NCBI GenBank assembly: GCA_017455005.1
Contig: JAFTBX010000034.1
Location: 1 to 58,720 of the forward strand
DNA from: Lachnospiraceae bacterium
GTDB taxonomy: Bacteria > Bacillota > Clostridia > Lachnospirales > Lachnospiraceae
Direction of reading: 5' to 3'
DNA length: 58,720 nucleotides
Part shown: positions 1 to 58,720 of the stretch, in pieces
Layout: every line of letters begins with the position of its first letter
Numbering within the stretch: position 1 is the stretch's first letter
Made by a program: the position numbers and the translations under genes
The notes under the pieces: model-generated
Told to the model about the DNA's origin: nothing
What the model saw: the letters and a program-made list of their open reading frames with translations, nothing else
Database searches by the model: none

Positions 1-1
1 A

Positions 2-1831
2 GAATACAGCGGATTTACCGGCGGAGACGGCAAGCTGGTCATGACAGCCGGGAAGGAAGATGCGGGCAATGCTGACGCTTCGGAAGGGAGCGGAGCCGGT
101 AAGGCAGCTCTCTGGACGGACGGCCGTTACTTTACGCAGGCAGAAAATCAGCTCGCGGGCAGCGGCATCGAACTGATGCGCATGGGCGAGCCGGAGACAC
201 CGCTGATGAACGATTGGATCCTTGAGAACCTTCCTGAAGGCGGCACACTCGGATTTGACGGAAAATGCACCCCGTTCCGCGAAGGAAAGGCACTGGCGGA
301 CAAGGTCCATACCAAGGGCGTACGCTGCGTATATGAAAGAGACCTCTGCGGCGAACTGTGGGAGACAAGACCGGCACAGAAAGTTACGCCGTGCTGGATC
401 CTTGATGAGAAATACACCGGCAAGTCCGCGGCAGATAAGATCGCGGACATGAAGAACGCGATGGAAAAGGCAGGCGCGGACGCGCATATCCTGACCACGG
501 TGGACGACATTGCCTGGCTGCTGAACTTAAGAGCCGACGATGTCCCGAACAACCCGGTCTTTATGTCCTATCTGATGATCGCGCCTGATGGAGAGACCAG
601 GCTCTATACGGAAGCCGGCCACATCACGGACGAAGTGGCAGAGTACCTGAAGGATCTCGGCGTACATGTATTCCCGTATCACCAGATCTACGAAGACGTG
701 AAGGCACTGAAGGGCGACATTGCCGTACTCTTAGATAAAAAGCGCTGCAATTATACGATCGTCAGCAGCATCCCGGCGGAAGTAAGGATCATTGGCAGGA
801 TCAACCCGGAGGCGGAGGCAAAGGCCTGCAAGAACGAAGTCGAGCGCGCCAATATTCGCATCGCCCAGCACAAAGACAGCGTGGCGCTGACAAAGTTCAT
901 GCACTGGTTTATGACCGAGGGCCTGGAGCTGGCGCAGCAGGCGGAAGAGCAGGCAAAGGCTGCGGGCATAAGCGTAAAAGAATTATATGCCAATGCTGCC
1001 GCCGCTGAAGAGGACGGCGCAAAGCTGACCCGTTTCACCGAGTGGACCGTGGCCGAAAAGCTCCACAGCTTCCGTGCGGCGCAGCCGGGCTTCTTTGACG
1101 AGAGCTTCGGAACGATTTCCGCATACGGTGGCAATGCTGCCATGGCGCACTACGCGCCGACCCCGGACCCGGCACTCGACACCCCGATCGAGCCGCGCGG
1201 CCTCTATCTGGTGGACTCCGGCGGACAGTATCCGGAGGGTACGACGGATGTGACGAGGACCTGGAGCTGCGGACCGATCACAACGGAAGAACGCACCGGT
1301 TATACTCTGACCGTGATGGCAAACCTTCGTCTCGGCGATGCGAAGTTCCTTGAAGGCACCTCGGGTCTCGTACTGGATTACGCGGCACGTGAGCCGTTCT
1401 GGCGCCTGGGCATGAACTATAACCACGGAACGGGCCACGGCGTAGGCCATGTGCTGAACGTGCATGAGGCACCCGTCGGCATCCGTTACAAGGCAGCCGA
1501 CATCGAAGGCGCTTGGCCGCTTCTCGAAGGCATGTACCTTTCAGATGAGCCGGGAAGCTATGTGGCAGGCCGTTACGGAGTCCGCATTGAAAACCTGGTC
1601 CTGGTCGTACCTTATTGCACCAACGAGTACGGCCGCTTCATGAAGTTCGAAACGGTCAACTTCTGCCCGGTGGACAGGGCCTGCCTGGATGTCAGTCTGA
1701 TGGACGAGCGGGATATTCACCTGCTGAACCTCTACCATAAGAAAGTATATGATGAACTTGCGGATGATATGACACCTGAGGAGCGCGAGTGGCTTGAGGC
1801 AATGTGCGCGCCGATCGTGAGAAAGGCATAA
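2..1831 (+). CDS. Aminopeptidase P / M24B family Xaa-Pro peptidase, 5' end cut by window edge
   Basis: The frame of ORF 41..1831 stays open back to nt 2 (EYSGFTGGDGKLVMT, ALWTDGRYFTQA = conserved N-domain region), so the true start lies upstream of the window. C-terminal M24 pita-bread motifs are present: HGTGHGVGHVLNVHE, SDEPG, RIENLV. Confidence 0.88.
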   Translation, partial: EYSGFTGGDGKLVMTAGKEDAGNADASEGSGAGKAALWTDGRYFTQAENQLAGSGIELMRMGEPETPLMNDWILENLPEGGTLGFDGKCTPFREGKALADKVHTKGVRCVYERDLCGELWETRPAQKVTPCWILDEKYTGKSAADKIADMKNAMEKAGADAHILTTVDDIAWLLNLRADDVPNNPVFMSYLMIAPDGETRLYTEAGHITDEVAEYLKDLGVHVFPYHQIYEDVKALKGDIAVLLDKKRCNYTIVSSIPAEVRIIGRINPEAEAKACKNEVERANIRIAQHKDSVALTKFMHWFMTEGLELAQQAEEQAKAAGISVKELYANAAAAEEDGAKLTRFTEWTVAEKLHSFRAAQPGFFDESFGTISAYGGNAAMAHYAPTPDPALDTPIEPRGLYLVDSGGQYPEGTTDVTRTWSCGPITTEERTGYTLTVMANLRLGDAKFLEGTSGLVLDYAAREPFWRLGMNYNHGTGHGVGHVLNVHEAPVGIRYKAADIEGAWPLLEGMYLSDEPGSYVAGRYGVRIENLVLVVPYCTNEYGRFMKFETVNFCPVDRACLDVSLMDERDIHLLNLYHKKVYDELADDMTPEEREWLEAMCAPIVRKA

Positions 1832-1876
1832 TCGCAGACGATACAAACCGGGTTCGAAACTGTAATACACGGAGCT

Positions 1877-2260
1877 TTGGATATGAGATACGACACGCAA
1901 AAGCTGCGGCAGGCGCTGCAGGACGAATATATGGCGGCGATGGTCGTCGGGTTTACGGAGGACACGCCGAGCCTGACAGACCTTGAGTTTGCGACGGATG
2001 AATGGCTCGTAGAAGAAGCAAAGCGCCAGGGGTACGACATGCAGGAGTTCGAGCTCGCAGAGGACGAGGAAGGATCAACGGATGGCTCCTCCCGGGATGC
2101 TGCGGTTTCGGATGCCTTTGCTGATGCCAATGCTGCCGGCTCAGGAAGCGGTTTCGGCAGCTTTCAGATGGACCAGTTCATGATGCTCGATGATGAAGAT
2201 GACGATGCTGACGTTGACGGGTCAGGTGACGGGAAAGCTGCTCCTGCAGGAGGTATGTGA
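1877..2260 (+). CDS. Hypothetical small acidic protein (D/E-rich C-terminal half)
   Basis: 127-aa ORF in the same orientation as its neighbours. Its stop TGA (2258-2260) overlaps the next ATG (2260), which suggests translational coupling. No domain recognised. Confidence 0.5.
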   Translation: MDMRYDTQKLRQALQDEYMAAMVVGFTEDTPSLTDLEFATDEWLVEEAKRQGYDMQEFELAEDEEGSTDGSSRDAAVSDAFADANAAGSGSGFGSFQMDQFMMLDDEDDDADVDGSGDGKAAPAGGM

Positions 2261-3123
2261 TGCTGCAGATGCATGAGGTATCTGTTATCGGAGGCAGAAG
2301 AGTATACCTTACCGGCAGGCCTGGCGGCATGACTGAAGCAGATCTTGTCGGAAACAGTATCCCCGTGATCTTCTGGCCGGTATCCGAGGAACACGGTCAG
2401 AGTCTTGGCGAAGCGGCGAAGTATGTTGCGACTCGTATTAATGAATCGACCCGGGAAACGGACCGTTACGTCCTGGCTGCATTTGAAGTAAAGGACTGGA
2501 ACCTGGAGCTTGCTCCCTGGAAGGCGGAGATCCCAGAGATCGGTCAGAACTTCGGCGGAGAAGGGGAAGAAACGCTCCGGTGGATTCAGGATGCCGCGAT
2601 GCCTTGGCTGCAGAGCGAGGCGGCTACTCAGGAAGAAGAATGTGGACAACCCGAAGTAACAGTCTCAACAGAGACCGTAGAAACAGCAGATACACTCTCA
2701 ACAACTGAACATTTCACTTATTATATTGCCGGATACTCCCTCGGCGGGCTTTTCGCGCTGTGGGCACTGACAGTATCGGCAGCATTTGCAGGAGCGGCAG
2801 CGTGTTCGGCGTCGCAGTGGTTCCCGGGATGGTTGGATCACCTTGAGGAGAAGGGTCTCGCAGACATTGCGGAATGTTCCGAGAACCCGGCATCAACGGA
2901 AAAGGCGAACAGAATTGTCTACCTGAGCCTGGGAGGCAAGGAGCATAAGACACCCAATCCATTTGTGGCGACGATCCTGGACGCGACAAAGCGGTGTGAC
3001 GCTTTGCTGGAAAAGGATGCGGCGGTCAGAAAGCATGTGCTGGAAATGAACCGCGGCGGGCATTTTTCCGATCCGGACGGCAGAGTCGCGAAAGGCATTG
3101 TCTGGATTCTGAAAAACCGATAA
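2260..3123 (+). CDS. Alpha/beta-hydrolase fold esterase-like protein
   Basis: Nucleophile elbow GYSLGG within YYIAGYSLGGLFALWAL. AGGAGG at 2248-2253 lies 6 nt before ATG 2260 (the ORF track starts at GTG 2257). Confidence 0.7.
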   Translation: MLQMHEVSVIGGRRVYLTGRPGGMTEADLVGNSIPVIFWPVSEEHGQSLGEAAKYVATRINESTRETDRYVLAAFEVKDWNLELAPWKAEIPEIGQNFGGEGEETLRWIQDAAMPWLQSEAATQEEECGQPEVTVSTETVETADTLSTTEHFTYYIAGYSLGGLFALWALTVSAAFAGAAACSASQWFPGWLDHLEEKGLADIAECSENPASTEKANRIVYLSLGGKEHKTPNPFVATILDATKRCDALLEKDAAVRKHVLEMNRGGHFSDPDGRVAKGIVWILKNR

Positions 3124-3164
3124 GTGGACATAAGTACAATCTCAAAACAATTTTAAAAATACGG

Positions 3165-3194
3165 TTGACACTTCACGGATGAGTGTGCTATACT
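3165..3194 (+). promoter_or_regulatory. Sigma-A type promoter for tRNA-Thr
   Basis: TTGACA (3165-3170), 18-nt spacer, extended -10 TGcTATACT (3186-3194). Lies about 25 nt upstream of the tRNA 5' end. Confidence 0.6.
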
Positions 3195-3218
3195 CATGAA
3201 GCTTTGAGAAAAGCACAG

Positions 3219-3291
3219 GCTGATGTAGCACAGGTGGTAGTGCGTCGCATTGGTAATGCGGAGGTCACGAGTCCGAGTCTCGTCATCAGCT
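3219..3291 (+). tRNA. tRNA-Thr (anticodon GGU), no encoded CCA
   Basis: Hand-folded cloverleaf: acceptor GCTGATG/CATCAGC; D arm GCAC-AGGTGGTA-GTGC; anticodon arm TCGCA-TTGGTAA-TGCGG; variable AGGTC; T arm ACGAG-TCCGAGT-CTCGT; discriminator T. The T-loop reads TCC rather than the usual TTC. Confidence 0.85.
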
Positions 3292-3296
3292 TCACG

Positions 3297-3324
3297 AAAG
3301 CCCTTGATTCAAGGGCTTTTTTTT
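3297..3324 (+). terminator. Rho-independent terminator after tRNA-Thr
   Basis: AAAGCCCTTG-att-CAAGGGCTTT hairpin followed by a T run. Confidence 0.8.
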
Positions 3325-3444
3325 GTCTAAAAACTGAGCAACAACCCTCTTTGCATTAGCGGTTTTTAATCATCTGACAGACTTTATAAAAATTATTAAT
3401 CAACCTTCTTGAATACTTTCATCATCCGCAAGACCCGCAAACCC

Positions 3445-3472
3445 TTGTATTGTGAGGAAACCGCGTTATAAT
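3445..3472 (+). promoter_or_regulatory. Candidate sigma-A promoter upstream of the DUF1805 gene
   Basis: TTGTAT (3445-3450), 16-nt spacer, TATAAT (3467-3472). Would give a leader of about 120 nt. Confidence 0.45.
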
Positions 3473-3598
3473 GTAGAAGAGATTCAAGGAAAATGCAGGG
3501 CGTGCCGCGGCGGTTCATTGCAGTCGGAGAGCTCTGAAAGATTGAAAAATGTGACGCCGTATGGCTCACATCATGGAAAGTATCAGGAGGAAATCACA

Positions 3599-3901
3599 AT
3601 GTTAAAGGTTGATCAGATCACAGTAAACGGCATCGAAGCACTTGGCGTAACTCTTCCGGCTCCGGGCGGAGAGGGACATCCGAACATGATCGTTGTTCCC
3701 TGCAAGAAGGGCTATCTTATGTGCGGATATCTGAACATGGAAGCAGCTGAGAAGTTCGGCGACGCAGCAGTTCTTGTCGGCGGCGCAGACCTGCAGGCAG
3801 TTCTTTCCAACCCGATCAAGGGCATGACCACTGCAGCAGCTAAGCTTGGCGTAAAGGAAGGCATGACCGGCGCTGAGGCTTCCGCAGTTCTGAACAAATA
3901 A
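3599..3901 (+). CDS. DUF1805 (YunC-like) domain protein
   Basis: AGGAGG at 3586-3591, then ATG 3599. MLKVDQITVNGIEALGV...PNMIVVPCKKGYLMCGYLNMEAAEKFGDAAV is typical of the YunC/DUF1805 family. The upstream part of ORF 3452..3901 has no SD and looks non-coding. Confidence 0.75.
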   Translation: MLKVDQITVNGIEALGVTLPAPGGEGHPNMIVVPCKKGYLMCGYLNMEAAEKFGDAAVLVGGADLQAVLSNPIKGMTTAAAKLGVKEGMTGAEASAVLNK

Positions 3902-4082
3902 AAAACAGGCAGAAGAAATTATTTATGAAAGACCCGAGGGAAGTCCCAAGGGCCTTTTTTTATTGCGTTCATGCCTTTCCTGGGTTAAGATAGCACAGGG
4001 AGAAAAGTACTTGAGAATCGCACGTTCAGATTTGGCCGATCTGCAGAGAACTGACAGACCGTATTATATAAGGCAGATAACG

Positions 4083-4352
4083 ATGATCATACGCAGAGAA
4101 TATCATTTTACAGGAATCGTACAGGGCGTGGGTTTCCGCTGGAGAGCACGTCACGCCGCTGCCGGCATGGGCATCACCGGATGGGTGCACAACGAATGGG
4201 ACGGATCCGTCACGATGCAGGCGCAGGGAAGCGAGTTTCAGCTGGACCGGCTTTTGGAAGCAGTGAACGGCGGCGACTATATTGTCATCGATTCGGTCGA
4301 GGCGAAGGAACTTCCGCTCGAGGAAGATGAGTATGGATTTCATGTACGCTGA
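4083..4352 (+). CDS. acyP: Acylphosphatase
   Basis: VQGVGFRWRARHAAAGMGITGWVHNEWDGSV is the acylphosphatase signature. The internal Met at 4083 gives the family-typical ~90 aa length. Confidence 0.8.
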   Translation: MIIRREYHFTGIVQGVGFRWRARHAAAGMGITGWVHNEWDGSVTMQAQGSEFQLDRLLEAVNGGDYIVIDSVEAKELPLEEDEYGFHVR

Positions 4353-4411
4353 ATGCGTGCTTTGCCGCATAAAACTAAGAGGCAATTGAGTTTAGACACG
4401 GTTGATATAAG

Positions 4412-5023
4412 ATGCAACTATTTTTGGAAATGAACACGGAAACAGTAAACGGTCACGAACTTAAGATTGAGATCATCCGCTCCGCCAGGAAAACCATCTC
4501 CCTTGAGATGAAGCCGGGCGGCGTTCTTATCGTACGCGCGCCCCGGCGCATGTCGGAAAAGGCGGTCATGGACGTGGTCGCAAAGCACAGCCTCTGGATA
4601 TCAAGACGCCTGAAAAAACAGCAGGAGCTTGCGGAGCAGGCAGGAAAGGAAACTGCCAATGTACTCGGCCCGGAAGAACTCAAAAAACTTAAGAAAAAAG
4701 CGCGCAAGGTCTTTGCGGAGCGGGCGGCATATTTTGCCCCGCTTGTGGGTGTGGACTACCACAGCATCAGCATCCGCTTGCAGAAGTCCCGCTTCGGAAG
4801 CTGCTCCGCGAAAGGAAACCTGAATTTTAACGCGGCGCTTTTGCTGGCACCGGCAGAGACGCTCGACTATGTCGTCGTGCACGAGCTCTGCCATCGGCTG
4901 GAGATGAACCACTCGCCGCGGTTCTGGAGGGAAGTGGAGAGGGTACTCCCGGATTACCGAAGACAGAAGAAATGGCTGAAGGATAACGGCAGTCTGATCC
5001 TTGCGCGTTGCGGCGTTGTCTGA
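4412..5023 (+). CDS. YgjP-like (DUF45 / M48-related) zinc metallopeptidase
   Basis: HELCHRLEMNHSPRFW zinc motif (HExxH) with the usual YgjP layout. The start may instead be the Met at MNTETV. Confidence 0.75.
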   Translation: MQLFLEMNTETVNGHELKIEIIRSARKTISLEMKPGGVLIVRAPRRMSEKAVMDVVAKHSLWISRRLKKQQELAEQAGKETANVLGPEELKKLKKKARKVFAERAAYFAPLVGVDYHSISIRLQKSRFGSCSAKGNLNFNAALLLAPAETLDYVVVHELCHRLEMNHSPRFWREVERVLPDYRRQKKWLKDNGSLILARCGVV

Positions 5024-5074
5024 GTAAAGTGTAGTATTATTCACAATAGTGATAGCGAAACATATTGTACTGCC

Positions 5075-5103
5075 TTGCATTTATCACATTACTATGCTAA
5101 ACT
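5075..5103 (+). promoter_or_regulatory. Candidate promoter of the opp operon
   Basis: TTGCAT (5075-5080), 17-nt spacer, extended -10 TGcTAAACT (5095-5103). Implies a ~270-nt leader. Confidence 0.4.
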
Positions 5104-5378
5104 TAAAGGCAGTTTATATTTAGAAGGGTTATTGCAAATGAGAAAAGCGCTGTTATCTACAGCAGAGCATAGCAGTGATGAGCAGGCAGGGGAGATGCTG
5201 CCTTTCTTTTTGTACGTAGCTTTTCAGTGATTTTACGGGAACCGGATCGTTCAGAATGGAACTGTTCGGGTCTCTTTTCATTTGCTCTTTCTTTTAGTAT
5301 AAGGAAAGAGCGGCAGCAGCTGCCGAGGCAAATGCTGTGCCAACGGCAGTATAACACATAGTAAAGAAGAAGGTAGCA

Positions 5379-6290
5379 ATGACAAGGTATATCATCAAAC
5401 GACTGATCCTGGCGATCCTGACGGTGTTCATCATCGCCGCCATTACGTTTTTCCTGATGCATGCAGTCCCCGGCGGACCGTTCAACAGGGAGAAGGCGCT
5501 TTCCGAAGCGACCATTCAGGCGCTGAATGAGCGCTATGGCCTCGATAAGCCTCTGATTGCGCAGTTTGGACTGTATCTGAAGGGCCTTCTGCACGGAGAT
5601 TTCGGCGTTTCCTTAAAGAATGGCCGTGAGATCTCCTCGATCTTCGCCGAGTCTTTCCCGATTTCCTGCAAGCTGGGCCTGATGGCAGTCGGAGTGGCGC
5701 TGGTCGTCGGCACGGTCCTCGGATCGATCGCGGCACTGATGCGTAACAAGATGCCGGACAGGATCATCATTTTCGTTACTACGCTGCTGACCTCGATTCC
5801 GAGTTTCATCCTTGCGACCTTCCTGCTTCTGATCTTCTGTATCGAGCTCGGATGGGTGCAGGTATGGAGTGCTAATTCCAACAACTATATCCTTCCGGTC
5901 TGCGCGCTTGCAGCATACCCGATGGCTTACACTACGAGACTTGCGAAGAGCAGCATGCTGGACGCGCTCGGACAGGACTACATCCGTACCGCGCGGGCAA
6001 AGGGCGTCAACAAGTTCGTCATCATCTTTAAGCACGCGCTCAGAAACTCGCTGATCCCGGTCATCACTTATGCGGGACCGCAGATTGCTTATATCATCAC
6101 GGGTTCCATGGTCATCGAGCATGTCTTTACGATCGGCGGCATCGGCTCCAAGTTTGTCAGTGCCATCGGTAACCGTGACTATACCCTGATCATGGCGACA
6201 ACGATCTTCCTTGCAGTGCTGATGGTTGCGGCGACCCTGATCTGCGACATCGTCTACAAGCTCGTTGACCCGAGAATCAAGTTTGACTAA
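5379..6290 (+). CDS. oppB: Oligopeptide/dipeptide ABC transporter permease (OppB/DppB type)
   Basis: N-terminus MTRYIIKRLILAILTVFIIAAITFFLMHAVPGGPF and EAA-loop region YIRTARAKG are hallmarks of the family. Confidence 0.9.
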   Translation: MTRYIIKRLILAILTVFIIAAITFFLMHAVPGGPFNREKALSEATIQALNERYGLDKPLIAQFGLYLKGLLHGDFGVSLKNGREISSIFAESFPISCKLGLMAVGVALVVGTVLGSIAALMRNKMPDRIIIFVTTLLTSIPSFILATFLLLIFCIELGWVQVWSANSNNYILPVCALAAYPMAYTTRLAKSSMLDALGQDYIRTARAKGVNKFVIIFKHALRNSLIPVITYAGPQIAYIITGSMVIEHVFTIGGIGSKFVSAIGNRDYTLIMATTIFLAVLMVAATLICDIVYKLVDPRIKFD

Positions 6291-6387
6291 GGGACAGCAT
6301 TAACACCGGGAGCATTTACATAGTAAAATGTTTCGTCCGACAAGAGGACGACGAAACCCAGAGCAGCTAAAAGAGAGTATTTATCAT

Positions 6388-7467
6388 ATGGATAATCAGT
6401 ATAACCCCAACGAAGCACCTGCAAAGCACATGTTCAGCATGCAGCTGGATCCGCAGATGTTCGAAAAAGCAACAGACGAAGAAAAGCAGCAGCAGGAGGT
6501 CATGAGCGAGTCCACGACCTTCTTCCGCGACGGTATGCGACGTTTAAGGAAGAACAAGCTCTCCATGTTCGGCATCATTGTCCTGTTCGCGATCCTGATC
6601 GGCATCACGGCCGCTCCGCACATTGTGCCTTACGGCTATGAGGAGATCCTTTCTGTTGAAGGAAGACGTGACAAGGGCGCCAAGAACTTAAAGCCCTTCG
6701 AATACAGCAAGATGGAACAGCAGTACATCGCCAAGGGCGGCGAGCGCTTCCCGCATATTTTCGGCACGGACGAGCAGTGCCGTGATTACTTTATCCGAGT
6801 TATCTACGGCACCCGCGTCAGCCTGACGGTCGGCTTCTTCGCAAGTATCATCGTCCTGATCATCGGCATGCTGTACGGCAGTATTTCGGGGTATATCGGC
6901 GGAAGGGTCGATATGATCATGATGCGTATCGTGGACGTCATATACTCGCTGCCCGATATGCTGATGGTCATCCTGCTGTCGGTTGTCCTTCCTTCGCTGA
7001 TCTCGTTCCCGCCGGATTCGTTCTTCGGCAAGATGGGACCGAATATGGTGTCGCTCTTCATCGTTTTCGGCCTTCTGTACTGGGTCGGTATGGCCCGCCT
7101 GATCCGCGGCCAGATCCTTTCCATTAAGGAAAATGACTACATCCTCGCAGCACAGTCCACCGGCGCATCCGCAGGCAGGATCATCCGCAGGCATATCATT
7201 CCGAACTGTCTGTCGGTCATCATTGTCTCGACCGCGCTGCAGATCCCGTCCGCGATCTTTACGGAGAGCTACCTTTCCTTCATCGGACTGGGCGTGCAGG
7301 CGCCGATGCCTTCTTTAGGTTCCCTTGCCAATGCTGCCCGCGGCGGTATCAACACGTATCCCTTTAAGCTGGTATATCCGTCGATCATGATCTGTCTCAT
7401 CGTGCTGAGCCTCAACCTGCTCGGCGACGGCCTCAGAGACGCCTTTGATCCGAAACTGAGACGATAA
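6388..7467 (+). CDS. oppC: Oligopeptide/dipeptide ABC transporter permease (OppC/DppC type)
   Basis: BPD-transporter core (YILAAQSTGASAGRIIRRHIIPN). Start taken at the Met at 6388 (MDNQYNP), preceded by AAGAGAG. Confidence 0.88.
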   Translation: MDNQYNPNEAPAKHMFSMQLDPQMFEKATDEEKQQQEVMSESTTFFRDGMRRLRKNKLSMFGIIVLFAILIGITAAPHIVPYGYEEILSVEGRRDKGAKNLKPFEYSKMEQQYIAKGGERFPHIFGTDEQCRDYFIRVIYGTRVSLTVGFFASIIVLIIGMLYGSISGYIGGRVDMIMMRIVDVIYSLPDMLMVILLSVVLPSLISFPPDSFFGKMGPNMVSLFIVFGLLYWVGMARLIRGQILSIKENDYILAAQSTGASAGRIIRRHIIPNCLSVIIVSTALQIPSAIFTESYLSFIGLGVQAPMPSLGSLANAARGGINTYPFKLVYPSIMICLIVLSLNLLGDGLRDAFDPKLRR

Positions 7468-7480
7468 GAGGTGGCAGAGT

Positions 7481-8512
7481 ATGAAAGAGTATGAACATTT
7501 GCTGAGTGTGCAGGATCTGCACACGACATTTACAACAGATAACGGTGAGGTCCATGCGGTCAATGGCGTATCATTTGATCTGGACGAGCATAAAGTCCTC
7601 GGTATCGTCGGTGAGTCAGGCTCCGGCAAGTCGGTCACGGCTTACTCCGTCATGCAGATCCTGGCGGAAAACGGCCGGATCTCCGGCGGCAGGATCCTCT
7701 ATAAAGGTGAGGATATTTCAAAGTGGAATGAAAAGAAGATGTCCGGATTCCGCGGCAAGAACTGTTCCATCATCTTCCAGGATCCGATGACTTCACTGAA
7801 CCCGGTCTTCACCGTCGGCAATCAGCTGATGGAAGCAATCACGCTCCATACGGATAAGCGCGGCGCCGCTGCAAAAGCGCGTGCGGTCGAGATGCTGGAA
7901 CTTGTTGGCATCAACGAGCCGGAGAAACGTTTAAAGCAGTATCCGTTCGAGCTTTCCGGCGGTATGCGCCAGAGAGTCATGATCGCCATGGCACTGGCCT
8001 GCGAGCCGGACATCCTGATCGCGGACGAGCCGACGACGGCACTTGACGTGACGATCCAGGCACAGATCCTCGAGCTGATGCTTGATATCCAGAAGAAACT
8101 CGGCATGGCCATCATCATGGTCACCCATGACCTGGGCGTCATTGCCGAGATGTGCGACGAGATCATCGTCATGTACGGTGGACGTGTCTGCGAACGCGGC
8201 ACAGCGGACGAGATCTTCTACAATCCGAAACACGAATATACCAAGGGCCTGCTGCATTCGATCCCGAGTGTGAGCGGCTCTAAAGAAAAGCTCCAGCCGA
8301 TCGAAGGCACACCGATCAATATGCTGAATATGCCGAAGGGCTGCGCGTTCTGCCCGCGGTGCAAGGAAGCAATGAAGGTATGTCTGGAGATGGTACCGGA
8401 GGAGCGTATCATCAACAATGACCATACAGCAGCCTGCTGGATCAATGTCCGTGACGGGATCGCGGGCGACCCTGTCGTAAAGAAAGAAGAGGAGGTGACA
8501 TCAAATGGCTGA
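7481..8512 (+). CDS. oppD: Oligopeptide ABC transporter ATP-binding protein (OppD type)
   Basis: Walker A GESGSGKS, signature LSGGMRQR, Walker [13 protein letters not shown], and a C-terminal oligopeptide-ABC Cys motif region. Confidence 0.92.
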
Positions 8513-9464
8513 ACATCTGCTGGAAGTTGAACACCTCAAACAGTATTTCCCGGTCAGGGACGGATGGTTTTCCACCAAGCCGCTGAAGGCGGTCGATGAT
8601 GTCTCCTTCAGTATTGATCCGGGCGAGACTCTCGGCCTTGTCGGAGAGTCGGGCTGTGGCAAGACGACGGTCGGACGCAGCATTCTCAGACTTTATGAGC
8701 CGACGGACGGCGTCGTCCGTTTTGACGGCGAAGAAGTGACCGCGCGCAATATCCACGCGCTCCGCAGGAAGATGCAGATGGTCTTCCAGGATCCGTATTC
8801 CTCACTCAACCCGCGTATGACGGTCGAGGACATCATCGGCGAGCCGCTGGATGTGCATCATATGTACAGCGGACGCGCGGAACGCAGAGAGCGTATTCTG
8901 GAGCTGATGAGCATTGTAGGATTAAACGCGGAGCATGCAACGCGCTACGCGCATGAGTTCTCCGGCGGTCAGCGTCAGCGTATCGGCATTGCGAGAGCGC
9001 TGGCGGTCAATCCGAAGTTCATCGTCTGTGATGAGCCGGTATCCGCTCTGGACGTTTCGATCCAGGCACAGGTCATCAACATGTTCGAGGAGCTGCAGGA
9101 AAAACTGGGCGTGGCGTATCTTTTCATCGCCCATGACCTGCTTGTTGTACGCCATATTTCCAAGAACATCGCGGTCATGTATCTCGGCCATATGGTCGAG
9201 ACTGCCGAGGCAAACGAGCTGATGGATCATCCGATCCACCCGTATACGGAGTCCCTGCTTTCCGCGGTTCCGATCCCGGATCCGAAGATCGCGCGGCAGA
9301 AGAAGAGGATCATGCTTGAGGGCAATGTACCGAGCCCGTTAAACATGCCGACCGGATGTCCGTTCCGTACGCGCTGCAACTATTCGACGGATAAATGTGC
9401 CGAAGCATGTCCGGAGCTTACGGACCGCGGCAATGGCCACAAGGTTGCATGCTGGAACCGCTGA
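8505..9464 (+). CDS. oppF: Oligopeptide ABC transporter ATP-binding protein (OppF type)
   Basis: Walker [30 protein letters not shown]. Overlaps oppD by 8 nt; GGAGGTG SD. Confidence 0.92.
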
Positions 9465-9671
9465 TTCCCGAGCCATGCAAAGCCCTGTGGATGATCCTGC
9501 CGGGATCAAAAGGGGATTGCAGGATATAAGATCACTACGCTTTATTGCATGCGGCAGATTCAGACAGAGAGACCCTCTGTGTTCCTGACGCCGCAGATAT
9601 AATAAAGAAATCCAATCTTCGGGCCAACCTATGACCCGGACAAGTATTATCAAAGGAGGAAAAGAAACACT

Positions 9672-11501
9672 ATGAAAAAGCAACTTGCACTTGTTCTTGC
9701 TGCAGTCATGGTAAGTGCTTCTCTCGCAGCCTGCGGATCAAGCGGCGGCGCGGCAGAGACCACGGCAGCTCCGGCAGCTACCGAGGCAGCTGCAGAGACC
9801 GAAGCAGCTGAGACTGAAGCAGCAGAGACAGAGGCTCCGGCTGAAGCAGAAGCATCTGATGAGGCTCCTGACGCAGCAGCTCTTGTCAGCGACGCATTCA
9901 TCGATCCGGTCAACGACTGGGCAAAGTATGACGAGCTGATTGCAGAGATCAAGGCAGAGACCGACATGGCACATCGTACCGAGCTGATGCATCAGGCTGA
10001 GGACATCCTGATGAGCAACTACGCTGTTGTCCCGATCTACTACTACAACGATCTCTACATGGAGAAGGACTATGTCAAGGGCGTATATGCAAACTCATTC
10101 GCTACCAAGTTCTTCATGTATGCTACTCTTGAGAACGGTTCCGACACCCTTCGCCTGAACCTGGCTTCTGAGCCGGATTACCTTGATCCCGCTCTGAACT
10201 CTTCCGTAGACGGTGCCTGCCTTGCGGCAAATTCCTTCTCGGGTCTTTATACCTACAACGCTGAAGGCAAGCCGGTTCCGGCATGCGCTGAGAGCTATGA
10301 GGTTTCCGAGGATGGTCTGACCTACACCGTTAAGCTGAAGGAAGGCCTCAAGTGGTCCGATGGTTCCGATCTTACCGCAAGCGACTTCGTTTACAGCTGG
10401 AAGAGAGCTACTGATCCGAAGACCGCTGCAGACTACGAGTACATGTTCTCCGGTTTCGACGGATATGCTGATGGCAACATCAATGTTACCGCTGTCGACG
10501 ACACCACCCTTGAGTTTGTTCTGTCTGCTCCGTGCGCATACATGGAAGACCTGATGGCATTCCCGACCTTCTATCCGGTCAAGCAGGAGGCTGTTGAGTC
10601 CTATGCTGACTGGGAGACCACTCCGGGCGGATGGTGCCAGGAAGCAGGTTTCGTATCCAACGGCGCTTACGTCTGCACCGGCTGGAACCATGACACTTCC
10701 ATGACCTATGAGAAGAACCCGTACTTCTGGGATGCTGACAACGTCAAGATTGAGAAGCTTGAGTTCATGCTTTCCGCAGATGACACCGCGATCTTCTCCG
10801 CTTACAACGCAGGCGATGTTGATTTCATCGACACCGTACCGACAGACGAAGTCCAGGGCCTGATCAACTCCCAGAATCCGGAGTTCAAGGTCATCGACGA
10901 GCTTGGTACCTACTACATCGCATTCAACGTCAACTCCAAACTGTTCGAGGGCAAGACTCCGGAGCAGGCAGCATGCATGCGTGAGGCTATCAACCTTCTC
11001 ATCGACAGAGACTACATCGTAGAGAACATCGGCCAGACCGGACAGGTCATCGCTACTTCCTACATCCCGCTTGGTATGATGGACGGCAACGGCGGCACCT
11101 TCAAGAGCGATCCGGCAGTCGGCTACTATGATGCATATGCTATCAATGATGACTATGAGGGCACCATCGCAAAGGCTACCGAGCTTATGAAGGCAGCTGG
11201 CTTCAAGTTCGGCGAGGACGGCATGCTTTCCGAAGAGACTCCGCTGCAGATCGAGTATCTGACCAATGACGGTACCGGTCACGTAGCAATCGCTGAGTCC
11301 CTGCAGCAGGATCTGGGTGCGATCGGCATCAACCTTACCATCCAGAAGCAGGAGTGGAACGTCTTCCTTGAGGAGCGTAAGAACGGCAACTTCGATATGG
11401 CACGTGAGGGCTGGATCGCTGACTTCAACGACCCGATCAACATGCTTGAGATGTTCACCACCACTTCCGGCAACAACGACCCGCAGTACGGCCGCAAGTA
11501 A
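9672..11501 (+). CDS. oppA: Family-5 (OppA/DppA type) peptide-binding lipoprotein
   Basis: Signal peptide + lipobox LAAC, a long A/E/T linker, then the SBP_bac_5 core. AAGGAGG SD. Confidence 0.85.
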   Translation: MKKQLALVLAAVMVSASLAACGSSGGAAETTAAPAATEAAAETEAAETEAAETEAPAEAEASDEAPDAAALVSDAFIDPVNDWAKYDELIAEIKAETDMAHRTELMHQAEDILMSNYAVVPIYYYNDLYMEKDYVKGVYANSFATKFFMYATLENGSDTLRLNLASEPDYLDPALNSSVDGACLAANSFSGLYTYNAEGKPVPACAESYEVSEDGLTYTVKLKEGLKWSDGSDLTASDFVYSWKRATDPKTAADYEYMFSGFDGYADGNINVTAVDDTTLEFVLSAPCAYMEDLMAFPTFYPVKQEAVESYADWETTPGGWCQEAGFVSNGAYVCTGWNHDTSMTYEKNPYFWDADNVKIEKLEFMLSADDTAIFSAYNAGDVDFIDTVPTDEVQGLINSQNPEFKVIDELGTYYIAFNVNSKLFEGKTPEQAACMREAINLLIDRDYIVENIGQTGQVIATSYIPLGMMDGNGGTFKSDPAVGYYDAYAINDDYEGTIAKATELMKAAGFKFGEDGMLSEETPLQIEYLTNDGTGHVAIAESLQQDLGAIGINLTIQKQEWNVFLEERKNGNFDMAREGWIADFNDPINMLEMFTTTSGNNDPQYGRK

Positions 11502-11541
11502 TCCGGACGCTATAAGCGAACTGAATTCATGAACTATAAGA

Positions 11542-11579
11542 ACACCCGGTTGTGTGTATGCACAGTCGGGTGTTTTTTG
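11542..11579 (+). terminator. Rho-independent terminator of the opp operon
   Basis: ACACCCG...CGGGTGT stem with an inner TGTG/CACA pairing, followed by TTTTTT. Confidence 0.75.
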
Positions 11580-11699
11580 TGAAGAGTGTCTTTTGAAATG
11601 CTGTGGGGCGGTATGCCCGGCACGGCTCGTGCCAGAGCATCAGGAGCTATGATGAGTTGTGCACTATGCAAAAGAAAGATGCAAAATAATGATAATGTG

Positions 11700-11729
11700 T
11701 TAACAGTTTTGCTCAAAATGTGTTATACT
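11700..11729 (+). promoter_or_regulatory. Candidate promoter of yegP
   Basis: TTAACA (11700-11705), 18-nt spacer, extended -10 TGtTATACT (11721-11729). Confidence 0.45.
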
Positions 11730-11796
11730 GTGAAATGAAGTATGGATATTGTTTAAACAAATCTCATATAAGATCGATCAGTAAAGGAGGAAACCC

Positions 11797-12168
11797 ATGG
11801 GCAAATTTGTAGTAACACAGGCAAAAACAGGCATTAAGTTCAGCTTGAAGGCATCCAACGGACAGGTCATTGCGTCTTCACAGGTCTATAAGTCCTTAAA
11901 GAGCTGCCTCGCAGGCATCCAGAGCGTGATCGTGAACAGCGCTGTCGCTCCGATCGAAGATCAGACGGTCGAAGGCTTTGCGGCTGAAAAGTGCCCGAAG
12001 TTTGAGGTCTATACGGATAAGGCCGGCGAGACACGTTTCCGCCTGAAGGCTAAAAACGGCCAGATCATCGCGACCGGAGAGGGCTACAAGACGATGAAGT
12101 CCTGCTTAAACGGCATTGCAAGTATCCGCAAGAATGCTGCGGAGAGCGAGGTTGTTCAGGATCTCTGA
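11797..12168 (+). CDS. yegP: YegP family (UPF0339/DUF1508) protein, two tandem repeats
   Basis: Two copies of the DUF1508 repeat: FSLKASNGQVIASSQVYKSLKSCLAGIQSV and FRLKAKNGQIIATGEGYKTMKSCLNGIASI. AAGGAGG SD. Confidence 0.85.
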   Translation: MGKFVVTQAKTGIKFSLKASNGQVIASSQVYKSLKSCLAGIQSVIVNSAVAPIEDQTVEGFAAEKCPKFEVYTDKAGETRFRLKAKNGQIIATGEGYKTMKSCLNGIASIRKNAAESEVVQDL

Positions 12169-12857
12169 TCCTGCGGCACCATTTCCGCGACCTCGAGTAC
12201 ATTGCCGCGCACATAAAAACGCACATCATAGTTGCAGTAGTAGAACCCGTAACGGCGTTTGCCGTCATTGTCCGCATCATAACGCGGACGGGGGTCCTCG
12301 CGTAAAACTTCATACAAAGCTTCCTGCTGCTCTAAGCTCAGGGAGCTTTTTTTGATGAGTTCCATGGGATCGGTGACCGTGAGTTCCTGGAAGGGCATCT
12401 CGTCTACGAAGCCGTTCCTTGCGTCGGGGTGGGAGTCATAGATGCTGATATAGGGCTTGATGTCATAGATCGGCGTGCCGTCCATCATGTCAATGCCGGA
12501 AACGTGTAAGACCGGACCCTGATCCTCCGTCATTTCAACCGAATCTAAGCGCACGGAGCTTAAGCCGATGCTGTTCGGGCGGAAGGGGGAGCGGGTGGCC
12601 CAGACGCCGACATGGGTCTTTCCGCCAAGCCTCGGCGGCTTGGAAGTAGCGGACCAGTCCGCGCGGTGCGCAAGCGAAAAGTCCCAAAGGATCCAGAGAT
12701 AGCTGAATCCGTCGAGCCCCTTCACGCCCTCGGGGTTGCGGTAATAGGGTTCAAAGACGATGCGGCCTTTTAACCCGTCCACGAGCCCGCTCTGGCGCGG
12801 CAGGCCGAACTTGGTCGGAAAATCCGTATAAATATGTGCTACCGGTCTGATCTCCAT
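12156..12857 (-). CDS. trmO: tRNA (t6A37-N6)-methyltransferase TrmO (TsaA/YaeB family)
   Basis: N-terminal IRPVAHIYTDFPTKFGLPRQSGL and the GFSYLWILWDFS region are typical of TsaA-like proteins. AGGAGG lies 7 nt upstream on the minus strand. Confidence 0.82.
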   Translation of the reverse strand: MEIRPVAHIYTDFPTKFGLPRQSGLVDGLKGRIVFEPYYRNPEGVKGLDGFSYLWILWDFSLAHRADWSATSKPPRLGGKTHVGVWATRSPFRPNSIGLSSVRLDSVEMTEDQGPVLHVSGIDMMDGTPIYDIKPYISIYDSHPDARNGFVDEMPFQELTVTDPMELIKKSSLSLEQQEALYEVLREDPRPRYDADNDGKRRYGFYYCNYDVRFYVRGNVLEVAEMVPQDQRS

Positions 12858-12992
12858 CCGGGATCCTCCTTTTTACTTTTCAACCGGGGCTGCTTATGAT
12901 AAAATCAGCTGTACTGATAATAGAGTCTACCACAAATCGGTTTCCGGATTCAAGATAGGCACTGACATACATTCGATACAGGAGAATCAACC

Positions 12993-13742
12993 ATGGCGAT
13001 GAACGAACAGAAGATAGAAGGACGCAATGCGGTGCTGGAGGCGCTGCGCGCTGACAGAAGCGTGGACCGCGTACTGATCCTGGACGGTGCGCATGATAAC
13101 GCGCTCGGCAGCATTATCCGGGAAGTAAAAAAGCACCCGGAGACCAAGCTGGATTTCGTGCAGAAGAAAAAGCTCGACGACTTAAGCGAGACCGGAAAGC
13201 ACCAGGGCGTCATCGCGTTTACGGCGGCTTATGATTATGCGACGGTGGATGACATCCTTGAGAACGCAAAGGATAAGGGAGAGGATCCGTTTATCTTCAT
13301 CCTGGACGGCATTGAGGATCCGCACAACCTCGGCGCGATCATCCGTACCGCCAATCTTTGCGGCGCGCACGGCGTCATCATCCGCCTGAACAGGGCAGTG
13401 GGACTGACGGCAGTCGTTTCCAAGGCCTCGGCAGGCGCACTCAACTATACGCCGGTGGCGAAGGTCACCAACATCAACGCTGCGATCGAAGCCCTCAAGA
13501 AAGAAGGACTGTGGTTCGTCTGCGCGGATATGGGCGGAGAGACGATGTATAAGATGAACCTGAAGGGCCCGATCGGCCTTGTTATCGGCAACGAGGGAAA
13601 AGGCGTCTCGGAGCTTGTGAAGAAGAACTGCGACATGATCGCGTCGATCCCCATGTACGGCGACATTGACTCCCTCAACGCTTCCGTGGCGACGGGCGTG
13701 CTCGCCTGGGAGATCGTCAGGCAGCGGCATTTCGGAAAGTAA
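12993..13742 (+). CDS. rlmB: 23S rRNA (guanosine-2'-O)-methyltransferase, RlmB/SpoU-TrmH family
   Basis: N-terminal SpoU substrate-binding domain (EGRNAVLEAL) and SpoU motifs (DPHNLGAIIRTA, LVIGNEGKGVS, IPMYGDIDSLNASVA). Confidence 0.85.
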   Translation: MAMNEQKIEGRNAVLEALRADRSVDRVLILDGAHDNALGSIIREVKKHPETKLDFVQKKKLDDLSETGKHQGVIAFTAAYDYATVDDILENAKDKGEDPFIFILDGIEDPHNLGAIIRTANLCGAHGVIIRLNRAVGLTAVVSKASAGALNYTPVAKVTNINAAIEALKKEGLWFVCADMGGETMYKMNLKGPIGLVIGNEGKGVSELVKKNCDMIASIPMYGDIDSLNASVATGVLAWEIVRQRHFGK

Positions 13743-13813
13743 AATCTACACAGAAAGCGTATGTTGTGTTATAATAATAATTTGTTTATTACTGTTTTAC
13801 AAAGGAGCAGACT

Positions 13814-15523
13814 ATGGCAGACGATAAGATGAAGATGACAGATGCAAATGCAGACGCAGCGGCAGAAAGTGCTGAGGTCATTTCCAAGAACTTTATAGAG
13901 CGTGAGATCGATAAGGATCTTGCGGAGGGTGTTTATGATCATGTATGCACCCGTTTCCCGCCCGAACCGAACGGCTATCTCCACATCGGACATGCCAAGT
14001 CGATCCTTTTGAACTACGGACTGGCGGAAGAGTACGGCGGAACCTTCCATTTCCGCTTTGACGACACCAACCCGGTCAAAGAGAAGACAGAGTTCGTTAA
14101 CTCCATTGTGGCGGACGTCGAATGGCTCGGCGCGAAGTACGTCGGCGGCGTTCGTTTCGCTTCCAACTACTTTGACGAGATGTATGAAAAGGCAGTGTTC
14201 CTGATCAAAAAGGGCAAGGCCTATGTTTCCGACCTGACGGCAGATGAGATCCGCGCGACCCGCGGCGATTTCAAGACCCCCGGCCAGGAGGATCCGGGCC
14301 GCAATCGTACCATCGAGGAGAACCTTAAGCTCTTTGAGGAGATGAAGGAAGGCAAGTACGAGGACGGATCCAAGGTACTCCGTGCCAAGATCGATATGGC
14401 ATCCGGCAACATTAACATGAGAGACCCGGTCATCTACCGTATCGCGCGCCTGACCCACCACAACACAGGCGACAAATGGTGCATCTATCCGATGTACGAC
14501 TACGCGCATCCGATCGAGGACGCGATCGAGGGCATCACCCACAGCATCTGTACGCTGGAGTTTGAGGACCATCGTCCGCTTTATGACTGGGTCGTAAAGG
14601 AGTGCGAGTACAAGGAACCCCCGCGCCAGATCGAGTTCGCAAAGATGTATCTGACGAACGTCGTCACCGGCAAGCGTTATATCAAGCGCCTTGTTGAAAA
14701 CGGCACCGTAGACGGCTGGGATGATCCGCGTCTCGTTACGATCGCGGCACTTCGCCGCAGAGGCTATACCCCGGAGGCGATCCGCAAGTTCGTTGAGCTT
14801 GCCGGCGTTTCCAAGGCGGATTCCAGCTGTGAGCTCGATATGCTCGAGTACTGCATCCGTGACGACTTAAAGCTTAAGAAGCCGCGTATGCTCGCCGTGC
14901 TGCATCCGGTGAAGCTCATCATCGATAACTACCCCGAAGGCCAGAGCGAGACCCTTGATATGCCGAACAACCTGGAGGTCCCGGAGATGGGTTCCCGCAA
15001 GGTTACCTTCGGCCGCAACCTCTGGATCGAGCAGGACGACTTCATGGAGATCCCGCCGCATAAGTACTTCCGTATGTTCCCGGGCAATGAGGTCCGCCTG
15101 ATGGGCGCTTACCTCGTAAAGTGCACCGGCTGTGACAAGGATGCCGACGGCAATGTCATCGCCGTTCACGCGACCTATGATCCGGAGCAGAAGTCCGGCT
15201 CCGAGACCCGCAAGGTCAAGGGTACGATCCACTGGGTCAATGCCGACGACTGCTTCGACGCGACTGTCCGTCTATATGAAAACCTCGTCGATGAGGAAAA
15301 GGGCAAGCTCGACGCGGAAGGCAACCTGAACTTAAATCCGAATTCACTGACCGTTCTTGAAGGCTGCAAGCTGGAGCCGGCGCTGAAGGACACCAAGGCG
15401 TATGACAGCTTCCAGTTCGTCCGCAACGGATATTTCTGTGTGGACAGCCACGACTCCAAGCCGGGCGTACCGGTCTTTAACCGTGTCGTCGGCCTGAAGA
15501 GCAGCTTTAAGATGCCGAAGTAA
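13814..15523 (+). CDS. glnS: Glutamine--tRNA ligase
   Basis: Class-I HIGH motif ([14 protein letters not shown]), length and C-terminal anticodon-binding region typical of GlnRS. AAGGAG SD. Confidence 0.9.
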
Positions 15524-15537
15524 GTTTATTCAGCCTG

Positions 15538-15580
15538 CGGGCGTTTTGAGCGCTGTGCGCTGAAACGCCCGAAGCTTTTG
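15538..15580 (+). terminator. Probable terminator after glnS
   Basis: Long hairpin CGGGCGTTTtgAGCGC-tgt-GCGCTgAAACGCCCG. The T run (CTTTTG) is offset by 4 nt. Confidence 0.55.
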
Positions 15581-15606
15581 CAATCACTTGCGCAGATTAA
15601 TTTCTT

Positions 15607-18039
15607 ATGACAGATACGAACCAGCAACAACCGAAAAGCGTGATCCAGCTTGAACACGAGCGCGCGGGTATCAATACGGATATCGGCATGATCGTTCCTG
15701 AGAGCCTGCAGCAGAAAGCTGCAGGTGTTTCGAGTGAGAAGGATGAGGAACAGGACGCGCTCAGAGAGTCGGTCATTCAGCCGAGGACGCTGGAAGAACC
15801 GGTTTCCACGTCGCCGGATGACCTCTTTAACGACCTGATCCGCATATTCCGCCGTTATCGTCCGAATGACGACATCACGCGCATCCGCATGGCCTATGAC
15901 GTCGCGCGTGAGCAGCATAAGGACCAGAAACGCAAGTCCGGTGAGCCCTACATTATCCATCCCTTAAATGTCGCGATCATCCTCGCGGAGATGGAGATGG
16001 ATCCCGAGACACTGATCGCGGCGCTGCTGCATGACGTGGTCGAGGATACGGACATGACGCTCGACCAGGTCGAAGAGCTCTTCGGCGAGGATGTGGCGGT
16101 CATGGTCAATGGCGTCACCAAGCTGACCCAGATCAACTATAACGCCGATAAGATCGAAGTACAGGCGGAGAACCTGCGCAAGATGTTTGTCGCGATGGCA
16201 AAGGACATCCGCGTCGTCATCATCAAGCTTGCCGACCGCCTTCACAACCTTCGTACGCTGCAGTATCAGTCCAAGGCAAAGCAGGAGGAAAAGGCCAGGG
16301 AGACCCTGGATATCTATTCGCCGCTTGCTGAGAGACTCGGTATCAGCAAGATGAAGATCGAGCTCGACGATATTTCCCTGAAGTACTTAAAACCGGATGT
16401 CTACAGAGACCTTGTCGACAAGATCGCCCTCAAGAAAGAGGAGCGTGAGCAGATCATCGCCGACATTGTCAACGAAGTCTCCGAGCATCTGCAGAAGGCC
16501 GATATCAATGCGGTCATGATGGGCAGAGTCAAGCACTTCTTCAGCATTTACAAGAAGATGGTCAAGCAGGATAAGACGGTCGATCAGATCTACGACCTGT
16601 TTGCCGTGCGTATCCTGGTGGAAAGCGTCAAGGACTGCTATGCGGCGCTCGGCGTCATCCACGAGCTCTATAAGCCGATCCCGGGCCGCTTCAAGGACTA
16701 CATCGCGATGCCCAAGCCGAACATGTATCAGTCGCTGCATACGACGCTGATCGGTAAGGACGGCACGCCGTTTGAGATACAGATCCGTACCTTCGAGATG
16801 CACCGTGTCGCGGAGTTCGGTATTGCCGCGCACTGGAAGTATAAGGAGAGCGGCGGGTCCACCCAGAAGGCGGACAGCGTCGACGACGAGAAGATGGCAT
16901 GGCTCCGCCAGGTCCTGGAGTGGCAGAAGGATACCGAGGACGGAAAGGAGTTCCTGAACCTCGTCAAGTCGGATTTCGACCTGTTTAATGAGAACGTTTA
17001 CTGCTTCACGCCGACCGGCGACGTAAAGAGCCTGCCGATGGGATCAACGCCGATCGACTTTGCGTACAGCATCCACTCGGCTGTCGGCAACAAGATGGTC
17101 GGAGCGCGCGTCAACGGACGCCTGGTCCCCATCGACTATAAGCTTGAAAACGGCGACCAGATCGAGATCATCACCTCTCAGAACTCCAAGGGCCCGAGCC
17201 GCGACTGGCTGGGCATGGTCAAGTCTACGCAGGCGCGCAGCAAGATCAACGCCTGGTTTAAGACTGAGAACAAGGACGAGAACATTGCCCGCGGCAAGGA
17301 AGCCATCGAGCGTTACTGCCGACAGAAGGGTTATATATTAAGCGACCTGATGAAGCCCGAGTGCGTGGACGCGGTCCTGCAGAGATATGCCCTGAAGGAC
17401 TGGACTGCGGTGCAGGCATCCGTCGGACACGGCGGCCTCAAGGAGAGCCAGATCGTCGGCAAGCTCCATGAGACGCTTGTCAAGATGGAGAAGCGCAACC
17501 AGACCGATGAGGATATCCTCAAGGCACACGGCGATGGCGAGATCGGAGATATTTCCAACCCGACGGTGAAAAAGAGCCTCCGCGGCGGTATCGTCGTGCG
17601 CGGTATCGATGACCTGTCTGCGCGCTGCGCACACTGCTGCAACCCGGTACCCGGCGATGAGATCGTGGGCTTTGTCACCCGCGGACGCGGCATCACAGTG
17701 CACCGAACCGACTGCATTAACATGATCAACCTGCCGCCGGACGATCGTAACCGCCTGATCGAGGCAGAATGGGATACTTCGAACGAGGAGAGCAACGACA
17801 CTTACTCCGCGGAGATCCGCATCTACTGCAATAACAGGATCGGCCTGCTGGTCGACATCAGCCGCGTCTTTACCGAGGCGGGCATCGACATCACCAGCAT
17901 CAACCTGAAGAACGCGAAGAAGGGCACGGCCACGCTGACGCTGACATTCGACATCCACGGCAAGGACGAGCTGGCGCATGTGCTCGAAAAGCTCCGCTCG
18001 ATCAAGGACGTCCTGGACGTGACAAGAACGACAGGGTGA
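15607..18039 (+). CDS. relA: Bifunctional (p)ppGpp synthetase/hydrolase (long RSH, Rel/SpoT)
   Basis: HD hydrolase domain (HPLNVAIILAEM, LLHDVVEDT), synthetase domain (YKPIPGRFKDYIAMPKPNMYQSLHTT), then TGS and ACT domains. The exact start is uncertain because no clear SD is present. Confidence 0.9.
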   Translation: MTDTNQQQPKSVIQLEHERAGINTDIGMIVPESLQQKAAGVSSEKDEEQDALRESVIQPRTLEEPVSTSPDDLFNDLIRIFRRYRPNDDITRIRMAYDVAREQHKDQKRKSGEPYIIHPLNVAIILAEMEMDPETLIAALLHDVVEDTDMTLDQVEELFGEDVAVMVNGVTKLTQINYNADKIEVQAENLRKMFVAMAKDIRVVIIKLADRLHNLRTLQYQSKAKQEEKARETLDIYSPLAERLGISKMKIELDDISLKYLKPDVYRDLVDKIALKKEEREQIIADIVNEVSEHLQKADINAVMMGRVKHFFSIYKKMVKQDKTVDQIYDLFAVRILVESVKDCYAALGVIHELYKPIPGRFKDYIAMPKPNMYQSLHTTLIGKDGTPFEIQIRTFEMHRVAEFGIAAHWKYKESGGSTQKADSVDDEKMAWLRQVLEWQKDTEDGKEFLNLVKSDFDLFNENVYCFTPTGDVKSLPMGSTPIDFAYSIHSAVGNKMVGARVNGRLVPIDYKLENGDQIEIITSQNSKGPSRDWLGMVKSTQARSKINAWFKTENKDENIARGKEAIERYCRQKGYILSDLMKPECVDAVLQRYALKDWTAVQASVGHGGLKESQIVGKLHETLVKMEKRNQTDEDILKAHGDGEIGDISNPTVKKSLRGGIVVRGIDDLSARCAHCCNPVPGDEIVGFVTRGRGITVHRTDCINMINLPPDDRNRLIEAEWDTSNEESNDTYSAEIRIYCNNRIGLLVDISRVFTEAGIDITSINLKNAKKGTATLTLTFDIHGKDELAHVLEKLRSIKDVLDVTRTTG

Positions 18040-18082
18040 TCAGGTGGTGATTGCAGCCTTATCGTAGCTTGTAGCCTTACAG

Positions 18083-18320
18083 TTAGATGCATTTATATAT
18101 AATCACGCATTTTGCATTTAACTTTTTGCTTCACAATCCTTATACTGATACAAAATGTAGATGCAAAGAACGCTTCAGGATAAGAATGCATCTACATTTT
18201 CAGAAAAAGTAGATGCATATACCTCATTTGGGGCCGTTTGCATCTACTTTTTTGAGAAAACAGTAGAAAAATAAAGTCAATGTAGATGCAAACAGGACTC
18301 TGTACTGAAGTTGCATCTAT
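18083..18320. repeat. Array of four inverted-repeat units, (T)GTAGATGCA-N21-TGCATCTAC(A)
   Basis: Units at 18083-18121, 18155-18197, 18208-18248 and 18280-18320. Arms are 9-11 nt, every spacer is exactly 21 nt, and the spacers are unrelated in sequence. Unit 3 (18208-18248) is followed by T6. Confidence 0.85.
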
Positions 18321-18355
18321 ATTGGTGAGCAACAGGTAAAACTCAGGAGCTTCTG

Positions 18356-20098
18356 GTGATACAGGTATATTACAACGAATTCAAAACTTATGAAAATGAC
18401 ATCCGGGCGCTGCTGCAATCGTTTTTTCCCGGAGAGGAGATGCGCCTTGGCGGCGGTAAAAGCGCTGCAGAAAATGCTGCCGGAGATGTGACTGAAAAAG
18501 CCGGCGAAAAGCCCGCAGAAAGTGTGTCCGTAAGTGATGCTGGAAATGCCGGCGAAAAGCCTTCAGTAAGCGCGTCTGCAAGTCCTTCTGAAAATGCCGG
18601 CCAAGAACCGGTTACAGTCGACGTGGATGCGATCTGCCGCGGCATCACCCGGAGCGACGACCGCTTCGAGGATAAAAGCACGGTCAAGCTGGCTCTCTAT
18701 AACTATCTTCGGGAGCTCACGGGAAGGGAACTTCCCTGGGGGACGCTGACAGGCATCCGTCCGGTGCGCATCGTGGAGATGATGGAGGCAAAAGGCCTCT
18801 ATGCTGAGGCGGCGCGGGAGAAGATCCGGGCAATGTTCGCCGTATCGGAAGAAAAGCTCGATCTGATGTTTTCTATCCACGGGCAGGAACAGCAGGTGCT
18901 TGAGCGGCTTGGCGATTACAAGGACGGCTACAGCATCTATATCAACATCCCGTTCTGCCCGACGAGATGTCTCTACTGCAGTTTCACCTCGAACCCCATC
19001 GAGCTATGGGAGGAAAGGGTAGATGAATATCTCGAGGATATGTGCCGGGAGCTTGAGCAGATCCGAATGCTCGCCGGCGGCTTCGAAAGCCCGGAGAACG
19101 TCCGAGGGAGAAAGCTCAGGACAATCTACATCGGCGGCGACACGCCGACTGCGCTCAGCGCGGCGCAGCTCGATAAACTGCTGACGATGGTGGGAGATAT
19201 TTTTGGATGGGCAGAAGTGCCGGAGATGCGCGCGCCTGAAACGGATACGGCGGCTGAAACCAAATCCCGTAAGCGCATCGCGGTTGAGGAACTTACCGTC
19301 GAGTCCGGGCGCCCGGACAGCATCACTCAAGAAAAACTTGCGGTACTTTTGAAACACGGCGTAGACCGGATCAGCATCAACCCGCAGACCATGCATCAGA
19401 AAACGCTGGACCTCATCGGCCGGCGTCATACGGTGGAGCAGACCAGGGAAGCGTATGAGCTTGCGCGCAGCATGGGATTTTACAACATCAACATGGACCT
19501 CATCATGGGACTGCCGGGTGAGGACCTCGCAGACGTGCGCGAAACGCTTCGTGAGATCCGCCGGATGAAGCCGGATTCCCTGACTGTCCATGCGCTTGCA
19601 GTTAAGCGTTCCTCCAGACTCAGCACCGAAGGCAAGGCCTGGGGCAATGCAGACGGCGTTGAACGAAAAGGCCAGGACGCGGAAAGCACCGCTGAGGCAT
19701 CGGAAATGACCCGCCTCGGCGCGGAAACTGCAAAAGCGTTAGGGCTCGAGCCGTATTATCTCTACCGTCAAAAAAATATGGCGGGTAACCAGGATAACGT
19801 CGGTTATGCCGTACCCGGAAAAGAGAGTATCTACAACATCCTCATGATGGAAGAGAAGCACACGGTCATCGGCGTGGGTGCCGGCGCGTCAACAAAGTTT
19901 GTGAGCTATAGCACCTTGGAAGGAGAAACAACGGATCAGGCAGATGCAGCCGGTATTGGCGGGGCGCGCGCAGGAGCGCTGCCTCAGCTCCGCAAGGAAG
20001 TCCGTCGTTTTGAAAATGTCAAGAACATCGGGGATTATCTCGCAAGAATCGACGAGCTGCTGGAAAAGAAGCGTGAGTTTCTGTCAGAAACCGTTTGA
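18356..20098 (+). CDS. hemZ: Radical SAM coproporphyrinogen-dehydrogenase-like protein (HemZ/HemN family)
   Basis: CPTRCLYCSF (CxxxCxxC) radical-SAM motif and HemN-like core. GTG start 7 nt after AGGAG. N-terminal low-complexity insertion. Confidence 0.7.
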   Translation: MIQVYYNEFKTYENDIRALLQSFFPGEEMRLGGGKSAAENAAGDVTEKAGEKPAESVSVSDAGNAGEKPSVSASASPSENAGQEPVTVDVDAICRGITRSDDRFEDKSTVKLALYNYLRELTGRELPWGTLTGIRPVRIVEMMEAKGLYAEAAREKIRAMFAVSEEKLDLMFSIHGQEQQVLERLGDYKDGYSIYINIPFCPTRCLYCSFTSNPIELWEERVDEYLEDMCRELEQIRMLAGGFESPENVRGRKLRTIYIGGDTPTALSAAQLDKLLTMVGDIFGWAEVPEMRAPETDTAAETKSRKRIAVEELTVESGRPDSITQEKLAVLLKHGVDRISINPQTMHQKTLDLIGRRHTVEQTREAYELARSMGFYNINMDLIMGLPGEDLADVRETLREIRRMKPDSLTVHALAVKRSSRLSTEGKAWGNADGVERKGQDAESTAEASEMTRLGAETAKALGLEPYYLYRQKNMAGNQDNVGYAVPGKESIYNILMMEEKHTVIGVGAGASTKFVSYSTLEGETTDQADAAGIGGARAGALPQLRKEVRRFENVKNIGDYLARIDELLEKKREFLSETV

Positions 20099-20275
20099 TC
20101 TGCAGATCCTGCAAAGCAGCGATCCGGGCTGTGTCCCGGACTATGTATTTGTACTTCAGAGGCGCTGTCCGGGGGAAAAAGCAGGCTCAAGCTCGTGACG
20201 TGCGATATCATAGCACACCACTTTTTTATCCAGAACCTGTACATGATTAAATGCGATTGTATTTTTTACGGCAGA

Positions 20276-20303
20276 TTGCATTTGTAATGTATTTTACTAT
20301 AAT
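20276..20303 (+). promoter_or_regulatory. Candidate promoter of nifJ (long leader)
   Basis: TTGCAT (20276-20281), 16-nt spacer, TATAAT (20298-20303). About 330 nt upstream of the nifJ start. Confidence 0.5.
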
Positions 20304-20637
20304 ATATATTAAGAATTGGTATAAAATATTGGTGATGGGCAAAAATCACCGTTCAGCGTGAGCGGCCTCAGGCTTGAACAGATAGTTTCATGCTTAAAAC
20401 TATTTCAGAATAAATTGCCCCAACATGAAACAAAACTGAATCGGTTTGCTATAGACAAATCGATAAAATGGCAGTAAACTTTACAGGATGTTAAAAAATT
20501 AACGCGTGCTGCCCGATGGCCGGATCAGACCGAAACAGGAAAGGTTCGAAGCGGTCGAGAGGACAGTGTGCGCTGATTTTGCACTTACCCTTTGGGTTAG
20601 CAACATATATTTCACTATCTTCAGGAGGTACAAACCT

Positions 20638-23600
20638 ATGGCAAGAAAAATGAAGACCATGGATGGCAACCAGGCAGCAGCACATGCTTCCTATCCGTTT
20701 ACCGAAGTTGCCGCCATGTTCCCGATCACGCCGTCATCCGTCATGCCGGAGCATGTCGATGAGTGGGCGTCTCAGGGCAGACTCAATCTGTTCGGCCAGC
20801 CGGTACAGATTACCGAAATGCAGTCCGAGGGCGGCGCAGCAGGCGCTGTTCACGGTTCACTGGCAGCAGGCGCTCTGACCGCTACCTACACTGCATCCCA
20901 GGGTCTGCTTCTTATGATCCCGAACCTTTACAAGATTGCCGGTGAGCAGCTTCCGGGCGTATTCCACGTATCTGCCCGCGCACTTGCTACCCATGCACTC
21001 AGCATTTTCGGCGATCATCAGGATATCTACGCATGTCGTCAGACCGGCTGCGCGATGCTCTGCGAGTCTTCCGTACAGGAAGTCATGGACCTGGCTCCCG
21101 TAGCACACCTTTCCGCTATCAAGGGCAAGATCCCGTTCATCAACTTCTTCGACGGTTTCCGTACCTCTCACGAGATCCAGAAGATCGAGGTCTGGGAGAA
21201 TGAAGACCTTGCTGATCTGCTCGACTATGACGCAATCAAGGATTTCCGTGATCATGCGCTGAACCCGAACCATCCGTGCGAGAAGGGTTCCGCACAGAAC
21301 CCGGACGTCTTCTTCCAGGCACGTGAGGCTTGCAACCCGTATTACGATGCAATGCCGGCGATCGTCCAGGAGTACATGGACAAGATCAACGCGAAGATCG
21401 GCACCGACTACAAGCTGTTCAACTACTACGGCGCTCCGGATGCTGAGCACATCATCATCGCTATGGGTTCCGTCAACGAGACGATCGAGGAGACCATCGA
21501 CTACCTTGCAGCAAAGGGAGAGAAGGTCGGCCTGATCAAGGTCCGCCTGTACAGACCGTTCGCTAAGGACGCATTCCTCGCAGCAATCCCGGATACCGTC
21601 AAGCAGATCTCTGTTCTTGACCGTACCAAGGAGCCGGGCGCAATCGGCGAGCCGCTGTATCTGGATGTTGTTGCGGCACTTAAGGAGACCAAGTTCGAGA
21701 AGGTTCCGGTATTCGGCGGCCGTTACGGTCTTGGTTCCAAGGACACCGCTCCGAACCAGATCATCGCTGTATTCCACAACACCGACAAGAAGCGCTTCAC
21801 CATCGGTATCAACGACGATGTTACCTACCTGAGCCTGCCGCTCGGCGAGGATGTCGTTACCACTCCGGAAGGAACCACCAACTGTAAGTTCTGGGGTATC
21901 GGTGCAGACGGTACCGTCGGCGCTAACAAGAACACCGGTAAGATCATCGGCGACAACACCGACATGTACAGCCAGGCTTACTTCGATTATGACTCCAAGA
22001 AGTCCGGCGGCGTGACCATGAGCCACCTTCGTTTCGGTAAGAAGCCGATCAAGTCCACCTACCTGATCAAGAGAGCGAACTTCGTAGCCTGCCACAAGCA
22101 GGAGTACATCCGCAAGTACAACATGGTTCAGGAACTGGTTGACGGCGGCACCTTCCTTCTGAACTGCCAGTGGGATAAGGATGAGCTCGAGAAGCATCTT
22201 CCGGGCCAGGTCAAGAAGTACATCTATGACCACAAGATCAATTTCTATACCATCGATGCAGTTAAGCTCGGCATCGAGACCGGCATGGGCCCGACCCGTG
22301 TCAACACCATTCTGCAGTCCGCATTCTTCAAGCTGACCGGCATTATCCCGGAGGAGAAGGCAATCAGCCTGATGAAGGAAGCAGCAGAGAAGACCTACGG
22401 CCGTAAGGGCGAGGAAGTCGTTAAGACCAACTGGGCAGCGATCGACGCAGGCGCACAGCATGTAGTTAAGATCGATGTTCCGGAGTCCTGGAAGGACGGC
22501 GTAGATGAAGGCCTTGATTATCCGACCGCTGAAGGCGAGCACAAGGATGTCATTGACTTCGTCAACAACGTACAGACCAAGGTTTCCGCACAGGAAGGCA
22601 ACACCCTCCCGGTTTCCGCATTCAAGGCATATGTCGACGGCTCCACACCGTCCGGTTCTTCCGCATACGAGAAGCGCGGTATCGCTGTCAATGTTCCGGT
22701 ATGGGATGCTGACAAGTGCGTACAGTGTAACCGCTGCTCTTATGTCTGCCCGCACGCAGTAGTCCGTCCGATCGCTATGACCGAGGAAGAAGCTGCAAAG
22801 GCACCGGCAAGCCTGACCGTTAAGCCGATGATCGGTATGCCGGACAAGAAGTTCGCGATCGTGATCAGCACTCTGGATTGTACCGGATGCGGATCCTGCG
22901 CAAACGTCTGCCCGGGCAACAAGGAGGGCAAGGCTCTCGTTATGAAGCCGCAGGATGAGGCAGCATTCCAGCAGGAAGGCTTCACCTTCGGTATGACCGT
23001 AACCGAGAAGCAGGATGTCATCGACAAGTTCAAGATCGCTACGGTCAAGGGATCCCAGTTCCGTCAGCCGTACCTCGAGTTCTCCGGCGCATGCGCAGGC
23101 TGCGGCGAGACTCCGTACGCAAAGCTGGTTACCCAGCTGTTCGGTGATCGTATGTACATTGCGAACGCTACCGGCTGCTCCTCCATCTGGGGCAACTCTT
23201 CACCGTCCACACCGTACACCTTCAACAAGCAGGGCAGAGGCCCGGCATGGGACAACTCCCTGTTCGAGGATAACGCTGAGTTCGGTTTCGGTATGCTGCT
23301 CGCACAGAACGCGATCCGTGACCGTCTGAAGGATAAGGTCGCTAAGCTGGCTGAGTCCGACGCAAACGACGCAGTCAAGGAAGCAGCGAAGGAGTACCTT
23401 GAGACCTTCAATATCGGCGCTACCAACACTGCAGCTTCCGATAAGCTCATCGCAGCTATGGAAGCATGCGGATGCGACGAGTGCAAGGAGATCCTGCTCG
23501 AGAAGGATTACCTCGCAAAGAAGAGCCAGTGGATCTACGGCGGCGACGGCTGGGCATACGATATCGGCTACGGCGGACTGGATCATGTCCTTGCAGCCAA

Positions 23601-24168
23601 CATGGATATCAATGTCATGGTCTTCGATACCGAGGTTTACTCCAACACCGGCGGACAGTCCTCCAAGGCTACCCAGCCTGGCGCAGTCGCACAGTTCGCT
23701 GCAGCCGGCAAGGTCGTCAAGAAGAAGGACCTCGCAGCGATCGCTATGAGCTATGGCTACATCTACGTAGCACAGATCTCCATGGGCGCTGATATGGCTC
23801 AGGCTGTCAAGGCAATCGCCGAGGCAGAAGCTTATCCGGGTCCGTCCATCGTCATCGCGTATGCTCCGTGTATCAACCACGGCATCAAGAAGGGCATGGG
23901 CAAGTCTCAGGACGAAGAGAAGCTGGCAGTCGAGTGCGGTTACTGGCAGAACTTCCGCTTCAATCCGGCACTGGACAAGCCGTTCACGCTGGACAGCAAG
24001 GCTCCGGACTTCTCCAAGCACGCAGACTTCCTGAACGGCGAGGTTCGTTACAGCTCACTCGCACTGAAGGATAAGGAGCGCGCAGCATGGCTGCAGCAGG
24101 AGAACCTGAAGAAGGCAGAAGAGCGCCGTGCTTACCTGGAGAGCCTGAACGAGGTTTACAACAAGTAA
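20638..24168 (+). CDS. nifJ: Pyruvate:ferredoxin (flavodoxin) oxidoreductase, single-polypeptide PFOR
   Basis: 1176 aa from ATG 20638 (AGGAGG 8 nt upstream). N-terminus MDGNQAAAHASYPFTEVAAMFPITPSS, two ferredoxin CxxCxxCxxxCP motifs, and a TPP-binding GGDGWAYDIGYGGLDH motif. Confidence 0.95.
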   Translation: MARKMKTMDGNQAAAHASYPFTEVAAMFPITPSSVMPEHVDEWASQGRLNLFGQPVQITEMQSEGGAAGAVHGSLAAGALTATYTASQGLLLMIPNLYKIAGEQLPGVFHVSARALATHALSIFGDHQDIYACRQTGCAMLCESSVQEVMDLAPVAHLSAIKGKIPFINFFDGFRTSHEIQKIEVWENEDLADLLDYDAIKDFRDHALNPNHPCEKGSAQNPDVFFQAREACNPYYDAMPAIVQEYMDKINAKIGTDYKLFNYYGAPDAEHIIIAMGSVNETIEETIDYLAAKGEKVGLIKVRLYRPFAKDAFLAAIPDTVKQISVLDRTKEPGAIGEPLYLDVVAALKETKFEKVPVFGGRYGLGSKDTAPNQIIAVFHNTDKKRFTIGINDDVTYLSLPLGEDVVTTPEGTTNCKFWGIGADGTVGANKNTGKIIGDNTDMYSQAYFDYDSKKSGGVTMSHLRFGKKPIKSTYLIKRANFVACHKQEYIRKYNMVQELVDGGTFLLNCQWDKDELEKHLPGQVKKYIYDHKINFYTIDAVKLGIETGMGPTRVNTILQSAFFKLTGIIPEEKAISLMKEAAEKTYGRKGEEVVKTNWAAIDAGAQHVVKIDVPESWKDGVDEGLDYPTAEGEHKDVIDFVNNVQTKVSAQEGNTLPVSAFKAYVDGSTPSGSSAYEKRGIAVNVPVWDADKCVQCNRCSYVCPHAVVRPIAMTEEEAAKAPASLTVKPMIGMPDKKFAIVISTLDCTGCGSCANVCPGNKEGKALVMKPQDEAAFQQEGFTFGMTVTEKQDVIDKFKIATVKGSQFRQPYLEFSGACAGCGETPYAKLVTQLFGDRMYIANATGCSSIWGNSSPSTPYTFNKQGRGPAWDNSLFEDNAEFGFGMLLAQNAIRDRLKDKVAKLAESDANDAVKEAAKEYLETFNIGATNTAASDKLIAAMEACGCDECKEILLEKDYLAKKSQWIYGGDGWAYDIGYGGLDHVLAANMDINVMVFDTEVYSNTGGQSSKATQPGAVAQFAAAGKVVKKKDLAAIAMSYGYIYVAQISMGADMAQAVKAIAEAEAYPGPSIVIAYAPCINHGIKKGMGKSQDEEKLAVECGYWQNFRFNPALDKPFTLDSKAPDFSKHADFLNGEVRYSSLALKDKERAAWLQQENLKKAEERRAYLESLNEVYNK

Positions 24169-24212
24169 TACCCGCTTAAGGAACCAGGGTCAAAACTCAA
24201 TAAACAAAAAGA

Positions 24213-24255
24213 GGCCGCTGTGTCATGGAACAAACCATGACGCAGCGGCTTTTTG
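24213..24255. terminator. Bidirectional rho-independent terminator between convergent nifJ and the ABC permease
   Basis: GGCCGCTGTGTCATGG...CCATGACGCAGCGGC hairpin flanked by an A run upstream and a T run downstream. Confidence 0.8.
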
Positions 24256-24414
24256 CGTCCCGCAATGAGGAAAATCGACGTCGCTTGCGAACGGAGATTT
24301 GACGAATGCGTACAATCCCGAAACGCGGCTCATGCCGCTTCCGGTGATTGCGACTCACAATAAGGAAAAGCGGTATATGCGCTGTCATCGGGATGACCTG
24401 TGAGGTCTGAGGAT

Positions 24415-26934
24415 TCAGTAGCTTCGGGTAGTGTTCAGCAGGATGTCCCCTTCATCGATCCCGAAGTGTTCAATGACGAAATCCGGAATGCGGCGCGAAT
24501 CGAACACGAGATCATATGCATAGTAGTCAATGCTGCCTTCATTGTCATACCAGTACCTGCTTTCGTAAGTCGGGTAGGTGTATGCTCCGGCTCCGGCAGC
24601 TGCCGCAAGCTCCGGGATCGCGGCACCCGTAGCGGGGTCGATTGCGACATCGGAAACTGCTGCATTTTCAGCATTATCTGCATCTTCCGCGGCGCTTTCA
24701 TCCTCCCGGATCTCACCGGTACTTTCATCGCCGGCGGCTTCCAGCTTGTTGCGGACAGAAACGGTAAGGCCGAAGTAGGCCGGACCCATCCGATTGTCGC
24801 AGTTGATGGTGGTGATGACCGACGCATCAAGCACTTCACGGATCTGATCCGGGTCGGTGATCTTAAGCGGCTCTTTTCTGGCGGCTTCGGTCTCTTCCCA
24901 GTTCAGTTCCGGGAAGCTGCGGTTGTCGCTGATGACGATGGATTCAACACGTTCCGGAGCCAGTACATCGTTCAGATGAACACCGTTTTGCTCGAGAATG
25001 CTGAGTGTCTTAACAAAGGACGGATAGACAGGATAGTAGTCCACTTCGTTCATCCAGCCGTAATAACCTTCTTCGGCACGGATCTTATCGGCGATCTGCT
25101 GGAACTCGTGACTTTTAAACTGAAGTCCCGCGACCGGCATCTCATTACGTCTCGTTTCGGCGGTGAGAGTCGCGAACTCAGACTGATATGCCTTGAGAAG
25201 GGCAGCGGCGTCAATGCCGTCTGCCGCGGCAGTCTCACTGAAATAAACGTGCTCATATCCGCTTAAGTCCTGATAGTTTACACCCGCAAGATCCTCCGGC
25301 GTAAGCTTGAGAACGGGATAGAACCCTGTCTTGTACTCGGGATCATCGTGCAGGCGGTCAAGCGCATCACGCAGTCCGTTCAAATCGGCGGTATAGCGGC
25401 GGAGACAGGTGCGGCCGTCCGCAAGGTGCCAGCAGACAGAGATATCATTGTAATATCCCTCATAACCTGATTCGCGGGCAGCGTCCTGCTGCGCGATGCA
25501 GCCTTCTGCGATCGCGTAAGCGTTATCCAGGTTATGATAAGTCATGCGGTTCATGACGGTCAGTGCCGGATCGGTATCCGTATCCTGGCGCGCGCTGAAC
25601 GTGCCGTCGTTGTTTACAACCAGACCGTAGCCGCGGTTGAACTGCCACGGGTCATCGAGCGCGGGAGTGACAATGCCGACGGAACTCACAGAGACCCGAG
25701 ACGGAAGATACCGGTCATATCCTATGAAATCATAGCGGAAGAACGCGAAGACCAGCGCTGCCAGTACGAGGCAGAGCACCAGATGCAGTTTGTGCGCGAG
25801 CGCCTGCCGGAAATCAAAGCGGTAAATAATCTCCATGACGATACAGCAGATCAGTCCGGCAGAGATAAGACCGAAGATCGCCCATCCGTCCTTTTCCAGG
25901 CCCTGCTGGAAGAGCATGGCACTGGTGAAGGCAAACGGAACCGAGATCATCAGCTTGATCGGGGCTTCCGTGACGGCGAAGGCCATCGCGTGACCGGCTG
26001 CTTCGGAACGGCGCCTGTGGTAAAGGAAGAGGCTGATGAGCATCAGGACAAATGCTGCCGCAAGTGCCGTCCAGGCGCGGAAGGAAGCGGAAGTCTGCAG
26101 CACCGCGTACATCCGGCTGAGCCCGGAACCGGGGAGCTTATCTATAGCGCCGGGGCTCTGCAGATCGGCTGTGAGGTCAAGCATCCAGGTAAAGGGCGAA
26201 GTCCTCTGCAGCAGGACCATGATATGATCCAGACTCTGATAATATGTGCGGAAGTAGATGCCCATCATTCCGTGGATCGAGGTAAAAAGCGCGGGTCCGT
26301 AGATAAAGAAAACGCCGCATCCGAGGATACCTACGAAAACGCTGCCAGTCAGCATCATGGCAAGGACGACCGTCATGTAGGCAAGCAGGAAAAATGCCAT
26401 ATGTCCGGCATAACCGGTCAGCACTGCCGGGATACAGTCTGTGATACCCGTATTCAACTGCACGATCAAAGCCGCCGCGATGCTCATAACGAGATACGGC
26501 ACGCCCACGATCAGGATGCTGTTTAAGTTGACCACATGGAAGAGCCTGGTGCGGCTCACCGGCAGACTGTGATAAAAGTCGGTCTTACGCCGGTTGTGCA
26601 GCCAGGAAAATGCCGACACACCGATGACAACGGCGAGAATGCAGAGCAGGAAGCTTAAGACCCCGCTGTTGATGCCTGACCAGGACAGGAGGTCTTCATG
26701 GACCCGCTGCATCGCGTGCTCCCGGAGAAGGTCTGCATTCGCAAGACCGGTGAAGTTGCGCTCATCCAGCCGGTTAGTGACATCGGCCATCATCGGGACC
26801 GGGAACAGGAAGAAAAAGAGCAGCGTGGATAAAGCCGCGGACCAGACCCGTCGTTTAAGGTTTTCACGGACCAGGGAGAGATAAGATGCTCCGGATCCTT
26901 CTTTACGGTCAGAATAAGAGCTTCTTGATGTCAT
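24415..26934 (-). CDS. Large polytopic membrane protein: putative ABC-2-like permease with ~430-aa C-terminal non-membrane domain
   Basis: 839 aa. The N-terminal half has many hydrophobic segments. The C-terminal half is hydrophilic with an acidic low-complexity patch. Overlaps the upstream ATPase gene by 26 nt. Confidence 0.7.
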   Translation of the reverse strand: MTSRSSYSDRKEGSGASYLSLVRENLKRRVWSAALSTLLFFFLFPVPMMADVTNRLDERNFTGLANADLLREHAMQRVHEDLLSWSGINSGVLSFLLCILAVVIGVSAFSWLHNRRKTDFYHSLPVSRTRLFHVVNLNSILIVGVPYLVMSIAAALIVQLNTGITDCIPAVLTGYAGHMAFFLLAYMTVVLAMMLTGSVFVGILGCGVFFIYGPALFTSIHGMMGIYFRTYYQSLDHIMVLLQRTSPFTWMLDLTADLQSPGAIDKLPGSGLSRMYAVLQTSASFRAWTALAAAFVLMLISLFLYHRRRSEAAGHAMAFAVTEAPIKLMISVPFAFTSAMLFQQGLEKDGWAIFGLISAGLICCIVMEIIYRFDFRQALAHKLHLVLCLVLAALVFAFFRYDFIGYDRYLPSRVSVSSVGIVTPALDDPWQFNRGYGLVVNNDGTFSARQDTDTDPALTVMNRMTYHNLDNAYAIAEGCIAQQDAARESGYEGYYNDISVCWHLADGRTCLRRYTADLNGLRDALDRLHDDPEYKTGFYPVLKLTPEDLAGVNYQDLSGYEHVYFSETAAADGIDAAALLKAYQSEFATLTAETRRNEMPVAGLQFKSHEFQQIADKIRAEEGYYGWMNEVDYYPVYPSFVKTLSILEQNGVHLNDVLAPERVESIVISDNRSFPELNWEETEAARKEPLKITDPDQIREVLDASVITTINCDNRMGPAYFGLTVSVRNKLEAAGDESTGEIREDESAAEDADNAENAAVSDVAIDPATGAAIPELAAAAGAGAYTYPTYESRYWYDNEGSIDYYAYDLVFDSRRIPDFVIEHFGIDEGDILLNTTRSY

Positions 26935-28003
26935 AACCCGTCACCTCCGTTTCACTGATAAATATCTCTTCAAGGGAAAGGGGCACGATCTCATAGAAGA
27001 CCGTATCGATCCTTTCCATACGGCTGAGGAGTTCGAACTCCGAGCCGCGGACGGTCAGCGTCAGAATGCTTCCGCGCTGCTCGACACGGATCACGCTGAG
27101 TCCGTCAGATGCGTTTGCTGTGCCGGAAGCGGCTTCAGTCATGCCCGCAGATGCGGACTCCGCTTCGTCTGTGGAAACAACAGCAGCAGAATCGGACTTT
27201 ATTCCATCTCCTGAAACGGCTGCTGCAGAAGTTTCGGCATCATCCGGATCGAAGGATACGTCATGCGTTCCGGAAAGATACGCCACGAGATCATCCGCAG
27301 TCATGCCCGGCTTCGGAACGCACTGGAGTTTATGAATGTTGAGCTTCATATCGTCTAAGTCACGGGAGAAGAGGATACCTCCTTTATGGAGAAGGCCGAC
27401 ATGATCGCAGATATCCTCGAGCTCTCTTAAGTTATGTGACGTGATGACCGGCGTCAGTCCCCGCTCCGTCATGTCTTCCGCGAGGAGAGACTTGACTGCC
27501 TGGCGCATGACCGGATCGAGGCCGTCGAAGGTCTCGTCACAAAGAAGGTACTTTGTGCCTGCACTGATGCCCAGGATGATGGAAAGCTGCTTCTTCATGC
27601 CCTTTGAAAAGGTATTGATCTTGCGGCTTTCCGGAAGATCAAACGCGGCAGCCAGCTTGCTGAAGCGCGCCCGATCAAAGAACGGATAGATCTTTGCGAA
27701 GAAAGTCATCATTTCCCGCGGCGTGACATTGGAAAAGAAATACTGGTCATCCGGTATATAGAAAAACCGTTCACGGATCCGGGGGTTGGTAAATACATCC
27801 TCGCCGTCAATGAGGACACGTCCTTCATCAGGCTTGAGGATGCCGGTGACAAGTCTTAAAAAAGTGCTCTTGCCGGCGCCGTTTGTGCCGACAAGCCCGA
27901 AAACACTGCCTTCCGTAATGACGGCATTGACATGGTCAACGGCAGTGACATCGTCAAATCGTTTGGTGAGATCGCGAGATTCAATCATCTGCGTTACCTC
28001 CAT
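26909..28003 (-). CDS. ABC transporter ATP-binding protein (ABC-2/DrrA-like) with extended C-terminal domain
   Basis: Walker A GTNGAGKST, signature FSKGMKKQ, Walker B LLCDETFDGLD, H-loop SHNL. The C-terminal ~130 aa includes an S/A/D-rich insertion. Confidence 0.88.
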   Translation of the reverse strand: MEVTQMIESRDLTKRFDDVTAVDHVNAVITEGSVFGLVGTNGAGKSTFLRLVTGILKPDEGRVLIDGEDVFTNPRIRERFFYIPDDQYFFSNVTPREMMTFFAKIYPFFDRARFSKLAAAFDLPESRKINTFSKGMKKQLSIILGISAGTKYLLCDETFDGLDPVMRQAVKSLLAEDMTERGLTPVITSHNLRELEDICDHVGLLHKGGILFSRDLDDMKLNIHKLQCVPKPGMTADDLVAYLSGTHDVSFDPDDAETSAAAVSGDGIKSDSAAVVSTDEAESASAGMTEAASGTANASDGLSVIRVEQRGSILTLTVRGSEFELLSRMERIDTVFYEIVPLSLEEIFISETEVTGYDIKKLLF

Positions 28004-28412
28004 AGTTTGAAATAGTCAGGTGATCAGAAACAGCCTTTTGCGCCTGGTTCCCGGCGGCGTACAGCCTTCGGACCTCTGAACACAGGTCGTCCGCGGTGAC
28101 GCCGGCGGCTCTGGCTTTTTCCACTGCCGAGCCGAACGCAGCCAGGATGTCCGCCTGCTTTTGCTTTGTGATATGGTCCATCCCGGCGACAAAGCTGCCC
28201 TTACCTTTCAGCGAATAGATATAGCCCTGCCGTTCCAGCTCGATATAAGCGCGCTGGACGGTGTTGGGGTTGATGGAAAGGTCTGCGGCCAGACTGCGCA
28301 CGGACGGAAGAGGCGTGTTCTCCGTGAGTACGCCGCGCACCATCAGATCAGAAAGCTTTTCGACGATCTGCTCATAAATGGGCCGCCGGTCCTTATAATC
28401 CAGCAGGATCAT
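27981..28412 (-). CDS. GntR family (YtrA subfamily) transcriptional regulator
   Basis: Start at the Met at 28412 (GGAG-containing SD upstream). PIYEQIVEKLSDLMVRGVL...LPSVRSLAADLSINPNTVQRAYIELERQGYIYSLKGKGSFV is a winged-HTH GntR domain. The short C-terminus is typical of the YtrA subfamily. Confidence 0.85.
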   Translation of the reverse strand: MILLDYKDRRPIYEQIVEKLSDLMVRGVLTENTPLPSVRSLAADLSINPNTVQRAYIELERQGYIYSLKGKGSFVAGMDHITKQKQADILAAFGSAVEKARAAGVTADDLCSEVRRLYAAGNQAQKAVSDHLTISNYGGNADD

Positions 28413-28529
28413 GCGGTTCTCCTTTCTTAGGAAAATGCTGCCGCCTCCGCATAAAAAATGCGTGTCTGTGGTGTATACGAAGCCGGAGCATGCAAGGTGC
28501 CGAAATAACGGCATGGATAAAACCCGACA

Positions 28530-28556
28530 AACTGTATTAAAACGATTAGTACAGTT
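28530..28556. promoter_or_regulatory. Candidate YtrA-type operator palindrome
   Basis: AACTGTATTAA-aacga-TTAGTACAGTT (10/11 arm complementarity), about 120 nt upstream of the regulator start, in the divergent intergenic region. Confidence 0.45.
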
Positions 28557-28641
28557 GGTACAGCAAGTATAATTCAATGTTATAAGAGATGCAATAGATA
28601 TTTTCTTAAGATTTTGTATGCCCAAAAATAACAAAAAATTG

Positions 28642-28670
28642 TTTATTAAATATCAAACTAATGATATACT
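28642..28670 (+). promoter_or_regulatory. Candidate promoter of the hyp-mbh block
   Basis: Extended -10 TGaTATACT (28662-28670) with a weak -35 TTTATT (28642-28647) at 17 nt. About 35 nt upstream of the hypF start. Confidence 0.35.
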
Positions 28671-28702
28671 CTTCATGAATCTTTGCGCAGCAGAGGTACT
28701 GA

Positions 28703-31084
28703 TTGAAAAAAATAGGTATCAAAATCAAAGTCAGCGGGATTGTTCAGGGGGTTGGTTTTCGGCCATTTATCCATAAACAGATCACTGACCATTGTTTGTG
28801 CGGATGGGTACGCAACACCAGCACCGGCTCCGAGCTGAGGCTGGAGGGCCCGGAAGACGAGGTCAGCCGATTCGTTGATGAACTTGGAACGAAGAAACCG
28901 GCACTGGCATTGATTGAAAGGATTGAGACGGAGATCTATGAGCCTCTGGAGGGGTTTACGGATTTCTCTATCATCATGTCCAAAGATGAGGAAGAGCATA
29001 ATACTCTGATCTCTCCCGACGTATGTACCTGCGATGACTGCCTGCGGGAGCTTTTTGATAGGCATGACCGCCGGTACAGATATCCGTTCATCAACTGTAC
29101 CAACTGTGGCCCCAGATTCACGATCATCCGGGACATTCCTTACGACCGGGCGAAGACGACCATGTCGTCTTTTCCGATGTGTAAGCTATGCCATGATGAG
29201 TATACGACGATCACCGACAGGCGTTACCACGCGCAGCCGGATTGTTGTCCGGACTGCGGACCGAGGCTTTTCTTCACGGATGAAGCGGGCAATGAAGTCC
29301 CCGGCGACGCCATCGCAAATGCGCTGCATATGCTGGAAGCAGGCGGTATCGTTGCGGTCAAGGGTCTGGGCGGTTTCCACCTTGCGTGCAGGGCGGACCT
29401 GCCGGAACTGGCATGGAAGCTGAGGAACCGCAAGCACCGGGATGAAAAGCCCTTCGCGCTGATGTGCGCGGATGTGGAAGAGGCCCGGAAATACTGCGAG
29501 ATCAGTGAGGCAGAAGAACGGATCCTGACTTCGCATCAGCGTCCCATCGTGCTGCTGAAGAAGCGGTGCGTGACCGGCGGAAGCGACGGAAAGACGAAGG
29601 GAGAGGGATCGGAGAGAGATACCGCGAACACGGATCCCTGCAGCATCCTTTCTCACCTGAGTGAGAACAGCCGGATCGGCGTGATGCTGCCGTATACGCC
29701 CGTACACTTCCTGCTGCTCCATGAGCACCTGAAGACACTGGTCATGACCAGCGCCAATCTTTCGGACCGGCCCATCATTTACCGCAATGAAGAGGCACTG
29801 AAAGAGCTTCACGGGATCGCGGACGGGTTTCTTCTGAACAACCGTGATATACATGTGCGCTGTGATGATTCGGTGCTGTGGGTGTTTGACGCTAAGACAT
29901 ACTTTGCGAGAAGATCGCGCGGCTATGTGCCGTACCCGCTGACGCTCAATGACACGGAAGGCCCGGATCTGAAGATCCTTGCGTGCGGCGCGGAACAGAA
30001 GGCAACATTTTCCTTAAGCAAAGGAAATCATGTTTTTTCGAGCCAGCACATCGGCGATCTGAAAAACATAGAGACTTACGATAACTTCGAGTTACAGATA
30101 AAGCACTTTGAAAAGCTGTTTGAGATCCGGTCGGAGATGCTGGTGTGTGATCTCCATCCCGACTATCTTTCCACGGGTTATGCCCAGGAGAGGACCGGGC
30201 GTGACGGACTGCCTCTTTTGCAGGTGCAGCACCATTACGCACATATGGCCTCCTGCATGGCGGATAACGGTCTGGATGAACCGGTCATCGGCATCGTCTG
30301 GGACGGCACTGGCCTCGGTACGGACGGCAAAGCCTGGGGAGGAGAGTTCCTTTCCGGAGACTTTAGCGGCTTTGAGCGGCGCGGCACGATCCGAGAGATC
30401 GCGCTGCCGGGCGGGGACAAGGCTGTTCATGAGATCTGGCGCATCGCGGTGTCGCTGCTTCATGATCTTCAGGAAAGCGCAAAGATCCTGAAAGGAATCG
30501 ATCCGCAGCAACTAAGCATTACCGAAAGGCAGCTTGCGGCAGGCATCAACTGCCCGCGTACGACAAGCATCGGAAGGCTTTTCGACGGCGTGAGCGCGCT
30601 GATCGGCATCCGTGAGACAGTTAGCTACGAGGGCCAGGGCGCGATCCTGCTGGAAGCGTCGGCAGCGGAAGGCTGTGACGAGGTTTACCCGTACAGCATC
30701 GTCTCATCAGAGGATCCCGGTTCACCGAAGTATATCTTCGATTACCGGCCGATGATCAGAGCTATGGTTGAGGATCTTTCGGAGGCGCCGGCAGAAACTA
30801 AGGTCAGGGAGCTGAAGCGCCGTATGGCGGCGAAGTTCATGAATACGCTCACTGCCATGGCTGCAGAGATGACGCTGAAGATCAGCGGGGACACCGGACT
30901 TCGAAAGGTCGTGCTTTCAGGCGGTTCGTTCCAGAACATGTATATCCTGGAACGTCTCAGCAAAAAGCTTCGCGCGGAAGGACTGGAGGTCTATACGCAC
31001 AGCCGTGCAGCCTGCAACGATGAGGGACTTTCGCTCGGCCAGCTGATGATCGCAAGGAAGCGCGGACGGGACGGCATCGTCTGA
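28703..31084 (+). CDS. hypF: [NiFe]-hydrogenase maturation carbamoyltransferase HypF
   Basis: N-terminal acylphosphatase domain (VSGIVQGVGFRPF), two CxxC-x18-CxxC zinc fingers (CDDC...CTNCGPR; CKLC...CPDCGPR), then YrdC-like and Kae1-like domains. TTG start after AGAGG. Confidence 0.92.
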   Translation: MKKIGIKIKVSGIVQGVGFRPFIHKQITDHCLCGWVRNTSTGSELRLEGPEDEVSRFVDELGTKKPALALIERIETEIYEPLEGFTDFSIIMSKDEEEHNTLISPDVCTCDDCLRELFDRHDRRYRYPFINCTNCGPRFTIIRDIPYDRAKTTMSSFPMCKLCHDEYTTITDRRYHAQPDCCPDCGPRLFFTDEAGNEVPGDAIANALHMLEAGGIVAVKGLGGFHLACRADLPELAWKLRNRKHRDEKPFALMCADVEEARKYCEISEAEERILTSHQRPIVLLKKRCVTGGSDGKTKGEGSERDTANTDPCSILSHLSENSRIGVMLPYTPVHFLLLHEHLKTLVMTSANLSDRPIIYRNEEALKELHGIADGFLLNNRDIHVRCDDSVLWVFDAKTYFARRSRGYVPYPLTLNDTEGPDLKILACGAEQKATFSLSKGNHVFSSQHIGDLKNIETYDNFELQIKHFEKLFEIRSEMLVCDLHPDYLSTGYAQERTGRDGLPLLQVQHHYAHMASCMADNGLDEPVIGIVWDGTGLGTDGKAWGGEFLSGDFSGFERRGTIREIALPGGDKAVHEIWRIAVSLLHDLQESAKILKGIDPQQLSITERQLAAGINCPRTTSIGRLFDGVSALIGIRETVSYEGQGAILLEASAAEGCDEVYPYSIVSSEDPGSPKYIFDYRPMIRAMVEDLSEAPAETKVRELKRRMAAKFMNTLTAMAAEMTLKISGDTGLRKVVLSGGSFQNMYILERLSKKLRAEGLEVYTHSRAACNDEGLSLGQLMIARKRGRDGIV

Positions 31085-31154
31085 TGATTTGTTATAGAAG
31101 AAACGGATCTTTGAGATCCATACTTATAGATTAGTTAACGAGGGTATATAGGAC

Positions 31155-31382
31155 ATGTGTCTTGCAGTACCATTGAGAATAAAGGAACTGGACGGTACGG
31201 ACGCGGTCGTGGAACGCGACGGCGTCAGCCGCAGAGTCAAGGTCAACTTCATACGCGAGCCCAAGGTGGGTGACTATGTCATGGTCCATGCGGGCTTCGC
31301 CATTGAAAAGGTGAGCAGCAAACAGGCAGAGGAGGATCTCGAGGCTTTCCATGAGCTGGAACAGGTCTTGAGTACGCTCTGA
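31155..31382 (+). CDS. hypC: Hydrogenase assembly chaperone HypC/HupF
   Basis: The MCLAVPLRI N-terminus (essential Cys2) is diagnostic. Confidence 0.92.
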   Translation: MCLAVPLRIKELDGTDAVVERDGVSRRVKVNFIREPKVGDYVMVHAGFAIEKVSSKQAEEDLEAFHELEQVLSTL

Positions 31383-32413
31383 TGGCACTGGATAAAAGCA
31401 AAACCTATCATCTGATGGAGGTCTGCGGCACCCACACGATGGCGATCGCCAAGTCCGGCATCCGCAACGTCCTGCCACAGTACATCCGCCTCGTCAGCGG
31501 CCCGGGCTGCCCGGTCTGCGTGACGCCGCCGGAAGTGATCGATGAGGCGCTCCGGCTGACCGAAAGGCCCAATGTGATCATCGCCACCTATGGCGATATG
31601 ATCCGGGTTCCCGGTTCAGTCAAGGGCGACAACCTTGCAAAGCGTTCCGCCATGGGCGCAAAGGTCCGCATCGTCTACTCCGCGATGGACGCGCTGGAGA
31701 TCGCGAAGGCGGAGCCGGAGAGCGAAGTCGTTTTCTTAGGCGTCGGATTTGAAACGTCGGCACCCGGCACGGCGACCTCGGTCGAGGAAGCAAAACGGCA
31801 GGGTATCGGCAACTACTCGGTCTTTTCCATGCTGAAGATGCTGGAGCCTTCGATCCGAGCGCTTGCCGCTGATCCGGAGTTCAACGTACAGGGCTTTATC
31901 TGCCCGGGACATGTTGCGGTCATTCTCGGCGAGCAGGGACTGAAGTTCTTTGAGGAACTGGGGCTGCCTGCAGTTATCGCCGGATTTGATACGGATGATA
32001 TCGTCAATGCAGTACGCATGCTGATGGTGCAGATCGCAAAGGGAGAAGCCCGGCTCGAGAACCAGTACACGGATGTGGTCCGCCCCGAGGGCAACCCGAT
32101 GGCGCGCGAGCTGATGGATAAGTTCCTGGTACCGAGAAAGGACATCTGGAGAGGGCTCGGCGAGATCGAACAAAGCGGTTACGGCCTTCGCCCGGAGTAT
32201 GCCGCATGGGATGCGGAACAGAAGTTCGATATACACTTCGGAAAGCCGGTGATCAAGACGGCCTGCCGCTGCGGCGACGTCGTCAAAGGCAAGCTTGACC
32301 CCATGCAGTGCCCGCTGTTCGGCACCGTATGTGTACCGGAGGATCCGGAGGGACCGTGCATGGTCTCCGCCGAAGGAGCCTGCGCGGCAGCCTATAAGTA
32401 CCGCGCGTTTTAA
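31382..32413 (+). CDS. hypD: Hydrogenase formation protein HypD
   Basis: MEVCGTHT, GPGCPVCVTP and C-terminal CxxC Fe-S motifs. Start overlaps the hypC stop (TGATG). Confidence 0.92.
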   Translation: MALDKSKTYHLMEVCGTHTMAIAKSGIRNVLPQYIRLVSGPGCPVCVTPPEVIDEALRLTERPNVIIATYGDMIRVPGSVKGDNLAKRSAMGAKVRIVYSAMDALEIAKAEPESEVVFLGVGFETSAPGTATSVEEAKRQGIGNYSVFSMLKMLEPSIRALAADPEFNVQGFICPGHVAVILGEQGLKFFEELGLPAVIAGFDTDDIVNAVRMLMVQIAKGEARLENQYTDVVRPEGNPMARELMDKFLVPRKDIWRGLGEIEQSGYGLRPEYAAWDAEQKFDIHFGKPVIKTACRCGDVVKGKLDPMQCPLFGTVCVPEDPEGPCMVSAEGACAAAYKYRAF

Positions 32414-32440
32414 TAACTACAGACATTAAGGATATATACA

Positions 32441-33445
32441 ATGGATAAATTCATTACGCTGGATTACGGCAGCGGCGGCAAGAAGACCTCCGCGCTGATC
32501 AGCGACATGATCCTGCCGCTTCTGAAGAACGAAGCACTGGAGGAACTGGGCGACGGAGCCGTCATTGACGGCGCGGAACGGCTCGTTTACTCCACCGACA
32601 GTTTTGTCGTAAGCCCGTATTTCTTTCCGGGCGGAGACATCGGCAAGCTTTCGGTCTGCGGCACGGTCAATGACATCAGCATGGCGGGCGGAGAGCCGAA
32701 GTACTTAAGCCTCGGCCTGATTATAGAAGAGGGCCTTCCCGTTGCGGACCTTAAGCGGATCATCGATTCGATCCGGGCTACCGCGGACAGGGCAGGCGTC
32801 CAGGTCGTCACCGGCGACACCAAGGTGGTGGAACGCGGAAGAGGCGACGGCATTTACATCAATACTTCAGGCATCGGTTTCTTAAGGACTCCGGGACTTT
32901 CGCCCCGCAGGATCCGGGAAGGCGATGCGGTGCTCGTTTCCGGCACGGTCGGAGATCACGGCACGGCAGTCATGCTCGCGAGAAATGAGCATCTCGTTCA
33001 GGCGGAACTTAAGTCCGACTGCGCGCCGCTTCATGAGATGGCGCTGGCGCTCGGTAAGGAACTGGGAGCGGACTTAAGAGTCCTGCGCGACCCGACGAGA
33101 GGAGGAATCGCGACAACGCTCAACGAGTTCATCGAAGACGGAAGATACGGCATCGAGATCAGGGAAAAGGATATCCCGGTCCTGCCGACCGTCAACATGG
33201 TCTCCGAGATCCTCGGACTCGATCCTTACTACACGGCGTGCGAAGGCCGCATGCTCGCGGTCGTTGATCCCGCTTCCGCCGACAAGGCACTGGAGATCCT
33301 CCACGGCTTTGAGGACGGAAGAGGAGCGGCTGTCATCGGAGAGGTGACGGCGGAGCATCCGGGCAAGCTCGTCATCCGCACCCCGATGGGCGGAGGACGC
33401 ATCGCGGCGAAGCTCAGCGGAGCGCAGCTGCCACGAATCTGTTAA
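32441..33445 (+). CDS. hypE: Hydrogenase expression/formation protein HypE
   Basis: AIR-synthase-like fold and the C-terminal PRIC motif (the Cys that is carbamoylated/cyanated). Confidence 0.92.
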   Translation: MDKFITLDYGSGGKKTSALISDMILPLLKNEALEELGDGAVIDGAERLVYSTDSFVVSPYFFPGGDIGKLSVCGTVNDISMAGGEPKYLSLGLIIEEGLPVADLKRIIDSIRATADRAGVQVVTGDTKVVERGRGDGIYINTSGIGFLRTPGLSPRRIREGDAVLVSGTVGDHGTAVMLARNEHLVQAELKSDCAPLHEMALALGKELGADLRVLRDPTRGGIATTLNEFIEDGRYGIEIREKDIPVLPTVNMVSEILGLDPYYTACEGRMLAVVDPASADKALEILHGFEDGRGAAVIGEVTAEHPGKLVIRTPMGGGRIAAKLSGAQLPRIC

Positions 33446-33525
33446 TTACGGAACTACAAGGCATCATCAGCCTTTGGTTTATAAATCAAGTAGCAACCAT
33501 TAATTATTAAGAAGGAGAAGGGATT

Positions 33526-33918
33526 ATGCAGGAATACAAAAGGATCAGCATCACCAAAGACGAAATCGTCCCGCTTGCTGAGAAAATGCGTAAGAACGGT
33601 GTGATCCTCGCCATGATCCACGGGTACCTCGATAAGAACGGTCTGCCGAATATCTCATATGAGTATCAGATCGATCCCGGTATCGAGTCCTACTACGTGG
33701 AAGGCGAGAAAGTCCTCCCGACGATCTCTCACATCTACGATCTGGCTGCAGAGTGGCCGGAGAGAGAGCTGAATGAGCTGATCGACATCACGTTCGAGGG
33801 ACTGGACACATCCAAGAGACTTTTCATGCCTGACAGCATGCTGGAGGGCCAGGGTCAGATCTTCGTCACACCGATGTCGGAGCTGATCGAGAAAGCACAT
33901 AAAAAGAAGGAGGACTAA
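33526..33918 (+). CDS. mbhK: Group-4 [NiFe]-hydrogenase NuoC-like subunit (MbhK-type)
   Basis: AAEWPERELNELIDITFEG matches the 30-kDa (NuoC) subunit signature. GAAGGAG SD. Confidence 0.75.
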   Translation: MQEYKRISITKDEIVPLAEKMRKNGVILAMIHGYLDKNGLPNISYEYQIDPGIESYYVEGEKVLPTISHIYDLAAEWPERELNELIDITFEGLDTSKRLFMPDSMLEGQGQIFVTPMSELIEKAHKKKED

Positions 33919-33921
33919 CAA

Positions 33922-35004
33922 GTGAGCTATATCGTTCCAATCGGACCGTATCATCCGTCACTGGAAGAGCCGGTCCATGCGAGGCTGATCACTGACGGTG
34001 AGCTCATCAGCGATGCCGAGGTATTTATCGGATACAACCATCGCGGTATTGAGAAGCTCTGCATGGAGAGAAACTTCATCCAGACACTGGTCCTGGTAGA
34101 GCGTGTCTGCGGCATCTGCTCGCACTCCCATGCCATGACCTATGCGATGACTCTGGAAGCAATCTCCGGCATCAAGGTCCCGAAGAAGGGTCAGTACATG
34201 CGCGTCATCACCGCCGAGCTGGAGAGACTGCATTCCCACTATCTGTGGCTGGGTATCGCGCTCCACATCATCGGCCACGACAGCCTGTTCATGCATACCT
34301 GGGATGACCGTGAAGCAATCATGGATATCCTGGAGGATCTGACGGGCAACCGTGTCAACTATGGTATGGTCACCTACGGCGGCTCAAGAAGAGACGTATC
34401 CGTAGAGCAGAAGGACCGTATCCTCAAGATGCTCGCTAAGATCGAAGACAGCCAGAACCGTCTCACCGAGTTCCTTCTTTCCGATAAGACAGTCGCGCTT
34501 CGTACACAGGGCGTAGGCGTTCTTACCACGGAAGACGCGATCCGCATCGGCGCGATCGGACCTCATGCGCGTGCTTCGAATGTACCGGTCGACGTCCGTA
34601 TCGACGCTCCGTACAGCTGCTACGACGAGTTCGAGTTCAACAAGGCAGTATTCCCGACCTGCGATGTCTTCGCAAGAGTCGTAGTCCGTTGCCTTGAGAA
34701 CATTGAAAGTATCAAGATCATCCGCCAGGCACTGGACAGCATGCCGGCAGGCCCCATCAATCTGGGCAACAAGATCCCGACCATCAAGCCGGGTGAGTAT
34801 ATGTGCAGACATGAGGCACCGCGCGGCCAGCTTTCCTACAAGGTCGTCACCAACGGCACCGACAAGAACGAGCGTGTAAGTATTCACGTTCCGACCTTCA
34901 AGAATGCGCCGACGATCCCGACCATGCTGAAAGGCAATTCCGTCGCTGACGCCGGACTGATCATCGCCTCCATCGACCCGTGCTTCTCATGCATGGACAG
35001 ATAA
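33922..35004 (+). CDS. mbhL: Group-4 [NiFe]-hydrogenase large (catalytic, NuoD-like) subunit (MbhL/EchE-type)
   Basis: N-terminal Ni-Fe ligand motif RVCGICSHSH and C-terminal DPCFSCMDR right at the end of the protein (no cleavable extension). GTG start 7 nt after GAAGGAGG. Confidence 0.88.
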   Translation: MSYIVPIGPYHPSLEEPVHARLITDGELISDAEVFIGYNHRGIEKLCMERNFIQTLVLVERVCGICSHSHAMTYAMTLEAISGIKVPKKGQYMRVITAELERLHSHYLWLGIALHIIGHDSLFMHTWDDREAIMDILEDLTGNRVNYGMVTYGGSRRDVSVEQKDRILKMLAKIEDSQNRLTEFLLSDKTVALRTQGVGVLTTEDAIRIGAIGPHARASNVPVDVRIDAPYSCYDEFEFNKAVFPTCDVFARVVVRCLENIESIKIIRQALDSMPAGPINLGNKIPTIKPGEYMCRHEAPRGQLSYKVVTNGTDKNERVSIHVPTFKNAPTIPTMLKGNSVADAGLIIASIDPCFSCMDR

Positions 35005-35018
35005 GGTAACCGGGCGGC

Positions 35019-35360
35019 ATGCACGAGCTGGTTATCGTTGAAGGGATCCTGGATGCAGTGATCCCGGAGGTCAAAAAGTACGACGTCGAGAAGATCCTCT
35101 CGATCCGGTTGAAGATCGGAGAGCTCTCGGGCGTGGTCCCGTCCTGTATCGAGGAGTATTTCGGGATCGCCGCCAAGGGAACGATCGCGGAAGGGGCGAA
35201 GATCATCATTGAGAAGACCCCCATCGAGATCGAGTGCAGAGACTGCGGCTTCAAAGGCATTATCACAAAGGGCACCTACCGCTGCCCGAAGTGCCAGAGC
35301 GCAGGCTTTAAGATCGTCTCAGGCAAGGAATATTTTGTGGACTCGGTCGAGGCCGAATAG
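35019..35360 (+). CDS. hypA: Hydrogenase nickel-insertion protein HypA
   Basis: MHE N-terminal Ni site and a zinc site CRDCG...CPKCQ; 113 aa. Confidence 0.9.
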   Translation: MHELVIVEGILDAVIPEVKKYDVEKILSIRLKIGELSGVVPSCIEEYFGIAAKGTIAEGAKIIIEKTPIEIECRDCGFKGIITKGTYRCPKCQSAGFKIVSGKEYFVDSVEAE

Positions 35361-35386
35361 TTAAATTTAATTCAGGAGGTACACCT

Positions 35387-35926
35387 GTGAAGAAAGCAAG
35401 TTCATCGGCGGTGTTATCTACAGCCATCGTATGTTATCTCTTCTGGCTGGTGATAACAGGACAGATCGTTTCGATCTTCCAAGGCGCTCCGTCCGTCCAG
35501 GTACTGATCGCAGGACTTGTGGTGAGTTTCCTGGTTGCTTTGTTCAGCGCGCGTTTCTTCATTCATGAGAAGCCGTTTTATCTGCTGAGCAAGCTTCCGA
35601 CTTATCTCTACTACTGCTTTGTGATCTTCCCGATCGAACTGTGGAAGGCCAATGTTGACGTTGCAAAGCGCGCATTGAACCCGTCACTGCCGATCAATCC
35701 GGGTATCGTCAAGATCCCGAGCGACATGAAGTCTGAGTATGGAAGAGCAATGCTCGCGAACTCCATCACCCTTACCCCGGGCACCATTACGATGGATATC
35801 ACCGAGGAAGGAGACCAGACCTACTACTACATCCACTGGATTGACGTTGCAAGCGCTGATCCCGCGGAAGCAGGCGAAGCTATTAAGGGCACCTTAGAGA
35901 AGTGGACAGGGAGGATTTGGGAATGA
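35387..35926 (+). CDS. mbhA: MrpE/MnhE-like membrane subunit (MbhA-type)
   Basis: MnhE-family pattern (ITLTPGTITMDI), N-terminal TM helices. GTG start 7 nt after AGGAGG. Confidence 0.7.
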   Translation: MKKASSSAVLSTAIVCYLFWLVITGQIVSIFQGAPSVQVLIAGLVVSFLVALFSARFFIHEKPFYLLSKLPTYLYYCFVIFPIELWKANVDVAKRALNPSLPINPGIVKIPSDMKSEYGRAMLANSITLTPGTITMDITEEGDQTYYYIHWIDVASADPAEAGEAIKGTLEKWTGRIWE

Positions 35927-36183
35927 TTATGCCAGAGTTACTGTTTTTCGCAGTTTGCTTCATCGTTCTGGCGCTCTGTCTCTTATTCAGACTGATCCAG
36001 GGCCCGAGCGTTGTGGACAGAGCCGTTACGGCAGACAGCATTGATATCCTCAGTGATATGGCGCTGATCCTGTTCGCGCTTTATTCCGGAAGATCCGTAT
36101 TCCTTGATATCGCGTTCATTACCGCGCTTCTCGGATTTATCGGTTCTACCATCGTTGCACGCTATCTGGAGGGAAGGCTATGA
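35923..36183 (+). CDS. mbhB: MrpF/MnhF-like membrane subunit (MbhB-type)
   Basis: ~86 aa, 3 TM. VVDRAVTADSIDIL is typical of MnhF. ATG 35923 overlaps the upstream stop (ATGA) after GGGAGG. Confidence 0.7.
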   Translation: MIMPELLFFAVCFIVLALCLLFRLIQGPSVVDRAVTADSIDILSDMALILFALYSGRSVFLDIAFITALLGFIGSTIVARYLEGRL

Positions 36184-36521
36184 GAATCGTAATAGATATT
36201 TTGATCGTCATCAGCATTTTCTTCGCATTTGCAGGCGTTGTCGGCATGCTTCGTATGCCTGATGCTTTCTGCAGAATGCAGTCCAGCACCAATATTGCCA
36301 CCCTTGGCGTACTTGGAGTTATTATTGCCGGCATACTGTACGCTGCCTTCTATCTTCATGACGGCGCGATGGCAGTGAAGCTGGTATTCATGGGTATTTT
36401 CTACATCATCACCAACCCGATCGCGGGTCATGCGATCTGCCGCGGCGGATACAAGCACGGCGTCCGTCCGGAGAAGAAGTATGAGGTAGACAAATACGGA
36501 GAGGATATGGTGGAAGAATAA
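36180..36521 (+). CDS. mbhC: MrpG/MnhG-like membrane subunit (MbhC-type)
   Basis: GMLRMPDAFCRMQSSTNIATLG is the MnhG signature. 4-nt start/stop overlap with the upstream gene. Confidence 0.75.
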   Translation: MRIVIDILIVISIFFAFAGVVGMLRMPDAFCRMQSSTNIATLGVLGVIIAGILYAAFYLHDGAMAVKLVFMGIFYIITNPIAGHAICRGGYKHGVRPEKKYEVDKYGEDMVEE

Positions 36522-36778
36522 TGAACGTCATGATCCTTTTAAATACCTTGGTCATCATCGGCATTCTTGTTTCCGCGGTCTGCGCGGTCATGTTTGAGAA
36601 TGTCCTTTCATCGGTCATCGCACTGGGCATCACCGGCGCATTCATGGCGCTGGAGTTCATCCTGCTGCAGGCACCGGACGTTGCGATCGCTGAGGCAGCG
36701 GTAGGCGCAGTCCTTTCCACCGCCATCTTCGTTATCGCCGTCAAGAAGACTACACCGAAGGAGGAGGAAGAGAGATGA
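36521..36778 (+). CDS. mbhD: DUF4040 / MrpB N-terminal-like membrane subunit (MbhD-type)
   Basis: 85 aa, 3 TM. ALEFILLQAPDVAIAEAAVG is typical of MbhD/DUF4040. 1-nt overlap with the upstream gene. Confidence 0.65.
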   Translation: MNVMILLNTLVIIGILVSAVCAVMFENVLSSVIALGITGAFMALEFILLQAPDVAIAEAAVGAVLSTAIFVIAVKKTTPKEEEER

Positions 36779-37131
36779 AAAGAACCATTACCGTTATGTC
36801 TCTTCTGATCATCCTGGTCTGCGGAATCTTTGCAGGACGCTATGCGTACGACAACATTCCGGTCACCTATGACGGAAGCAATTTCAATGTTGTAGATCTC
36901 TACAACAACCCGACAGTATATGATGAGTCCAACCCGGACGGCGTAGCCGACATCATTGTCAAGGAAAACCTTGAGAAGACTATGGCAGCGAACAACGTTG
37001 CGGCAGTCGTCTTTGACTTCCGTGGATACGATACTCTGGGCGAGTCCTTCATCCTGCTGACCGCGATTGCCGGATCCTTCGTGATCTTAAGCCGCGGCCA
37101 CAAGAAAGAAGAGAAGGGAGGCGAAGCATAA
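36775..37131 (+). CDS. mbhE: MnhB-domain membrane subunit (MbhE-type)
   Basis: VVFDFRGYDTLGESFILL is the MnhB-domain motif. 4-nt overlap with the upstream gene. Confidence 0.65.
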   Translation: MKRTITVMSLLIILVCGIFAGRYAYDNIPVTYDGSNFNVVDLYNNPTVYDESNPDGVADIIVKENLEKTMAANNVAAVVFDFRGYDTLGESFILLTAIAGSFVILSRGHKKEEKGGEA

Positions 37132-37742
37132 TGAAGTTTAAAGACGGAATCAAAGAGCAGAACGTCATTATCAAGTGCGGCGCCGATAAGTTCCTTCCCT
37201 TCGCACTGACTTTCGGTATCTACATCATCCTGTTCGGTACCGTATCTCCGGGCGGAGGATTCCAGGGCGGTGTCTGCGTGGCATCGGCAGCCCTGCTCCT
37301 GTATCTCGGTTACGGCTACAACATCGCAACCAAGGCGATCAACACCGAAGTCCTTCGTATCAACGAGGCAATCGGCGCATCCCTGTACGTTATTCTCGGT
37401 CTCTTAGGTATTGCGGCAGGCCTGAACTTTGCACGTAACATCTTCTTCGATATGGGCAATGTCGGCGATCTGCTTTCCGCAGGTACCATTACTTTCATGG
37501 GCTACGCAGTCGGCTACAAGGTCCTCTGTGGCGTCGGCTTCCTGCTTCTTCTGATGCTGGGCCTTCTGGCTCCGGATGCGGATGACGCGGATGCAGCTCC
37601 CGCACTTGAGGCGGCAGCACCGGCTGAGCTTCCCCTGGAAGAGACTGCAAGTGCAGTCCTTGAGACCGCAGCACCGGCAGCTGAGGCAGTGCCCGCAGCT
37701 ACGGAAGCTGCAGCAGCAGTAAAGGAGGAGGCAGCAGAATGA
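37131..37742 (+). CDS. mbhF: MrpB/MnhB-like membrane subunit (MbhF-type) with A/E/P-rich C-terminal tail
   Basis: The SPGGGFQGG motif is characteristic of MnhB. The last ~55 aa are low-complexity (APALEAAAPAE...). Confidence 0.65.
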   Translation: MKFKDGIKEQNVIIKCGADKFLPFALTFGIYIILFGTVSPGGGFQGGVCVASAALLLYLGYGYNIATKAINTEVLRINEAIGASLYVILGLLGIAAGLNFARNIFFDMGNVGDLLSAGTITFMGYAVGYKVLCGVGFLLLLMLGLLAPDADDADAAPALEAAAPAELPLEETASAVLETAAPAAEAVPAATEAAAAVKEEAAE

Positions 37743-38098
37743 TTTTAGTAAATTATATCGCTTCCATCATACTGATCGTCCTCGGACTTTACACAGTATG
37801 CACCAAAAAGAACCTGATCAAAGTAGTCCTGGGCCTCGGCATCGTCGATTACGGCGTAAACATGCTGATCGTCAGCCTTGGATTTAACGATGGCGGTACC
37901 GCTCCGATCTATCAGATGTCTGACCTTCTGAACGGCGTGGCTCCCAGCTTCTTTGTAGACCCGGTGCCGCAGGCACTGACTCTGACCAGCATCGTTATCG
38001 GCGCCTGCGTTGACGCAATGGCACTGTCCCTGGTCATCATGATCTACAGAAAGTATAAGTCCATCAATGCAGATGACGTAAGGAGGTTGCACGGATGA
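37739..38098 (+). CDS. mbhG: MrpC/NuoK-like membrane subunit (MbhG-type)
   Basis: 119 aa, 3 TM, NuoK/MnhC-like (LIKVVLGLGIVDYGVNMLIV; ALTLTSIVIGACV). 4-nt overlap with the upstream gene. Confidence 0.7.
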   Translation: MILVNYIASIILIVLGLYTVCTKKNLIKVVLGLGIVDYGVNMLIVSLGFNDGGTAPIYQMSDLLNGVAPSFFVDPVPQALTLTSIVIGACVDAMALSLVIMIYRKYKSINADDVRRLHG

Positions 38099-40005
38099 TA
38101 CAGCATTTTCCGGTATTAGCCGTTATGCTCCTGTTCCTGGGCGCGTTCTGTGTTGAGATCTTCGGATCCAACAACGCGGGCATCCGGAACACGATCGCTA
38201 TGCTGGCGGCAACCATTGCACTCGTACTTATTTATGCCCTGATCAAGCCCGTTATGATCGACGGCGAGATCATCAGTTACTGGATGGGTAACTGGGCACC
38301 TGTATCCGGCTATGCCATCGGTATCGGCTACGAAGTCGATGCGCTCAGCCTGTTCTTTGCGCTCCTGGTCGTTACGACTTTCTGGCTCAGCGGCGTTTAC
38401 TCCATGAGCTACATGGCAAAGGACCATCACCTCGGACATTACTACACCCTGTACCTGATGCTTTCCGGTTCTGTACTCGGTCTTGTAATGACGGGCGATA
38501 TCTTCAACATGTTCGTCATGATCGAGATCATGACCTTCGCGTCTGTCGCGCTGACCGCATTCCGTAATGAGAATGAGGGCACCCTCGAGGCAGGCTTCAA
38601 GTATCTGGTCATCGGTTCCATGGGTTCATCCTTTACCCTGACCGGTATCGCCCTGATCTACGGTCAGTGCCATACCCTGAACATGGCGCAGATCAGCGCT
38701 CAGCTCTGCACCGGCATGACCCCGACCACCATCATGGCATTTGCCCTGATCGTTGCAGGTTTCGGCGTTAAGAGCTACATCGTTCCGTTCCATACACCGG
38801 CAGCCGATGCTTACATGGTTGCTCCGACCTCTGTTTCCATGATCTTCTCAGGCATGGTCAACAAGGCTGGTGTTTACGGCATGATCAGAGTGCTCTACAT
38901 CATCTTCAGAGCGATGGACAAGTCCTCCGTACAGATGCTCGTTGTCATCTTCGGCGCAGTTACCATGTTCATCGGCGTCACCATGGCGCTTGCTCAGCAT
39001 GACTTCAAGCGTCTGCTGGCATTCCACTCCATTTCCCAGATCGGTTACGTTATCACCGCGATCGGTCTCGGAACCGCGCTGGGCATCACCGGCGGTCTGT
39101 TCCATGCCATGAACCACACCCTGTTCAAGGGTCTGCTGTTCCTGACTGCAGGCGCTGTTCTGTATGCTACCGGCACCACCAACCTCGACAAGCTCGGCGG
39201 TCTGTCCAAGAAGATGCCCAAGACCTGCATCTGCTTCCTGATCGGCGCATTCTCCATCTCGGGTCTGCCGCCCTTCAACGGATTCGTTTCCAAGTGGCTT
39301 GTCTACCAGGCAACCTACACCAAGGCAGTAGAGACCGGCAACTTCGTATACGCGATCGTTACCGTTGTTGCGCTGATCGTTTCTGTCATGACCCTGGCAT
39401 CCTTCATCAAGGTCACCCAGGCTGTATTCTTCGGCCAGCTTCCGGCTGAGCTTAAGAAGACCCAGGAAGTTCCGGCTTCCATGCTTGTTCCGATGTATCT
39501 TATGTCCGCTCTGTGCGTACTCTGCGGCATTTTCTACCCGATCGTGAACAAGTACCTGCTTCATCCGGCTACCGAGGCTACGCTCAATGTCACCAACTAC
39601 ATCGACAAGATGATGGGCGACGGCTACGCGGCTATGATGGGCGCTCAGAATATCGAAGTGGCTCCGGTACAGTTCAGCTACTGGAACCCGATCGTATGGC
39701 TGATCCTCTTTGTTATCATCTTTGTTGCGGCATTCCTTGTGATCACCGGTTCAAAGAGCAGCAGAGGACAGGTCCTCAATCCGGGCGTCAAGTATGATCC
39801 CAAGTACGCTACTTTCTTCTCAGGTGAAGAGGAGCTCTTCTCACAGGTCGGCGGATCTGATCTGTTCTGGGGCTTCAAGACAGACTGGAAGGGCTACTAC
39901 AAGGTCCTTGAAGGCCTGCACAGCGGTATCGTAACGGATTATGCCGGCTGGACCGTCATGGCGACTGCGATCATCACCGTTTGTATGTTTATCTTTATGC
40001 GTTAA
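38095..40005 (+). CDS. mbhH: MrpD/NuoL-N-like proton-conducting antiporter subunit (MbhH-type) with ~130-aa C-terminal extension
   Basis: Proton_antipo_M core (FHTPAADAYMVAPTSVSMIFSGMVNKAGVYG, HMLNHTLFKG-like HAMNHTLFKGLLFL). The extra C-terminal region has two hydrophobic helices. Confidence 0.8.
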   Translation: MIQHFPVLAVMLLFLGAFCVEIFGSNNAGIRNTIAMLAATIALVLIYALIKPVMIDGEIISYWMGNWAPVSGYAIGIGYEVDALSLFFALLVVTTFWLSGVYSMSYMAKDHHLGHYYTLYLMLSGSVLGLVMTGDIFNMFVMIEIMTFASVALTAFRNENEGTLEAGFKYLVIGSMGSSFTLTGIALIYGQCHTLNMAQISAQLCTGMTPTTIMAFALIVAGFGVKSYIVPFHTPAADAYMVAPTSVSMIFSGMVNKAGVYGMIRVLYIIFRAMDKSSVQMLVVIFGAVTMFIGVTMALAQHDFKRLLAFHSISQIGYVITAIGLGTALGITGGLFHAMNHTLFKGLLFLTAGAVLYATGTTNLDKLGGLSKKMPKTCICFLIGAFSISGLPPFNGFVSKWLVYQATYTKAVETGNFVYAIVTVVALIVSVMTLASFIKVTQAVFFGQLPAELKKTQEVPASMLVPMYLMSALCVLCGIFYPIVNKYLLHPATEATLNVTNYIDKMMGDGYAAMMGAQNIEVAPVQFSYWNPIVWLILFVIIFVAAFLVITGSKSSRGQVLNPGVKYDPKYATFFSGEEELFSQVGGSDLFWGFKTDWKGYYKVLEGLHSGIVTDYAGWTVMATAIITVCMFIFMR

Positions 40006-40020
40006 GGGGAGGGAAGGAAA

Positions 40021-40971
40021 ATGATTATATTGAGAAGTTTATTCTACATCCTGATTTTCCCGGGCGCACTGTTCACAGCCTGCTTCGGCCTGTTCCTCGC
40101 AGGCGTTGACCGTAAGGTCGTTGCCCGCATGCAGCATCGTATCGGACCGCCGTTAAGACAGCCCATGTACGATTTCTTCAAGCTGCTCGGCAAGGAAACC
40201 ATCATTCCGCACGCTGCCAATAAGATCGCATTCCTTGGCGCGCCGATCATCGGTTTTGTAAGCCTTGCCCTGATCATGCTCTTCATCCCGGTAGGCGGTC
40301 TCACCGCTTTCTCCGGCAATGCCGACATGATCGTTATCCTTTACCTCATCACGATCCCGGGCGTTGCCCTGATCGTAGGCGGTTCCTCCTCAGGTTCACC
40401 GTACGCAGGTATCGGTATCTCCCGTGAGATGGTTACCATGATGGCATACGAGCTTCCGTTCGTTCTGGTCCTTCTGGCAGTTGCCAGAAAGGCTGGCGGA
40501 AGTGAGCTGGCATTCTCCATGGAGCAGGTTGCAAACTGGCAGGCAGCCAACGGCAACATGCTGTTCCAGTGGAGCATGATCCCGGCAGCAATCGCTATGC
40601 TTCTGGTCGTTCCGGCCGAAGTCGGCACTCAGCCCTTCGACGTAGCGGAAGCGGAGACCGAGATCTGTGAAGGTCCCCTGATCGAGTACAGCGGTTCCGC
40701 GCTCGGCATGTTCAAGCTGAACAGCGCCATGAAGATGTTTGTTATGTCCGGACTGTTTGTTTCCCTGTTCCTGGGCGGCATCCGCACCGGATTCGTCGTA
40801 TGCGACGTCATCGTCTTCATCCTGCTCTGCATCGTCGTGACCATCCTCTGCATGTCCACGATCCACGCAGTTACCGCTCGTCTGAAGATCGAGCATCTGT
40901 TCAAGTTTTACTGGACATTTGTCGCGGGCATGGCACTCTGCAGCCTGATCCTTGTATGGTGCGGCTTATAA
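40021..40971 (+). CDS. mbhM: NuoH/HycD/EchB-like membrane subunit (MbhM-type)
   Basis: RKVVARMQHRIGPP and GSPYAGIGISREM motifs of the NuoH family; 8 TM-like segments. Confidence 0.82.
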   Translation: MIILRSLFYILIFPGALFTACFGLFLAGVDRKVVARMQHRIGPPLRQPMYDFFKLLGKETIIPHAANKIAFLGAPIIGFVSLALIMLFIPVGGLTAFSGNADMIVILYLITIPGVALIVGGSSSGSPYAGIGISREMVTMMAYELPFVLVLLAVARKAGGSELAFSMEQVANWQAANGNMLFQWSMIPAAIAMLLVVPAEVGTQPFDVAEAETEICEGPLIEYSGSALGMFKLNSAMKMFVMSGLFVSLFLGGIRTGFVVCDVIVFILLCIVVTILCMSTIHAVTARLKIEHLFKFYWTFVAGMALCSLILVWCGL

Positions 40972-40989
40972 TCGAGGAGGTAAGAAAGA

Positions 40990-41436
40990 ATGTTTAATAA
41001 ATTAATTAACGACAGCGCTTCGAAATCTCCCTGGCTCTACCATATCAACTCCGGTTCCTGCAACGGCTGCGATATCGAGCTGGTTGCATGCCTGACACCC
41101 CGTTATGATGCCGAGCGTTTCGGCTTCAAGCTGGCAGGTACCCCGAGACACGCGGATATCGTTGTCGTCTCCGGCCCGGTCACTTCTCAGTCCAAGGAGA
41201 GACTGATCCGTACTCTGGCACAGGTGCCGGAACCCAAGTGCGTTGTATCACTTGGTTCCTGCCCGAAGTCAGGCAATGTTTTCAAGGGAAGCTACTCCGT
41301 AGAGGCTCCGCTGGATGACTACTGCCATGTTGATGTTTCCGTCGCAGGCTGCACACCCAAGCCGGAAGCAATCATGGAAGGACTCTACAAGGCAGCCCTG
41401 ATTTTGAAAGAGAAGAGGGAGGCGATGCACAAATGA
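40990..41436 (+). CDS. mbhJ: [NiFe]-hydrogenase small subunit, NuoB-like (MbhJ-type)
   Basis: The NuoB Cys pattern for the proximal [4Fe-4S] cluster is present: GSCNGCDIE, GSCP, GCTPKPEAI. Confidence 0.85.
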   Translation: MFNKLINDSASKSPWLYHINSGSCNGCDIELVACLTPRYDAERFGFKLAGTPRHADIVVVSGPVTSQSKERLIRTLAQVPEPKCVVSLGSCPKSGNVFKGSYSVEAPLDDYCHVDVSVAGCTPKPEAIMEGLYKAALILKEKREAMHK

Positions 41437-42185
41437 TGTTCCCCTTTCTGAAGAAAGCTGTAACCAACGCATTCACCAAACCCAGCACGGAAGCATTTCC
41501 ATGTCCGGAAGCGGAAGGCCTCGGCAAGTACCGCGGCAGGATCGCTTTTGACGGCGAGAAGTGCGTAGACTGCGGCATGTGCATCAAGGTTTGCGCTCCG
41601 GCAGCGATCACGCTGGATCGTGAAGACGTAGAAGGCGGTCAGAATATCTGGCGTACCTTTGATCTGACCTCCTGTACCTTCTGCGCGACCTGCGCGGATT
41701 TCTGCGACGAGGGCGCGATTCAGATGACCACGGACTACCACATGGTAGGAACCAAGCACGAGGATCTCCTTGTCAAGGGCGTGACCTTCAAGAAAACCAT
41801 CATGGGCGAGCTCGAGTGCGATACCGACAATTGTATCTACTGCGGCCTTTGCGCGCGTAACTGCCCGCAGGGCGCGATCACTGTGGATCGTACCACCAAG
41901 ACCTGGCAGATCGATCACGAGAAGTGCGTAAAGTGCGGTATCTGTATCGGCAAGTGCCCGAAGAAGGTACTGAAGTTCGGCGAGCCGAAGCCGGAAGGCG
42001 TTGTCTTCGACGAGAGCAAGTGCGTATACTGCACGCTCTGCGCGAAGAAGTGCCCGGTCGGCGCGATCGAAGTAGACCGCCCGAACAAGACCTGGACGAT
42101 CAACCGCGAGACCTGCATCAAGTGCGGCGCCTGCGTAAAGGGCTGCCCGAAGCAGGCACTCTCCATGGGTCCGATCGAAGAGTAA
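41433..42185 (+). CDS. mbhN: Poly-ferredoxin electron-transfer subunit (MbhN/NuoI-related) with six CxxCxxCxxxC motifs
   Basis: Six motifs: CVDCGMCIKVC, CTFCATCADFC, CIYCGLCARNC, CVKCGICIGKC, CVYCTLCAKKC, CIKCGACVKGC. 4-nt overlap with mbhJ. Confidence 0.8.
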   Translation: MMFPFLKKAVTNAFTKPSTEAFPCPEAEGLGKYRGRIAFDGEKCVDCGMCIKVCAPAAITLDREDVEGGQNIWRTFDLTSCTFCATCADFCDEGAIQMTTDYHMVGTKHEDLLVKGVTFKKTIMGELECDTDNCIYCGLCARNCPQGAITVDRTTKTWQIDHEKCVKCGICIGKCPKKVLKFGEPKPEGVVFDESKCVYCTLCAKKCPVGAIEVDRPNKTWTINRETCIKCGACVKGCPKQALSMGPIEE

Positions 42186-42221
42186 AAGGTCATTACAAAA
42201 ACATAATTCCTTCTATTAACG

Positions 42222-42252
42222 GCGGCGCATACCTCAGGGTATGCGCCGTTTT
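42222..42252 (+). terminator. Rho-independent terminator of the hyp-mbh block
   Basis: CGGCGCATACC-tcag-GGTATGCGCCG followed by TTTTGTTG. Confidence 0.85.
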
Positions 42253-42392
42253 GTTGTGGGCAGCAATGAGGAAACTATGCAGGAATGATGCGCCCCTGAA
42301 TAATATTGAATGACGGAAAAACATAGTTATTCGATATATTAGATAAAACGATAACCGATTATAAGTATTTTAAAAAGAACAATCCAAATGTA

Positions 42393-42421
42393 TTGACATG
42401 TGTTAGATACAGTGATATCAT
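42393..42421 (+). promoter_or_regulatory. Sigma-A promoter of the Met-leader / metQ-like unit
   Basis: TTGACA (42393-42398), 17-nt spacer, extended -10 TGaTATCAT (42413-42421). Confidence 0.6.
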
Positions 42422-42549
42422 TACGCACAACAAGAAGAAATACCCAGTAAACAGATAGGTAATAAACTGTTTCAGGGCGCCGGATGAACCTCGCGCCTCA
42501 GATGTGAGGACGACATCCGCAGACTCTATACGGGAAAGGAGGACCAGCC

Positions 42550-42618
42550 ATGAAGAGACTTCATACGATGACAGCCATGTGTATGTACATGTGCGGCATG
42601 ATGCGCCGTATGTATTAA
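42550..42618 (+). CDS. 22-codon Met/Cys-rich small ORF (candidate regulatory leader peptide) MKRLHTMTAMCMYMCGMMRRMY
   Basis: AAAGGAGG (42535-42542) lies 7 nt before the ATG. 8 of 22 codons are ATG and 2 are Cys. The ORF is followed by two intrinsic terminators before the metQ-like gene. It is not in the ORF track because it is under 60 aa. Confidence 0.55.
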   Translation: MKRLHTMTAMCMYMCGMMRRMY

Positions 42619-42667
42619 AGTCGTTCTTCGCATGAGCTGAGTTTTCAAATACAGTTGAATCATCAGA

Positions 42668-42695
42668 CAGGGCGATCGGACGACGCCCTGTTTTT
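42668..42695 (+). terminator. Intrinsic terminator/attenuator 1 in the metQ-like leader
   Basis: CAGGGCG-atcggacga-CGCCCTG followed by TTTTT. Lies 49 nt after the small-ORF stop. Confidence 0.7.
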
Positions 42696-42803
42696 ATGTG
42701 GGAAGATTTGAAAGCACGCGACGGTCATCAGGACCGGGATATCGTGTGCACGGACTGTGATGGGACAGTACGGCGGAAAGGATCAACCACAGGATGCAAG
42801 CGG

Positions 42804-42844
42804 CATCCGCAGGGCAGCAGCTATGCTTTATGCGGATGTTTTTT
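42804..42844 (+). terminator. Intrinsic terminator/attenuator 2 in the metQ-like leader
   Basis: CATCCGCA-N19-TGCGGATG followed by TTTTTT. The 5' arm can alternatively pair with GGATGC at 42792-42797. Confidence 0.65.
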
Positions 42845-42992
42845 ATTGTAAAAAACCGGGCGCAAGGCCTTACCGGAAACGGCATCCGGATAAAGACGGA
42901 AAGGAACATACAGCCGGGAAGAAGATCCTTCCCGGAGACCATCACAGAAAAACCCGGGATCCACGGGCAGTTCAGACTTAAGGAGGAACATC

Positions 42993-43982
42993 ATGAAAAA
43001 GAATATCATAGCAGCAGCACTTACGGCGATCATTGCGTCATCAGCCATCACCGCATGCGGCGGTTCTACCGCGGCAGCAACCACAGCCGCAGCAACAACA
43101 GCCGCAGCAACGACGGCCGCAGAAACGACGGCAGCTGCCGCAGCAGAGACCACAGAAGAGGAAGCGGCAGATGCAAAACCGGTTGAGGCTGCGGAAGGCG
43201 CAGAAGCGGATACTGCAGAACCGATTCACCTGACCATCGGCGTGACCGGAAGCGTCTATGACGATCTCTGGGCACCGGCGATCGAGACCCTGGAGCAGGA
43301 AGGCATCATCCTTGAGACCGTACAGTTTTCCGACTATGTTACACCCAACAACGCCCTTGCCAACGGTGAGACCGATCTGAACGGCTTCCAGCACCGCATC
43401 TATCTGGCATCGGAGATCGAGCAGTACGGTTACGAGATCACCAACATCGGCAATACCTTCATCTCCCCGATGAACCTTTATTCCGACAAACTCACTTCCC
43501 TGGACGAACTTCAGGACGGAGACGTCATTGCGATCCCGAATGATCCCACAAACGGCGGCAGAGCCATCAAGGTCCTGAGCGACGCAGGTCTGATCACACT
43601 GAAGGCTGACGCCGGATTCAACCCGACAGTGGAGGATGTGGAGACTTATAACGTCGGTATCACCATCGAGGAACTTGCGGCCAACACCATCCCGTCGATC
43701 CTTCCGGATGTGGCTGCGGCGATCATCAACGGCAACTACGCGCTTGACTTCGGCTTAAGGACGGAAGACGCGCTCTTCCATGACAAGATGGAGGAAGAGG
43801 AGTACTGGAACCTGATCGCCTGCAGGACGGAGGACTTAAGCGATCCGGTGCTGGTCGAGGCATATGACAAGGTCGTCAAGGCATACCAGTCCGCAGGAAC
43901 AAAGCAGGTCTACGACGAGCAGTTCGGCGGCTACTATGTAGGCGTAGGCTGGGACCAGGACCTGCTTGCAGATTACAAGTGA
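42993..43982 (+). CDS. metQ: MetQ/NlpA family methionine(-analogue)-binding lipoprotein, no adjacent MetN/MetI
   Basis: Lipobox ITAC. Core similar to MetQ (DYVTPNNALANGETDLNGFQH, SLDELQDGDVIAIPNDPTNGGRA). AAGGAGG SD. Confidence 0.85.
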   Translation: MKKNIIAAALTAIIASSAITACGGSTAAATTAAATTAAATTAAETTAAAAAETTEEEAADAKPVEAAEGAEADTAEPIHLTIGVTGSVYDDLWAPAIETLEQEGIILETVQFSDYVTPNNALANGETDLNGFQHRIYLASEIEQYGYEITNIGNTFISPMNLYSDKLTSLDELQDGDVIAIPNDPTNGGRAIKVLSDAGLITLKADAGFNPTVEDVETYNVGITIEELAANTIPSILPDVAAAIINGNYALDFGLRTEDALFHDKMEEEEYWNLIACRTEDLSDPVLVEAYDKVVKAYQSAGTKQVYDEQFGGYYVGVGWDQDLLADYK

Positions 43983-44109
43983 TATAAGTGATAAGCCCTG
44001 ACAGACGGGTGACCGCGCCGCAGACCCGCCTGCAGGTGCGGCCTTCCATACGGGAGGGCAACAGATATCCCCTATATTTTGATCACTAAGGATTTATATA
44101 TACAGATTT

Positions 44110-45510
44110 ATGGCTACACTACTTCAGGACCTCATCCGGATCATACCGGATCCGGAGAGGATCATCACAGAAAACATTGACAGAAAATACTTAAGCGACC
44201 AGCTCGGCCGTAAGCAGGGACATGCCGACGCACTTATATTCGCGGTTTCCACCGAAGAGGTAAGCGGCGTGCTGCGGTACGCGTGGAAGCATGCTATCGC
44301 TGTGACGCCGCGCGGCGCCGGTACCAATCTGGTCGGGTCCACTGTGCCGCAAAAGGGAGGCATCATCCTGGATTTGAGCCGGATGAACCGTATCCTGGAA
44401 CTGGATGAGGATACCTTTACGGTGACAGTGGAGCCTGGGATACTGCTTCGCGATCTGCAGGCATACGTGGAAGCCCGCGGACTGTTCTATCCGCCGGATC
44501 CCGGTGAGAAGGAAGCGTCCATCGGCGGCAACATCAGTACCAATGCCGGCGGGATGCGGGCCGTAAAGTACGGCGTTACCAGGGATTATGTGCGCGGGCT
44601 GGAGCTTGTCACGGCAGACGGAACGGTCATGACGGTCGGCACCAAGAATGTAAAGGACACGACCGGCCTGCCTTTAAAGCACCTCATCATCGGCGCCGAA
44701 GGAACGCTGGCAGTGATCACAAAGTGCATCCTGCGGCTGATCCCGAAGCCGGAAACGACGGTGAGTGTACTTATCCCGTACCCCGACTTAAAGACCGGCA
44801 TCGGAAGCGTGATCCGTTTTCTGCGCGCCGATGCGGATCCGGTCGCCGTCGAATTTATGGAGCGCAGCGTTGTCAGGCTTGGTGAGGCTTATGCCGGCGT
44901 AAAGTATCCGGACGGCCCGGGCGCGGCAGGGAAAGGAAAACGGGCGGAGTCATATATCCTCCTTTCCTTTGACGGGAGCCGCAGCGAAGTCGAACAGAAA
45001 GTAGAGCGCGTACGGCGCCTTGCTTTTGAAAACGGGTCGCTTGATTACCTGCCTCTCTGGGATCCTAAGCAGGCAGCGGAGATCTGGGCCGTGCGGGGCG
45101 CTCTGGTGAAAGCTGTCGAGGCGGTCTCGGAACAGGAACCCATCGATCTGGTCGTGCCGATCGACAAGTCGGAGGAATTCATCCGCTTTGTCAATGACTT
45201 AAGCGCACGCACGGGCATGCAGATGATCAGCTTCGGACACGCGGGCGACGGCAACGTCCATCTGTGCGTCGTCCGGGGCGACCGGGACGAGGAGACCTGG
45301 GAGAGGGAGCTCGACGCAAACCTGTCAGAGCTCTACAGCCGCACCTATGAGATCGGCGGGCTGATCTCCGGAGAGCACGGGCTGGGCATTTCCAAGCGAA
45401 AGTATTTCTTTAAGGAAGCTGATCCTGCCAATGTCGACTGGATGAACCGGATCAAGGATGCGCTTGATCCGAAGCATATCCTTAATGACAGGATCTCCTA
45501 CATCAGGTAA
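44110..45510 (+). CDS. FAD-linked oxidase (GlcD / D-lactate-D-2-hydroxyacid dehydrogenase family)
   Basis: FAD_binding_4 motifs (VTPRGAGTNLVGS, ISTNAGGMRAVKYG) and a C-terminal FAD-oxidase domain (SGEHGLGISKRKY). Weak SD. Confidence 0.82.
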   Translation: MATLLQDLIRIIPDPERIITENIDRKYLSDQLGRKQGHADALIFAVSTEEVSGVLRYAWKHAIAVTPRGAGTNLVGSTVPQKGGIILDLSRMNRILELDEDTFTVTVEPGILLRDLQAYVEARGLFYPPDPGEKEASIGGNISTNAGGMRAVKYGVTRDYVRGLELVTADGTVMTVGTKNVKDTTGLPLKHLIIGAEGTLAVITKCILRLIPKPETTVSVLIPYPDLKTGIGSVIRFLRADADPVAVEFMERSVVRLGEAYAGVKYPDGPGAAGKGKRAESYILLSFDGSRSEVEQKVERVRRLAFENGSLDYLPLWDPKQAAEIWAVRGALVKAVEAVSEQEPIDLVVPIDKSEEFIRFVNDLSARTGMQMISFGHAGDGNVHLCVVRGDRDEETWERELDANLSELYSRTYEIGGLISGEHGLGISKRKYFFKEADPANVDWMNRIKDALDPKHILNDRISYIR

Positions 45511-45637
45511 GCAAAGCGGGAAAGGCTTCCGCAGCCTTCGTACGGCAGAGCATGATAAAAGCCGCTGCCTGGCCTTCAGCAGAAGGCCGCCGGAGGCAGC
45601 AACAGTAAAAAAATACAGGGTAAGGTTACAACGAAAT

Positions 45638-46798
45638 ATGAGGACACTATCTGACAGAACAGCACATTTTACGGATTCGGTGATCCGACGCATGACCAGG
45701 ATCTCCAACAAATACGGCGCGGTCAACCTTTCACAGGGATTTCCGGACTTTGATCCCCCGCGGGAGATCCTGGACCGCCTGAAGGAAGTGGCGGACGGGC
45801 CGCTCCATCAGTATTCGATCACCTGGGGCGCACAGAACATACGTGAAGCGCTGGCTGCAAAGCAGAAGTATTTTACCGGGCTTGACGTTGACCCCGACAG
45901 CGAGATCGTCGTGACCTGCGGCAGCACCGAGGCGATGATGGCGACCATGATGGCGCTCATCAACCCGGGAGAGAAGGTCGCGATCTTTTCGCCGTTTTAT
46001 GAAAACTACGGCGCGGACACGATCCTTTCCGGCGCGGAACCGGTCTACATACCGCTCGTACCGCCGGAATACGGCTTTGACCCGGAGAGACTGGAGCAGG
46101 CCTTCCGCGATGGCTGTAAGGCGCTGATCCTCTGCAATCCGTCCAATCCGTCCGGCAAGGTATTTACACGGGAAGAACTGCTTACGATCGCGGATCTTGC
46201 CGAACGCTATGACGCCTGGATCGTGACGGACGAAGTCTACGAACACATCGTTTACGCTCCGTACCGCCATATCTGCTTTGCAGCGCTTCCGGGCATGAAG
46301 GAACGGACGATCACCTGCAGCTCTCTCTCCAAGACCTACTCGATCACCGGCTGGCGTCTGGGATATACAATCGCTCCGCCCGAAGTAACGGACCGGATCA
46401 AAAAAACGCATGATTTCCTGACGGTCGGCGCAGCCGCACCCCTGCAGGAAGCGATCGTGACAGGCCTTCATTTCGGGCAGGACTATTACGACGCGCTGCT
46501 TCGGAAATACACGGCGCGCCGGGATCTCTTCCTGAAGGGCCTTGACGATATCGGCCTCATCCATAACGTGCCGCAGGGCGCATACTATGTCATGATGGAC
46601 GTGAGCGAGTTCGGCTATGACGACGACCTGAAATTCTGCGAGGACCTCGCGGCCAGGGTCGGTGTCGGCGCGGTGCCTGGTTCGAGCTTCTTCAATGAAC
46701 CGGAGAACCGCTATATCCGTTTCCATTTTGCAAAGCGCGAGGAGACGCTCAACGAGGCGCTTGCGAGGCTCGCGGATATCCGTAAGAAGATCAGATAA
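45638..46798 (+). CDS. Class-I PLP aminotransferase, YbdL/KAT-like (methionine aminotransferase type)
   Basis: Start at the internal Met at 45638. AVNLSQGFPDFDPP, TDEVYEHI and SLSKTYSITGWRLGY closely mirror E. coli YbdL motifs (INLSQGFPDFDGP, SDEVYEHI, SFGKTYHMTGWKVGY). Confidence 0.85.
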   Translation: MRTLSDRTAHFTDSVIRRMTRISNKYGAVNLSQGFPDFDPPREILDRLKEVADGPLHQYSITWGAQNIREALAAKQKYFTGLDVDPDSEIVVTCGSTEAMMATMMALINPGEKVAIFSPFYENYGADTILSGAEPVYIPLVPPEYGFDPERLEQAFRDGCKALILCNPSNPSGKVFTREELLTIADLAERYDAWIVTDEVYEHIVYAPYRHICFAALPGMKERTITCSSLSKTYSITGWRLGYTIAPPEVTDRIKKTHDFLTVGAAAPLQEAIVTGLHFGQDYYDALLRKYTARRDLFLKGLDDIGLIHNVPQGAYYVMMDVSEFGYDDDLKFCEDLAARVGVGAVPGSSFFNEPENRYIRFHFAKREETLNEALARLADIRKKIR

Positions 46799-46899
46799 AC
46801 ATCAGCCGTATATCGCTGCTATAGGTTAACATAATTATAAACAGTAACGTTATGTAAGCCGTACAGCGGTACCATCCGTCACGAAAGAAGGACAGGCAT

Positions 46900-47916
46900 A
46901 TGAAAAAGGTTAAGATAGGCATCATCGGCATCGGAAATGTAGGATCGCATGTGCTTTATACGCTGGCGCTGCAGGGACTGGCCGATGAGTTTGTTCTCAT
47001 AGACATCAACGAAAAGAAGGCGGCAGCTGACCGGCAGGATACCTTCGACAGCGCCATGTTCCTGCCGCATAAGGTAAAGATCACGGTGGCGCACATCGCG
47101 GAAAATGATGCCGGAGATGGAAAGCAGGATCAGACCACAGCGTCTCAGGATACCGACGGCTTCGCGCTGCTTCGCGACTGCGACATCATTATCAACAGCG
47201 TCGGACAGATCGACTTGCTTCGGGTGGGACATGACCGCTTCACCGAGCTTAAGTTCAACATCCCGGCGGTACGCAGCTATGCAGGGCGCATCGCCGCTTC
47301 AGGCTTTAACGGCATTATCGTCAACATTTCCAATCCCTGTGACGTTATCACCCATGAGCTGATCCGCCTGATCCCGCTCCCGAAGGGCCGTATCTTCGGT
47401 ACCGGCACGGGCCTTGACACGGCGCGTCTTCGCGCGGCGCTCGCGGACAAACTGAACGTAAGCGTAGACTCCATCGTCGCCTATATGTTCGGCGAGCACG
47501 GAAGCCACCAGATCACGCCGTGGTCGATCGCAAGCTTCGACGGCATACCGCTCGACGTGATGGAGAAGCTGGATCCGCGCTTTTCCTTCGACCGTGAAAA
47601 GGCGGAGCACGCGGCGGCGGAGGGAGGCTGGGTGACTTACTACGGCAAGTTCCATACCGAGTTTGCCATCTCACTGACAGCATCCCGGATCGTAAAGGCG
47701 ATCATATACGACGAGAAGGCCGTGCTTCCCGCGAGTTGCCTGCTGGAGGGCCAATATGGAGAGCACGATGTCTGCGCGGGCGTTCCGGCAGTCATCGGCG
47801 CAGGCGGCGTGGAACTCATCCCGGAGCTTCCGATCACCGATGAGGAAAAAACACGTTTCCATGAGTGCTGTGAGGTCATTCGCGCCAACATTGCCCGGGC
47901 AGCGGAACTGAACTGA
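46900..47916 (+). CDS. LDH/MDH-superfamily L-2-hydroxyacid dehydrogenase, divergent
   Basis: Rossmann IGIIGIGNVGS...LIDI, NPCDVIT, GTGTGLDTARLR, GEHGSH (catalytic His). The substrate loop is atypical, with a ~25-aa insertion after strand 3. Confidence 0.75.
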   Translation: MKKVKIGIIGIGNVGSHVLYTLALQGLADEFVLIDINEKKAAADRQDTFDSAMFLPHKVKITVAHIAENDAGDGKQDQTTASQDTDGFALLRDCDIIINSVGQIDLLRVGHDRFTELKFNIPAVRSYAGRIAASGFNGIIVNISNPCDVITHELIRLIPLPKGRIFGTGTGLDTARLRAALADKLNVSVDSIVAYMFGEHGSHQITPWSIASFDGIPLDVMEKLDPRFSFDREKAEHAAAEGGWVTYYGKFHTEFAISLTASRIVKAIIYDEKAVLPASCLLEGQYGEHDVCAGVPAVIGAGGVELIPELPITDEEKTRFHECCEVIRANIARAAELN

Positions 47917-47961
47917 CGAAATCAGCCACAGCCATAAAGACGGCAGTTGAATAGTACATTA

Positions 47962-48006
47962 AACAGGTGTAAGACCACGATTTGCGGGGATTGCACCTGT
48001 TTTTTA
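47962..48006 (+). terminator. Rho-independent terminator after the LDH-like gene
   Basis: AACAGGTG-N24-CACCTGTT followed by TTTTTAT. Confidence 0.7.
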
Positions 48007-48091
48007 TATCCATAAGGGGAATGCGGATGCAGATCGATCGGAAACGGTCATGCCAGATCATTTCCGCGTGTCATTCTGGTTTGTTAACCTC

Positions 48092-48119
48092 TTGAAACAG
48101 AATAAAAAGATGCTATAAT
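48092..48119 (+). promoter_or_regulatory. Sigma-A promoter of the MacB-type ABC operon
   Basis: TTGAAA (48092-48097), 16-nt spacer, extended -10 TGcTATAAT (48111-48119). Confidence 0.6.
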
Positions 48120-48205
48120 GTTAGCGAAGGCTAATTAGCGGACAATAACATAGTTCAAAAATGCATACAGCCAGAAAACGATCTGGTGCATAAACCGACC
48201 GAAGG

Positions 48206-48910
48206 ATGAAGACACTGATCAGGGCAGAACAAATATCAAAAGACTATCAGCTCGGTGAAGTCACGGTACACGCCTTAAAGGACGTGTCTTTTGAGATATA
48301 CGAAAAGGAGCTGGTCGTTGTCCTGGGCCCGAGCGGTTCCGGAAAGAGCACGACGCTCAACATCCTCGGCGGGATCGAGACCGCCACAACGGGCAATGTT
48401 TACTATGACGGCGCCGCGCTTGACTGGGCGGATCCGGCTGTGCTCACCGCATACCGCCGTGACCATATCGGCTTTATCTTCCAGTTTTATAACCTGCTTC
48501 CGGGACTGACGGCACTCGAAAACATCGCGCTTTCGGCAGAGCTTTCGAAAAGTCCGCTGGATCCGGTGAAGCTCATCGAAGAGGTCGGGCTTTCCGACAG
48601 GCAGGACCATTTTCCGAACCGGCTCTCCGGCGGAGAGCAGCAGAGGATCGCGATCGCAAGAGCGCTCTGCAAGAATCCGGACCTGCTGCTATGCGATGAG
48701 CCGACCGGCGCGCTCGATTCTGCGACCGGCATCCAGGTGCTGAAGCTGATCGAACAGTTCTGCAGGGAATATGAAAAGACCGTCATACTGATCACGCATA
48801 ACCAGGACATCGCGAAGATCGCGGACAGGGTCTTTCATTTCCGGGACGGAAGGATCGAGCGGATCGAAGAAAACCCGCATCCGATGAAGCCTGAGGAACT
48901 GCACTGGTAA
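48206..48910 (+). CDS. ABC transporter ATP-binding protein (MacB/LolD/FtsE-like)
   Basis: GPSGSGKSTTLNILGG, LSGGEQQRIAIARAL, LLLCDEPTGALD. Confidence 0.9.
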   Translation: MKTLIRAEQISKDYQLGEVTVHALKDVSFEIYEKELVVVLGPSGSGKSTTLNILGGIETATTGNVYYDGAALDWADPAVLTAYRRDHIGFIFQFYNLLPGLTALENIALSAELSKSPLDPVKLIEEVGLSDRQDHFPNRLSGGEQQRIAIARALCKNPDLLLCDEPTGALDSATGIQVLKLIEQFCREYEKTVILITHNQDIAKIADRVFHFRDGRIERIEENPHPMKPEELHW

Positions 48911-49030
48911 ATATAAACGTGGCAGGAGATGGCGTTCAAAGAAAACGAAGCGCAACGGAAGCTTCAAGTAGAGAAATGTATGAAATGTGGTTTGCACAAA
49001 CTGCATATGTAAAGGGCGGAGGCACACGGT

Positions 49031-51487
49031 ATGAAGAGCTTCCGTAAAAACGTGCTGCGTCTCGCGCTGCGCAATAAAGGCGCGATCATCGGCGCCATGC
49101 TGATCATAGGCATCGGTATCTTTGTCTATGTCTCCATGATCGACACGCTCCGCAACCTCGATGACCAGGTAGAGGCCTACTATGAGGAAAGTGAGCTTGC
49201 GGATGTCTTTGCGGAGGTGGAAGGAATCTCGTCCACGGAGCTCGCGCGCCTCACGGAGATCCCGGGGATCAAGGCGGCGGGAGGACATATGGCCAGGGAT
49301 GTCAGGATCCTGGGCGACGGGCAGGAGACGATCGTGACGGTCCACCTGCTTTCCTACGATCCGGAAGACCGGATCAACCGGATCACGCTGCTGAAGGCGG
49401 AAGAGACCGGGGACAATGCTGCCTTATCCGGCAGTTCCGCGGGTGCTGCCTTCGGCGAAGGCAATGCTGCCGAGGTTATCACAAGCGGTACGGAACTGAA
49501 GCCCGGAGAAAGCCCGGCGGAAGACGATATTTTCCTCGGCGTGCGTATGGAAGGCTACTATGCCTATCCGGCGGGAACGGAACTGAAGCTCCTTTCCGGC
49601 GGACAGGCACTGAAGTTTACGTATCGCGGCATCTGCCGCTCACCCGATTATATTTATTCGATCCCGCACGGAGGCGCCATGGCGCCGGACGGCGAGGTCT
49701 ATGACATCGCGGCCATCAGCAAGGCACGCATGGAGCGGCTGCTCGGTGTCAGCGACAGCCTCAATGAACTCGGCTTTATACTGGCGGACGGTTACAGCTA
49801 TGAAGATGTCCGGCATCAGCTGACAGACAGGCTTGCACCGTACGGACTTAAGTCGATCTGCGAGCGGAAAGACCAGGCGAGCGTTGACATGGTCAACGGC
49901 GAGATGGTCGAGCTGATCTCGACGGGAACGATCCTGCCGGTGATCTTTATGGCGATCTCCGTTTTCATGCTCTATGTTGTGCTGAAGAAGATGATCGACC
50001 GGGACCGGACACTTATCGGTACTATGAAGGCCTTTGGTATGACGAACCGGGAACTGATCGGGGCGTATCTGATCGAAGGCGCGGTGATCGGTCTCGGGGG
50101 CGCGCTTATCGGCTGTGTCGCGGCAGGACCCTTCGGAAGGTCCATGTTCCGGCTCTATATCGACTTCTTTACGTTGCCGGATCCTGTTTATCATGACTTT
50201 ATGAAGAGCAGAGTCGCCGGCATAGGGATCTCCCTTGTCACTGCGGTATTTGCCGTACTGGTCGGCGTCCGTGAGATCCTCGGGATCACCCCGGCGATGG
50301 CAATGCGCCAGCCGGAGCCGAAGACAGGAAGGAGCATCCGCCTTCCGGCTGTACTGGAACGGCACCTCAGGGTGCAGACCCGCATCGGGATCCGCTCCAT
50401 GGGACGCAATCTCTTCCGCGGGTTCCTGATCGTGCTCGCGGTTATGTTCGCTTTTTCCCTTTCCTCGGCGCTCTTCAGCTTTAAGCCGCTGTATGATGAG
50501 CTTTTAAAAGGGCAGTTTGAGGATATCCAGGTCTACGACATCCAGCTGACGCTCGACCGTTTCGTGACGCCGCAGCAGGCCAATGATGCCGGCGCTCAGC
50601 TTTCCGGCGCGGAAGAAACAGAAGCCATCTGCCAGACCGCGGTCGCGCTGAAAAACGGGAATCTTACGACCTATACATTGCTCTACGGACTGCACCCGGA
50701 CTCCCGGCTTTACCGGATCCGGGATAACGACGGCGTCTTTTATAAACCGCCCGCAGACGGCATTATCTTAAACCGCAGGACGGCGGAGGATCTGCATGTG
50801 CGGGAGGGAGACTATGTGGAACTCATGGGCACGGGGCTTACGGCGGATTTTGTCCGGGTCAGGGTGACGGATGTCATCTCAGAGCTCATCGGTGAAAACT
50901 GCTATGTCAGCCTGGACAGCTTTCCAAGGATCTTTCAGACACAGCCGATGGCAAACACCGTGCTGCTTCGTACATCACCGGATCAGATGGATCTGCTTCG
51001 AAGGCGCCTGACAGATACGAGCCGGGTCTCCTGGATCGTGGATACAGCCAAGATCGTCGCAGCTTATCGCAGCATGTTCGGCTCCATGCTCTACATGGTC
51101 GATATGTTCGCGCTTTTAAGCGTCGTGGCAGGCGCGATCCTCATCTATAACATCAGCATGATCAGCCTGAAGGAACGGTTTACGGAGATCGGTACCCTTG
51201 AGGTGCTGGGCATGACGCACCGGGAACTCGGGAGCATGCTGCTGACGGAAAAACTCGTGTACTTTGTGCTCGGCGCGTTGCTGGGATTTCCGGGAAGCTA
51301 CGGGATCAATAAGCTTTTGGAGGTACTGATCATTTCGGACAGCTTTGATCTGAAGCTCCATGTGACGCCGCAGATCTATGTGGTGACCTCGCTGATCTGC
51401 TTTGCAATGGTCATGAGCGCCTGGTACGCAGAACAGCGCCTCATCCGGAAAATCGAACTCACGGAAACGCTGAAAGCGAGAGAATAG
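49031..51487 (+). CDS. FtsX-family ABC permease with duplicated FtsX modules (MacB-type)
   Basis: 818 aa with two FtsX-like 4-TM blocks (around TMKAFGMTNRELIGAYLIEG and TLEVLGMTHRELGSMLLTEK), each preceded by a large extracytoplasmic region. Confidence 0.85.
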   Translation: MKSFRKNVLRLALRNKGAIIGAMLIIGIGIFVYVSMIDTLRNLDDQVEAYYEESELADVFAEVEGISSTELARLTEIPGIKAAGGHMARDVRILGDGQETIVTVHLLSYDPEDRINRITLLKAEETGDNAALSGSSAGAAFGEGNAAEVITSGTELKPGESPAEDDIFLGVRMEGYYAYPAGTELKLLSGGQALKFTYRGICRSPDYIYSIPHGGAMAPDGEVYDIAAISKARMERLLGVSDSLNELGFILADGYSYEDVRHQLTDRLAPYGLKSICERKDQASVDMVNGEMVELISTGTILPVIFMAISVFMLYVVLKKMIDRDRTLIGTMKAFGMTNRELIGAYLIEGAVIGLGGALIGCVAAGPFGRSMFRLYIDFFTLPDPVYHDFMKSRVAGIGISLVTAVFAVLVGVREILGITPAMAMRQPEPKTGRSIRLPAVLERHLRVQTRIGIRSMGRNLFRGFLIVLAVMFAFSLSSALFSFKPLYDELLKGQFEDIQVYDIQLTLDRFVTPQQANDAGAQLSGAEETEAICQTAVALKNGNLTTYTLLYGLHPDSRLYRIRDNDGVFYKPPADGIILNRRTAEDLHVREGDYVELMGTGLTADFVRVRVTDVISELIGENCYVSLDSFPRIFQTQPMANTVLLRTSPDQMDLLRRRLTDTSRVSWIVDTAKIVAAYRSMFGSMLYMVDMFALLSVVAGAILIYNISMISLKERFTEIGTLEVLGMTHRELGSMLLTEKLVYFVLGALLGFPGSYGINKLLEVLIISDSFDLKLHVTPQIYVVTSLICFAMVMSAWYAEQRLIRKIELTETLKARE

Positions 51488-51504
51488 TATTGGAGGAAAA
51501 GCTG

Positions 51505-52899
51505 ATGGCGAAGGTCACAGTTTCAAAAAAGAAGATCATAGCGGCAGCGGCAGGCGCGATCCTGATCGCCGCAGCCGGCATTGGCACCTATAAGCTTACA
51601 GCAGGGAGCGCCGTAAAGGTGCAAAAGGCCGCTGTTACCCGGCTGGCGGTGCGGGATACCTATACGCAGGAAGGAAAGCTCAGCGCCGGCGGGCGCTACC
51701 AGGTGCTTTCGGAGGTGTCCGGCGCGGTCGCGGAGATCTGCGTAAAGGAGAACGACGCCGTCCATGCGGGGGATCTGCTCTACAGGATTGATGACAGCAA
51801 CTACCGCTACTCTAAGGAGCAGGCGGAAAATGCTGTCGCAGGCCTGGAGGCGCAGCTGGAAGCAAGCAGGATCGGGCAGATGATGACGTCGAGTCCGACG
51901 GAGTACCTGCAGTCACTTCAGAAGGAAACGGAGGCGGCGCGGGCAGCATTTCAGACAGCACAGACCAGCTACAACGCGGCGCAGGCGCTCTATGCCGCGG
52001 GCGATATCAGCCTGGTGGAGTATGAGCAGCTTGCAGCGCAGTACCGCAGCGCGCAGGCAGCCTACGATCAGGCCCGTCAGAGAAGCGAGCAGAGCGCCTC
52101 GTATCTTCAGAAGCTTGAGGCAGAAGGTATCGATCAGGAAACGATCAACGAACAGTTCTACGGGAGTGAAACGAGGCAGCTCGAGGCGCAGATCAACGGG
52201 CAGAAAGCAGGGATCAGCCAGCTGGCGGATATGATACGCAAGTGTGAAGTGCGCGCGGACCGGGACGGCCGTGTGGTGAGTCTTCCGGTGAAGGATCTGT
52301 CCATGGTGCAGCCCGGACAGCTGTGTCTTGAGATGAGCGGCATGGAAGAAGCAGCGGCGGAAGCGGATGTGCTGACATCGATCGCACCGTACCTCGCTGT
52401 CGGAGACCCGGTCGAGGTGAAGCTTACGCTCCGGGGAAGAGATGAGATTTGGAAAGGCTCGATCAGCGAGGTCTATGACTATGCCGAAAAAGGAATCTCC
52501 GCGCTGGGACTGGACGAATACCGCGTGCATGTGAAGGCGCGGATAGAAAACAGCGGCAGCTTGGAAAACAGCACGGGGCCTGATGCTGATGCTGCAGCCA
52601 CGCCGGGTTCATCAAGTCCGCTATGGTCACGCGACGGCTACGGCGTGGACATGACCTTCACCTTATTTGATGAGGCTGATGCGCTCACGGTTCCGTCCGG
52701 GGCAGTTTTTACCGCGGAAGGCGTAGACTATGTCTATGCAGTGGAAAGCGGCCGCGCGGTGCGGAAAAAGATTACAGTGGAGTATAAGTCCGCGTCGCTT
52801 GTCGTGCTGGATGAATCCGCAAGCGAGGTTCATGAAGGAGATACGGTGATTGACCAGGTGGATACAAAAGGCATCTACGAGGGCGTCAGTTTGCGCTGA
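51505..52899 (+). CDS. HlyD-family periplasmic adaptor / membrane-fusion protein
   Basis: N-terminal TM, lipoyl-like (GDLLYRIDD), a long coiled-coil (AQ-rich) region and a beta-barrel C-terminus. ATG 51505 lies 8 nt after GGAGG. Confidence 0.8.
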   Translation: MAKVTVSKKKIIAAAAGAILIAAAGIGTYKLTAGSAVKVQKAAVTRLAVRDTYTQEGKLSAGGRYQVLSEVSGAVAEICVKENDAVHAGDLLYRIDDSNYRYSKEQAENAVAGLEAQLEASRIGQMMTSSPTEYLQSLQKETEAARAAFQTAQTSYNAAQALYAAGDISLVEYEQLAAQYRSAQAAYDQARQRSEQSASYLQKLEAEGIDQETINEQFYGSETRQLEAQINGQKAGISQLADMIRKCEVRADRDGRVVSLPVKDLSMVQPGQLCLEMSGMEEAAAEADVLTSIAPYLAVGDPVEVKLTLRGRDEIWKGSISEVYDYAEKGISALGLDEYRVHVKARIENSGSLENSTGPDADAAATPGSSSPLWSRDGYGVDMTFTLFDEADALTVPSGAVFTAEGVDYVYAVESGRAVRKKITVEYKSASLVVLDESASEVHEGDTVIDQVDTKGIYEGVSLR

Positions 52900-53062
52900 A
52901 CTGTGAAACTATTGTGAAAAGCTTGTATTTTTCGGACGGTTTGATATATATTGGAAACGGAATCGGGACAGCATAAATCCGTCACGATTCGCATGACTAT
53001 GATTATGTATCAACAATATATCTGATGCGGTCCGTTTATGGCTCGCAGAAAGGAGATAAAGA

Positions 53063-53743
53063 ATGATCTGTCCGAATTGCGGAAAGGAAATACTGGACTC
53101 GGCGGCGTTTTGCACGAACTGCGGCGCAAACATCGCAAAAATGATGGCAGCAGCCGGAGCGGGTGCAGACGCATCGGCACAGGGTACTTCGAAGCCCACG
53201 CCCGACAGCTATGATCCCCATATGTACGATGATGTCATGCCGCATGGTCAGCATTTGCAGGGACATGAGTCGGATGTACACCTCGAGCAGGGGCGTCCGG
53301 GAGAGCAGGGTCCGCAGGACCGTCCGACTATGGAGCGCCCGGAAGGAGAGCAGGGATCCGCACAGGAGCAGGGCTATCAGCAGCAGAACGGCCCGCAGCA
53401 GAACGGTCCGCAGGCAGGAAGCAGCACAGGAGACAACAAGCCGTTCCTCTCTGTGCGTGCCGCGTCCCTTCTTTGCTACTGGTTCAGCCTGATCGGCTGG
53501 GCAGTGAGCTACTTCTTAAGCGACAGGAATGATCCGTACCTCCGGTTCCACTTAAACCAGGCCCTGGTGCTGGCACTGGCGGCACTCCTGTTTGATTTTC
53601 TGGGTGGTATTGATCATATGGCCACCGTTGCTTTCGTACTGGGGACCGCCCGCTTTGTGCTCTGGGTGATCGCTTTTGTACGGTCCTGCAAGGGAAGCAC
53701 GGATCCGGTTCCGCTGCTTGGCGGCATTCACATCATCAACTAA
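53063..53743 (+). CDS. Zinc-ribbon membrane protein (N-terminal CxxC-x12-CxxC, Q/G/P-rich linker, DUF4870-like TM domain)
   Basis: MICPNCGKEILDSAAFCTNCG; C-terminal hydrophobic segments with a RFHLNQAL motif. AAGGAG SD. Confidence 0.7.
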   Translation: MICPNCGKEILDSAAFCTNCGANIAKMMAAAGAGADASAQGTSKPTPDSYDPHMYDDVMPHGQHLQGHESDVHLEQGRPGEQGPQDRPTMERPEGEQGSAQEQGYQQQNGPQQNGPQAGSSTGDNKPFLSVRAASLLCYWFSLIGWAVSYFLSDRNDPYLRFHLNQALVLALAALLFDFLGGIDHMATVAFVLGTARFVLWVIAFVRSCKGSTDPVPLLGGIHIIN

Positions 53744-53796
53744 TATGAAGAGCTGCTAAAACTCATAAAACTTTTATTATTTCATAACAGAACCAC

Positions 53797-53825
53797 TTGC
53801 AAATGCAGTTGAAATCTGTTATGGT
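53797..53825 (+). promoter_or_regulatory. Promoter of the S-box/metK unit
   Basis: TTGCAA (53797-53802), 17-nt spacer, extended -10 TGtTATGGT (53817-53825). Confidence 0.55.
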
Positions 53826-53842
53826 ATGCATCGTAAATTAAT

Positions 53843-53976
53843 ACCTATGAAGAGTGCGTGAGAGACAAGCTCGAAGACCGCACAGCAACCTACCCGGTTG
53901 GGCAAGGTGCTAAAGCTTGACCGATGGGTGAGATAATAGCGACATCAGGCCCTGACGGTAAGTCGGGGCTTTTTTA
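53843..53976 (+). promoter_or_regulatory. SAM-I (S-box) riboswitch with terminator expression platform
   Basis: Conserved cores are present: GAAGAG, GCGTGAGAGA (kink-turn region), CAGCAACC, AAGGTGCTAAA, GAGATAATAG. Followed by a GCCCTGAC-ggtaa-GTCGGGGC hairpin + T6 (53949-53975), immediately upstream of metK. Confidence 0.85.
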
Positions 53977-54048
53977 TGGAAAATGCCTCCGGCTGATTCC
54001 TGACAGTTTATCTCAACCAAATTCACAGCCAGAGGAGGAAAGGAAAAA

Positions 54049-55230
54049 ATGGCAAGAAGATTATTTACATCCGAGTCGGTGACGGAAGGACATCCTGACA
54101 AACTCTGCGACCAGATCTCTGATGCGGTCCTTGACGCAATCATCGCGAAGGACCCGAACGCGCATGTTGCGTGTGAGACATTCTGCACGACCGGTCTTCT
54201 TACCGTTATGGGCGAGATCACGACAAACTGCTATGTGGACATCCAGAAGATCGCCCGTCAGGTTATCTGCGACATCGGCTATGACAGAGCCGAGATGGGC
54301 TTTAACGGAAACACCTGCGGCATCCTGACTGCCATCGACGAGCAGTCCGGCGACATCGCCATGGGCGTCAACAAGTCCTACGAGTACAAGGACGGCGAAG
54401 AGGACGAGGCGAACCTTCGCGGTGCCGGCGACCAGGGCATCATGTTCGGCTATGCCTGCAACGAGACTCCTGAGTATATGCCGCTTGCGACCAGCCTTGC
54501 GCATAAGCTCGCGATGAAGCTTGCGGCTGTACGCAAAGAGGGCAGGTACGAGTATCTTTGCCCGGACGGAAAGAGCCAGGTGACTGTAGAATATGAAGGC
54601 GACAAACCGGTCCGCGTGGATACGGTCGTTCTTTCCACGCAGCATAAGGATACTGTATCACTGGAGCAGCTTCGTGAGGACATGATCCAGGGCGTTATCC
54701 TTGAGGTGATTCCGGATGAGCTGATCGACGACAAGACCCGCTTCTTCATCAATCCGACCGGACGTTTCGTCATCGGCGGACCGCAGGGCGATACCGGCCT
54801 TACCGGACGTAAGATCATCGTTGACACCTACGGCGGCGCGGCACGTCACGGCGGCGGTGCATTCTCCGGAAAAGACCCGACAAAGGTGGACCGTTCCGCA
54901 GCATACGCGCTTCGTCATATTGCTAAAAATGTTGTCGCAGCCGGCCTCGCTGACCGCTGCGAGATCCAGGCAGGCTACGCCATCGGCGTCGCAAAGCCTG
55001 TATCTGTCATGGTCGAAACCTTCGGCACCGGCAAGTACACGAACGAAGAGATCGAAGAGGCGATCAACAAGGTCTTTGACCTTCGCCCGTACTGCATCAT
55101 CCGCGACCTTGATCTCTTAAAGCCGATCTACCGCCGTACTGCGGCTTACGGCCACTTCGGAAGAGAAGAGGAAGGTTTCACCTGGGAGAAGCTTGATAAG
55201 GTCGAAGAGCTGAAGGCAGCGATCGGCTGA
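54049..55230 (+). CDS. metK: S-adenosylmethionine synthase
   Basis: [56 protein letters not shown]. Confidence 0.97.
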
Positions 55231-55253
55231 AACTGAACAAACATCATACGAGG

Positions 55254-55283
55254 CAGCCTGAACATAGTTTCAGGCTGTTTTTT
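55254..55283 (+). terminator. Rho-independent terminator of metK
   Basis: CAGCCTGAA-catagt-TTCAGGCTG followed by TTTTTT. Confidence 0.85.
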
Positions 55284-55404
55284 GTACTAATTTTTGTATT
55301 CGATTGACTTTGCTATTCAATTCAACTATGCTAATGATGTTTTTCTTTAAGATTTACCAGTAACGTAACAATTCACTATCTACGAAAAACGGAGGAAACT
55401 ACCA

Positions 55405-56742
55405 ATGAGAAAAGCATTATCCGTAGTTCTGGCGGCATCCATGGTGCTTGGCCTGGCTGCATGCGGCGGCAGCTCCACAGCTACCACCACCGCAGCTCCG
55501 GCAGCAACCGAGGCAGCAGCAGAGACTGAGGCAGCGGCTGAGACCGCAGCGGCAGCAGAGGAGACCGAGGCAGAGGCTGAGGAGACTGAGACAGCAGCTG
55601 AGACCGCAGAGGCTAAGACCGTCAAGGCAGGCCTTGTACTGATCGGCGATGAGAACGACCAGGGCTACACCTACAACTTCATGCGCGGCAAGGAAGCTGC
55701 AACCGAAGTTCTGGCAGCAGAAGGCATCAATGTTGACTGGGTCATCAAGTACAACCTGATCGAGGGCGACCCGGTTGAGGAAGCAAACCTTGAGCTGGCT
55801 GATGAAGGCTGCGAGATCATCTTCAATAATTCCTACGGCCATGAGCCGGCTATGCTGAAGGTCGCACCGGATTATCCGGAGATCCAGTTCGTCGGTCATA
55901 CCAACGAGGGCAGCTGGAAGGATGATCTTCCCAACACCCACAACGCATTCAACAACATTTACGAAGGCCGTTATGTTGCAGGCGTCGTCGCTGGCATGAA
56001 GATGCAGGAGATGATCGATAAGGGAGAGATCACCGAGGATCAGGCTGTCATCGGTTACGTCGGCGCTTACTCCTTCGCAGAGGTTATCTCAGGCTTCACC
56101 GCTTACTACCTTGGCGCAAAGAGCGTTTGCCCGAGCACGACCATGAAGGTTCAGTTCGTCGGTTCCTGGTCTGATGCTACCCTGGAGGCCAATGCCGCAC
56201 AGGCACTTGCTGACGCAGGCTGCATCATGATCTCCCAGCATTCCGACAACACCACCCCGGCTACCACTGCACAGTCCAGCGGCGTATTCCACACCGGCTA
56301 CAACAACGACATGAGCGGCGTAGCTCCGCAGGCTTCCATCATCAGCACCCGTATCGACTGGACCAAGTACTTCGTGCATGCCATCGAGTGTGTTGTCAAC
56401 GGCGAGGAGCTTGAGCAGGACTACACCAACCATGGTATGGCTACCGACGAGGTCGTTATGACCGAGCTCAACGAGGCGATCGCAGCTGAGGGTACCAAGG
56501 AAGTCATGGAAGAGACCATCGAGAAGATCAAGTCCGGCGAGATCCAGGTATTCGATACCGACACCTTCACCGTGAACGGCGAGAAGGTCGAGCAGGCATT
56601 CGCGATCGATACCGACGGCGACTTCGCTCCGGACAGCGAGGAAGCGATCTTCGACGGCGCGTTCCACGAGTCCTACTATCAGTCCGCACCGTACTTCGCA
56701 CTGCAGATCGACGGCATCGAGTGGCTGAACAGCGCATTCTAA
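55405..56742 (+). CDS. BMP-family (PnrA/Med-like) ABC substrate-binding lipoprotein, no adjacent transporter genes
   Basis: Lipobox LAAC and an A/E/T linker, then a BMP core (GDENDQGYTYN, GYVGAYSFAEVISG, VGSWSDA). ACGGAGG SD. Confidence 0.8.
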   Translation: MRKALSVVLAASMVLGLAACGGSSTATTTAAPAATEAAAETEAAAETAAAAEETEAEAEETETAAETAEAKTVKAGLVLIGDENDQGYTYNFMRGKEAATEVLAAEGINVDWVIKYNLIEGDPVEEANLELADEGCEIIFNNSYGHEPAMLKVAPDYPEIQFVGHTNEGSWKDDLPNTHNAFNNIYEGRYVAGVVAGMKMQEMIDKGEITEDQAVIGYVGAYSFAEVISGFTAYYLGAKSVCPSTTMKVQFVGSWSDATLEANAAQALADAGCIMISQHSDNTTPATTAQSSGVFHTGYNNDMSGVAPQASIISTRIDWTKYFVHAIECVVNGEELEQDYTNHGMATDEVVMTELNEAIAAEGTKEVMEETIEKIKSGEIQVFDTDTFTVNGEKVEQAFAIDTDGDFAPDSEEAIFDGAFHESYYQSAPYFALQIDGIEWLNSAF

Positions 56743-56788
56743 TCAAATAAGCTTACAGACATCATAACTGAATCAGGTACAAAAATGC

Positions 56789-56833
56789 ACTCCCGGGCGG
56801 AGGCGGGATCACTCGTCACGTCCGGGAGTTTTG
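56789..56833 (+). terminator. Probable terminator after the BMP lipoprotein gene
   Basis: ACTCCCGG-N25-CCGGGAGT followed by TTTTG. Confidence 0.6.
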
Positions 56834-57038
56834 TATACATTGACAAAAGCATAGATTGAACATATAATTAACGGTGTAAGAGGAGCACTGCAACAAGCGG
56901 TTGACCTCGCTAATGGTTATCCAATATTAAACAACCGTCACTTGGCCGAGTGGCGGTTGCTGCGTTTTACAGTAGCGAATGCCGGCATTTCGTGTATTGG
57001 TGCGGGCATTTGGATAGATCAAAGGGAGGTACATCACT

Positions 57039-58238
57039 TTGAAATACAGAGAACTTGGCAGCACCGGCATCAAGGTAAGCGAGATCGGCATGGGGTGTGA
57101 GGGCTTCCTCACGACGGACGCTGCGGGATATGTGGCGTACGTGGATCTCATGGAAGAGCTCGGGATCAACTGCATTGACATGTATACGCCCAATCCGGAG
57201 TTCCGTACGAACCTCGGCGCGGCGCTCAAAGGCCGCCGGGAGAAGTTTGTCCTGCAGGGGCATATCTGTTCCGCCTGGAAGGACGGGCAGTACTTAAGGA
57301 CGAGGAACTTAGAGGAGGCGAAGGCTGCGTTTCAGGACCAGCTCGACCGCCTGCAGACAGACTACCTCGATATCGGCATGATCCATTACTGTGACGCGCT
57401 TTCCGACTGGGAGGAGATAAAGAAAAACGGAATCGTTGACTATGCGAAGGAACTGAAGGCAAAAGGCATCATCCGCGCAGTAGGCCTTTCGAGCCATAAT
57501 CCGCAGGTGGGCCTGGCGGCAGTTCGTGAAGGCGCGATCGACGTACTGATGTTCAGCATCAACCCCTGCTACGACCTGCTTCCGGCAAACGAAGACGTTG
57601 AGGAGCTTTGGAACGAGAAAAACTATGAAGGAGACCTCCTCAACATGGACCCGGAGCGGCAGGCGCTTTATGAGCTTTGCCAGCAGAAGGGCGTCGGAAT
57701 CACGGTCATGAAGGCGTTCGGCGGAGGAGACCTTCTGAATGCGGAACTGAGCCCCGCAGGTGTGGCGCTTACCGCGAATCAGTGCCTGCACTATGCATTG
57801 ACCCGTCCCGGCGTGGCTTCGGTCATGGCAGGCGGACGCACGCTTGACGATGTGAGAAGGGCTGCCGCGTATGAGGACGCAACGGAAGAGGAGAAGGACT
57901 ACGCACCGGCCTTTGCCGCAATGCCTAAGATCAGCTGGCAGGGTCACTGCATGTACTGCAGCCACTGCGCGCCATGTCCCATGGGGATCAGCGTCGCGGA
58001 TGTGACGAAGTTCCTCAATCTGGCAGTGGCGCAGGGTGCTGCTGTCAATGCTGACAGTGCCGACGGAACGCTCAAGGTGAACCGCGACCTTATCCCGGAG
58101 ACCGTGAGAGAGCACTATAAGGTACTTCCGCATCATGCGGGAGAGTGTATCGGCTGCGGCAGCTGCGAGAGCCGCTGTCCGTTCGGCGTCGGCATCATTG
58201 ACAACATGAAAAAGGCTGCCGAGGTCTTCGGGTATTAA
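57039..58238 (+). CDS. Aldo/keto reductase with C-terminal 4Fe-4S ferredoxin-type domain
   Basis: AKR N-terminus MKYRELGSTGIKVSEIGMG. C-terminal CMYCSHCAPCP and CIGCGSCESRCP motifs. TTG start after AGGGAGG. Confidence 0.82.
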   Translation: MKYRELGSTGIKVSEIGMGCEGFLTTDAAGYVAYVDLMEELGINCIDMYTPNPEFRTNLGAALKGRREKFVLQGHICSAWKDGQYLRTRNLEEAKAAFQDQLDRLQTDYLDIGMIHYCDALSDWEEIKKNGIVDYAKELKAKGIIRAVGLSSHNPQVGLAAVREGAIDVLMFSINPCYDLLPANEDVEELWNEKNYEGDLLNMDPERQALYELCQQKGVGITVMKAFGGGDLLNAELSPAGVALTANQCLHYALTRPGVASVMAGGRTLDDVRRAAAYEDATEEEKDYAPAFAAMPKISWQGHCMYCSHCAPCPMGISVADVTKFLNLAVAQGAAVNADSADGTLKVNRDLIPETVREHYKVLPHHAGECIGCGSCESRCPFGVGIIDNMKKAAEVFGY

Positions 58239-58269
58239 GTTTCGGTCAACGGGCAGAAGGGAACATAAG

Positions 58270-58720
58270 ATGAAGAAACACATCATCCTGTGCGGGCGCC
58301 GGCACGTCGGTAAGACAACGATAATAAACCGTCTGATGCAGGAACTGACGATTCCGGTCTACGGTTATCAGACGAGCACGACCGTGACGGATGAGGATGG
58401 GACACATCACATCTATATGTATCCTGCGGGGCACGTAGGTGGGCAGATGTCCGATGCCAATCACGTAGGCGACTGCAGGATGAAAGTCCTGAATCTGAAC
58501 CGGGACGCATTTGAGACTCTGGGTGTGAAATTCATCAAGCGGGCAAGGCCGGGCGGCGTCATTGTGATGGACGAGATCGGCTTTATGGAGATCGGCGCGG
58601 AGCATTTCTGCGACGCGGTCCTAAAGGCACTTGACGGAGACATCCCGGTGCTCGCGACCGTGAAGGACACGGAGCTTGGCGCGGAGTTTCTGGATAAGGT
58701 CCGGAAGCATCCGAACGCGG
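58270..58720 (+). CDS. P-loop NTPase (THEP1/NTPase_1-like), 3' end cut by window edge
   Basis: Open frame from ATG 58270 to the window end (absent from the ORF track because it has no stop). Walker A GRRHVGKTT and Walker B-like VIVMDEIG. Confidence 0.6.
   Translation, partial: MKKHIILCGRRHVGKTTIINRLMQELTIPVYGYQTSTTVTDEDGTHHIYMYPAGHVGGQMSDANHVGDCRMKVLNLNRDAFETLGVKFIKRARPGGVIVMDEIGFMEIGAEHFCDAVLKALDGDIPVLATVKDTELGAEFLDKVRKHPNA

Follow-up and report, generated by a model that had tools for sequence, protein, structure and literature searches.

Positions 28703–42185 on the forward strand of an uncultured rumen Lachnospiraceae genome form one operon, which, judged by homology, most likely encodes a ferredoxin-oxidizing, H2-evolving and ion-translocating membrane-bound [NiFe]-hydrogenase on the 14-subunit Mbh plan. 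All 14 Mbh subunits had counterparts: L, H, I, J, M, and A–G each matched their own chain of the Pyrococcus furiosus Mbh structure (PDB 6CFW), and K and N were assigned by Pfam and NCBIfam. The MbhA–N inventory of the original prediction was thus recovered, on 13 polypeptides, MbhH and MbhI forming a single fusion protein. The cluster belongs to a clade already catalogued, as group 4g, in many Clostridia, and the functions of this clade are predicted by homology.

Operon Organization and Maturation Genes

The block comprised 18 co-oriented ORFs, all intact, with Pfam and NCBIfam domain E-values of 1e-6 to 1e-134, well past chance. Their order was HypF, HypC, HypD, HypE, NuoC-like, [NiFe] large subunit, HypA, MnhE, MrpF, MnhG, MbhD, MbhE, MnhB, NuoK/MrpC, MrpD-like, NuoH, NuoB, and a poly-Fer4 protein. 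This domain content supported the prediction of an Mrp-linked group 4 [NiFe]-hydrogenase of Mbh architecture in one block with its maturases. The predicted boundaries and compact, co-oriented arrangement also held, with intergenic spacing of −25 to 80 nt, but 18 genes were counted instead of 19, and eight Mrp-like membrane genes instead of seven. The −25 overlap becomes a 4-nt ATGA overlap with mbhA if mbhB starts at ATG 35923. As predicted, no strong terminator preceded position ~42222: the site at 42221–42250 was the strongest terminator-like site within 27800–43000 and the only strong one. The tight coupling of the genes and this shared terminator indicated a single operon. Ahead of hypF, the consensus scan found no canonical −35/−10 pair, and a possible extended −10 element was recognized by eye. 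The features are as follows (6cfw, P. furiosus Mbh chains; 6u8y, MBS chains).

28662–28670, +, putative extended −10 promoter element TGATATACT, 33 nt upstream of the hypF start
28703–31084, +, hypF, carbamoyltransferase, 793 aa, TTG start; Pfam Acylphosphatase, zf-HYPF, Sua5, HypF_C; TIGR00143 777 bits (cut-off 466)
31155–31382, +, hypC, 75 aa, N-terminal MCLAVP; PF01455 1.6e-24; TIGR00074 above cut-off
31382–32413, +, hypD, 343 aa; PF01924 3.6e-134; TIGR00075 406 bits (cut-off 193)
32441–33445, +, hypE, 334 aa; AIRS and AIRS_C domains; TIGR02124 401 bits (cut-off 252)
33526–33918, +, mbhK-like, NuoC-like, 130 aa; PF00329 1.6e-8
33922–35004, +, mbhL-like catalytic [NiFe] large subunit, 360 aa; 6cfw_L (P. 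furiosus MbhL) E=1.2e-81, full length
35019–35360, +, hypA, Ni metallochaperone, 113 aa, N-terminal MHE motif, two CxxC pairs; PF01155 4.4e-30; TIGR00100 93 bits (cut-off 88)
35387–35926, +, mbhA-like, MrpE type, 179 aa; PF01899 1e-39; 6cfw_A 7.7e-21; 6u8y_A 9.4e-24
35923–36183, +, mbhB-like, MrpF type, 86 aa from ATG 35923; PF04066; 6cfw_B 1.4e-10, with alignment
36180–36521, +, mbhC-like, MrpG type, 113 aa; PF03334 3.1e-19; 6u8y_C 3.9e-18; 6cfw_C 2.2e-8
36521–36778, +, mbhD-like, 85 aa; PF13244 MbhD 3.9e-20; 6cfw_D 4.1e-13, with alignment
36775–37131, +, mbhE-like, 118 aa; PF20501 MbhE 3.2e-6; 6cfw_E 7.7e-8
37131–37742, +, mbhF-like, MrpB type, 203 aa; PF04039 2.8e-21; 6cfw_F 1.2e-14
37739–38098, +, mbhG-like, MrpC/NuoK type, 119 aa; PF00420; 6cfw_G 1.8e-22; 6u8y_G 3.1e-29, with alignments
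38095–40005, +, mbhH-mbhI fusion, 636 aa; 6cfw_H 6.5e-90, with alignment
40021–40971, +, mbhM-like, NuoH type, 316 aa; PF00146 2.6e-71; 6cfw_M 3.3e-42
40990–41436, +, mbhJ-like small subunit, NuoB type, 148 aa; PF01058 6e-27; 6cfw_J 4e-48
41433–42185, +, mbhN-like with polyferredoxin tail, 250 aa; TIGR01971 NuoI over residues 10–115; FwdF and VhuB polyferredoxin matches; Pfam Fer4 families
42221–42250, +, intrinsic terminator at the operon end, 13-bp stem with 8 GC pairs, then a T-rich tail

Of the six Hyp maturases, the operon encodes five (HypF, C, D, E, and A), their identities resting on scores above the NCBIfam equivalog cut-offs. The hypA gene lay between mbhL and mbhA in all 80 related loci. 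No hypB was found in the cluster or anywhere in the window (the whole 58.7-kb stretch of DNA that was analyzed), and the hypA-mbhA gap, where relatives carry hypB, was only 26 nt. Among the related loci, 42 of 80 had hypB at this position and 38 species-level loci did not; cultured Caloramator and Clostridium have it directly after hypA, which gives 19 genes. Without hypB in the window, maturation would have to rely on a copy at another site or proceed independently of HypB. This absence is a peculiarity of the locus and was counted against the main reading.

Subunits of the Hydrogenase

The large subunit retained all four Ni-Fe ligands (Cys63, Cys66, Cys354, and Cys357), so the loss that a careful alignment might have revealed was not seen, and the Glu21 equivalent was also present. 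It ended in DPCFSCMDR with Arg360 as the last residue, leaving no extension to cleave, and the block contained no C-terminal endopeptidase gene, in agreement with the original prediction that no such protease is needed. The mbhK-like gene occupied the same position in every related locus extending that far. In MbhJ, the family pattern indicated that Cys24, Cys27, Cys91, and Cys121 are likely the ligands of the proximal [4Fe-4S] cluster.

The membrane arm kept many of the residues named for P. furiosus Mbh (PMC8679088). According to the alignments, these were the MbhH proton-path residues E143, K225, K256, H350, and K354, within the antiporter-like part of the fusion protein (residues 10–510), and the buried carboxylates MbhG-D37, MbhD-E69 (as part of a conserved APDVAIAEAAVGA motif), and MbhB-D35/D59. 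Several polar residues at the proposed Na+ sites differed from those of P. furiosus (MbhG H41 to Asn; MbhB N38 to Asp, T39 to Ile, and S68 to Gly); any assignment of the ion moved is therefore tentative, which was counted against the main reading. Although the mbhB ORF opens at GTG 35902, ATG 35923 is its likely start, and MbhB in relatives measured 84–87 aa. The MbhF protein carried a C-terminal tail of ~55 aa rich in Ala, Glu, and Pro; the MbhF proteins of relatives measured 146–249 aa. A separate mbhI gene was absent, as predicted, but MbhI was not lost: it made up the last ~110 residues of the MbhH-like protein, which is 636 aa long (MbhI part at residues ~527–632, nt ~39673–39990). The C-terminal 126 aa aligned to 6cfw_I residues 2–112 (E=8.4e-10), the sole PDB match, and the fusion (629–680 aa) was found in all relatives.

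The last subunit, a second peculiarity of the locus, combined a NuoI-like 2x[4Fe-4S] domain (residues 1 to ~120) with two extra 2x[4Fe-4S] ferredoxin units (residues ~125–187 and ~188–250), which were 56% identical to each other. Six CxxCxxCxxxC motifs were present, at 44, 81, 134, 165, 197, and 228. The MbhN proteins of relatives contained 2 to 10 motifs, that is, 0 to 4 extra units, often on Ala/Pro-rich linkers. We found no description, in the literature searched, of ferredoxin units fused in varying number to a NuoI-like subunit. Cultured Caloramator and Clostridium possess a plain two-cluster MbhN of 143–152 aa, so the clade's enzymes do not require the tail to function. The four extra clusters could accept electrons from a donor other than free ferredoxin, and this too was counted against the main reading.

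Relatives and Genomic Neighborhood

The large subunit shared 69 and 60% identity with two references labeled 4g in HydDB, 43% with Pyrococcus MbhL (4d), and about 40% with 4c/4e. It therefore falls under HydDB with 4g (Clostridium, Thermobrachium) rather than 4d. The order K-L-hypA-A..H/I-M-J-N was colinear in 80 of 80 related clostridial loci of rumen and gut origin, hosted by Lachnospiraceae and Oscillospiraceae, and was identical in the cultured Caloramator fervidus and in a locus of the C. paraputrificum type. A large Bacillota clade has this as its standard order; the predicted "non-archaeal" order does differ from mbhA–N of Thermococcales, but it is not unusual in bacteria. The large subunit clusters with a bacterial subgroup of the same organization, catalogued rather than well studied. 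The cluster is under purifying selection (dN/dS 0.06–0.29 against three relatives, with dS saturated). In Caloramator celer, a homologous 19-gene cluster was predicted in 2014 to be a ferredoxin-dependent MBH and the sole means of re-oxidizing ferredoxin with formation of H2 (PMC3986597). In 2019, group 4g was described as a rumen hydrogenase that is highly expressed but "functionally unresolved," with transcript RNA/DNA ratios among the highest in sheep rumen (PMC6776011), and it is polyphyletic (PMC13582414). The earlier view that such enzymes are poorly documented in Clostridia is thus true of their biochemistry but not of their cataloguing.

The predicted PFOR gene was present 4.5 kb upstream of the block (20506–24168). 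However, a divergent GntR-ABC-DUF6449 operon lay between them, and among the 80 related loci PFOR adjoined the cluster only in the one from the same species, so its linkage is incidental. The window contained no formate dehydrogenase, CO dehydrogenase, Wood-Ljungdahl, or nitrogenase genes.

Proposed Function and Comparison with Known Systems

Pyruvate oxidation and other fermentative steps would reduce ferredoxin, which would deliver electrons to the six-cluster MbhN-polyferredoxin subunit. From there they would travel via the [4Fe-4S] cluster of MbhJ to the MbhL Ni-Fe site and reduce protons to H2. The small free-energy drop would be coupled, conformationally and electrostatically, via MbhM and MbhI to MbhH, whose antiporter-like part holds the proton path, and to the Mrp-type MbhA–G module (H+/Na+ exchange), and the ion gradient would drive ATP synthesis. 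The ferredoxin donor, reaction direction, ion-translocation coupling, and ion moved are proposed from homology to P. furiosus Mbh and Thermoanaerobacter kivui Ech2, at 43% identity for the large subunit or less for the membrane subunits. Purified T. kivui Ech2, labeled 4g, couples ferredoxin-dependent H2 evolution to H+ translocation (PMC9356269).

The in vivo direction cannot be read from the sequence, which was counted against the main reading. The same enzyme might instead run in uptake, the ion gradient driving H2-dependent ferredoxin reduction for biosynthesis or CO2 reduction, as in the Ech of methanogens and acetogens. In vitro, enzymes of group 4 work in both directions, T. kivui Ech2 performs H2-dependent ferredoxin reduction (PMC9356269), and 4e/4g are listed as bidirectional, for 4g by prediction, in HydDB and a rumen study (PMC6776011). 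We regard uptake as unlikely, since the hosts are typical fermenters, a PFOR gene is nearby, and genes of neither the Wood-Ljungdahl pathway nor nitrogenase occur in the window. Rumen methanogens also hold H2 low, which favors H2 evolution. The polyferredoxin tail might alternatively wire the hydrogenase to a dedicated soluble dehydrogenase (PFOR, formate dehydrogenase, or an NAD(P)H-linked enzyme) as a "substrate hydrogenlyase." The four extra [4Fe-4S] motifs, and the 0–8 found in relatives, accord with this idea, since extra Fe-S connectors denote a specific partner in FHL and Coo: HycB connects FdhF, and CooF connects CooS. A conserved adjacent partner dehydrogenase, however, was found in none of the 80 loci, PFOR adjacency was confined to the same species, and cultured members do with the plain MbhN, making such wiring quite improbable.

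The missing hypB could also mean that, in this lineage, the cluster no longer works or is degenerating, given that 42 loci and the cultured relatives carry the gene. This is very improbable: every ORF is intact, the hypB-less state is common to 38 species-level loci, purifying selection is evident, and hypB may sit elsewhere in the genome. In E. coli, moreover, HypB deficiency is rescued by added nickel. An Mbx/Mbs-type sulfur or polysulfide reductase was suggested by the slightly higher scores of the Mrp-module subunits A, B, C, D, and G against MBS 6u8y than against Mbh 6cfw, by the Asn at MbhG position 41, shared with Mbs, and by an H-I type fusion known in MbsH' (PMC8165549). It is effectively refuted by the intact CxxC pairs, of whose four cysteines MBS retains only two (PMC8165549), and the five hyp genes inside the operon; the large subunit also matched MbhL at 1e-81 and MbsL at only 3e-39.

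The present Mbh-type enzyme is closest to the clostridial 4g "MBH-like" set (Caloramator celer TCEL_00187-00205, Caloramator fervidus, Clostridium paraputrificum, C. lundense, and Clostridiales bacterium NK3B98). They share the order hypFCDE-mbhK-L-hypA-...-mbhA-B-C-D-E-F-G-H/I-M-J-N, a 360-aa large subunit ending in DPCFSC(L/M)DR (60–69% identity), the MbhH-MbhI fusion, and the lack of a protease gene; the cultured members differ in having hypB and the short MbhN in place of the 250-aa six-cluster form. With P. furiosus Mbh (4d), the cluster shares the 14-subunit inventory, Mrp-type A–G, a single antiporter-like MbhH, MbhI, the catalytic and proton-path residues, and, in the deposited chain, no long extension past DPCxxCxxR. 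It differs in large-subunit identity (43%), in order (K-L first and M-J-N last, against A–N in Pyrococcus), in the H-I fusion, polyferredoxin tail, and hyp genes within the operon, and in its mesophilic bacterial host.

T. kivui Ech2, the only purified enzyme labeled 4g, was compared by its published description (PMC9356269). It resembles the present enzyme in its label, in having Fe-S clusters additional to those of the NuoI-like subunit (HycB2; seven predicted clusters), and in a ~69-kDa membrane subunit close in size to the H-I fusion, and Ech2 itself is ferredoxin-dependent and H+-translocating. It has, however, eight subunits and no MrpE/F/G/B-type module, and since 4g is polyphyletic the common label implies no close kinship. 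Ech-type 4e enzymes (Butyrivibrio, Clostridium thermocellum, and Methanosarcina) are likewise ferredoxin-coupled and energy-converting, with a ~360-aa large subunit lacking a C-terminal extension, but they have six subunits, no Mrp module, and 39–41% large-subunit identity (three references). Strings of 2x[4Fe-4S] units also serve energy-converting hydrogenases in the methanogen Eha/Ehb polyferredoxins, E. coli HycB, and CooF, whereas in the present cluster they form part of the NuoI-like polypeptide.

Structure and transcription of the operon

The original prediction placed a block of [NiFe]-hydrogenase and maturase genes at 28703-42185, and the block was found there, on the plus strand. It comprised 18 ORFs, and all of them were assigned to families (Pfam, NCBIfam).

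Features in the window
3219-3291: tRNA gene
20506-24168: PFOR gene
24415-28634 (-): GntR (PmtR/YtrA-like), ABC ATPase and DUF6449 membrane protein operon, abutting the hydrogenase cluster
28703-42185 (+): hyp and Mbh-type hydrogenase operon
35360-35387: hypA-mbhA junction
35387-38098 (+): genes of the small Mrp-module subunits
37581-37742 (+): C-terminal part of mbhF
41433-42185 (+): mbhN
42221-42250: intrinsic terminator, 13-bp hairpin
42393-42421: promoter-like site
42550-42618 (+): 22-codon Met/Cys-rich ORF
42993-43982: NlpA/MetQ-type lipoprotein gene
53842-53930: SAM riboswitch (Rfam RF00162, 57.7 bits)
54049-55230: S-adenosylmethionine synthetase gene
57039-58238: aldo/keto reductase fused to a C-terminal 4Fe-4S dicluster domain, near the window end

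The genes were arranged in the order of HypF, HypC, HypD, HypE, a 130-aa NuoC-like protein, the 360-aa [NiFe] large subunit and HypA, followed by MnhE-, MrpF-, MnhG-, MbhD-, MbhE-, MnhB- and NuoK/MrpC-like membrane proteins, and then by a 636-aa MrpD-like, a NuoH-like, a NuoB-like and a 250-aa poly-[4Fe-4S] protein. Their spacing ranged from 4-nt overlaps to 80 nt. The 25-nt overlap first seen between mbhA and mbhB vanished when the ATG at 35923 was taken as the mbhB start, which left an ATGA overlap and a product of 86 aa, the length in relatives. The hairpin was the sole strong intrinsic terminator within 27800-43000. The tight spacing and the single strong terminator indicated that the block is real; it is almost certainly transcribed as a single unit, which may have further promoters inside it. 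No canonical sigma-70 promoter was detected by scanning 5' of hypF or mbhK; an extended -10 was visible by eye only, 5' of hypF, and the hypE-mbhK spacer was ambiguous when checked for a promoter. No riboswitch or other RNA element in the cluster matched Rfam at the gathering score. The count of 19 genes first proposed was one too many: just two gaps exceeded 30 nt (70 and 80 nt), and both were without an ORF.

Downstream, the 22-codon ORF MKRLHTMTAMCMYMCGMMRRMY had a GGAGG ribosome-binding site and was preceded by the promoter-like site, a near-consensus TTGACA-17-TATCAT with TG; the lipoprotein gene lay 3' of it. A similar peptide, MKRDHTMMVMCMYMCGMMCRMD, was located 5' of the lipoprotein orthologue in a related locus (L002, 18702-18770). 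This ORF looks like a methionine-sensing leader peptide. The SAM riboswitch was directly 5' of the S-adenosylmethionine synthetase gene.

Subunit composition and key residues

The group-4 core was encoded together (PF01058, PF00329, PF00346/PF00374, PF00146, Fer4/TIGR01971 and PF00361; NuoB-, C-, D-, H-, I- and L/M/N-like). The large subunit aligned over its full length with chain L of the Pyrococcus furiosus Mbh structure 6cfw (1.2e-81) and also with HycE. The 636-aa protein matched chain H (6.5e-90), J and M matched their 6cfw counterparts at 4e-48 and 3.3e-42, and A through G matched the corresponding chains between 1e-8 and 1e-22. The Mrp-derived module was complete, with MrpE, F and G, the MbhD/E/F pieces of the MrpA C-terminus and MrpB, MrpC and one MrpD-like protein, each with matching Pfam families and 6cfw chains A-H. 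The proposed kind of enzyme, an Mrp-linked Mbh-type group-4 hydrogenase, was borne out.

MbhI, which in the Mbh architecture links the antiporter module to MbhM, indeed had no gene of its own, as had been noted, but its sequence was kept as a C-terminal fusion to the MbhH-like protein. Residues ~527-632 of the 636-aa protein aligned with residues 2-112 of 6cfw chain I (E=8.4e-10), the sole PDB match of this segment. Thus, all 14 Mbh subunits are carried by 13 polypeptides. The fusion was universal among relatives (629-680 aa), and a comparable arrangement is known from the archaeal sulfur reductase MBS, in which TMH15-16 of MbsH' correspond to these helices (PMC8165549).

Both Ni-Fe ligand motifs were present in the large subunit: L1 as RVCGICSHSH (Cys63, Cys66; criterion C[GS][ILV]C[AGNS]xxH) and L2 as DPCFSCMDR (Cys354, Cys357; criterion DPCxxC), the protein stopping at Arg360. 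No endopeptidase gene was found within the 58.7-kb window; the C-terminal extension is naturally missing in groups 4c, 4e and 4g (PMC7294309). Functional residues listed in an Mbh simulation study (PMC8679088) were checked on HMMER alignments. Equivalents were kept for MbhL Glu21, MbhH Glu143, Lys225, Lys256, His350 and Lys354, MbhG Asp37, MbhD Glu69, and MbhB Asp35 and Asp59, which indicated that the proton path through MbhH is intact, as is the buried carboxylate site where MbhG, D and B meet. Compared with P. furiosus, MbhG His41 was replaced by Asn, as in MBS, and MbhB Asn38, Thr39 and Ser68 by Asp, Ile and Gly.

Of the seven small subunits in the Mrp module, five (A, B, C, D and G) scored higher against MBS (6u8y) than against Mbh (6cfw), whereas the catalytic, NuoB-, NuoH- and MrpD-like subunits scored higher against Mbh. 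These split scores hint at modular ancestry. MbhF ended in a low-complexity Ala/Glu/Pro tail of ~55 residues, and the whole protein ranged from 146 to 249 aa among relatives.

Distribution, neighbourhood and predicted role

The large subunit was 99% identical to a protein of the dairy-cattle reticulum Lachnospiraceae MAG RGIG1140 (L001, the window's own species) and 71-97% identical to proteins of 79 further species-level genomes. Eighty loci were kept of 163 confirmed stretches, all from MAGs or uncultured-isolate assemblies. Their hosts belonged to Lachnospiraceae, Oscillospiraceae and other Clostridia, and they came from cattle, goat, sheep, buffalo, yak, deer, horse, human gut and other sources. 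When these loci were probed with the window proteins, the mbhK-L-hypA-mbhA...H/I-M-J-N run was colinear in all 80 and complete in 63, and hypFCDE stood directly 5' of the mbhK run in 45.

When a further search was started from the Clostridium lundense HydDB reference, it led to cultured carriers with a name: Clostridium liquoris, C. amylolyticum, C. paraputrificum, Haloimpatiens, Oceanirhabdus, Caloramator proteoclasticus, C. fervidus and C. mitchellensis. The locus of Caloramator fervidus contained 19 genes in the order hypF-C-D-E-K-L-hypA-hypB-A-B-C-D-E-F-G-H/I-M-J-N, and the C. paraputrificum-type locus was the same except for hypF. In Caloramator celer, for which the supplement gives the tag range alone, the 19 locus tags TCEL_00187-00205 fit this layout (PMC3986597). 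The gene order had been considered unusual and non-archaeal; its recurrence in 80 of 80 loci and in Caloramator and Clostridium showed that it is the standard of a bacterial clade.

The nineteenth gene of the cultured relatives is hypB, which was missing in the window. In the cultured species and in 42 of the 80 related loci, this gene, a CobW-type GTPase, was located directly 3' of hypA; it was missing in 37 loci besides the window, including all 17 closest relatives (L001-L017). The junction at 35360-35387 was compared with the comparison loci L083 (11432-12091) and L081 (11427-12077), which hold hypB. No HypB-like sequence was found in the 58.7-kb window by tblastn with two clostridial HypB queries; hypB may lie elsewhere in the genome.

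The PFOR gene fits the predicted physiology. However, the proposed PFOR-hydrogenase module did not hold up as a conserved unit: PFOR flanked the cluster only in the same-species locus L001, and the divergent GntR/ABC/DUF6449 operon stands between the two. Adjacency of the GntR operon recurred in four related loci (L002, L061, L073 and L074), whose large subunits were 73-76% identical and some of which lacked hypFDE on the 5' side; this is probably lineage synteny. A role of the GntR protein in regulating the hydrogenase was considered but is less likely, as the protein looks like a regulator of the PmtR/YtrA type that would control the ABC exporter beside it.

The best-supported function is predicted ferredoxin:H+ oxidoreduction coupled to ion translocation, for which we infer the electron donor, the reaction direction and H+ versus Na+. 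The analysis established that the set of parts is complete and conserved, that the catalytic and channel residues are intact, and that the genes form an operon that is widely conserved and under purifying selection (dN/dS of 0.06-0.29 in comparison with three hypB-less relatives, with dS saturated).

Methanogens in the rumen live mainly on the H2 that fermenters release, and the enzymes behind this release therefore cap enteric methane. In the rumen literature, H2 production has been assigned to [FeFe]-hydrogenases and Ech, and group 4g, with an RNA/DNA ratio among the highest, has been listed as "functionally unresolved" (PMC6776011). The window and the 80 colinear loci showed that the rumen "4g" enzyme is a full Mbh by architecture, which implies a respiratory route that yields ATP as electrons pass from ferredoxin to H2. 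Provided that the enzyme is active, H2 release would bring extra energy to many uncultured Lachnospiraceae and Oscillospiraceae, and their response to H2 partial pressure would differ from that of soluble-hydrogenase users. With the cultured hosts that exist (C. paraputrificum, Caloramator, strain NK3B98), the system also offers a bacterial, mesophilic model for the Mbh/complex-I ancestor. It matters most for the ecology of rumen H2, and because it points to cultured carriers that can be worked with.

MbhN tail and relationship to known hydrogenases

MbhN of cultured Clostridium and Caloramator was 143-152 aa long with two clusters, like archaeal MbhN. In comparison, the window MbhN had 250 aa and six CxxCxxCxxxC motifs, and its extra 125 aa consisted of two ferredoxin units that share 56% identity. 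The number of motifs across the 64 complete orthologues was 2 in 7 loci, 4 in 13, 6 in 27, 8 in 13 and 10 in 4; it shifted in steps of two among close relatives (e.g., loci L005, L029, L011 and L053), and Ala/Pro/Glu/Lys-rich linkers separated the ferredoxin units of the long forms. TRF found no DNA-level tandem repeat in mbhN; at 56% protein identity, the duplication is old. No description of this variable tail was found in the literature searched, which does not prove absence.

Two explanations were proposed for the tail. It may merely lengthen the electron wire. The other, which we consider rather unlikely, is that MbhN of the rumen/gut branch forms "beads-on-a-string", with 0-4 tandem 2x[4Fe-4S] units on a NuoI-like core, joined by flexible linkers in the longer versions, acting as tethered mobile ferredoxins that take electrons directly from PFOR or other oxidoreductases, and which with hypB loss would make a functionally distinct rumen Mbh variant. 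Such tethered ferredoxins would represent a previously undescribed channelling of low-potential electrons into a respiratory hydrogenase.

For classification, labelled references were taken from Table S1 of Greening et al. (2019; PMC6776011), and MbhL and HycE from PDB alignments. NK3B98 owes its 4g label to its best match, the Thermobrachium celere 4g reference.

Identity of the window large subunit to reference sequences
Clostridiales bacterium NK3B98 (labelled 4g): 69%
C. lundense 4g reference WP_027624751.1: 60%
P. furiosus MbhL (4d): 43%
4c: 41%
4e (three references): 39-41%
4h: 39%
HycE (4a): 39%
4i: 36%

In the neighbour-joining tree, the large subunit grouped with both 4g sequences; its proximity to 4g came from the labelled PMC6776011 sequences, and it did not cluster with the Thermococcales MbhL (4d). 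When 1.84 billion 50%-identity representatives were searched exhaustively with HMMER, the whole clade fell into a single cluster, whose representative was 74% identical, and the next full-length representatives outside it were at most 48% identical. The closest two named among ten looked up were an Anaerolineales MAG and a Methanoregula cluster, "membrane-bound hydrogenase subunit alpha". Unlike the window, the Anaerolineales locus had membrane genes followed by J-K-L-M-N-HycI, without MrpE/F/G, which indicated that the window's layout is clade-specific.

Other enzyme types fitted the operon poorly. An Ech-type (4e) enzyme has six subunits and no Mrp E/F/G module, vs. thirteen structural polypeptides and a full Mrp module here, and identity to the three Ech references was just 39-41%. 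An Mbx/Mbs sulfane-sulfur reductase, a type that has lost two of the four Ni-Fe cysteines and does not depend on Hyp maturases, was rejected on the four intact cysteines, the five hyp genes and the matches to MbsL and MbhL (3e-39 vs. 1e-81). A formate- or CO-linked (4a/4b/4c) enzyme was argued against by the lack of any formate dehydrogenase or CO dehydrogenase gene in the operon, the 58.7-kb window or the related-locus flanks, as probed with the window's genes.

In HydDB, 4g is a class whose members cluster loosely and whose role is undetermined (PMC5037454), and a 2026 study found it polyphyletic (PMC13582414). The only purified "4g" enzyme, Ech2 of T. kivui, has eight subunits and is without the Mrp E/F/G module (PMC9356269). 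In short, the window enzyme has the architecture of Mbh (4d) and would work like one, but its sequence places it in a separate Bacillota lineage that is filed under 4g. The system is of a known, widespread and already catalogued kind, in which the variable polyferredoxin tail might be the sole new feature.

Follow-up and report, generated by a model that had tools for sequence, protein, structure and literature searches.

A Met-rich mini-gene of 22 codons, followed by two terminators, was found ahead of a methionine uptake and salvage operon in a Lachnospiraceae sequence of 58,720 nt (the whole stretch of DNA analysed, hereafter the window). We consider it likely that this leader acts as a ribosome-mediated (leader-peptide) transcription attenuator of the operon, in which the Met codons would be regulatory and the interleaved Cys codons probable secondary sensors. 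As read from the sequence, all RNA parts of a trp-style attenuator are present in this leader of rumen Lachnospiraceae, with methionine as the predicted specificity. What the computations show directly are the features of the sequence, the extent to which they are conserved, the pairings that compete and how these covary, and leader-peptide attenuation, in a new variant, appears well supported on these computational grounds. The original prediction had centred on a translated Met-codon-rich leader ORF that steers premature termination before a metQ-type operon, and this claim passed the comparative tests, with a predicted response to methionine. All leader and operon features described here lie on the forward (+) strand.

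The leader ORF, its conservation and its genomic context

Transcription of the leader can be assigned to a near-consensus sigma-70-type promoter (42393..42421; TTGACA-17-TATCAT with a TG extension), which had been predicted at this site and shows 11 of 12 matches; TTGACA and TGnTATnnT occur at the same relative place in the related loci L003, L010, L012, L023, and L034, and L031 carries TTGACT. The Shine-Dalgarno (SD) sequence AAAGGAGG (42535..42542) lies 7 nt before the ATG at 42550, as expected from the original prediction, and GAAAGGAG is kept 6-9 nt ahead of the start codon in every homologue. The ORF that follows (MKRLHTMTAMCMYMCGMMRRMY, 42550..42618, with its UAA at 42616-18) holds 8 Met (ATG) and 2 Cys codons, which agrees with the earlier description, and its regulatory codons are likely to be M10-M18. 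It ranks first in Met content among the window's 494 ATG-started ORFs of 12-60 codons, and 8 ATG per 22 in-frame codons is also the maximum over all six frames of the window, where the runner-up has 6. The ORF next in Met content (11128-11190) is located inside gene 9672-11501 but in another frame, and was rejected as spurious.

The leader was found in at least six diverged rumen Lachnospiraceae lineages, in which the identity of MetQ to the protein of the window is as low as 62%, and promoter, SD, ORF, and the first terminator (T1) are kept in all of them. The homologous ORFs of these six lineages comprise 21-32 codons with 8-11 Met and 2-5 Cys, encoding the peptides MKRLHTMKAMCMYMCGMMRRMY, MKRQNTMGMCMYMCGMMRRMY, MKRRHSMCVMCMYMCGMMCRMD, MKR(D/N)HTMMVMCMYMCGMMCRMD, and MRAVGRNMDMMRMMMYMCGMMMCRSEFCCSSR. 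Conservation upstream of the relatives' operons had been proposed as a check, and it showed the ORF preserved in six diverged lineages together with its SD, its Met codons and roughly its length, whereas the stop codon, the remaining codons and the 5' UTR have drifted. The variable codons are 4, 5, 6, 8, 9, 19, and 22 as well as the stop codon; in the 21-22 codon forms, which represent few lineages, substitutions affect only non-Met positions. Across the homologues, non-Met residues undergo non-conservative changes (L4R/D/Q/N, T8K/C/M/G, Y22D). By our own count, the chance that 6-7 variable codon positions would all miss the internal Met codons is only ~0.03-0.06, a figure that we list against attenuation as the best explanation. 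Indels within the ORF come in multiples of three, with a one-codon deletion in L031 and codon insertions in L034, and leave SD, start, frame, and in-frame stop in place. The longer ORF of L034 reads MMM where the other lineages have MCM, and it ends inside the post-ORF element referred to below as segment 2.

The core YMCGMM and residue R20 are invariant in all lineages, and YMCGMM is invariant even at most synonymous sites, so that the constraint may lie at the RNA or peptide level and not in codon identity. An ORF-internal hairpin (42592..42610; UGCGGC/GCCGUA) presents Met codons 17-18 (AUGAUG) in its loop, and RNAalifold pairs the columns of its stem (68-73 with 84-89), with every pair either invariant or G-U throughout the 10 sequences. 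This may be a pause or synchronising hairpin.

Upstream of the SD, the 5' UTR is unconserved among relatives, and this bears on three elements that the original prediction had pointed out. The hairpin at 42481..42519 (CGGATG 42481-86/CATCCG 42514-19, enclosing CCTCA 42496-500/TGAGG 42505-09) is present in the window, L001, and L002, but is absent or different in L012, L023, L031, L003, L010, and L034, and it was classified as a lineage-specific accessory outside the core. Similarly, the CAGGGCG copy at 42473-79 exists in the window but reads CAAAGCG in L001 and L002, and the repeat CATCCGCAG does occur at both 42514-22 and 42804-12, but its copy at 42514 is missing from the same six loci that lack the hairpin or have a different one. 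Being unconserved, the three elements were rejected as core elements, and the pairings earlier suggested for T1 are not the mechanism. In the global minimum free energy (MFE) fold of the window, 42514-22 reaches across to the 3' arm of the second terminator (T2); this long-range pairing is likewise lineage-specific because the CATCCGCAG copy at 42514 and the hairpin are not shared by those six loci.

The first regulated gene (42993..43982, SD AAGGAGG at 42980-86) encodes a substrate-binding lipoprotein of the MetQ/NlpA family (PF03180, E = 2.4e-66), whose best matches are MetQ-type NCBIfam models, all of them under the curated cut-offs. The remaining operon genes occupy 44110..47916. A GlcD-like FAD-linked D-2-hydroxyacid oxidase/dehydrogenase is encoded at 44110-45510, followed by a class I/II aminotransferase that resembles methionine aminotransferases and whose gene extends to 46798, and by an L-LDH-like dehydrogenase at 46900-47916; this gene content fits methionine control. 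Oribacterium sp. C9 and other relatives have this gene set in one cluster with metNIQ, and metQ-metN-metI follows the leader in relatives. Even where the first gene is a different one (L003, L010, L031, and L034), the leader immediately precedes Met transport or salvage genes and shares their strand. In the more distant MetQ orthologues L027-L030 and L037-L042, neither a leader ORF nor an Rfam element was found, and an S-box or T-box replacing the leader was not seen in distant orthologous operons.

Known RNA elements were searched for with Rfam, as had been advised earlier, and none matched the leader. At gathering score, the whole window yielded only one tRNA and the SAM-I riboswitch (53842-53930) upstream of metK (54049-55230), the latter in agreement with the original prediction, and the 13 related loci yielded nothing; at E <= 10, the region 42200-43100 gave noise only, with no SAM riboswitch or T-box match. 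A pattern scan gave 16 matches in genome contigs, including 2 true homologues, and 7 matches in metagenome contigs, including 1 true homologue; the remaining matches were unrelated proteins or metY analogues and were not counted as homologues.

Terminators and alternative pairings

Both terminators described in the original prediction were confirmed as hairpins followed by a U-run. T1 (42667..42695) consists of ACAGGGCG (42667-74), a 9-nt loop, CGCCCTGT (42684-91) and T5, and was missed by a simple terminator scan because the loop limit of that scan was 8; its stem is invariant in 10 of 10 sequences. T2 (42804..42844) is formed by CATCCGCA (42804-11) and TGCGGATG (42831-38) with T6, and folding predicted its hairpin in each of the 8 lineages examined for T2, with 3' arms that vary between them; in L034 the T2 hairpin is missing, yet the CAGGGCG box is retained.

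The predicted folds and the covariation show a classical four-segment attenuator with the alternatives 1:2, 2:3, and 3:4, an arrangement absent from the original prediction. Segment 1 (42539..42561) covers the SD, the start codon and the first codons, and provides the 5' strand of a 1:2 helix that, in the fold models, is the anti-antiterminator and sequesters the SD. This helix was found in the MFE fold of most homologues, with its core in the RNAalifold consensus, and 84% of its cells are paired compared to 35-51% in slid controls; the covariation in its favour is modest. Segment 2 (GTCGTTCTTCGCATGAGCTGAGTTTTC, 42618..42646) follows the ORF, carries an anti-SD-like (C/G)(C/T)TTTC and can pair with either segment 1 or segment 3, the latter comprising the 5' arm and loop of T1, whereas the T1 3' arm (42684-42691) is segment 4.

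According to the models, the real antiterminator of T1 is formed by the post-ORF sequence 42620-42640 with the 5' arm and loop of T1. This 2:3 structure (42620..42684) combines helices that reach into the T1 loop (GUCGUUC:GGACGAC) and into the T1 5' arm (UCGC:GCGA), as well as CUGA:UCAG, with an inner hairpin UUCAA/UUGAA. When the 5' part was masked as if a ribosome had stalled at the GMM codons, the antiterminator formed in all nine lineages folded (-17 to -21 kcal/mol) and was the MFE structure in the window, L002, and L012. Its cells are 93.9% paired compared to 30-43% in slid controls, and five pairs have changed on both sides (alignment A2), as illustrated by UCGUUC:GGACGA in the window, UUGUUC:GAACAA in L031 and CUUCA:UGAAG in L034. 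The T1 loop is conserved in sequence, which is odd for a terminator and is explained by the pairing of segment 2 into this loop. The covariation counts are small because only ~6 independent lineages from one narrow clade are available, and the same kinship inflates the shuffle statistics. The leader of the window, by itself, is more stably folded than its shuffles (z = -3.9).

The geometry of the leader fits control by a ribosome, since only 2-3 nt separate the stop codon from segment 2, and Met codons 10-18 are located 15 to 39 nt on the 5' side of that segment; a ribosome at the stop codon would cover segment 2, and one stalled at Met codons 10-18 would leave it free.

Several conserved sequences suggest that T2 may be wired to T1. 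The heptamer GCAGGGC in the T2 5' arm (42809-42815) is invariant in nine lineages and complementary to the T1 3' arm GCCCUGU, with which it pairs 7/7 in the folded ON intermediate of nine out of nine lineages. The original prediction had pointed to GGATGC (42792-97) as a competitor for the T2 5' arm, and this sequence is indeed present, with the GGATG:CATCC pairing kept in most lineages. It belongs to the box CACAGGATG (42788..42796), whose GGATG(C) is predicted to form a hairpin with CATCC in the outer part of the T2 5' arm; the box is kept in the window, L002, L012, L023, L010, and L032, reads GGAGGAT in L031 and is lacking in L003. These pairings suggest a T1-to-T2 relay that would catch leaky read-through. 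Against the relay, equilibrium folds of the ON state retain T2 in 6 of 8 lineages, so the predicted relay would rely on kinetics, and the CAGGGCG box of L034 without a T2 and the missing CACAGGATG box of L003 also speak against it. Two other roles for the region between the terminators were considered and discarded: ORFs in this region (42696-42851 in the window; SD-led in L031) are unconserved and do not qualify as a second leader ORF for T2, and a conserved aptamer is not supported by a spacer that varies from 60 to ~150 nt, with only the CACAGGATG box and generic hairpins in common.

Proposed mechanism and rival explanations

From these computations we infer translation of the ORF, stalling at its Met codons, a response to methionine and the relay from T1 to T2, which could operate as follows. 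After transcription from the promoter at 42393-42421, a ribosome would load on the strong SD of the 22-codon ORF and, when Met-tRNA(Met) is plentiful, reach the UAA at 42616-18, where its footprint would extend over the first ~12 nt of segment 2 (GUCGUUCUUCG). With segment 2 covered, segment 3 would pair with segment 4 and T1 would terminate transcription. If the ribosome were released, or if translation never began, segment 2 would instead pair with segment 1, which would favour T1 and shut off translation of the leader. When charged tRNA(Met) is scarce, the ribosome would stall at Met codons 10-18, with segment 1 occupied or separated, and the exposed segment 2 would pair through three short helices with the T1 5' arm and loop, such that T1 does not form and the polymerase reads through. 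In a second and less certain stage, this read-through would free the T1 3' arm (GCCCUGU) to pair with GCAGGGC of the T2 5' arm and, together with the pairing of GGAUG of the box CACAGGAUG to CAUCC, block T2; a polymerase merely leaking past a formed T1 would have no free segment 4 behind it and would be stopped at T2. Methionine shortage also drains initiator fMet-tRNA, and the response could be blunted as a consequence, with super-attenuation under severe starvation.

The same RNA switch would answer any stall, and an arrest peptide of the TnaC/SpeFL type could in principle operate it. Here, the core MYMCGMM-R would sense free methionine or a derivative and stall the ribosome at high concentrations, turning the operon ON at high methionine; this would suit a catabolic pathway of aminotransferase and hydroxyacid dehydrogenase, and the downstream enzymes could indeed run degradatively, from Met to keto acid to hydroxy acid. 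The invariance of YMCGMM and R20 also agrees with a peptide motif. However, the invariant non-Met codons G16 and R20 sit in the stem of the conserved ORF-internal hairpin, which accounts for their conservation at the nucleotide level, and the number and position of the Met codons drift in L034 and L010, fitting codon counting over a fixed motif. Moreover, the leader of relatives drives plain metQ-metN-metI importers, where induction by starvation is the sensible logic, and unrelated Met/Cys ORFs precede the biosynthetic gene metY. Known ligand-sensing arrest peptides, with tnaC and speFL as examples, also work through Rho-dependent termination and are not known to use an intrinsic terminator with an antiterminator. 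We consider an arrest peptide unlikely.

Two further explanations dispense with ribosome-mediated attenuation altogether. The promoter, ORF and T1 might constitute a stand-alone small gene for a Met/Cys-rich micropeptide that binds Cu(I) or another metal or is redox-active, with the metQ operon expressed separately. The many thioether and thiol ligands, the conserved core, the strong T1 immediately after the ORF and the existence elsewhere (L005 and L009) of Met/Cys/His-rich proteins with MCMMMCPMM motifs are compatible with such a gene. Still, a sequence scan found no further promoter-like site between T1 and metQ, and no metal-homeostasis genes were seen among the neighbouring annotated genes; the non-Met residues change freely and non-conservatively, the unit always adjoins Met transport or salvage genes on the same strand, and the T1 loop covaries with the post-ORF segment as an antiterminator, which a simple gene terminator does not need, making the micropeptide gene a very improbable reading. 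An untranslated RNA element, either a riboswitch of a new kind or the target of an RNA-binding protein, would control T1 and T2 with the ORF as an accident of CAUG-rich self-complementary sequence. It would account for the near invariance of the Met run in nucleotides, the palindromic CAUGUACAUG with its small hairpins, and the hairpins of conserved architecture in the T1-T2 spacer which, like the CACAGGAUG box, are not fully explained by the control proposed here. In contrast, the consensus SD, its spacing, the start, the open frame, and the in-frame stop are kept in all lineages despite indels, Rfam gave no match and the 5' UTR ahead of the SD is unconserved; an aptamer is also unlikely since the spacer of L003 is only 60 nt. 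To this reading we give the slimmest chance of all. Finally, the leader could be a sensor of sulfur amino acids or of translation in general, with Cys codons or any slowdown of elongation as the signal. Each lineage has 2-5 Cys codons placed between the Met codons, M and C also alternate in the metY analogues, and polycysteine sORFs of mycobacteria respond to Cys (bioRxiv 10.1101/834739). On the other hand, the ratio of Met to Cys codons is about 2:1 to 4:1, L034 has Met in place of Cys11, and the genes under control, for MetQ and a methionine-aminotransferase-like enzyme, are specific to Met. A sensor without Met specificity is in our judgement very unlikely, and it is a refinement of Met-codon attenuation rather than a true alternative to it.

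Wider occurrence, significance and comparison with known systems

In contigs of Flavobacteriaceae, Elusimicrobia and others, metY-metX is immediately preceded by unrelated Met/Cys-rich short ORFs with terminators, and an antiterminator arising from the 3' end of the ORF was predicted by folding in L018 and L011 and is visible by eye in L020 and L026. We tentatively propose, with somewhat less than even confidence in the two parts holding together, that Met(/Cys)-codon leader peptides are a real, widespread and unrecognised class of attenuators with independent origins in at least Lachnospiraceae (metQ-type operons) and Flavobacteriaceae, Elusimicrobia and others (metY-metX), and that the Lachnospiraceae version is a two-stage relay, in which the T1 3' arm freed by antitermination serves as the T2 antiterminator, so that regulated read-through passes both terminators and T2 catches the polymerases that slip past T1 by chance.

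A Met-codon attenuator would mean that the charging of elongator Met-tRNA can be read out by ribosomes although initiation itself needs methionine. It would follow that one genome uses two read-outs, SAM through the metK S-box and charged tRNA(Met) on the uptake and salvage operon. The T1-to-T2 relay, if it works as proposed, is a simple design that lowers basal leak while induction is kept, and could be reused in synthetic biology. With MetQ, D- and L-specific 2-hydroxyacid dehydrogenases and a Met aminotransferase, the operon also offers a plausible route for methionine hydroxy and keto analogues; these analogues are fed to dairy cattle, and the leader belongs to rumen bacteria, giving the finding agricultural relevance.

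Established amino-acid attenuators include trpL, hisL, leuL, thrL, ilvL, and pheL of E. coli and Salmonella, which are represented by leader families in Rfam, whereas met genes, according to textbooks, are under SAM riboswitches, Met T-boxes or a protein (MetJ, MetR, or MtaR). To our knowledge, methionine is a conspicuous gap among the amino acids sensed by leader-peptide attenuation. The Lachnospiraceae leader resembles the trpL/hisL type in its short SD-led ORF rich in cognate codons, its segments 1-4 with 1:2, 2:3, and 3:4 alternatives and an intrinsic terminator ahead of the first structural gene, and its stop codon positioned for a terminating ribosome to mask segment 2. It differs in that its regulatory codons are AUG (plus Cys), which are not among the established classes, that segment 1 is formed by the SD and start region and not by the regulatory codons, that the antiterminator invades the loop of the terminator, and that a second terminator is apparently wired to the first. 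It also shares neither sequence nor Rfam similarity with that type, and its hosts are Clostridia (Lachnospiraceae), in which S-box and T-box control dominate.

Our literature search found no described Met leader-peptide attenuator besides a predicted one in Streptomyces, the 'metL' upstream of metNIQ in S. lividans TK24, which was proposed to be methionine-dependent (PMC8079986). The metL ORF is leaderless and encodes 29 aa with Met and Cys near the end (…ARCMCRRMCAF) and only three Met beyond the start; its authors noted that a typical Rho-independent terminator is absent and that termination is unclear, and alternative structures or conservation were not reported (PMC8079986). Both are short Met/Cys ORFs before a methionine ABC importer, and we regard metL as an analogue and not a homologue of the Lachnospiraceae leader. 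Polycysteine leaderless sORFs act as Cys-responsive attenuators in mycobacteria (bioRxiv 10.1101/834739), and Cys leader peptides were predicted in Actinobacteria, where an intrinsic terminator/antiterminator pair was not found (PMC1262725). Here too, runs of sulfur-amino-acid codons in an upstream ORF control sulfur-metabolism operons, but these leaders sense Cys only, belong to another phylum and have another architecture.

Within Firmicutes, leader peptides for His and Leu/Phe (Naville and Gautheret, 2010, PMC2965389) and the ilv leader of Listeria (PMC5864092) show that leader-peptide attenuation occurs there in place of T-boxes, but they respond to other amino acids, are unrelated in sequence and use a single terminator. 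Like the S-box (SAM-I) and the Met T-box, the leader described here would stop transcription of methionine genes early, at an intrinsic terminator in their 5' leader; unlike in these systems, where SAM or uncharged tRNA is bound, the signal would be charged tRNA(Met) as perceived by a translating ribosome.

The leader and its operon in the window

The Met-codon leader precedes four same-strand genes (42993-47916) encoding a MetQ/NlpA lipoprotein, a GlcD-like FAD-linked 2-hydroxyacid oxidase/dehydrogenase, a methionine-aminotransferase-like aminotransferase and an L-LDH-like dehydrogenase. Upstream lies an Ech/NADH-dehydrogenase-like cluster with its own terminator (42221-42250), a strong 13-bp hairpin with a conserved counterpart in the related loci L010 and L032; since this terminator closes the upstream operon, the leader promoter opens an independent transcription unit. 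A consensus scan identified that promoter (TTGACA-17-TATCAT with a TG extension, 11/12) at 42393-42421 (+), followed on the same strand by the SD AAAGGAGG at 42535-42, spaced 7 nt from the ATG at 42550, and by the leader ORF (42550-42618; product MKRLHTMTAMCMYMCGMMRRMY), which carries eight in-frame ATG in 22 codons. Two hairpin terminators follow on the + strand: T1 (ACAGGGCG at 42667-74, a 9-nt loop, CGCCCTGT at 42684-91, then T5) and T2 (CATCCGCA at 42804-11, TGCGGATG at 42831-38, then T6). All elements listed in the original prediction were thus found and their coordinates confirmed, T1 being absent from the consensus terminator scan because the loop limit of that scan is 8. The claimed excess of Met codons was also borne out, as the ORF has the highest Met content among the window's 494 ATG-ORFs (12-60 codons) and its ATG count is the six-frame maximum. 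The second most Met-rich small ORF (11128-11190; MMHMLSMMTMRAPSQRLPSL) lies out of frame within a 609-aa gene (9672-11501) and was dismissed as a chance occurrence rather than a second leader. Folding of the leader was more stable than that of shuffled versions (z = -3.9).

An AT-rich box, TATAAGTATTTTAAAAAGAACA (42360-42381), is located about 12-33 nt 5' of the -35 hexamer. L003 and L031 also carry it before their leader promoters, and looser versions occur there in L012, L010 and L032. The box may be a UP element or a transcription-factor site adding protein-level control.

The closest MetQ homologues belong to Lachnospiraceae MAGs from cattle and goat forestomach. The gene set would fit uptake of D/L-2-hydroxy-4-methylthiobutyrate and its keto acid and their conversion to methionine; 2-hydroxy-4-methylthiobutyrate is a methionine hydroxy analogue used in dairy-cattle feed. 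Clusters that combine MetQ (alone or together with MetN and MetI) with the aminotransferase-like enzyme and the L-LDH-like dehydrogenase recur in rumen and gut bacteria (the window, L027, L028-L030, L034, L037), and the GlcD-like FAD D-2-hydroxyacid dehydrogenase is a further member in the window, L001/L002, L012 and L027. As originally noted, metK (54049-55230) is preceded by a SAM-I riboswitch (53842-53930, 57.7 bits), 11 kb from the leader, so that two different devices in one genome region would sense SAM and, putatively, charged tRNA(Met).

Conservation and the predicted switch at T1

Leaders collected via MetQ homologues and two peptide-pattern scans were grouped into six diverged lineages, with the peptides MKRLHTMTAMCMYMCGMMRRMY (window, L001, L002, L023), MKRLHTMKAMCMYMCGMMRRMY (L012), MKRQNTMGMCMYMCGMMRRMY (L031, one codon shorter), MKRRHSMCVMCMYMCGMMCRMD (L003), MKR(D/N)HTMMVMCMYMCGMMCRMD (L010, L032) and MRAVGRNMDMMRMMMYMCGMMMCRSEFCCSSR (L034, L035; 32 codons, 11 Met). 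The ORF therefore recurs in related metQ clusters, where the original prediction had suggested seeking it, and promoter hexamers, SD, reading frame and T1 are common to all six. Indels within the ORF are always multiples of three, its core is nearly invariant at the nucleotide level, and its stop codon varies between TAA and TGA. No conservation was found in the 5' UTR, and the hairpin at 42481-42519, the duplicated CAGGGCG and the repeated CATCCGCAG, to which attention had been drawn, are present in the window and not conserved in relatives. The leader is followed directly by metQ in some operons and by an OCD/mu-crystallin gene and then metQ in others, the form metQ-amidohydrolase-metN-metI also occurs, and in every case the operon concerns methionine transport or salvage. 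Neither the leader nor an Rfam element turned up in orthologous clusters at greater distance (metN-metI-metQ-aminotransferase-LDH-FAD oxidase, in Oribacterium sp. C9 and others). No Rfam family matched 42200-43100, hits up to E <= 10 included, or 13 related loci at gathering score, leaving no known element to explain the leader.

Unconstrained folds and RNAalifold gave an OFF fold in which a long helix pairs the SD, AUG and first codons (42539-61; segment 1) with the post-ORF region (42618-46; segment 2), together with T1 and small ORF-internal hairpins, including UGCGGC/GCCGUA, whose loop holds Met codons 17-18. When the RNA was masked to 12 nt beyond the GMM codons, mimicking a ribosome awaiting Met-tRNA, every lineage folded adopted the same antiterminator, composed of GUCGUUC:GGACGAC (partner in the T1 loop), UCGC:GCGA (partner in the T1 5' arm) and CUGA:UCAG. 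In these masked folds the antiterminator reached -17 to -21 kcal/mol and the terminator alternative -21 to -24.5; in the window, L002 and L012 the antiterminator was the minimum-free-energy fold. In A2, the alignment of leader homologues, 93.9% of antiterminator cells were paired versus 30-43% with slid partners, and 84% of those in the 1:2 helix versus 35-51%, with weaker covariation. All of this comes from a narrow clade with about six independent lineages, whose relatedness inflates the shuffle statistics. Five antiterminator pairs had changes on both sides, as in UCGUUC:GGACGA (window), UUGUUC:GAACAA (L031) and CUUCA:UGAAG (L034), and it is because of this covarying pairing that the T1 loop is conserved. 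Segment 2 begins 2 nt after the stop codon, thus a terminating ribosome masks GUCGUUCUUCG, and the geometry of a stall at M10-M18 keeps segment 2 exposed; the ORF of L034 extends through segment 2.

We propose that with ample charged tRNA T1 would form, that a ribosome stalled at the Met codons would allow segment 2 to pair with the T1 5' arm and loop (2:3), giving read-through, and that in an untranslated leader 1:2 pairing would again lead to T1. The outer part of 1:2, in which an anti-SD-like (C/G)(C/U)UUUC pairs with the SD, may confine leader translation to early rounds.

An untranslated RNA element controlling the operon is disfavoured, as SD, frame and stop are preserved despite indels. 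A ligand-sensing arrest peptide is disfavoured because the number and position of Met codons drift, the invariant G16 and R20 codons can be explained at the RNA level, some leaders precede importer-only operons, and the design is that of an intrinsic terminator/antiterminator. We likewise disfavour a stand-alone Met/Cys micropeptide gene, since the antiterminator covaries, no other promoter was found and non-Met residues substitute freely. Co-sensing of Cys alongside Met is compatible with attenuation at the Met codons. The conserved ORF, T1 and covarying antiterminator computationally support the original reading of a Met-codon attenuator. We regard it as a well-supported predicted form of leader-peptide attenuation in Clostridia, one based on methionine and also cysteine codons. 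The evidence is entirely computational, and methionine limitation also affects initiation, which is a caveat for Met sensing.

T2 as a possible second checkpoint

T2 is a strong hairpin with a U-run in eight lineages; neither hairpin nor U-run was found in L034. The T2 3' arm differs by lineage and pairs in different registers; GCAGGGC, complementary to GCCCUGU in the T1 3' arm, is present in the T2 5' arm throughout. In folded co-transcriptional intermediates, with the T1 antiterminator in place and the T2 5' arm but not its 3' arm made, GCAGGGC paired 7/7 with the T1 3' arm in 9/9 lineages, and GGAUG of the conserved CACAGGAUG box paired with CAUCC, in line with the competition for the T2 5' arm proposed earlier for GGATGC. 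In full-length RNA at equilibrium, the window and L031 were the only cases in which the ON state abolished T2, so any relay would be kinetic. Conservation and predicted folds suggest that the leader may hold a two-terminator relay. We propose tentatively, at slightly under an even chance, that T2 would be a fail-safe passed only if antitermination has already bypassed T1; neither a translated ORF nor a conserved aptamer controlling T2 was found.

In the most diverged leader (L034:2780-2935, also L035), a complement to the T1 3' arm, GCAGCAGGGCGG, is retained about 50 nt 3' of T1. As this complement persists without T2, the 4:5 pairing it would form with the T1 3' arm may do more than block T2, or T2 was lost recently.

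Putative Met/Cys leaders before metY, and known attenuators

The loose peptide pattern also surfaced short ORFs unrelated to the Lachnospiraceae leader, of 29-44 codons with 6-12 Met and 3-5 Cys among them, in Flavobacteriaceae (L018:7488-7577, +; MTTTANQMMMCMCMCMMMHLPRLCRKTTS), Elusimicrobia (L017, reverse-complement coordinates 4061-4156; ...APMCMCMCPMM...) and unclassified low-GC contigs. Further examples are L020:8742-8849 (+), L021 and L026 (reverse-complement 12533-12637), sharing MK(I/F)TNLNKSMFC.MQMMCMCMCMMM(M)CLMLLYYPD, and L011 (reverse-complement coordinates 2093-2227; ...MVCSPMMCMAMCQMMYMH...). A strong terminator comes after each of these ORFs, then metY (O-acetylhomoserine sulfhydrylase, TIGR01326 above cut-off), with metX next where checked (L020). 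The ORFs end in sequence complementary to the 5' arm or loop of the terminator (UUUGUCGAAA:UUUCGGCAAA in L018, UUCUGGGG:CCCCAGAA in L011, UGUAUUACC:GGUAAUACA in L020), and Rfam gave no match on these leaders. Judged from sequence, these ORFs resemble leader-peptide attenuators of the Met/Cys type that evolved independently, a convergence that supports the general idea of Met/Cys-codon attenuators. L005 (about 1005, +) and L009 (-), from Deltaproteobacterial and Syntrophobacteraceae hosts, encode proteins of about 250 aa with Met/His/Cys-rich tails (…GKMCMMMCPMMG…HHGGMGG…DCPMMKQ…). These tails resemble Met-rich motifs that bind copper or other metals, and have no relation to the leader.

In open-access full text we found no established methionine leader-peptide attenuator, and an earlier description may exist elsewhere. 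Leaders with Cys codons are predicted in Actinobacteria (PMC1262725), polycysteine sORFs are reported as Cys-responsive attenuators in mycobacteria (bioRxiv 10.1101/834739) and His leader peptides are predicted in Firmicutes (PMC2965389). The nearest precedent is 'metL', predicted upstream of metNIQ in Streptomyces lividans, for which its authors did not find a typical terminator (PMC8079986). While 'metL' is leaderless and lacks such a terminator, the Lachnospiraceae leader has an SD and T1. Its proposed decision logic, in which the translation state would select 1:2, 2:3 or T1, is the same as that of the trp attenuator, and the Clostridia Met-codon leader is interesting and not categorically new.

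Follow-up and report, generated by a model that had tools for sequence, protein, structure and literature searches.

The aminotransferases of the KAT, glutamine transaminase K, and MtnE group close the methionine salvage cycle, and LctBCD (Ldh-EtfAB) of Acetobacterium woodii is an electron-confurcating lactate dehydrogenase. Streptococcal metQ-metN-metP operons contain M20 peptidase genes, such MetNIQ operons combining the importer, in one transcript, with an enzyme presumed to free methionine from a derivative. Animals make L-methionine from DL-2-hydroxy-4-methylthiobutyrate, the methionine hydroxy analogue, by oxidising the L-isomer with L-2-hydroxyacid oxidase and the D-isomer with mitochondrial D-2-hydroxyacid dehydrogenase to the keto acid, which is then transaminated (PMC6912822).

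The same three-step logic is predicted for a four-gene locus on a 58,720-nt contig (the window) of a rumen Lachnospiraceae bacterium (GCA_017455005.1 JAFTBX010000034.1). A preliminary description of this DNA had likened its enzymes to the animal route, and the precedent holds: the animal D-enzyme belongs to the same family as 8jdc, a structure matched by the predicted FAD enzyme, and the KAT/glutamine transaminase K family fits the aminotransferase. Unlike in animals, the L-isomer would be handled by an NAD-dependent protein of the LDH family rather than by an FMN oxidase, and the genes appear to be grouped in a bacterial operon that is regulated and linked to an ABC importer. Since the organism is a strict anaerobe, an O2-dependent oxidase step would be impossible here. 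We estimate a probability of roughly 60% that, under methionine limitation, the operon would turn both the D- and the L-isomer of 2-hydroxy-4-methylthiobutyrate into L-methionine, the keto acid being the intermediate.

Organization of the locus and its transcription signals

Four co-oriented ORFs, the family of each confirmed by profile search, lie between a Met-rich leader and a terminator, as previously described. The features are as follows.

42393..42421, + strand: predicted sigma-70-like promoter; TTGACA, 17-nt spacer, TATCAT, with TG (11 of 12 matches in a consensus scan)
42550..42618, + strand: leader ORF, 22 codons (8 Met, 2 Cys), preceded by a good Shine-Dalgarno sequence
42667..42696, + strand: intrinsic terminator of a putative attenuator; GC-rich stem plus U run, from sequence and fold
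42804..42845, + strand: second terminator-like hairpin before metQ, read from the sequence; CATCCGCA ... TGCGGATG plus T run
42993..43982, + strand: MetQ/NlpA-family lipoprotein (MetQ2); PF03180, lipobox Cys, Thr/Ala-rich linker
44110..45510, + strand: predicted FAD-dependent D-2-hydroxyacid dehydrogenase from an offshoot of the LctD clade that is independent of Etf; FAD_binding_4 plus FAD-oxidase_C
45638..46798, + strand: class I PLP aminotransferase of the YbdL / KAT / glutamine-transaminase type; PF00155, 215.9 bits
46900..47916, + strand: predicted NAD-dependent L-2-hydroxyacid dehydrogenase, L-HicDH-like; Ldh_1_N plus Ldh_1_C
47961..48006, + strand: operon terminator from a terminator scan; 12-bp stem (47961-48002) plus U run, fold z-score -2.6

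The hydrogenase operon upstream ends in a terminator at 42221-42250, and the predicted promoter is located 3' of it; the strong predicted promoter of the next operon follows the operon terminator at 48092-48119. The downstream terminator and the lack of internal ones, both noted previously, were recovered, a scan of 42993-47916 giving no + strand terminator-like site; the earlier account requires correction further upstream, where the extra hairpin at 42804-42845 stands between the leader terminator and metQ. A sister contig (L107) keeps this hairpin; G011 and G016, two members of the same genus, lack it. Each of the intergenic gaps (127, 127, and 101 nt) folds as a hairpin without a U tract. 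Owing to the size of these gaps, co-transcription of the four genes is judged likely and no more, as 100 to 130 nt would leave room for internal promoters, which counts against a single operon. The layout is not an assembly artefact, as the independent assembly GCA_024712465.1 has the identical four-gene order with both the hydrogenase and MacB flanks.

A methionine-codon leader type shared with metNIQ

The leader region combines a short ORF rich in regulatory codons with an intrinsic terminator, and this arrangement is conserved across orthologous operons, as is typical of ribosome-mediated leader-peptide attenuators. Met/Cys-rich leaders also precede the orthologous operons of G011, G016, L107, L082, L110, and L112, and a similarly built pair, Met-rich leader and terminator, precedes the genome's own canonical metNIQ operon on contig C38; a corresponding hairpin and U run come after every leader compared. 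A search of the leader region for riboswitches and T-boxes found neither. This common leader type would place the four-gene operon and the C38 importer in one methionine regulon controlled by leader peptides. When folded by MFE with a masked ribosome footprint, a simple model, the terminator was kept in every state and no dominant antiterminator emerged, and only by eye were short stretches noticed in which the post-Met segment is complementary to the terminator loop or 3' arm. Hence, expression at starvation is proposed by analogy and from co-regulation with metNIQ: scarcity of methionine, perhaps also of cysteine, would allow read-through of the leader attenuator and switch on the four genes.

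MetQ2 has an ordinary methionine pocket

MetQ2 scored 223.8 bits against PF03180 (cut-off 27), covering 233 of 236 profile positions, and matched E. coli MetQ (4yah) at 8e-46. Its scores were below the MetQ subfamily cut-offs of NCBIfam, whose models are proteobacterial-centred (NF008285, 177 vs 374 bits; TIGR00363, 157 vs 228.85). All seven Met-contact residues listed for E. coli MetQ (PMC6739813) were retained in a phmmer alignment to 4yah_X (Y69, F86, H88, Y91, R144, N202, and N229, E. coli numbering); its paralogue, MetQ1, carries Gly in place of N229. With the full set retained, nothing marks the site as specialised: it is an ordinary methionine pocket and does not point to a special part in the delivery of methionine analogues that had been suggested earlier. 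MetQ2 is an orphan, with neither metN nor metI adjacent; metN-metI-metQ1 is encoded on C38, where MetN and MetI share 58% and 71% identity, respectively, with their counterparts in a Butyricicoccaceae locus (L082). We infer that MetQ2 would dock on the C38-encoded MetNI as a high-affinity methionine-type lipoprotein, capturing methionine and probably close analogues. Compared with the MetNIQ operons that carry a methionine-releasing enzyme, the passengers here are redox enzymes and a transaminase, and the locus is split from metNI, with its own MetQ paralogue and its own leader attenuator.

Two kinds of observation would suit a different cargo, namely D-methionine or some other methionine modified at N or S, with the FAD enzyme supplying the aminotransferase in the role of a D-amino-acid-type dehydrogenase. 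An M20 amidohydrolase gene is added in related operons (L109-L111), and an Amidohydro_3 gene lies 3' of metNIQ1 in this genome, which suggests processing of several methionine derivatives. MetNIQ systems also take up D-methionine and its derivatives (PMC6739813). Against such a cargo, the FAD enzyme retains the His/His/Glu metal-site motifs for 2-hydroxyacid binding, and in G011 and G016 it is functionally replaced by an LDH-family enzyme, an enzyme unable to act on amino acids. To our knowledge, amino acid oxidation is established for no member of the GlcD/LctD/LDHD clade, and we rate this the least probable of the readings considered.

The FAD enzyme belongs to an Etf-independent, metQ-linked clade

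The proposed membership of the GlcD family, D-2-hydroxyacid type, was borne out, the closest relatives of the FAD enzyme being LctD and the mitochondrial D-lactate/D-2-hydroxyacid dehydrogenase. LctD was the closest solved relative (7QH2; 7qh2_C, 9e-124, aligned over residues 10-461), with shared FAD- and metal-binding motifs, followed by mitochondrial D-LDH (8jdc, 1.5e-61); the motifs GHAGDGNxH (GHAGDGNVH here) and GEHG (GEHGLG) align with both LctD and LDHD. Unlike the lctBCD locus, etfB and etfA do not adjoin the FAD gene, and neither was found within the window or at any met-linked or high-identity orthologue. A homologue search in 399 sampled Clostridia genomes returned one match at 65% identity and others at no more than 48%. 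All seven sampled low-identity relatives (44-48%) are flanked by etfB-etfA, the lactate-oxidising LctBCD type, whereas all sampled members of the clade of the FAD enzyme (at least 64% identity) adjoin metQ, and the two groups separate in the tree with 100/100 support. The likely substrate is something other than lactate. The score for GlcD fell short of the equivalog cut-off (TIGR00387, 336 vs 567.9 bits), and a check for GlcE/GlcF partners found no second FAD-oxidase_C gene in the genome. The only Etf genes found in the genome adjoin an acyl-CoA dehydrogenase, leaving no obvious electron acceptor, a point against the proposed route. Acting in the cytoplasm, the FAD enzyme would oxidise D-2-hydroxy-4-methylthiobutyrate to 2-oxo-4-methylthiobutyrate.

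The NAD enzyme resembles L-HicDH in its specificity loop

The LDH-superfamily enzyme had been called L-HicDH-like, and its catalytic Asp, Arg, His, and Thr residues are indeed retained: R113, D173, R176, H200, and T253 were invariant in an alignment of six LDH-family sequences, and from their motifs we take them to be Arg109, Asp168, Arg171, His195, and Thr246 in LDH numbering. As a whole, the protein matched L-HicDH at 1.1e-44 and ordinary L-LDHs slightly higher (1e-48). The segment with the specificity loop (residues 92-160) resembled L-HicDH alone among PDB chains (1hyh_A, E 1.9e-9; sole other match 1e-3), sharing GxIxL...DRFxELKF...ISNPxDVIT with 1HYH. Rather than the canonical L-LDH loop G-A-x-Q-x-x-G-E-x-R, which holds Gln102, the enzyme has a longer loop, G-Q/K-I-D-L-L-R-x-G-H-D-R, and no equivalent Gln is conserved in the alignment of LDH-family orthologues; those in met operons (62-69% identity) have the extended loop in common. 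Compared with L-HicDH, the loop is 2 residues shorter, and the enzyme carries a 22-aa acidic insertion, unique to this lineage, and sits in a methionine operon. The score for L-lactate dehydrogenase fell short of the equivalog cut-off (TIGR01771, 261 vs 303.55 bits). The enzyme would convert L-2-hydroxy-4-methylthiobutyrate to 2-oxo-4-methylthiobutyrate.

The flux could also run the other way: transamination of imported methionine would be followed by reduction of the keto acid to 2-hydroxy-4-methylthiobutyrate, serving either as a redox sink or to harvest amino groups. The thermodynamics of LDH-family enzymes favor keto-acid reduction, which HicDH-type enzymes carry out in lactic acid bacteria, and the plain methionine pocket of MetQ2 would be suited to such a role. 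However, a Met-codon attenuator held in common with a methionine importer is unexpected for a catabolic operon, FAD enzymes of the same family are oxidising dehydrogenases, and a pair of D- and L-specific enzymes suits consumption of a racemic substrate rather than its production. We regard reversed flux as very unlikely.

The aminotransferase may be broad

The longest aminotransferase ORF starts at 45458, overlapping the FAD gene, but family matches begin near residue 60, which places the real start at ATG 45638 (386 aa). As anticipated for the YbdL/KAT family, the closest relatives were Rv0858c/DapC (3e-80, the best PDB match), YbdL (1u08, 1.3e-70 over residues 14-379), the kynurenine aminotransferases (glutamine transaminase K; KAT I/III, ~1e-60), and Thermus glutamine aminotransferase (6e-58), and the sequence has the SxSK Schiff-base lysine motif (SLSK), NPxNPxG, and a C-terminal Arg. 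It shares the class I fold-type I assignment and strong full-length similarity with E. coli YbdL, a methionine aminotransferase, and the KAT/glutamine transaminase K/MtnE group, and thereby falls in a family that includes keto-methionine transaminases (YbdL, glutamine transaminase K/KAT, and Thermus GlnAT). It differs from that group in its best match to DapC, in orthologues that also occur in aryl-pyruvate contexts, and in scores below the NCBIfam methionine aminotransferase cut-offs (NF006569, 322.4 vs 420 bits; NF009079, 231.4 vs 481). Orthologues with 73-76% identity stand alone in ~70 Collinsella contigs, and those with 55-59% occur with indolepyruvate-type oxidoreductase and aryl-CoA ligase genes, consistent with an enzyme that may be a broad hydrophobic 2-oxoacid transaminase.

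Such breadth could extend to the entire pathway, which would then salvage hydrophobic 2-hydroxy and 2-oxo acids in general (phenyllactate, indolelactate, 2-hydroxyisocaproate, and the methionine analogue) through promiscuous enzymes, only the regulation and the transporter being methionine-specific. Broad substrate ranges are known for L-HicDH and mitochondrial D-2-hydroxyacid dehydrogenase, close aminotransferase orthologues in the same genus are found with IorA/IorB, an ACT protein, and a ligase resembling PaaK, another lies with an OFOR and a ligase (L031), and genes for a lactate permease and a branched-chain-type aminotransferase accompany that of a HicDH-like relative. We nonetheless find general salvage unlikely, as the leader is enriched for Met and Cys codons only, MetNIQ is always the transporter partner, and the FAD clade has so far been found only adjoining metQ. 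In the methionine-directed route that we prefer, the aminotransferase would complete the sequence by converting 2-oxo-4-methylthiobutyrate to L-methionine.

The module recurs across three families

Gene-neighborhood co-occurrence, put forward earlier as a check on the proposed route, was examined, and the four families recur together in several orders, mostly inside metN-metI-metQ operons. The module is thus present in many gut anaerobes, on Lachnospiraceae, Oscillospiraceae, and Butyricicoccaceae contigs, usually joined to metN-metI. Within the genus, G011 and G016 have leader-MetQ-aminotransferase-LDH, and sister contig L107 has leader-MetQ-FAD at an unchanged chromosomal site. In Butyricicoccaceae (L082), leader-metN-metI-metQ-FAD-aminotransferase are tightly packed, and in Oscillospiraceae (L112/L113) the order is leader-metN-metI-LDH-metQ-FAD-aminotransferase. 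Two further loci (L109 and L111) have metN-metI-metQ-FAD-aminotransferase-M20-LDH, and G422 has metNIQ-FAD-aminotransferase. We found no paper describing this module. A parallel module (L126) shows the same hydroxyacid-to-amino-acid logic, encoding a class IV aminotransferase and a HicDH-like LDH (51% identity) alongside a lactate permease.

This recurrence in three families with differing gene orders also bears on whether the enzymes are ordinary housekeeping proteins, D- and L-lactate dehydrogenases plus an aminotransferase of general or DapC type, located by chance near a metQ paralogue. The best-matching database entries carry the names lactate dehydrogenase, glycolate oxidase, and N-succinyl-diaminopimelate aminotransferase, and the LDH-family gene is the sole one found in a genome that is 80% complete. 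Yet the genes are accessory in the genus (aminotransferase orthologue in 5 of 24 relatives; LDH in 2 of the 5 tested), all four proteins scored below every NCBIfam equivalog and subfamily cut-off in profile searches, and the Etf partner of a true LctD is missing. A chance neighborhood of this kind seems less credible still than reversed flux.

Implications for methionine acquisition

The methionine-analogue salvage route proposed in the preliminary description is supported by recurrent linkage to metNIQ across lineages and gene orders, family matches with their catalytic motifs, a common leader type, and an FAD clade without Etf partners; from these we infer the substrates, the direction of flux, and the inducing signal. 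Points against it include the plain methionine pocket of MetQ2 and the scores of all four proteins below the NCBIfam cut-offs. The genome also encodes a MetH-like enzyme and several Cys/Met PLP enzymes, so the salvage route would not be essential. With the same degree of confidence as for the conversion itself, the locus probably constitutes an accessory methionine-scavenging operon.

Operon Layout and Leader Region

The window, an entire 58.7-kb contig, belongs to a metagenome-assembled genome that is 80% complete. Predicted ORFs, domain families, a terminator scan, and RNA folds bore out the preliminary description of four co-oriented genes running from a Met-rich leader to a terminator, and also its view that no convincing internal terminator intervenes, as the scan called none on the + strand within the four-gene cluster. 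That layout stood overall but was corrected at two points: the aminotransferase start was placed at ATG 45638, since the longest ORF overlaps the gene before it and aligns with its family only from about residue 60, and an extra hairpin was located before metQ.

Features of the operon and its leader region
42221-42250, terminator of the membrane hydrogenase operon, upstream of the leader region
42393-42421, near-consensus promoter (promoter scan)
42550-42618, leader ORF of 22 codons, including 8 Met and 2 Cys
42667-42696, GC-rich terminator after the leader ORF (sequence and fold)
42804-42845, another terminator-like hairpin and T run, 3' of the leader terminator and 5' of metQ (sequence and fold)
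42993-43982, + strand, MetQ/NlpA lipoprotein (MetQ2) with lipobox Cys and Thr/Ala-rich linker
44110-45510, + strand, FAD_binding_4/FAD-oxidase_C enzyme
45458 (longest ORF; start placed at ATG 45638), + strand, class I aminotransferase
46900-47916, + strand, LDH-family enzyme
47961-48006, + strand, end-of-unit terminator, a 12-bp hairpin and U run

The intergenic gaps of 127, 127, and 101 nt all fold into hairpins lacking U tracts, and 3' of the operon terminator lies a strong promoter serving a MacB-type exporter. We infer that the four genes are co-transcribed.

Neither an S-box, a T-box, nor any other Rfam family was detected at 42186-43000, at the gathering score or at E values up to 1. The only SAM riboswitch (SAM-I) found in the genome sits before metK (window 53842-55230). 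The metN-metI-metQ1 operon, located on a separate contig (C38), likewise has a Met-rich leader ORF of its own upstream, with a terminator built in the same way; the importer and the window operon therefore share a leader type reading Met (and Cys) codons. Methionine transport genes here carry leader peptides rather than a SAM riboswitch. Folding did not demonstrate an antiterminator: with the ribosome footprint masked, the terminator persisted in all minimum free energy structures, and we therefore make no claim on the switching mechanism. Classical attenuators, and the general derepression of methionine importers when methionine is scarce, suggest that the operon would be induced on methionine limitation. 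The hairpin at 42804-42845, kept in a sister contig (L107) and absent from two genomes of the same genus (G011 and G016), may form a tandem attenuator with the leader terminator. On two unrelated contigs, metN is separated from the leader/terminator region by a second small ORF just upstream of it (L109, ~4297-4381; L110, ~4245-4295), both copies sharing the motif MRI..F.KR.NGY..RC.

Enzyme Families of the Operon

By far the closest solved relative of the FAD enzyme was the LctD subunit of Ldh-EtfAB from Acetobacterium woodii (9e-124), followed by mitochondrial D-lactate/D-2-hydroxyacid dehydrogenase, glycolate oxidase, and D-2-hydroxyglutarate dehydrogenase. The His/His/Glu motifs were conserved, and the score fell far under the GlcD equivalog cut-off. 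Across 399 evenly drawn Clostridia genomes, a single 65%-identical copy was found, with the next best at ≤48%. All seven of the lower-identity matches fetched directly adjoin etfB-etfA, the LctBCD arrangement; copies at least 64% identical to the FAD enzyme all adjoin metQ and none adjoins etfB-etfA. A maximum-likelihood tree split the met-linked and Etf-linked sets with support of 100/100, a split partly built in by choosing rows on identity to the query, context labels having played no part in that choice. Judged by sequence, the met-linked FAD enzymes are a clade of their own, cleanly apart from the Etf-linked LctD homologs. No dedicated Etf partner was found in the genome of the host, a strict anaerobe. 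Two candidates were rejected: the Etf genes on contig C66 are part of an acyl-CoA dehydrogenase gene cluster, and the match on contig C71 lies at the contig end beside unrelated genes.

The LDH-family protein retains all five catalytic residues (Arg, Asp, Arg, His, and Thr), does not reach the L-LDH equivalog cut-off, and has a lengthened specificity loop. When residues 92-160 alone were searched against the PDB, L-2-hydroxyisocaproate dehydrogenase (L-HicDH; 1hyh) was the single significant match. A 22-residue acidic, Asp/Gln/Thr-rich insertion (47095-47160, residues ~66-87) occurs only in this lineage, and close homologs of 340-371 aa suggest that its length varies. Elsewhere, at locus L126 (5441-9023), a lactate permease, a HicDH-like enzyme 51% identical to that of the window, and a class IV aminotransferase of the branched-chain/D-amino-acid type stand in a row. 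This possible hydroxyacid-to-branched-chain-amino-acid module shows the same hydroxyacid-to-amino-acid design as the window operon, for other amino acids.

The aminotransferase passed none of the NCBIfam cut-offs. Its structural matches included Rv0858c (3e-80) and YbdL (1.3e-70), along with archaeal aromatic/aspartate aminotransferases, kynurenine aminotransferases (glutamine transaminase K), and the Thermus glutamine aminotransferase. A cystathionine-lyase identity was rejected, PatB/MalY-type models and structures scoring far below those of the YbdL/KAT type. Copies 73-76% identical occur across Collinsella (Actinomycetota), in ~70 contigs (L029-L106) and without the partner genes, which suggests that the gene has spread horizontally among gut bacteria; neighbors in Collinsella include a Bro-N protein and a ROK kinase. 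Within the genus of the host, three genomes (G022, G018, and G023) encode 55-59%-identical aminotransferases (L026, 2294-7568; L024, 196-1962; and L025) clustered with IorA-IorB (an indolepyruvate-type ferredoxin oxidoreductase), a PaaK-like aryl-CoA ligase, and an ACT protein. These clusters look like a rumen route from aryl-acetates to aromatic amino acids by reductive carboxylation. A locus of an Oscillospiraceae metagenome-assembled genome (L031, 5934-12691) combines 2-oxoacid:ferredoxin oxidoreductase alpha and beta subunits, a 74%-identical aminotransferase, a LysR regulator, a PaaK-like ligase, and a MetQ-like lipoprotein; that it reductively carboxylates 3-methylthiopropionate to the methionine keto acid is pure speculation. 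Given a family versatile enough to include lone Collinsella copies and distant ones beside indolepyruvate-type oxidoreductase, aryl-CoA ligase, and ACT genes, a substrate range broader than the methionine keto acid is plausible.

MetQ2 and the Methionine Importer

MetQ2 is an orphan, as metN, metI, and a second metQ are encoded on C38, where the canonical metN-metI-metQ1 operon lies at 7164-12500 of the minus strand. MetQ2 aligned with E. coli MetQ (4yah, 8e-46), and the alignment showed that all seven methionine-contacting residues were kept, as defined by the ligand contacts in MetQ structures from E. coli and Neisseria (PMC6739813). On these contacts, MetQ2 is an ordinary methionine-type binder. 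A pocket specialized for the hydroxy or keto analog is unsupported, with the seven contacts conserved and no adaptation seen. The key Asn229 position of E. coli MetQ is kept as Asn in MetQ2, and is Gly in MetQ1 and Cys in the MetQ of a Butyricicoccaceae locus (L082). A 547-aa Amidohydro_3 amidohydrolase begins 17 nt past metQ1 and is followed by a flavodoxin.

Gene Neighborhoods in Related Genomes

Co-occurrence of the four gene families in related genomes, the check proposed in the preliminary description, was found, in at least five distinct arrangements. Within the genus, only 5 of 24 species carry an aminotransferase ortholog (≥55% identity). Two of these, G011 and G016, have the Met-rich leader, terminator, MetQ, aminotransferase, and LDH-like genes, and no FAD gene was found anywhere in these 95-97%-complete genomes. 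Between flanks identical in kind to those of the window operon, hydrogenase upstream and MacB downstream, and behind the same leader, sister contig L107 carries only MetQ and the FAD enzyme, with no counterpart to window positions 45513-48090 (aminotransferase and LDH). An independent assembly (GCA_024712465.1) carries all four genes at the same chromosomal site. Which module genes occupy this one site varies among the assemblies compared.

Beyond the genus, most copies of the module are joined to the importer genes. In Butyricicoccaceae L082, a promoter, a Met/Cys-rich leader, and a terminator precede metN, metI, metQ, the FAD enzyme, and the aminotransferase, with gaps of ~20-30 nt. Contigs L109 and L111 have the order metN-metI-metQ-FAD-aminotransferase-M20 amidohydrolase-LDH-like, Oscillospiraceae L112/L113 have leader-metN-metI-LDH-family-metQ-FAD-aminotransferase, and genome G422 has metNIQ-FAD-aminotransferase. 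The LDH-family gene of L112/L113 appears to be an independent recruitment, as it shares only 38% identity with that of the window. The window form is split from the importer genes, with an orphan MetQ paralog and a private attenuator, and both predicted stereo-specific enzymes (D-type FAD and L-type LDH-family) stand side by side.

Discussion

We propose, at a probability of roughly 45%, that Clostridia of the gut and rumen have a dedicated pathway, as yet undescribed, for converting D- and L-2-hydroxy-4-methylthiobutyrate and its keto acid to L-methionine, in which an Etf-independent LctD offshoot, a HicDH-like LDH, and a YbdL/KAT-like transaminase are built onto the MetNIQ importer and switched by a leader-peptide attenuator with Met/Cys codons, a class of regulation uncatalogued for methionine. 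On sulfur-amino-acid limitation, the cell would make extra MetQ and the three enzymes. The FAD enzyme would oxidize the D-isomer, and the HicDH-like NAD enzyme the L-isomer, to 2-oxo-4-methylthiobutyrate, which the aminotransferase would convert to L-methionine; these substrates and the direction of flux are inferred. Animals use the hydroxy analog of methionine by the same logic (PMC6912822), whereas here the LDH-family enzyme takes the place of their peroxisomal oxidase. All parts of the operon are known families, and the chemistry is already known from animals. In the literature searched, coverage of which was incomplete, we found no description of a bacterial metNIQ-linked hydroxyacid/aminotransferase operon or of a methionine-rich leader peptide/attenuator.

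Methionine auxotrophy of the host is unsupported: the genome encodes a MetH-like protein and six Cys/Met PLP enzymes, and the absence of a MetE match comes from an assembly only 80% complete. The host can apparently synthesize methionine de novo, and hence the window operon would be an accessory route. The presence or absence of the D- and L-enzymes within the genus, together with M20/Amidohydro_3 amidohydrolases on related operons, fits a MetNIQ-linked toolbox converting whatever methionine derivatives arrive.

The methionine-linked, Etf-less clade can now be separated from lactate-oxidizing LctD enzymes, both of which automatic annotation lumps as "FAD-binding oxidoreductase" or "glycolate oxidase"; the HicDH-like clade is currently mislumped too, under the label L-lactate dehydrogenase. 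The methionine-codon leader attenuator could mark the methionine regulon in these bacteria. The methionine hydroxy analog (D,L-2-hydroxy-4-methylthiobutyrate, HMTBA) and its ester enter ruminant and poultry feed in very large amounts. The operon is a concrete, readily testable candidate gene set for microbial HMTBA use, bearing on the fate of HMTBA in the rumen, and occurs in rumen Lachnospiraceae and many Oscillospiraceae and Butyricicoccaceae. If the proposal is true, the pathway would be the microbial sink for the HMTBA feed additive and for hydroxy-methionine from other fermenters.
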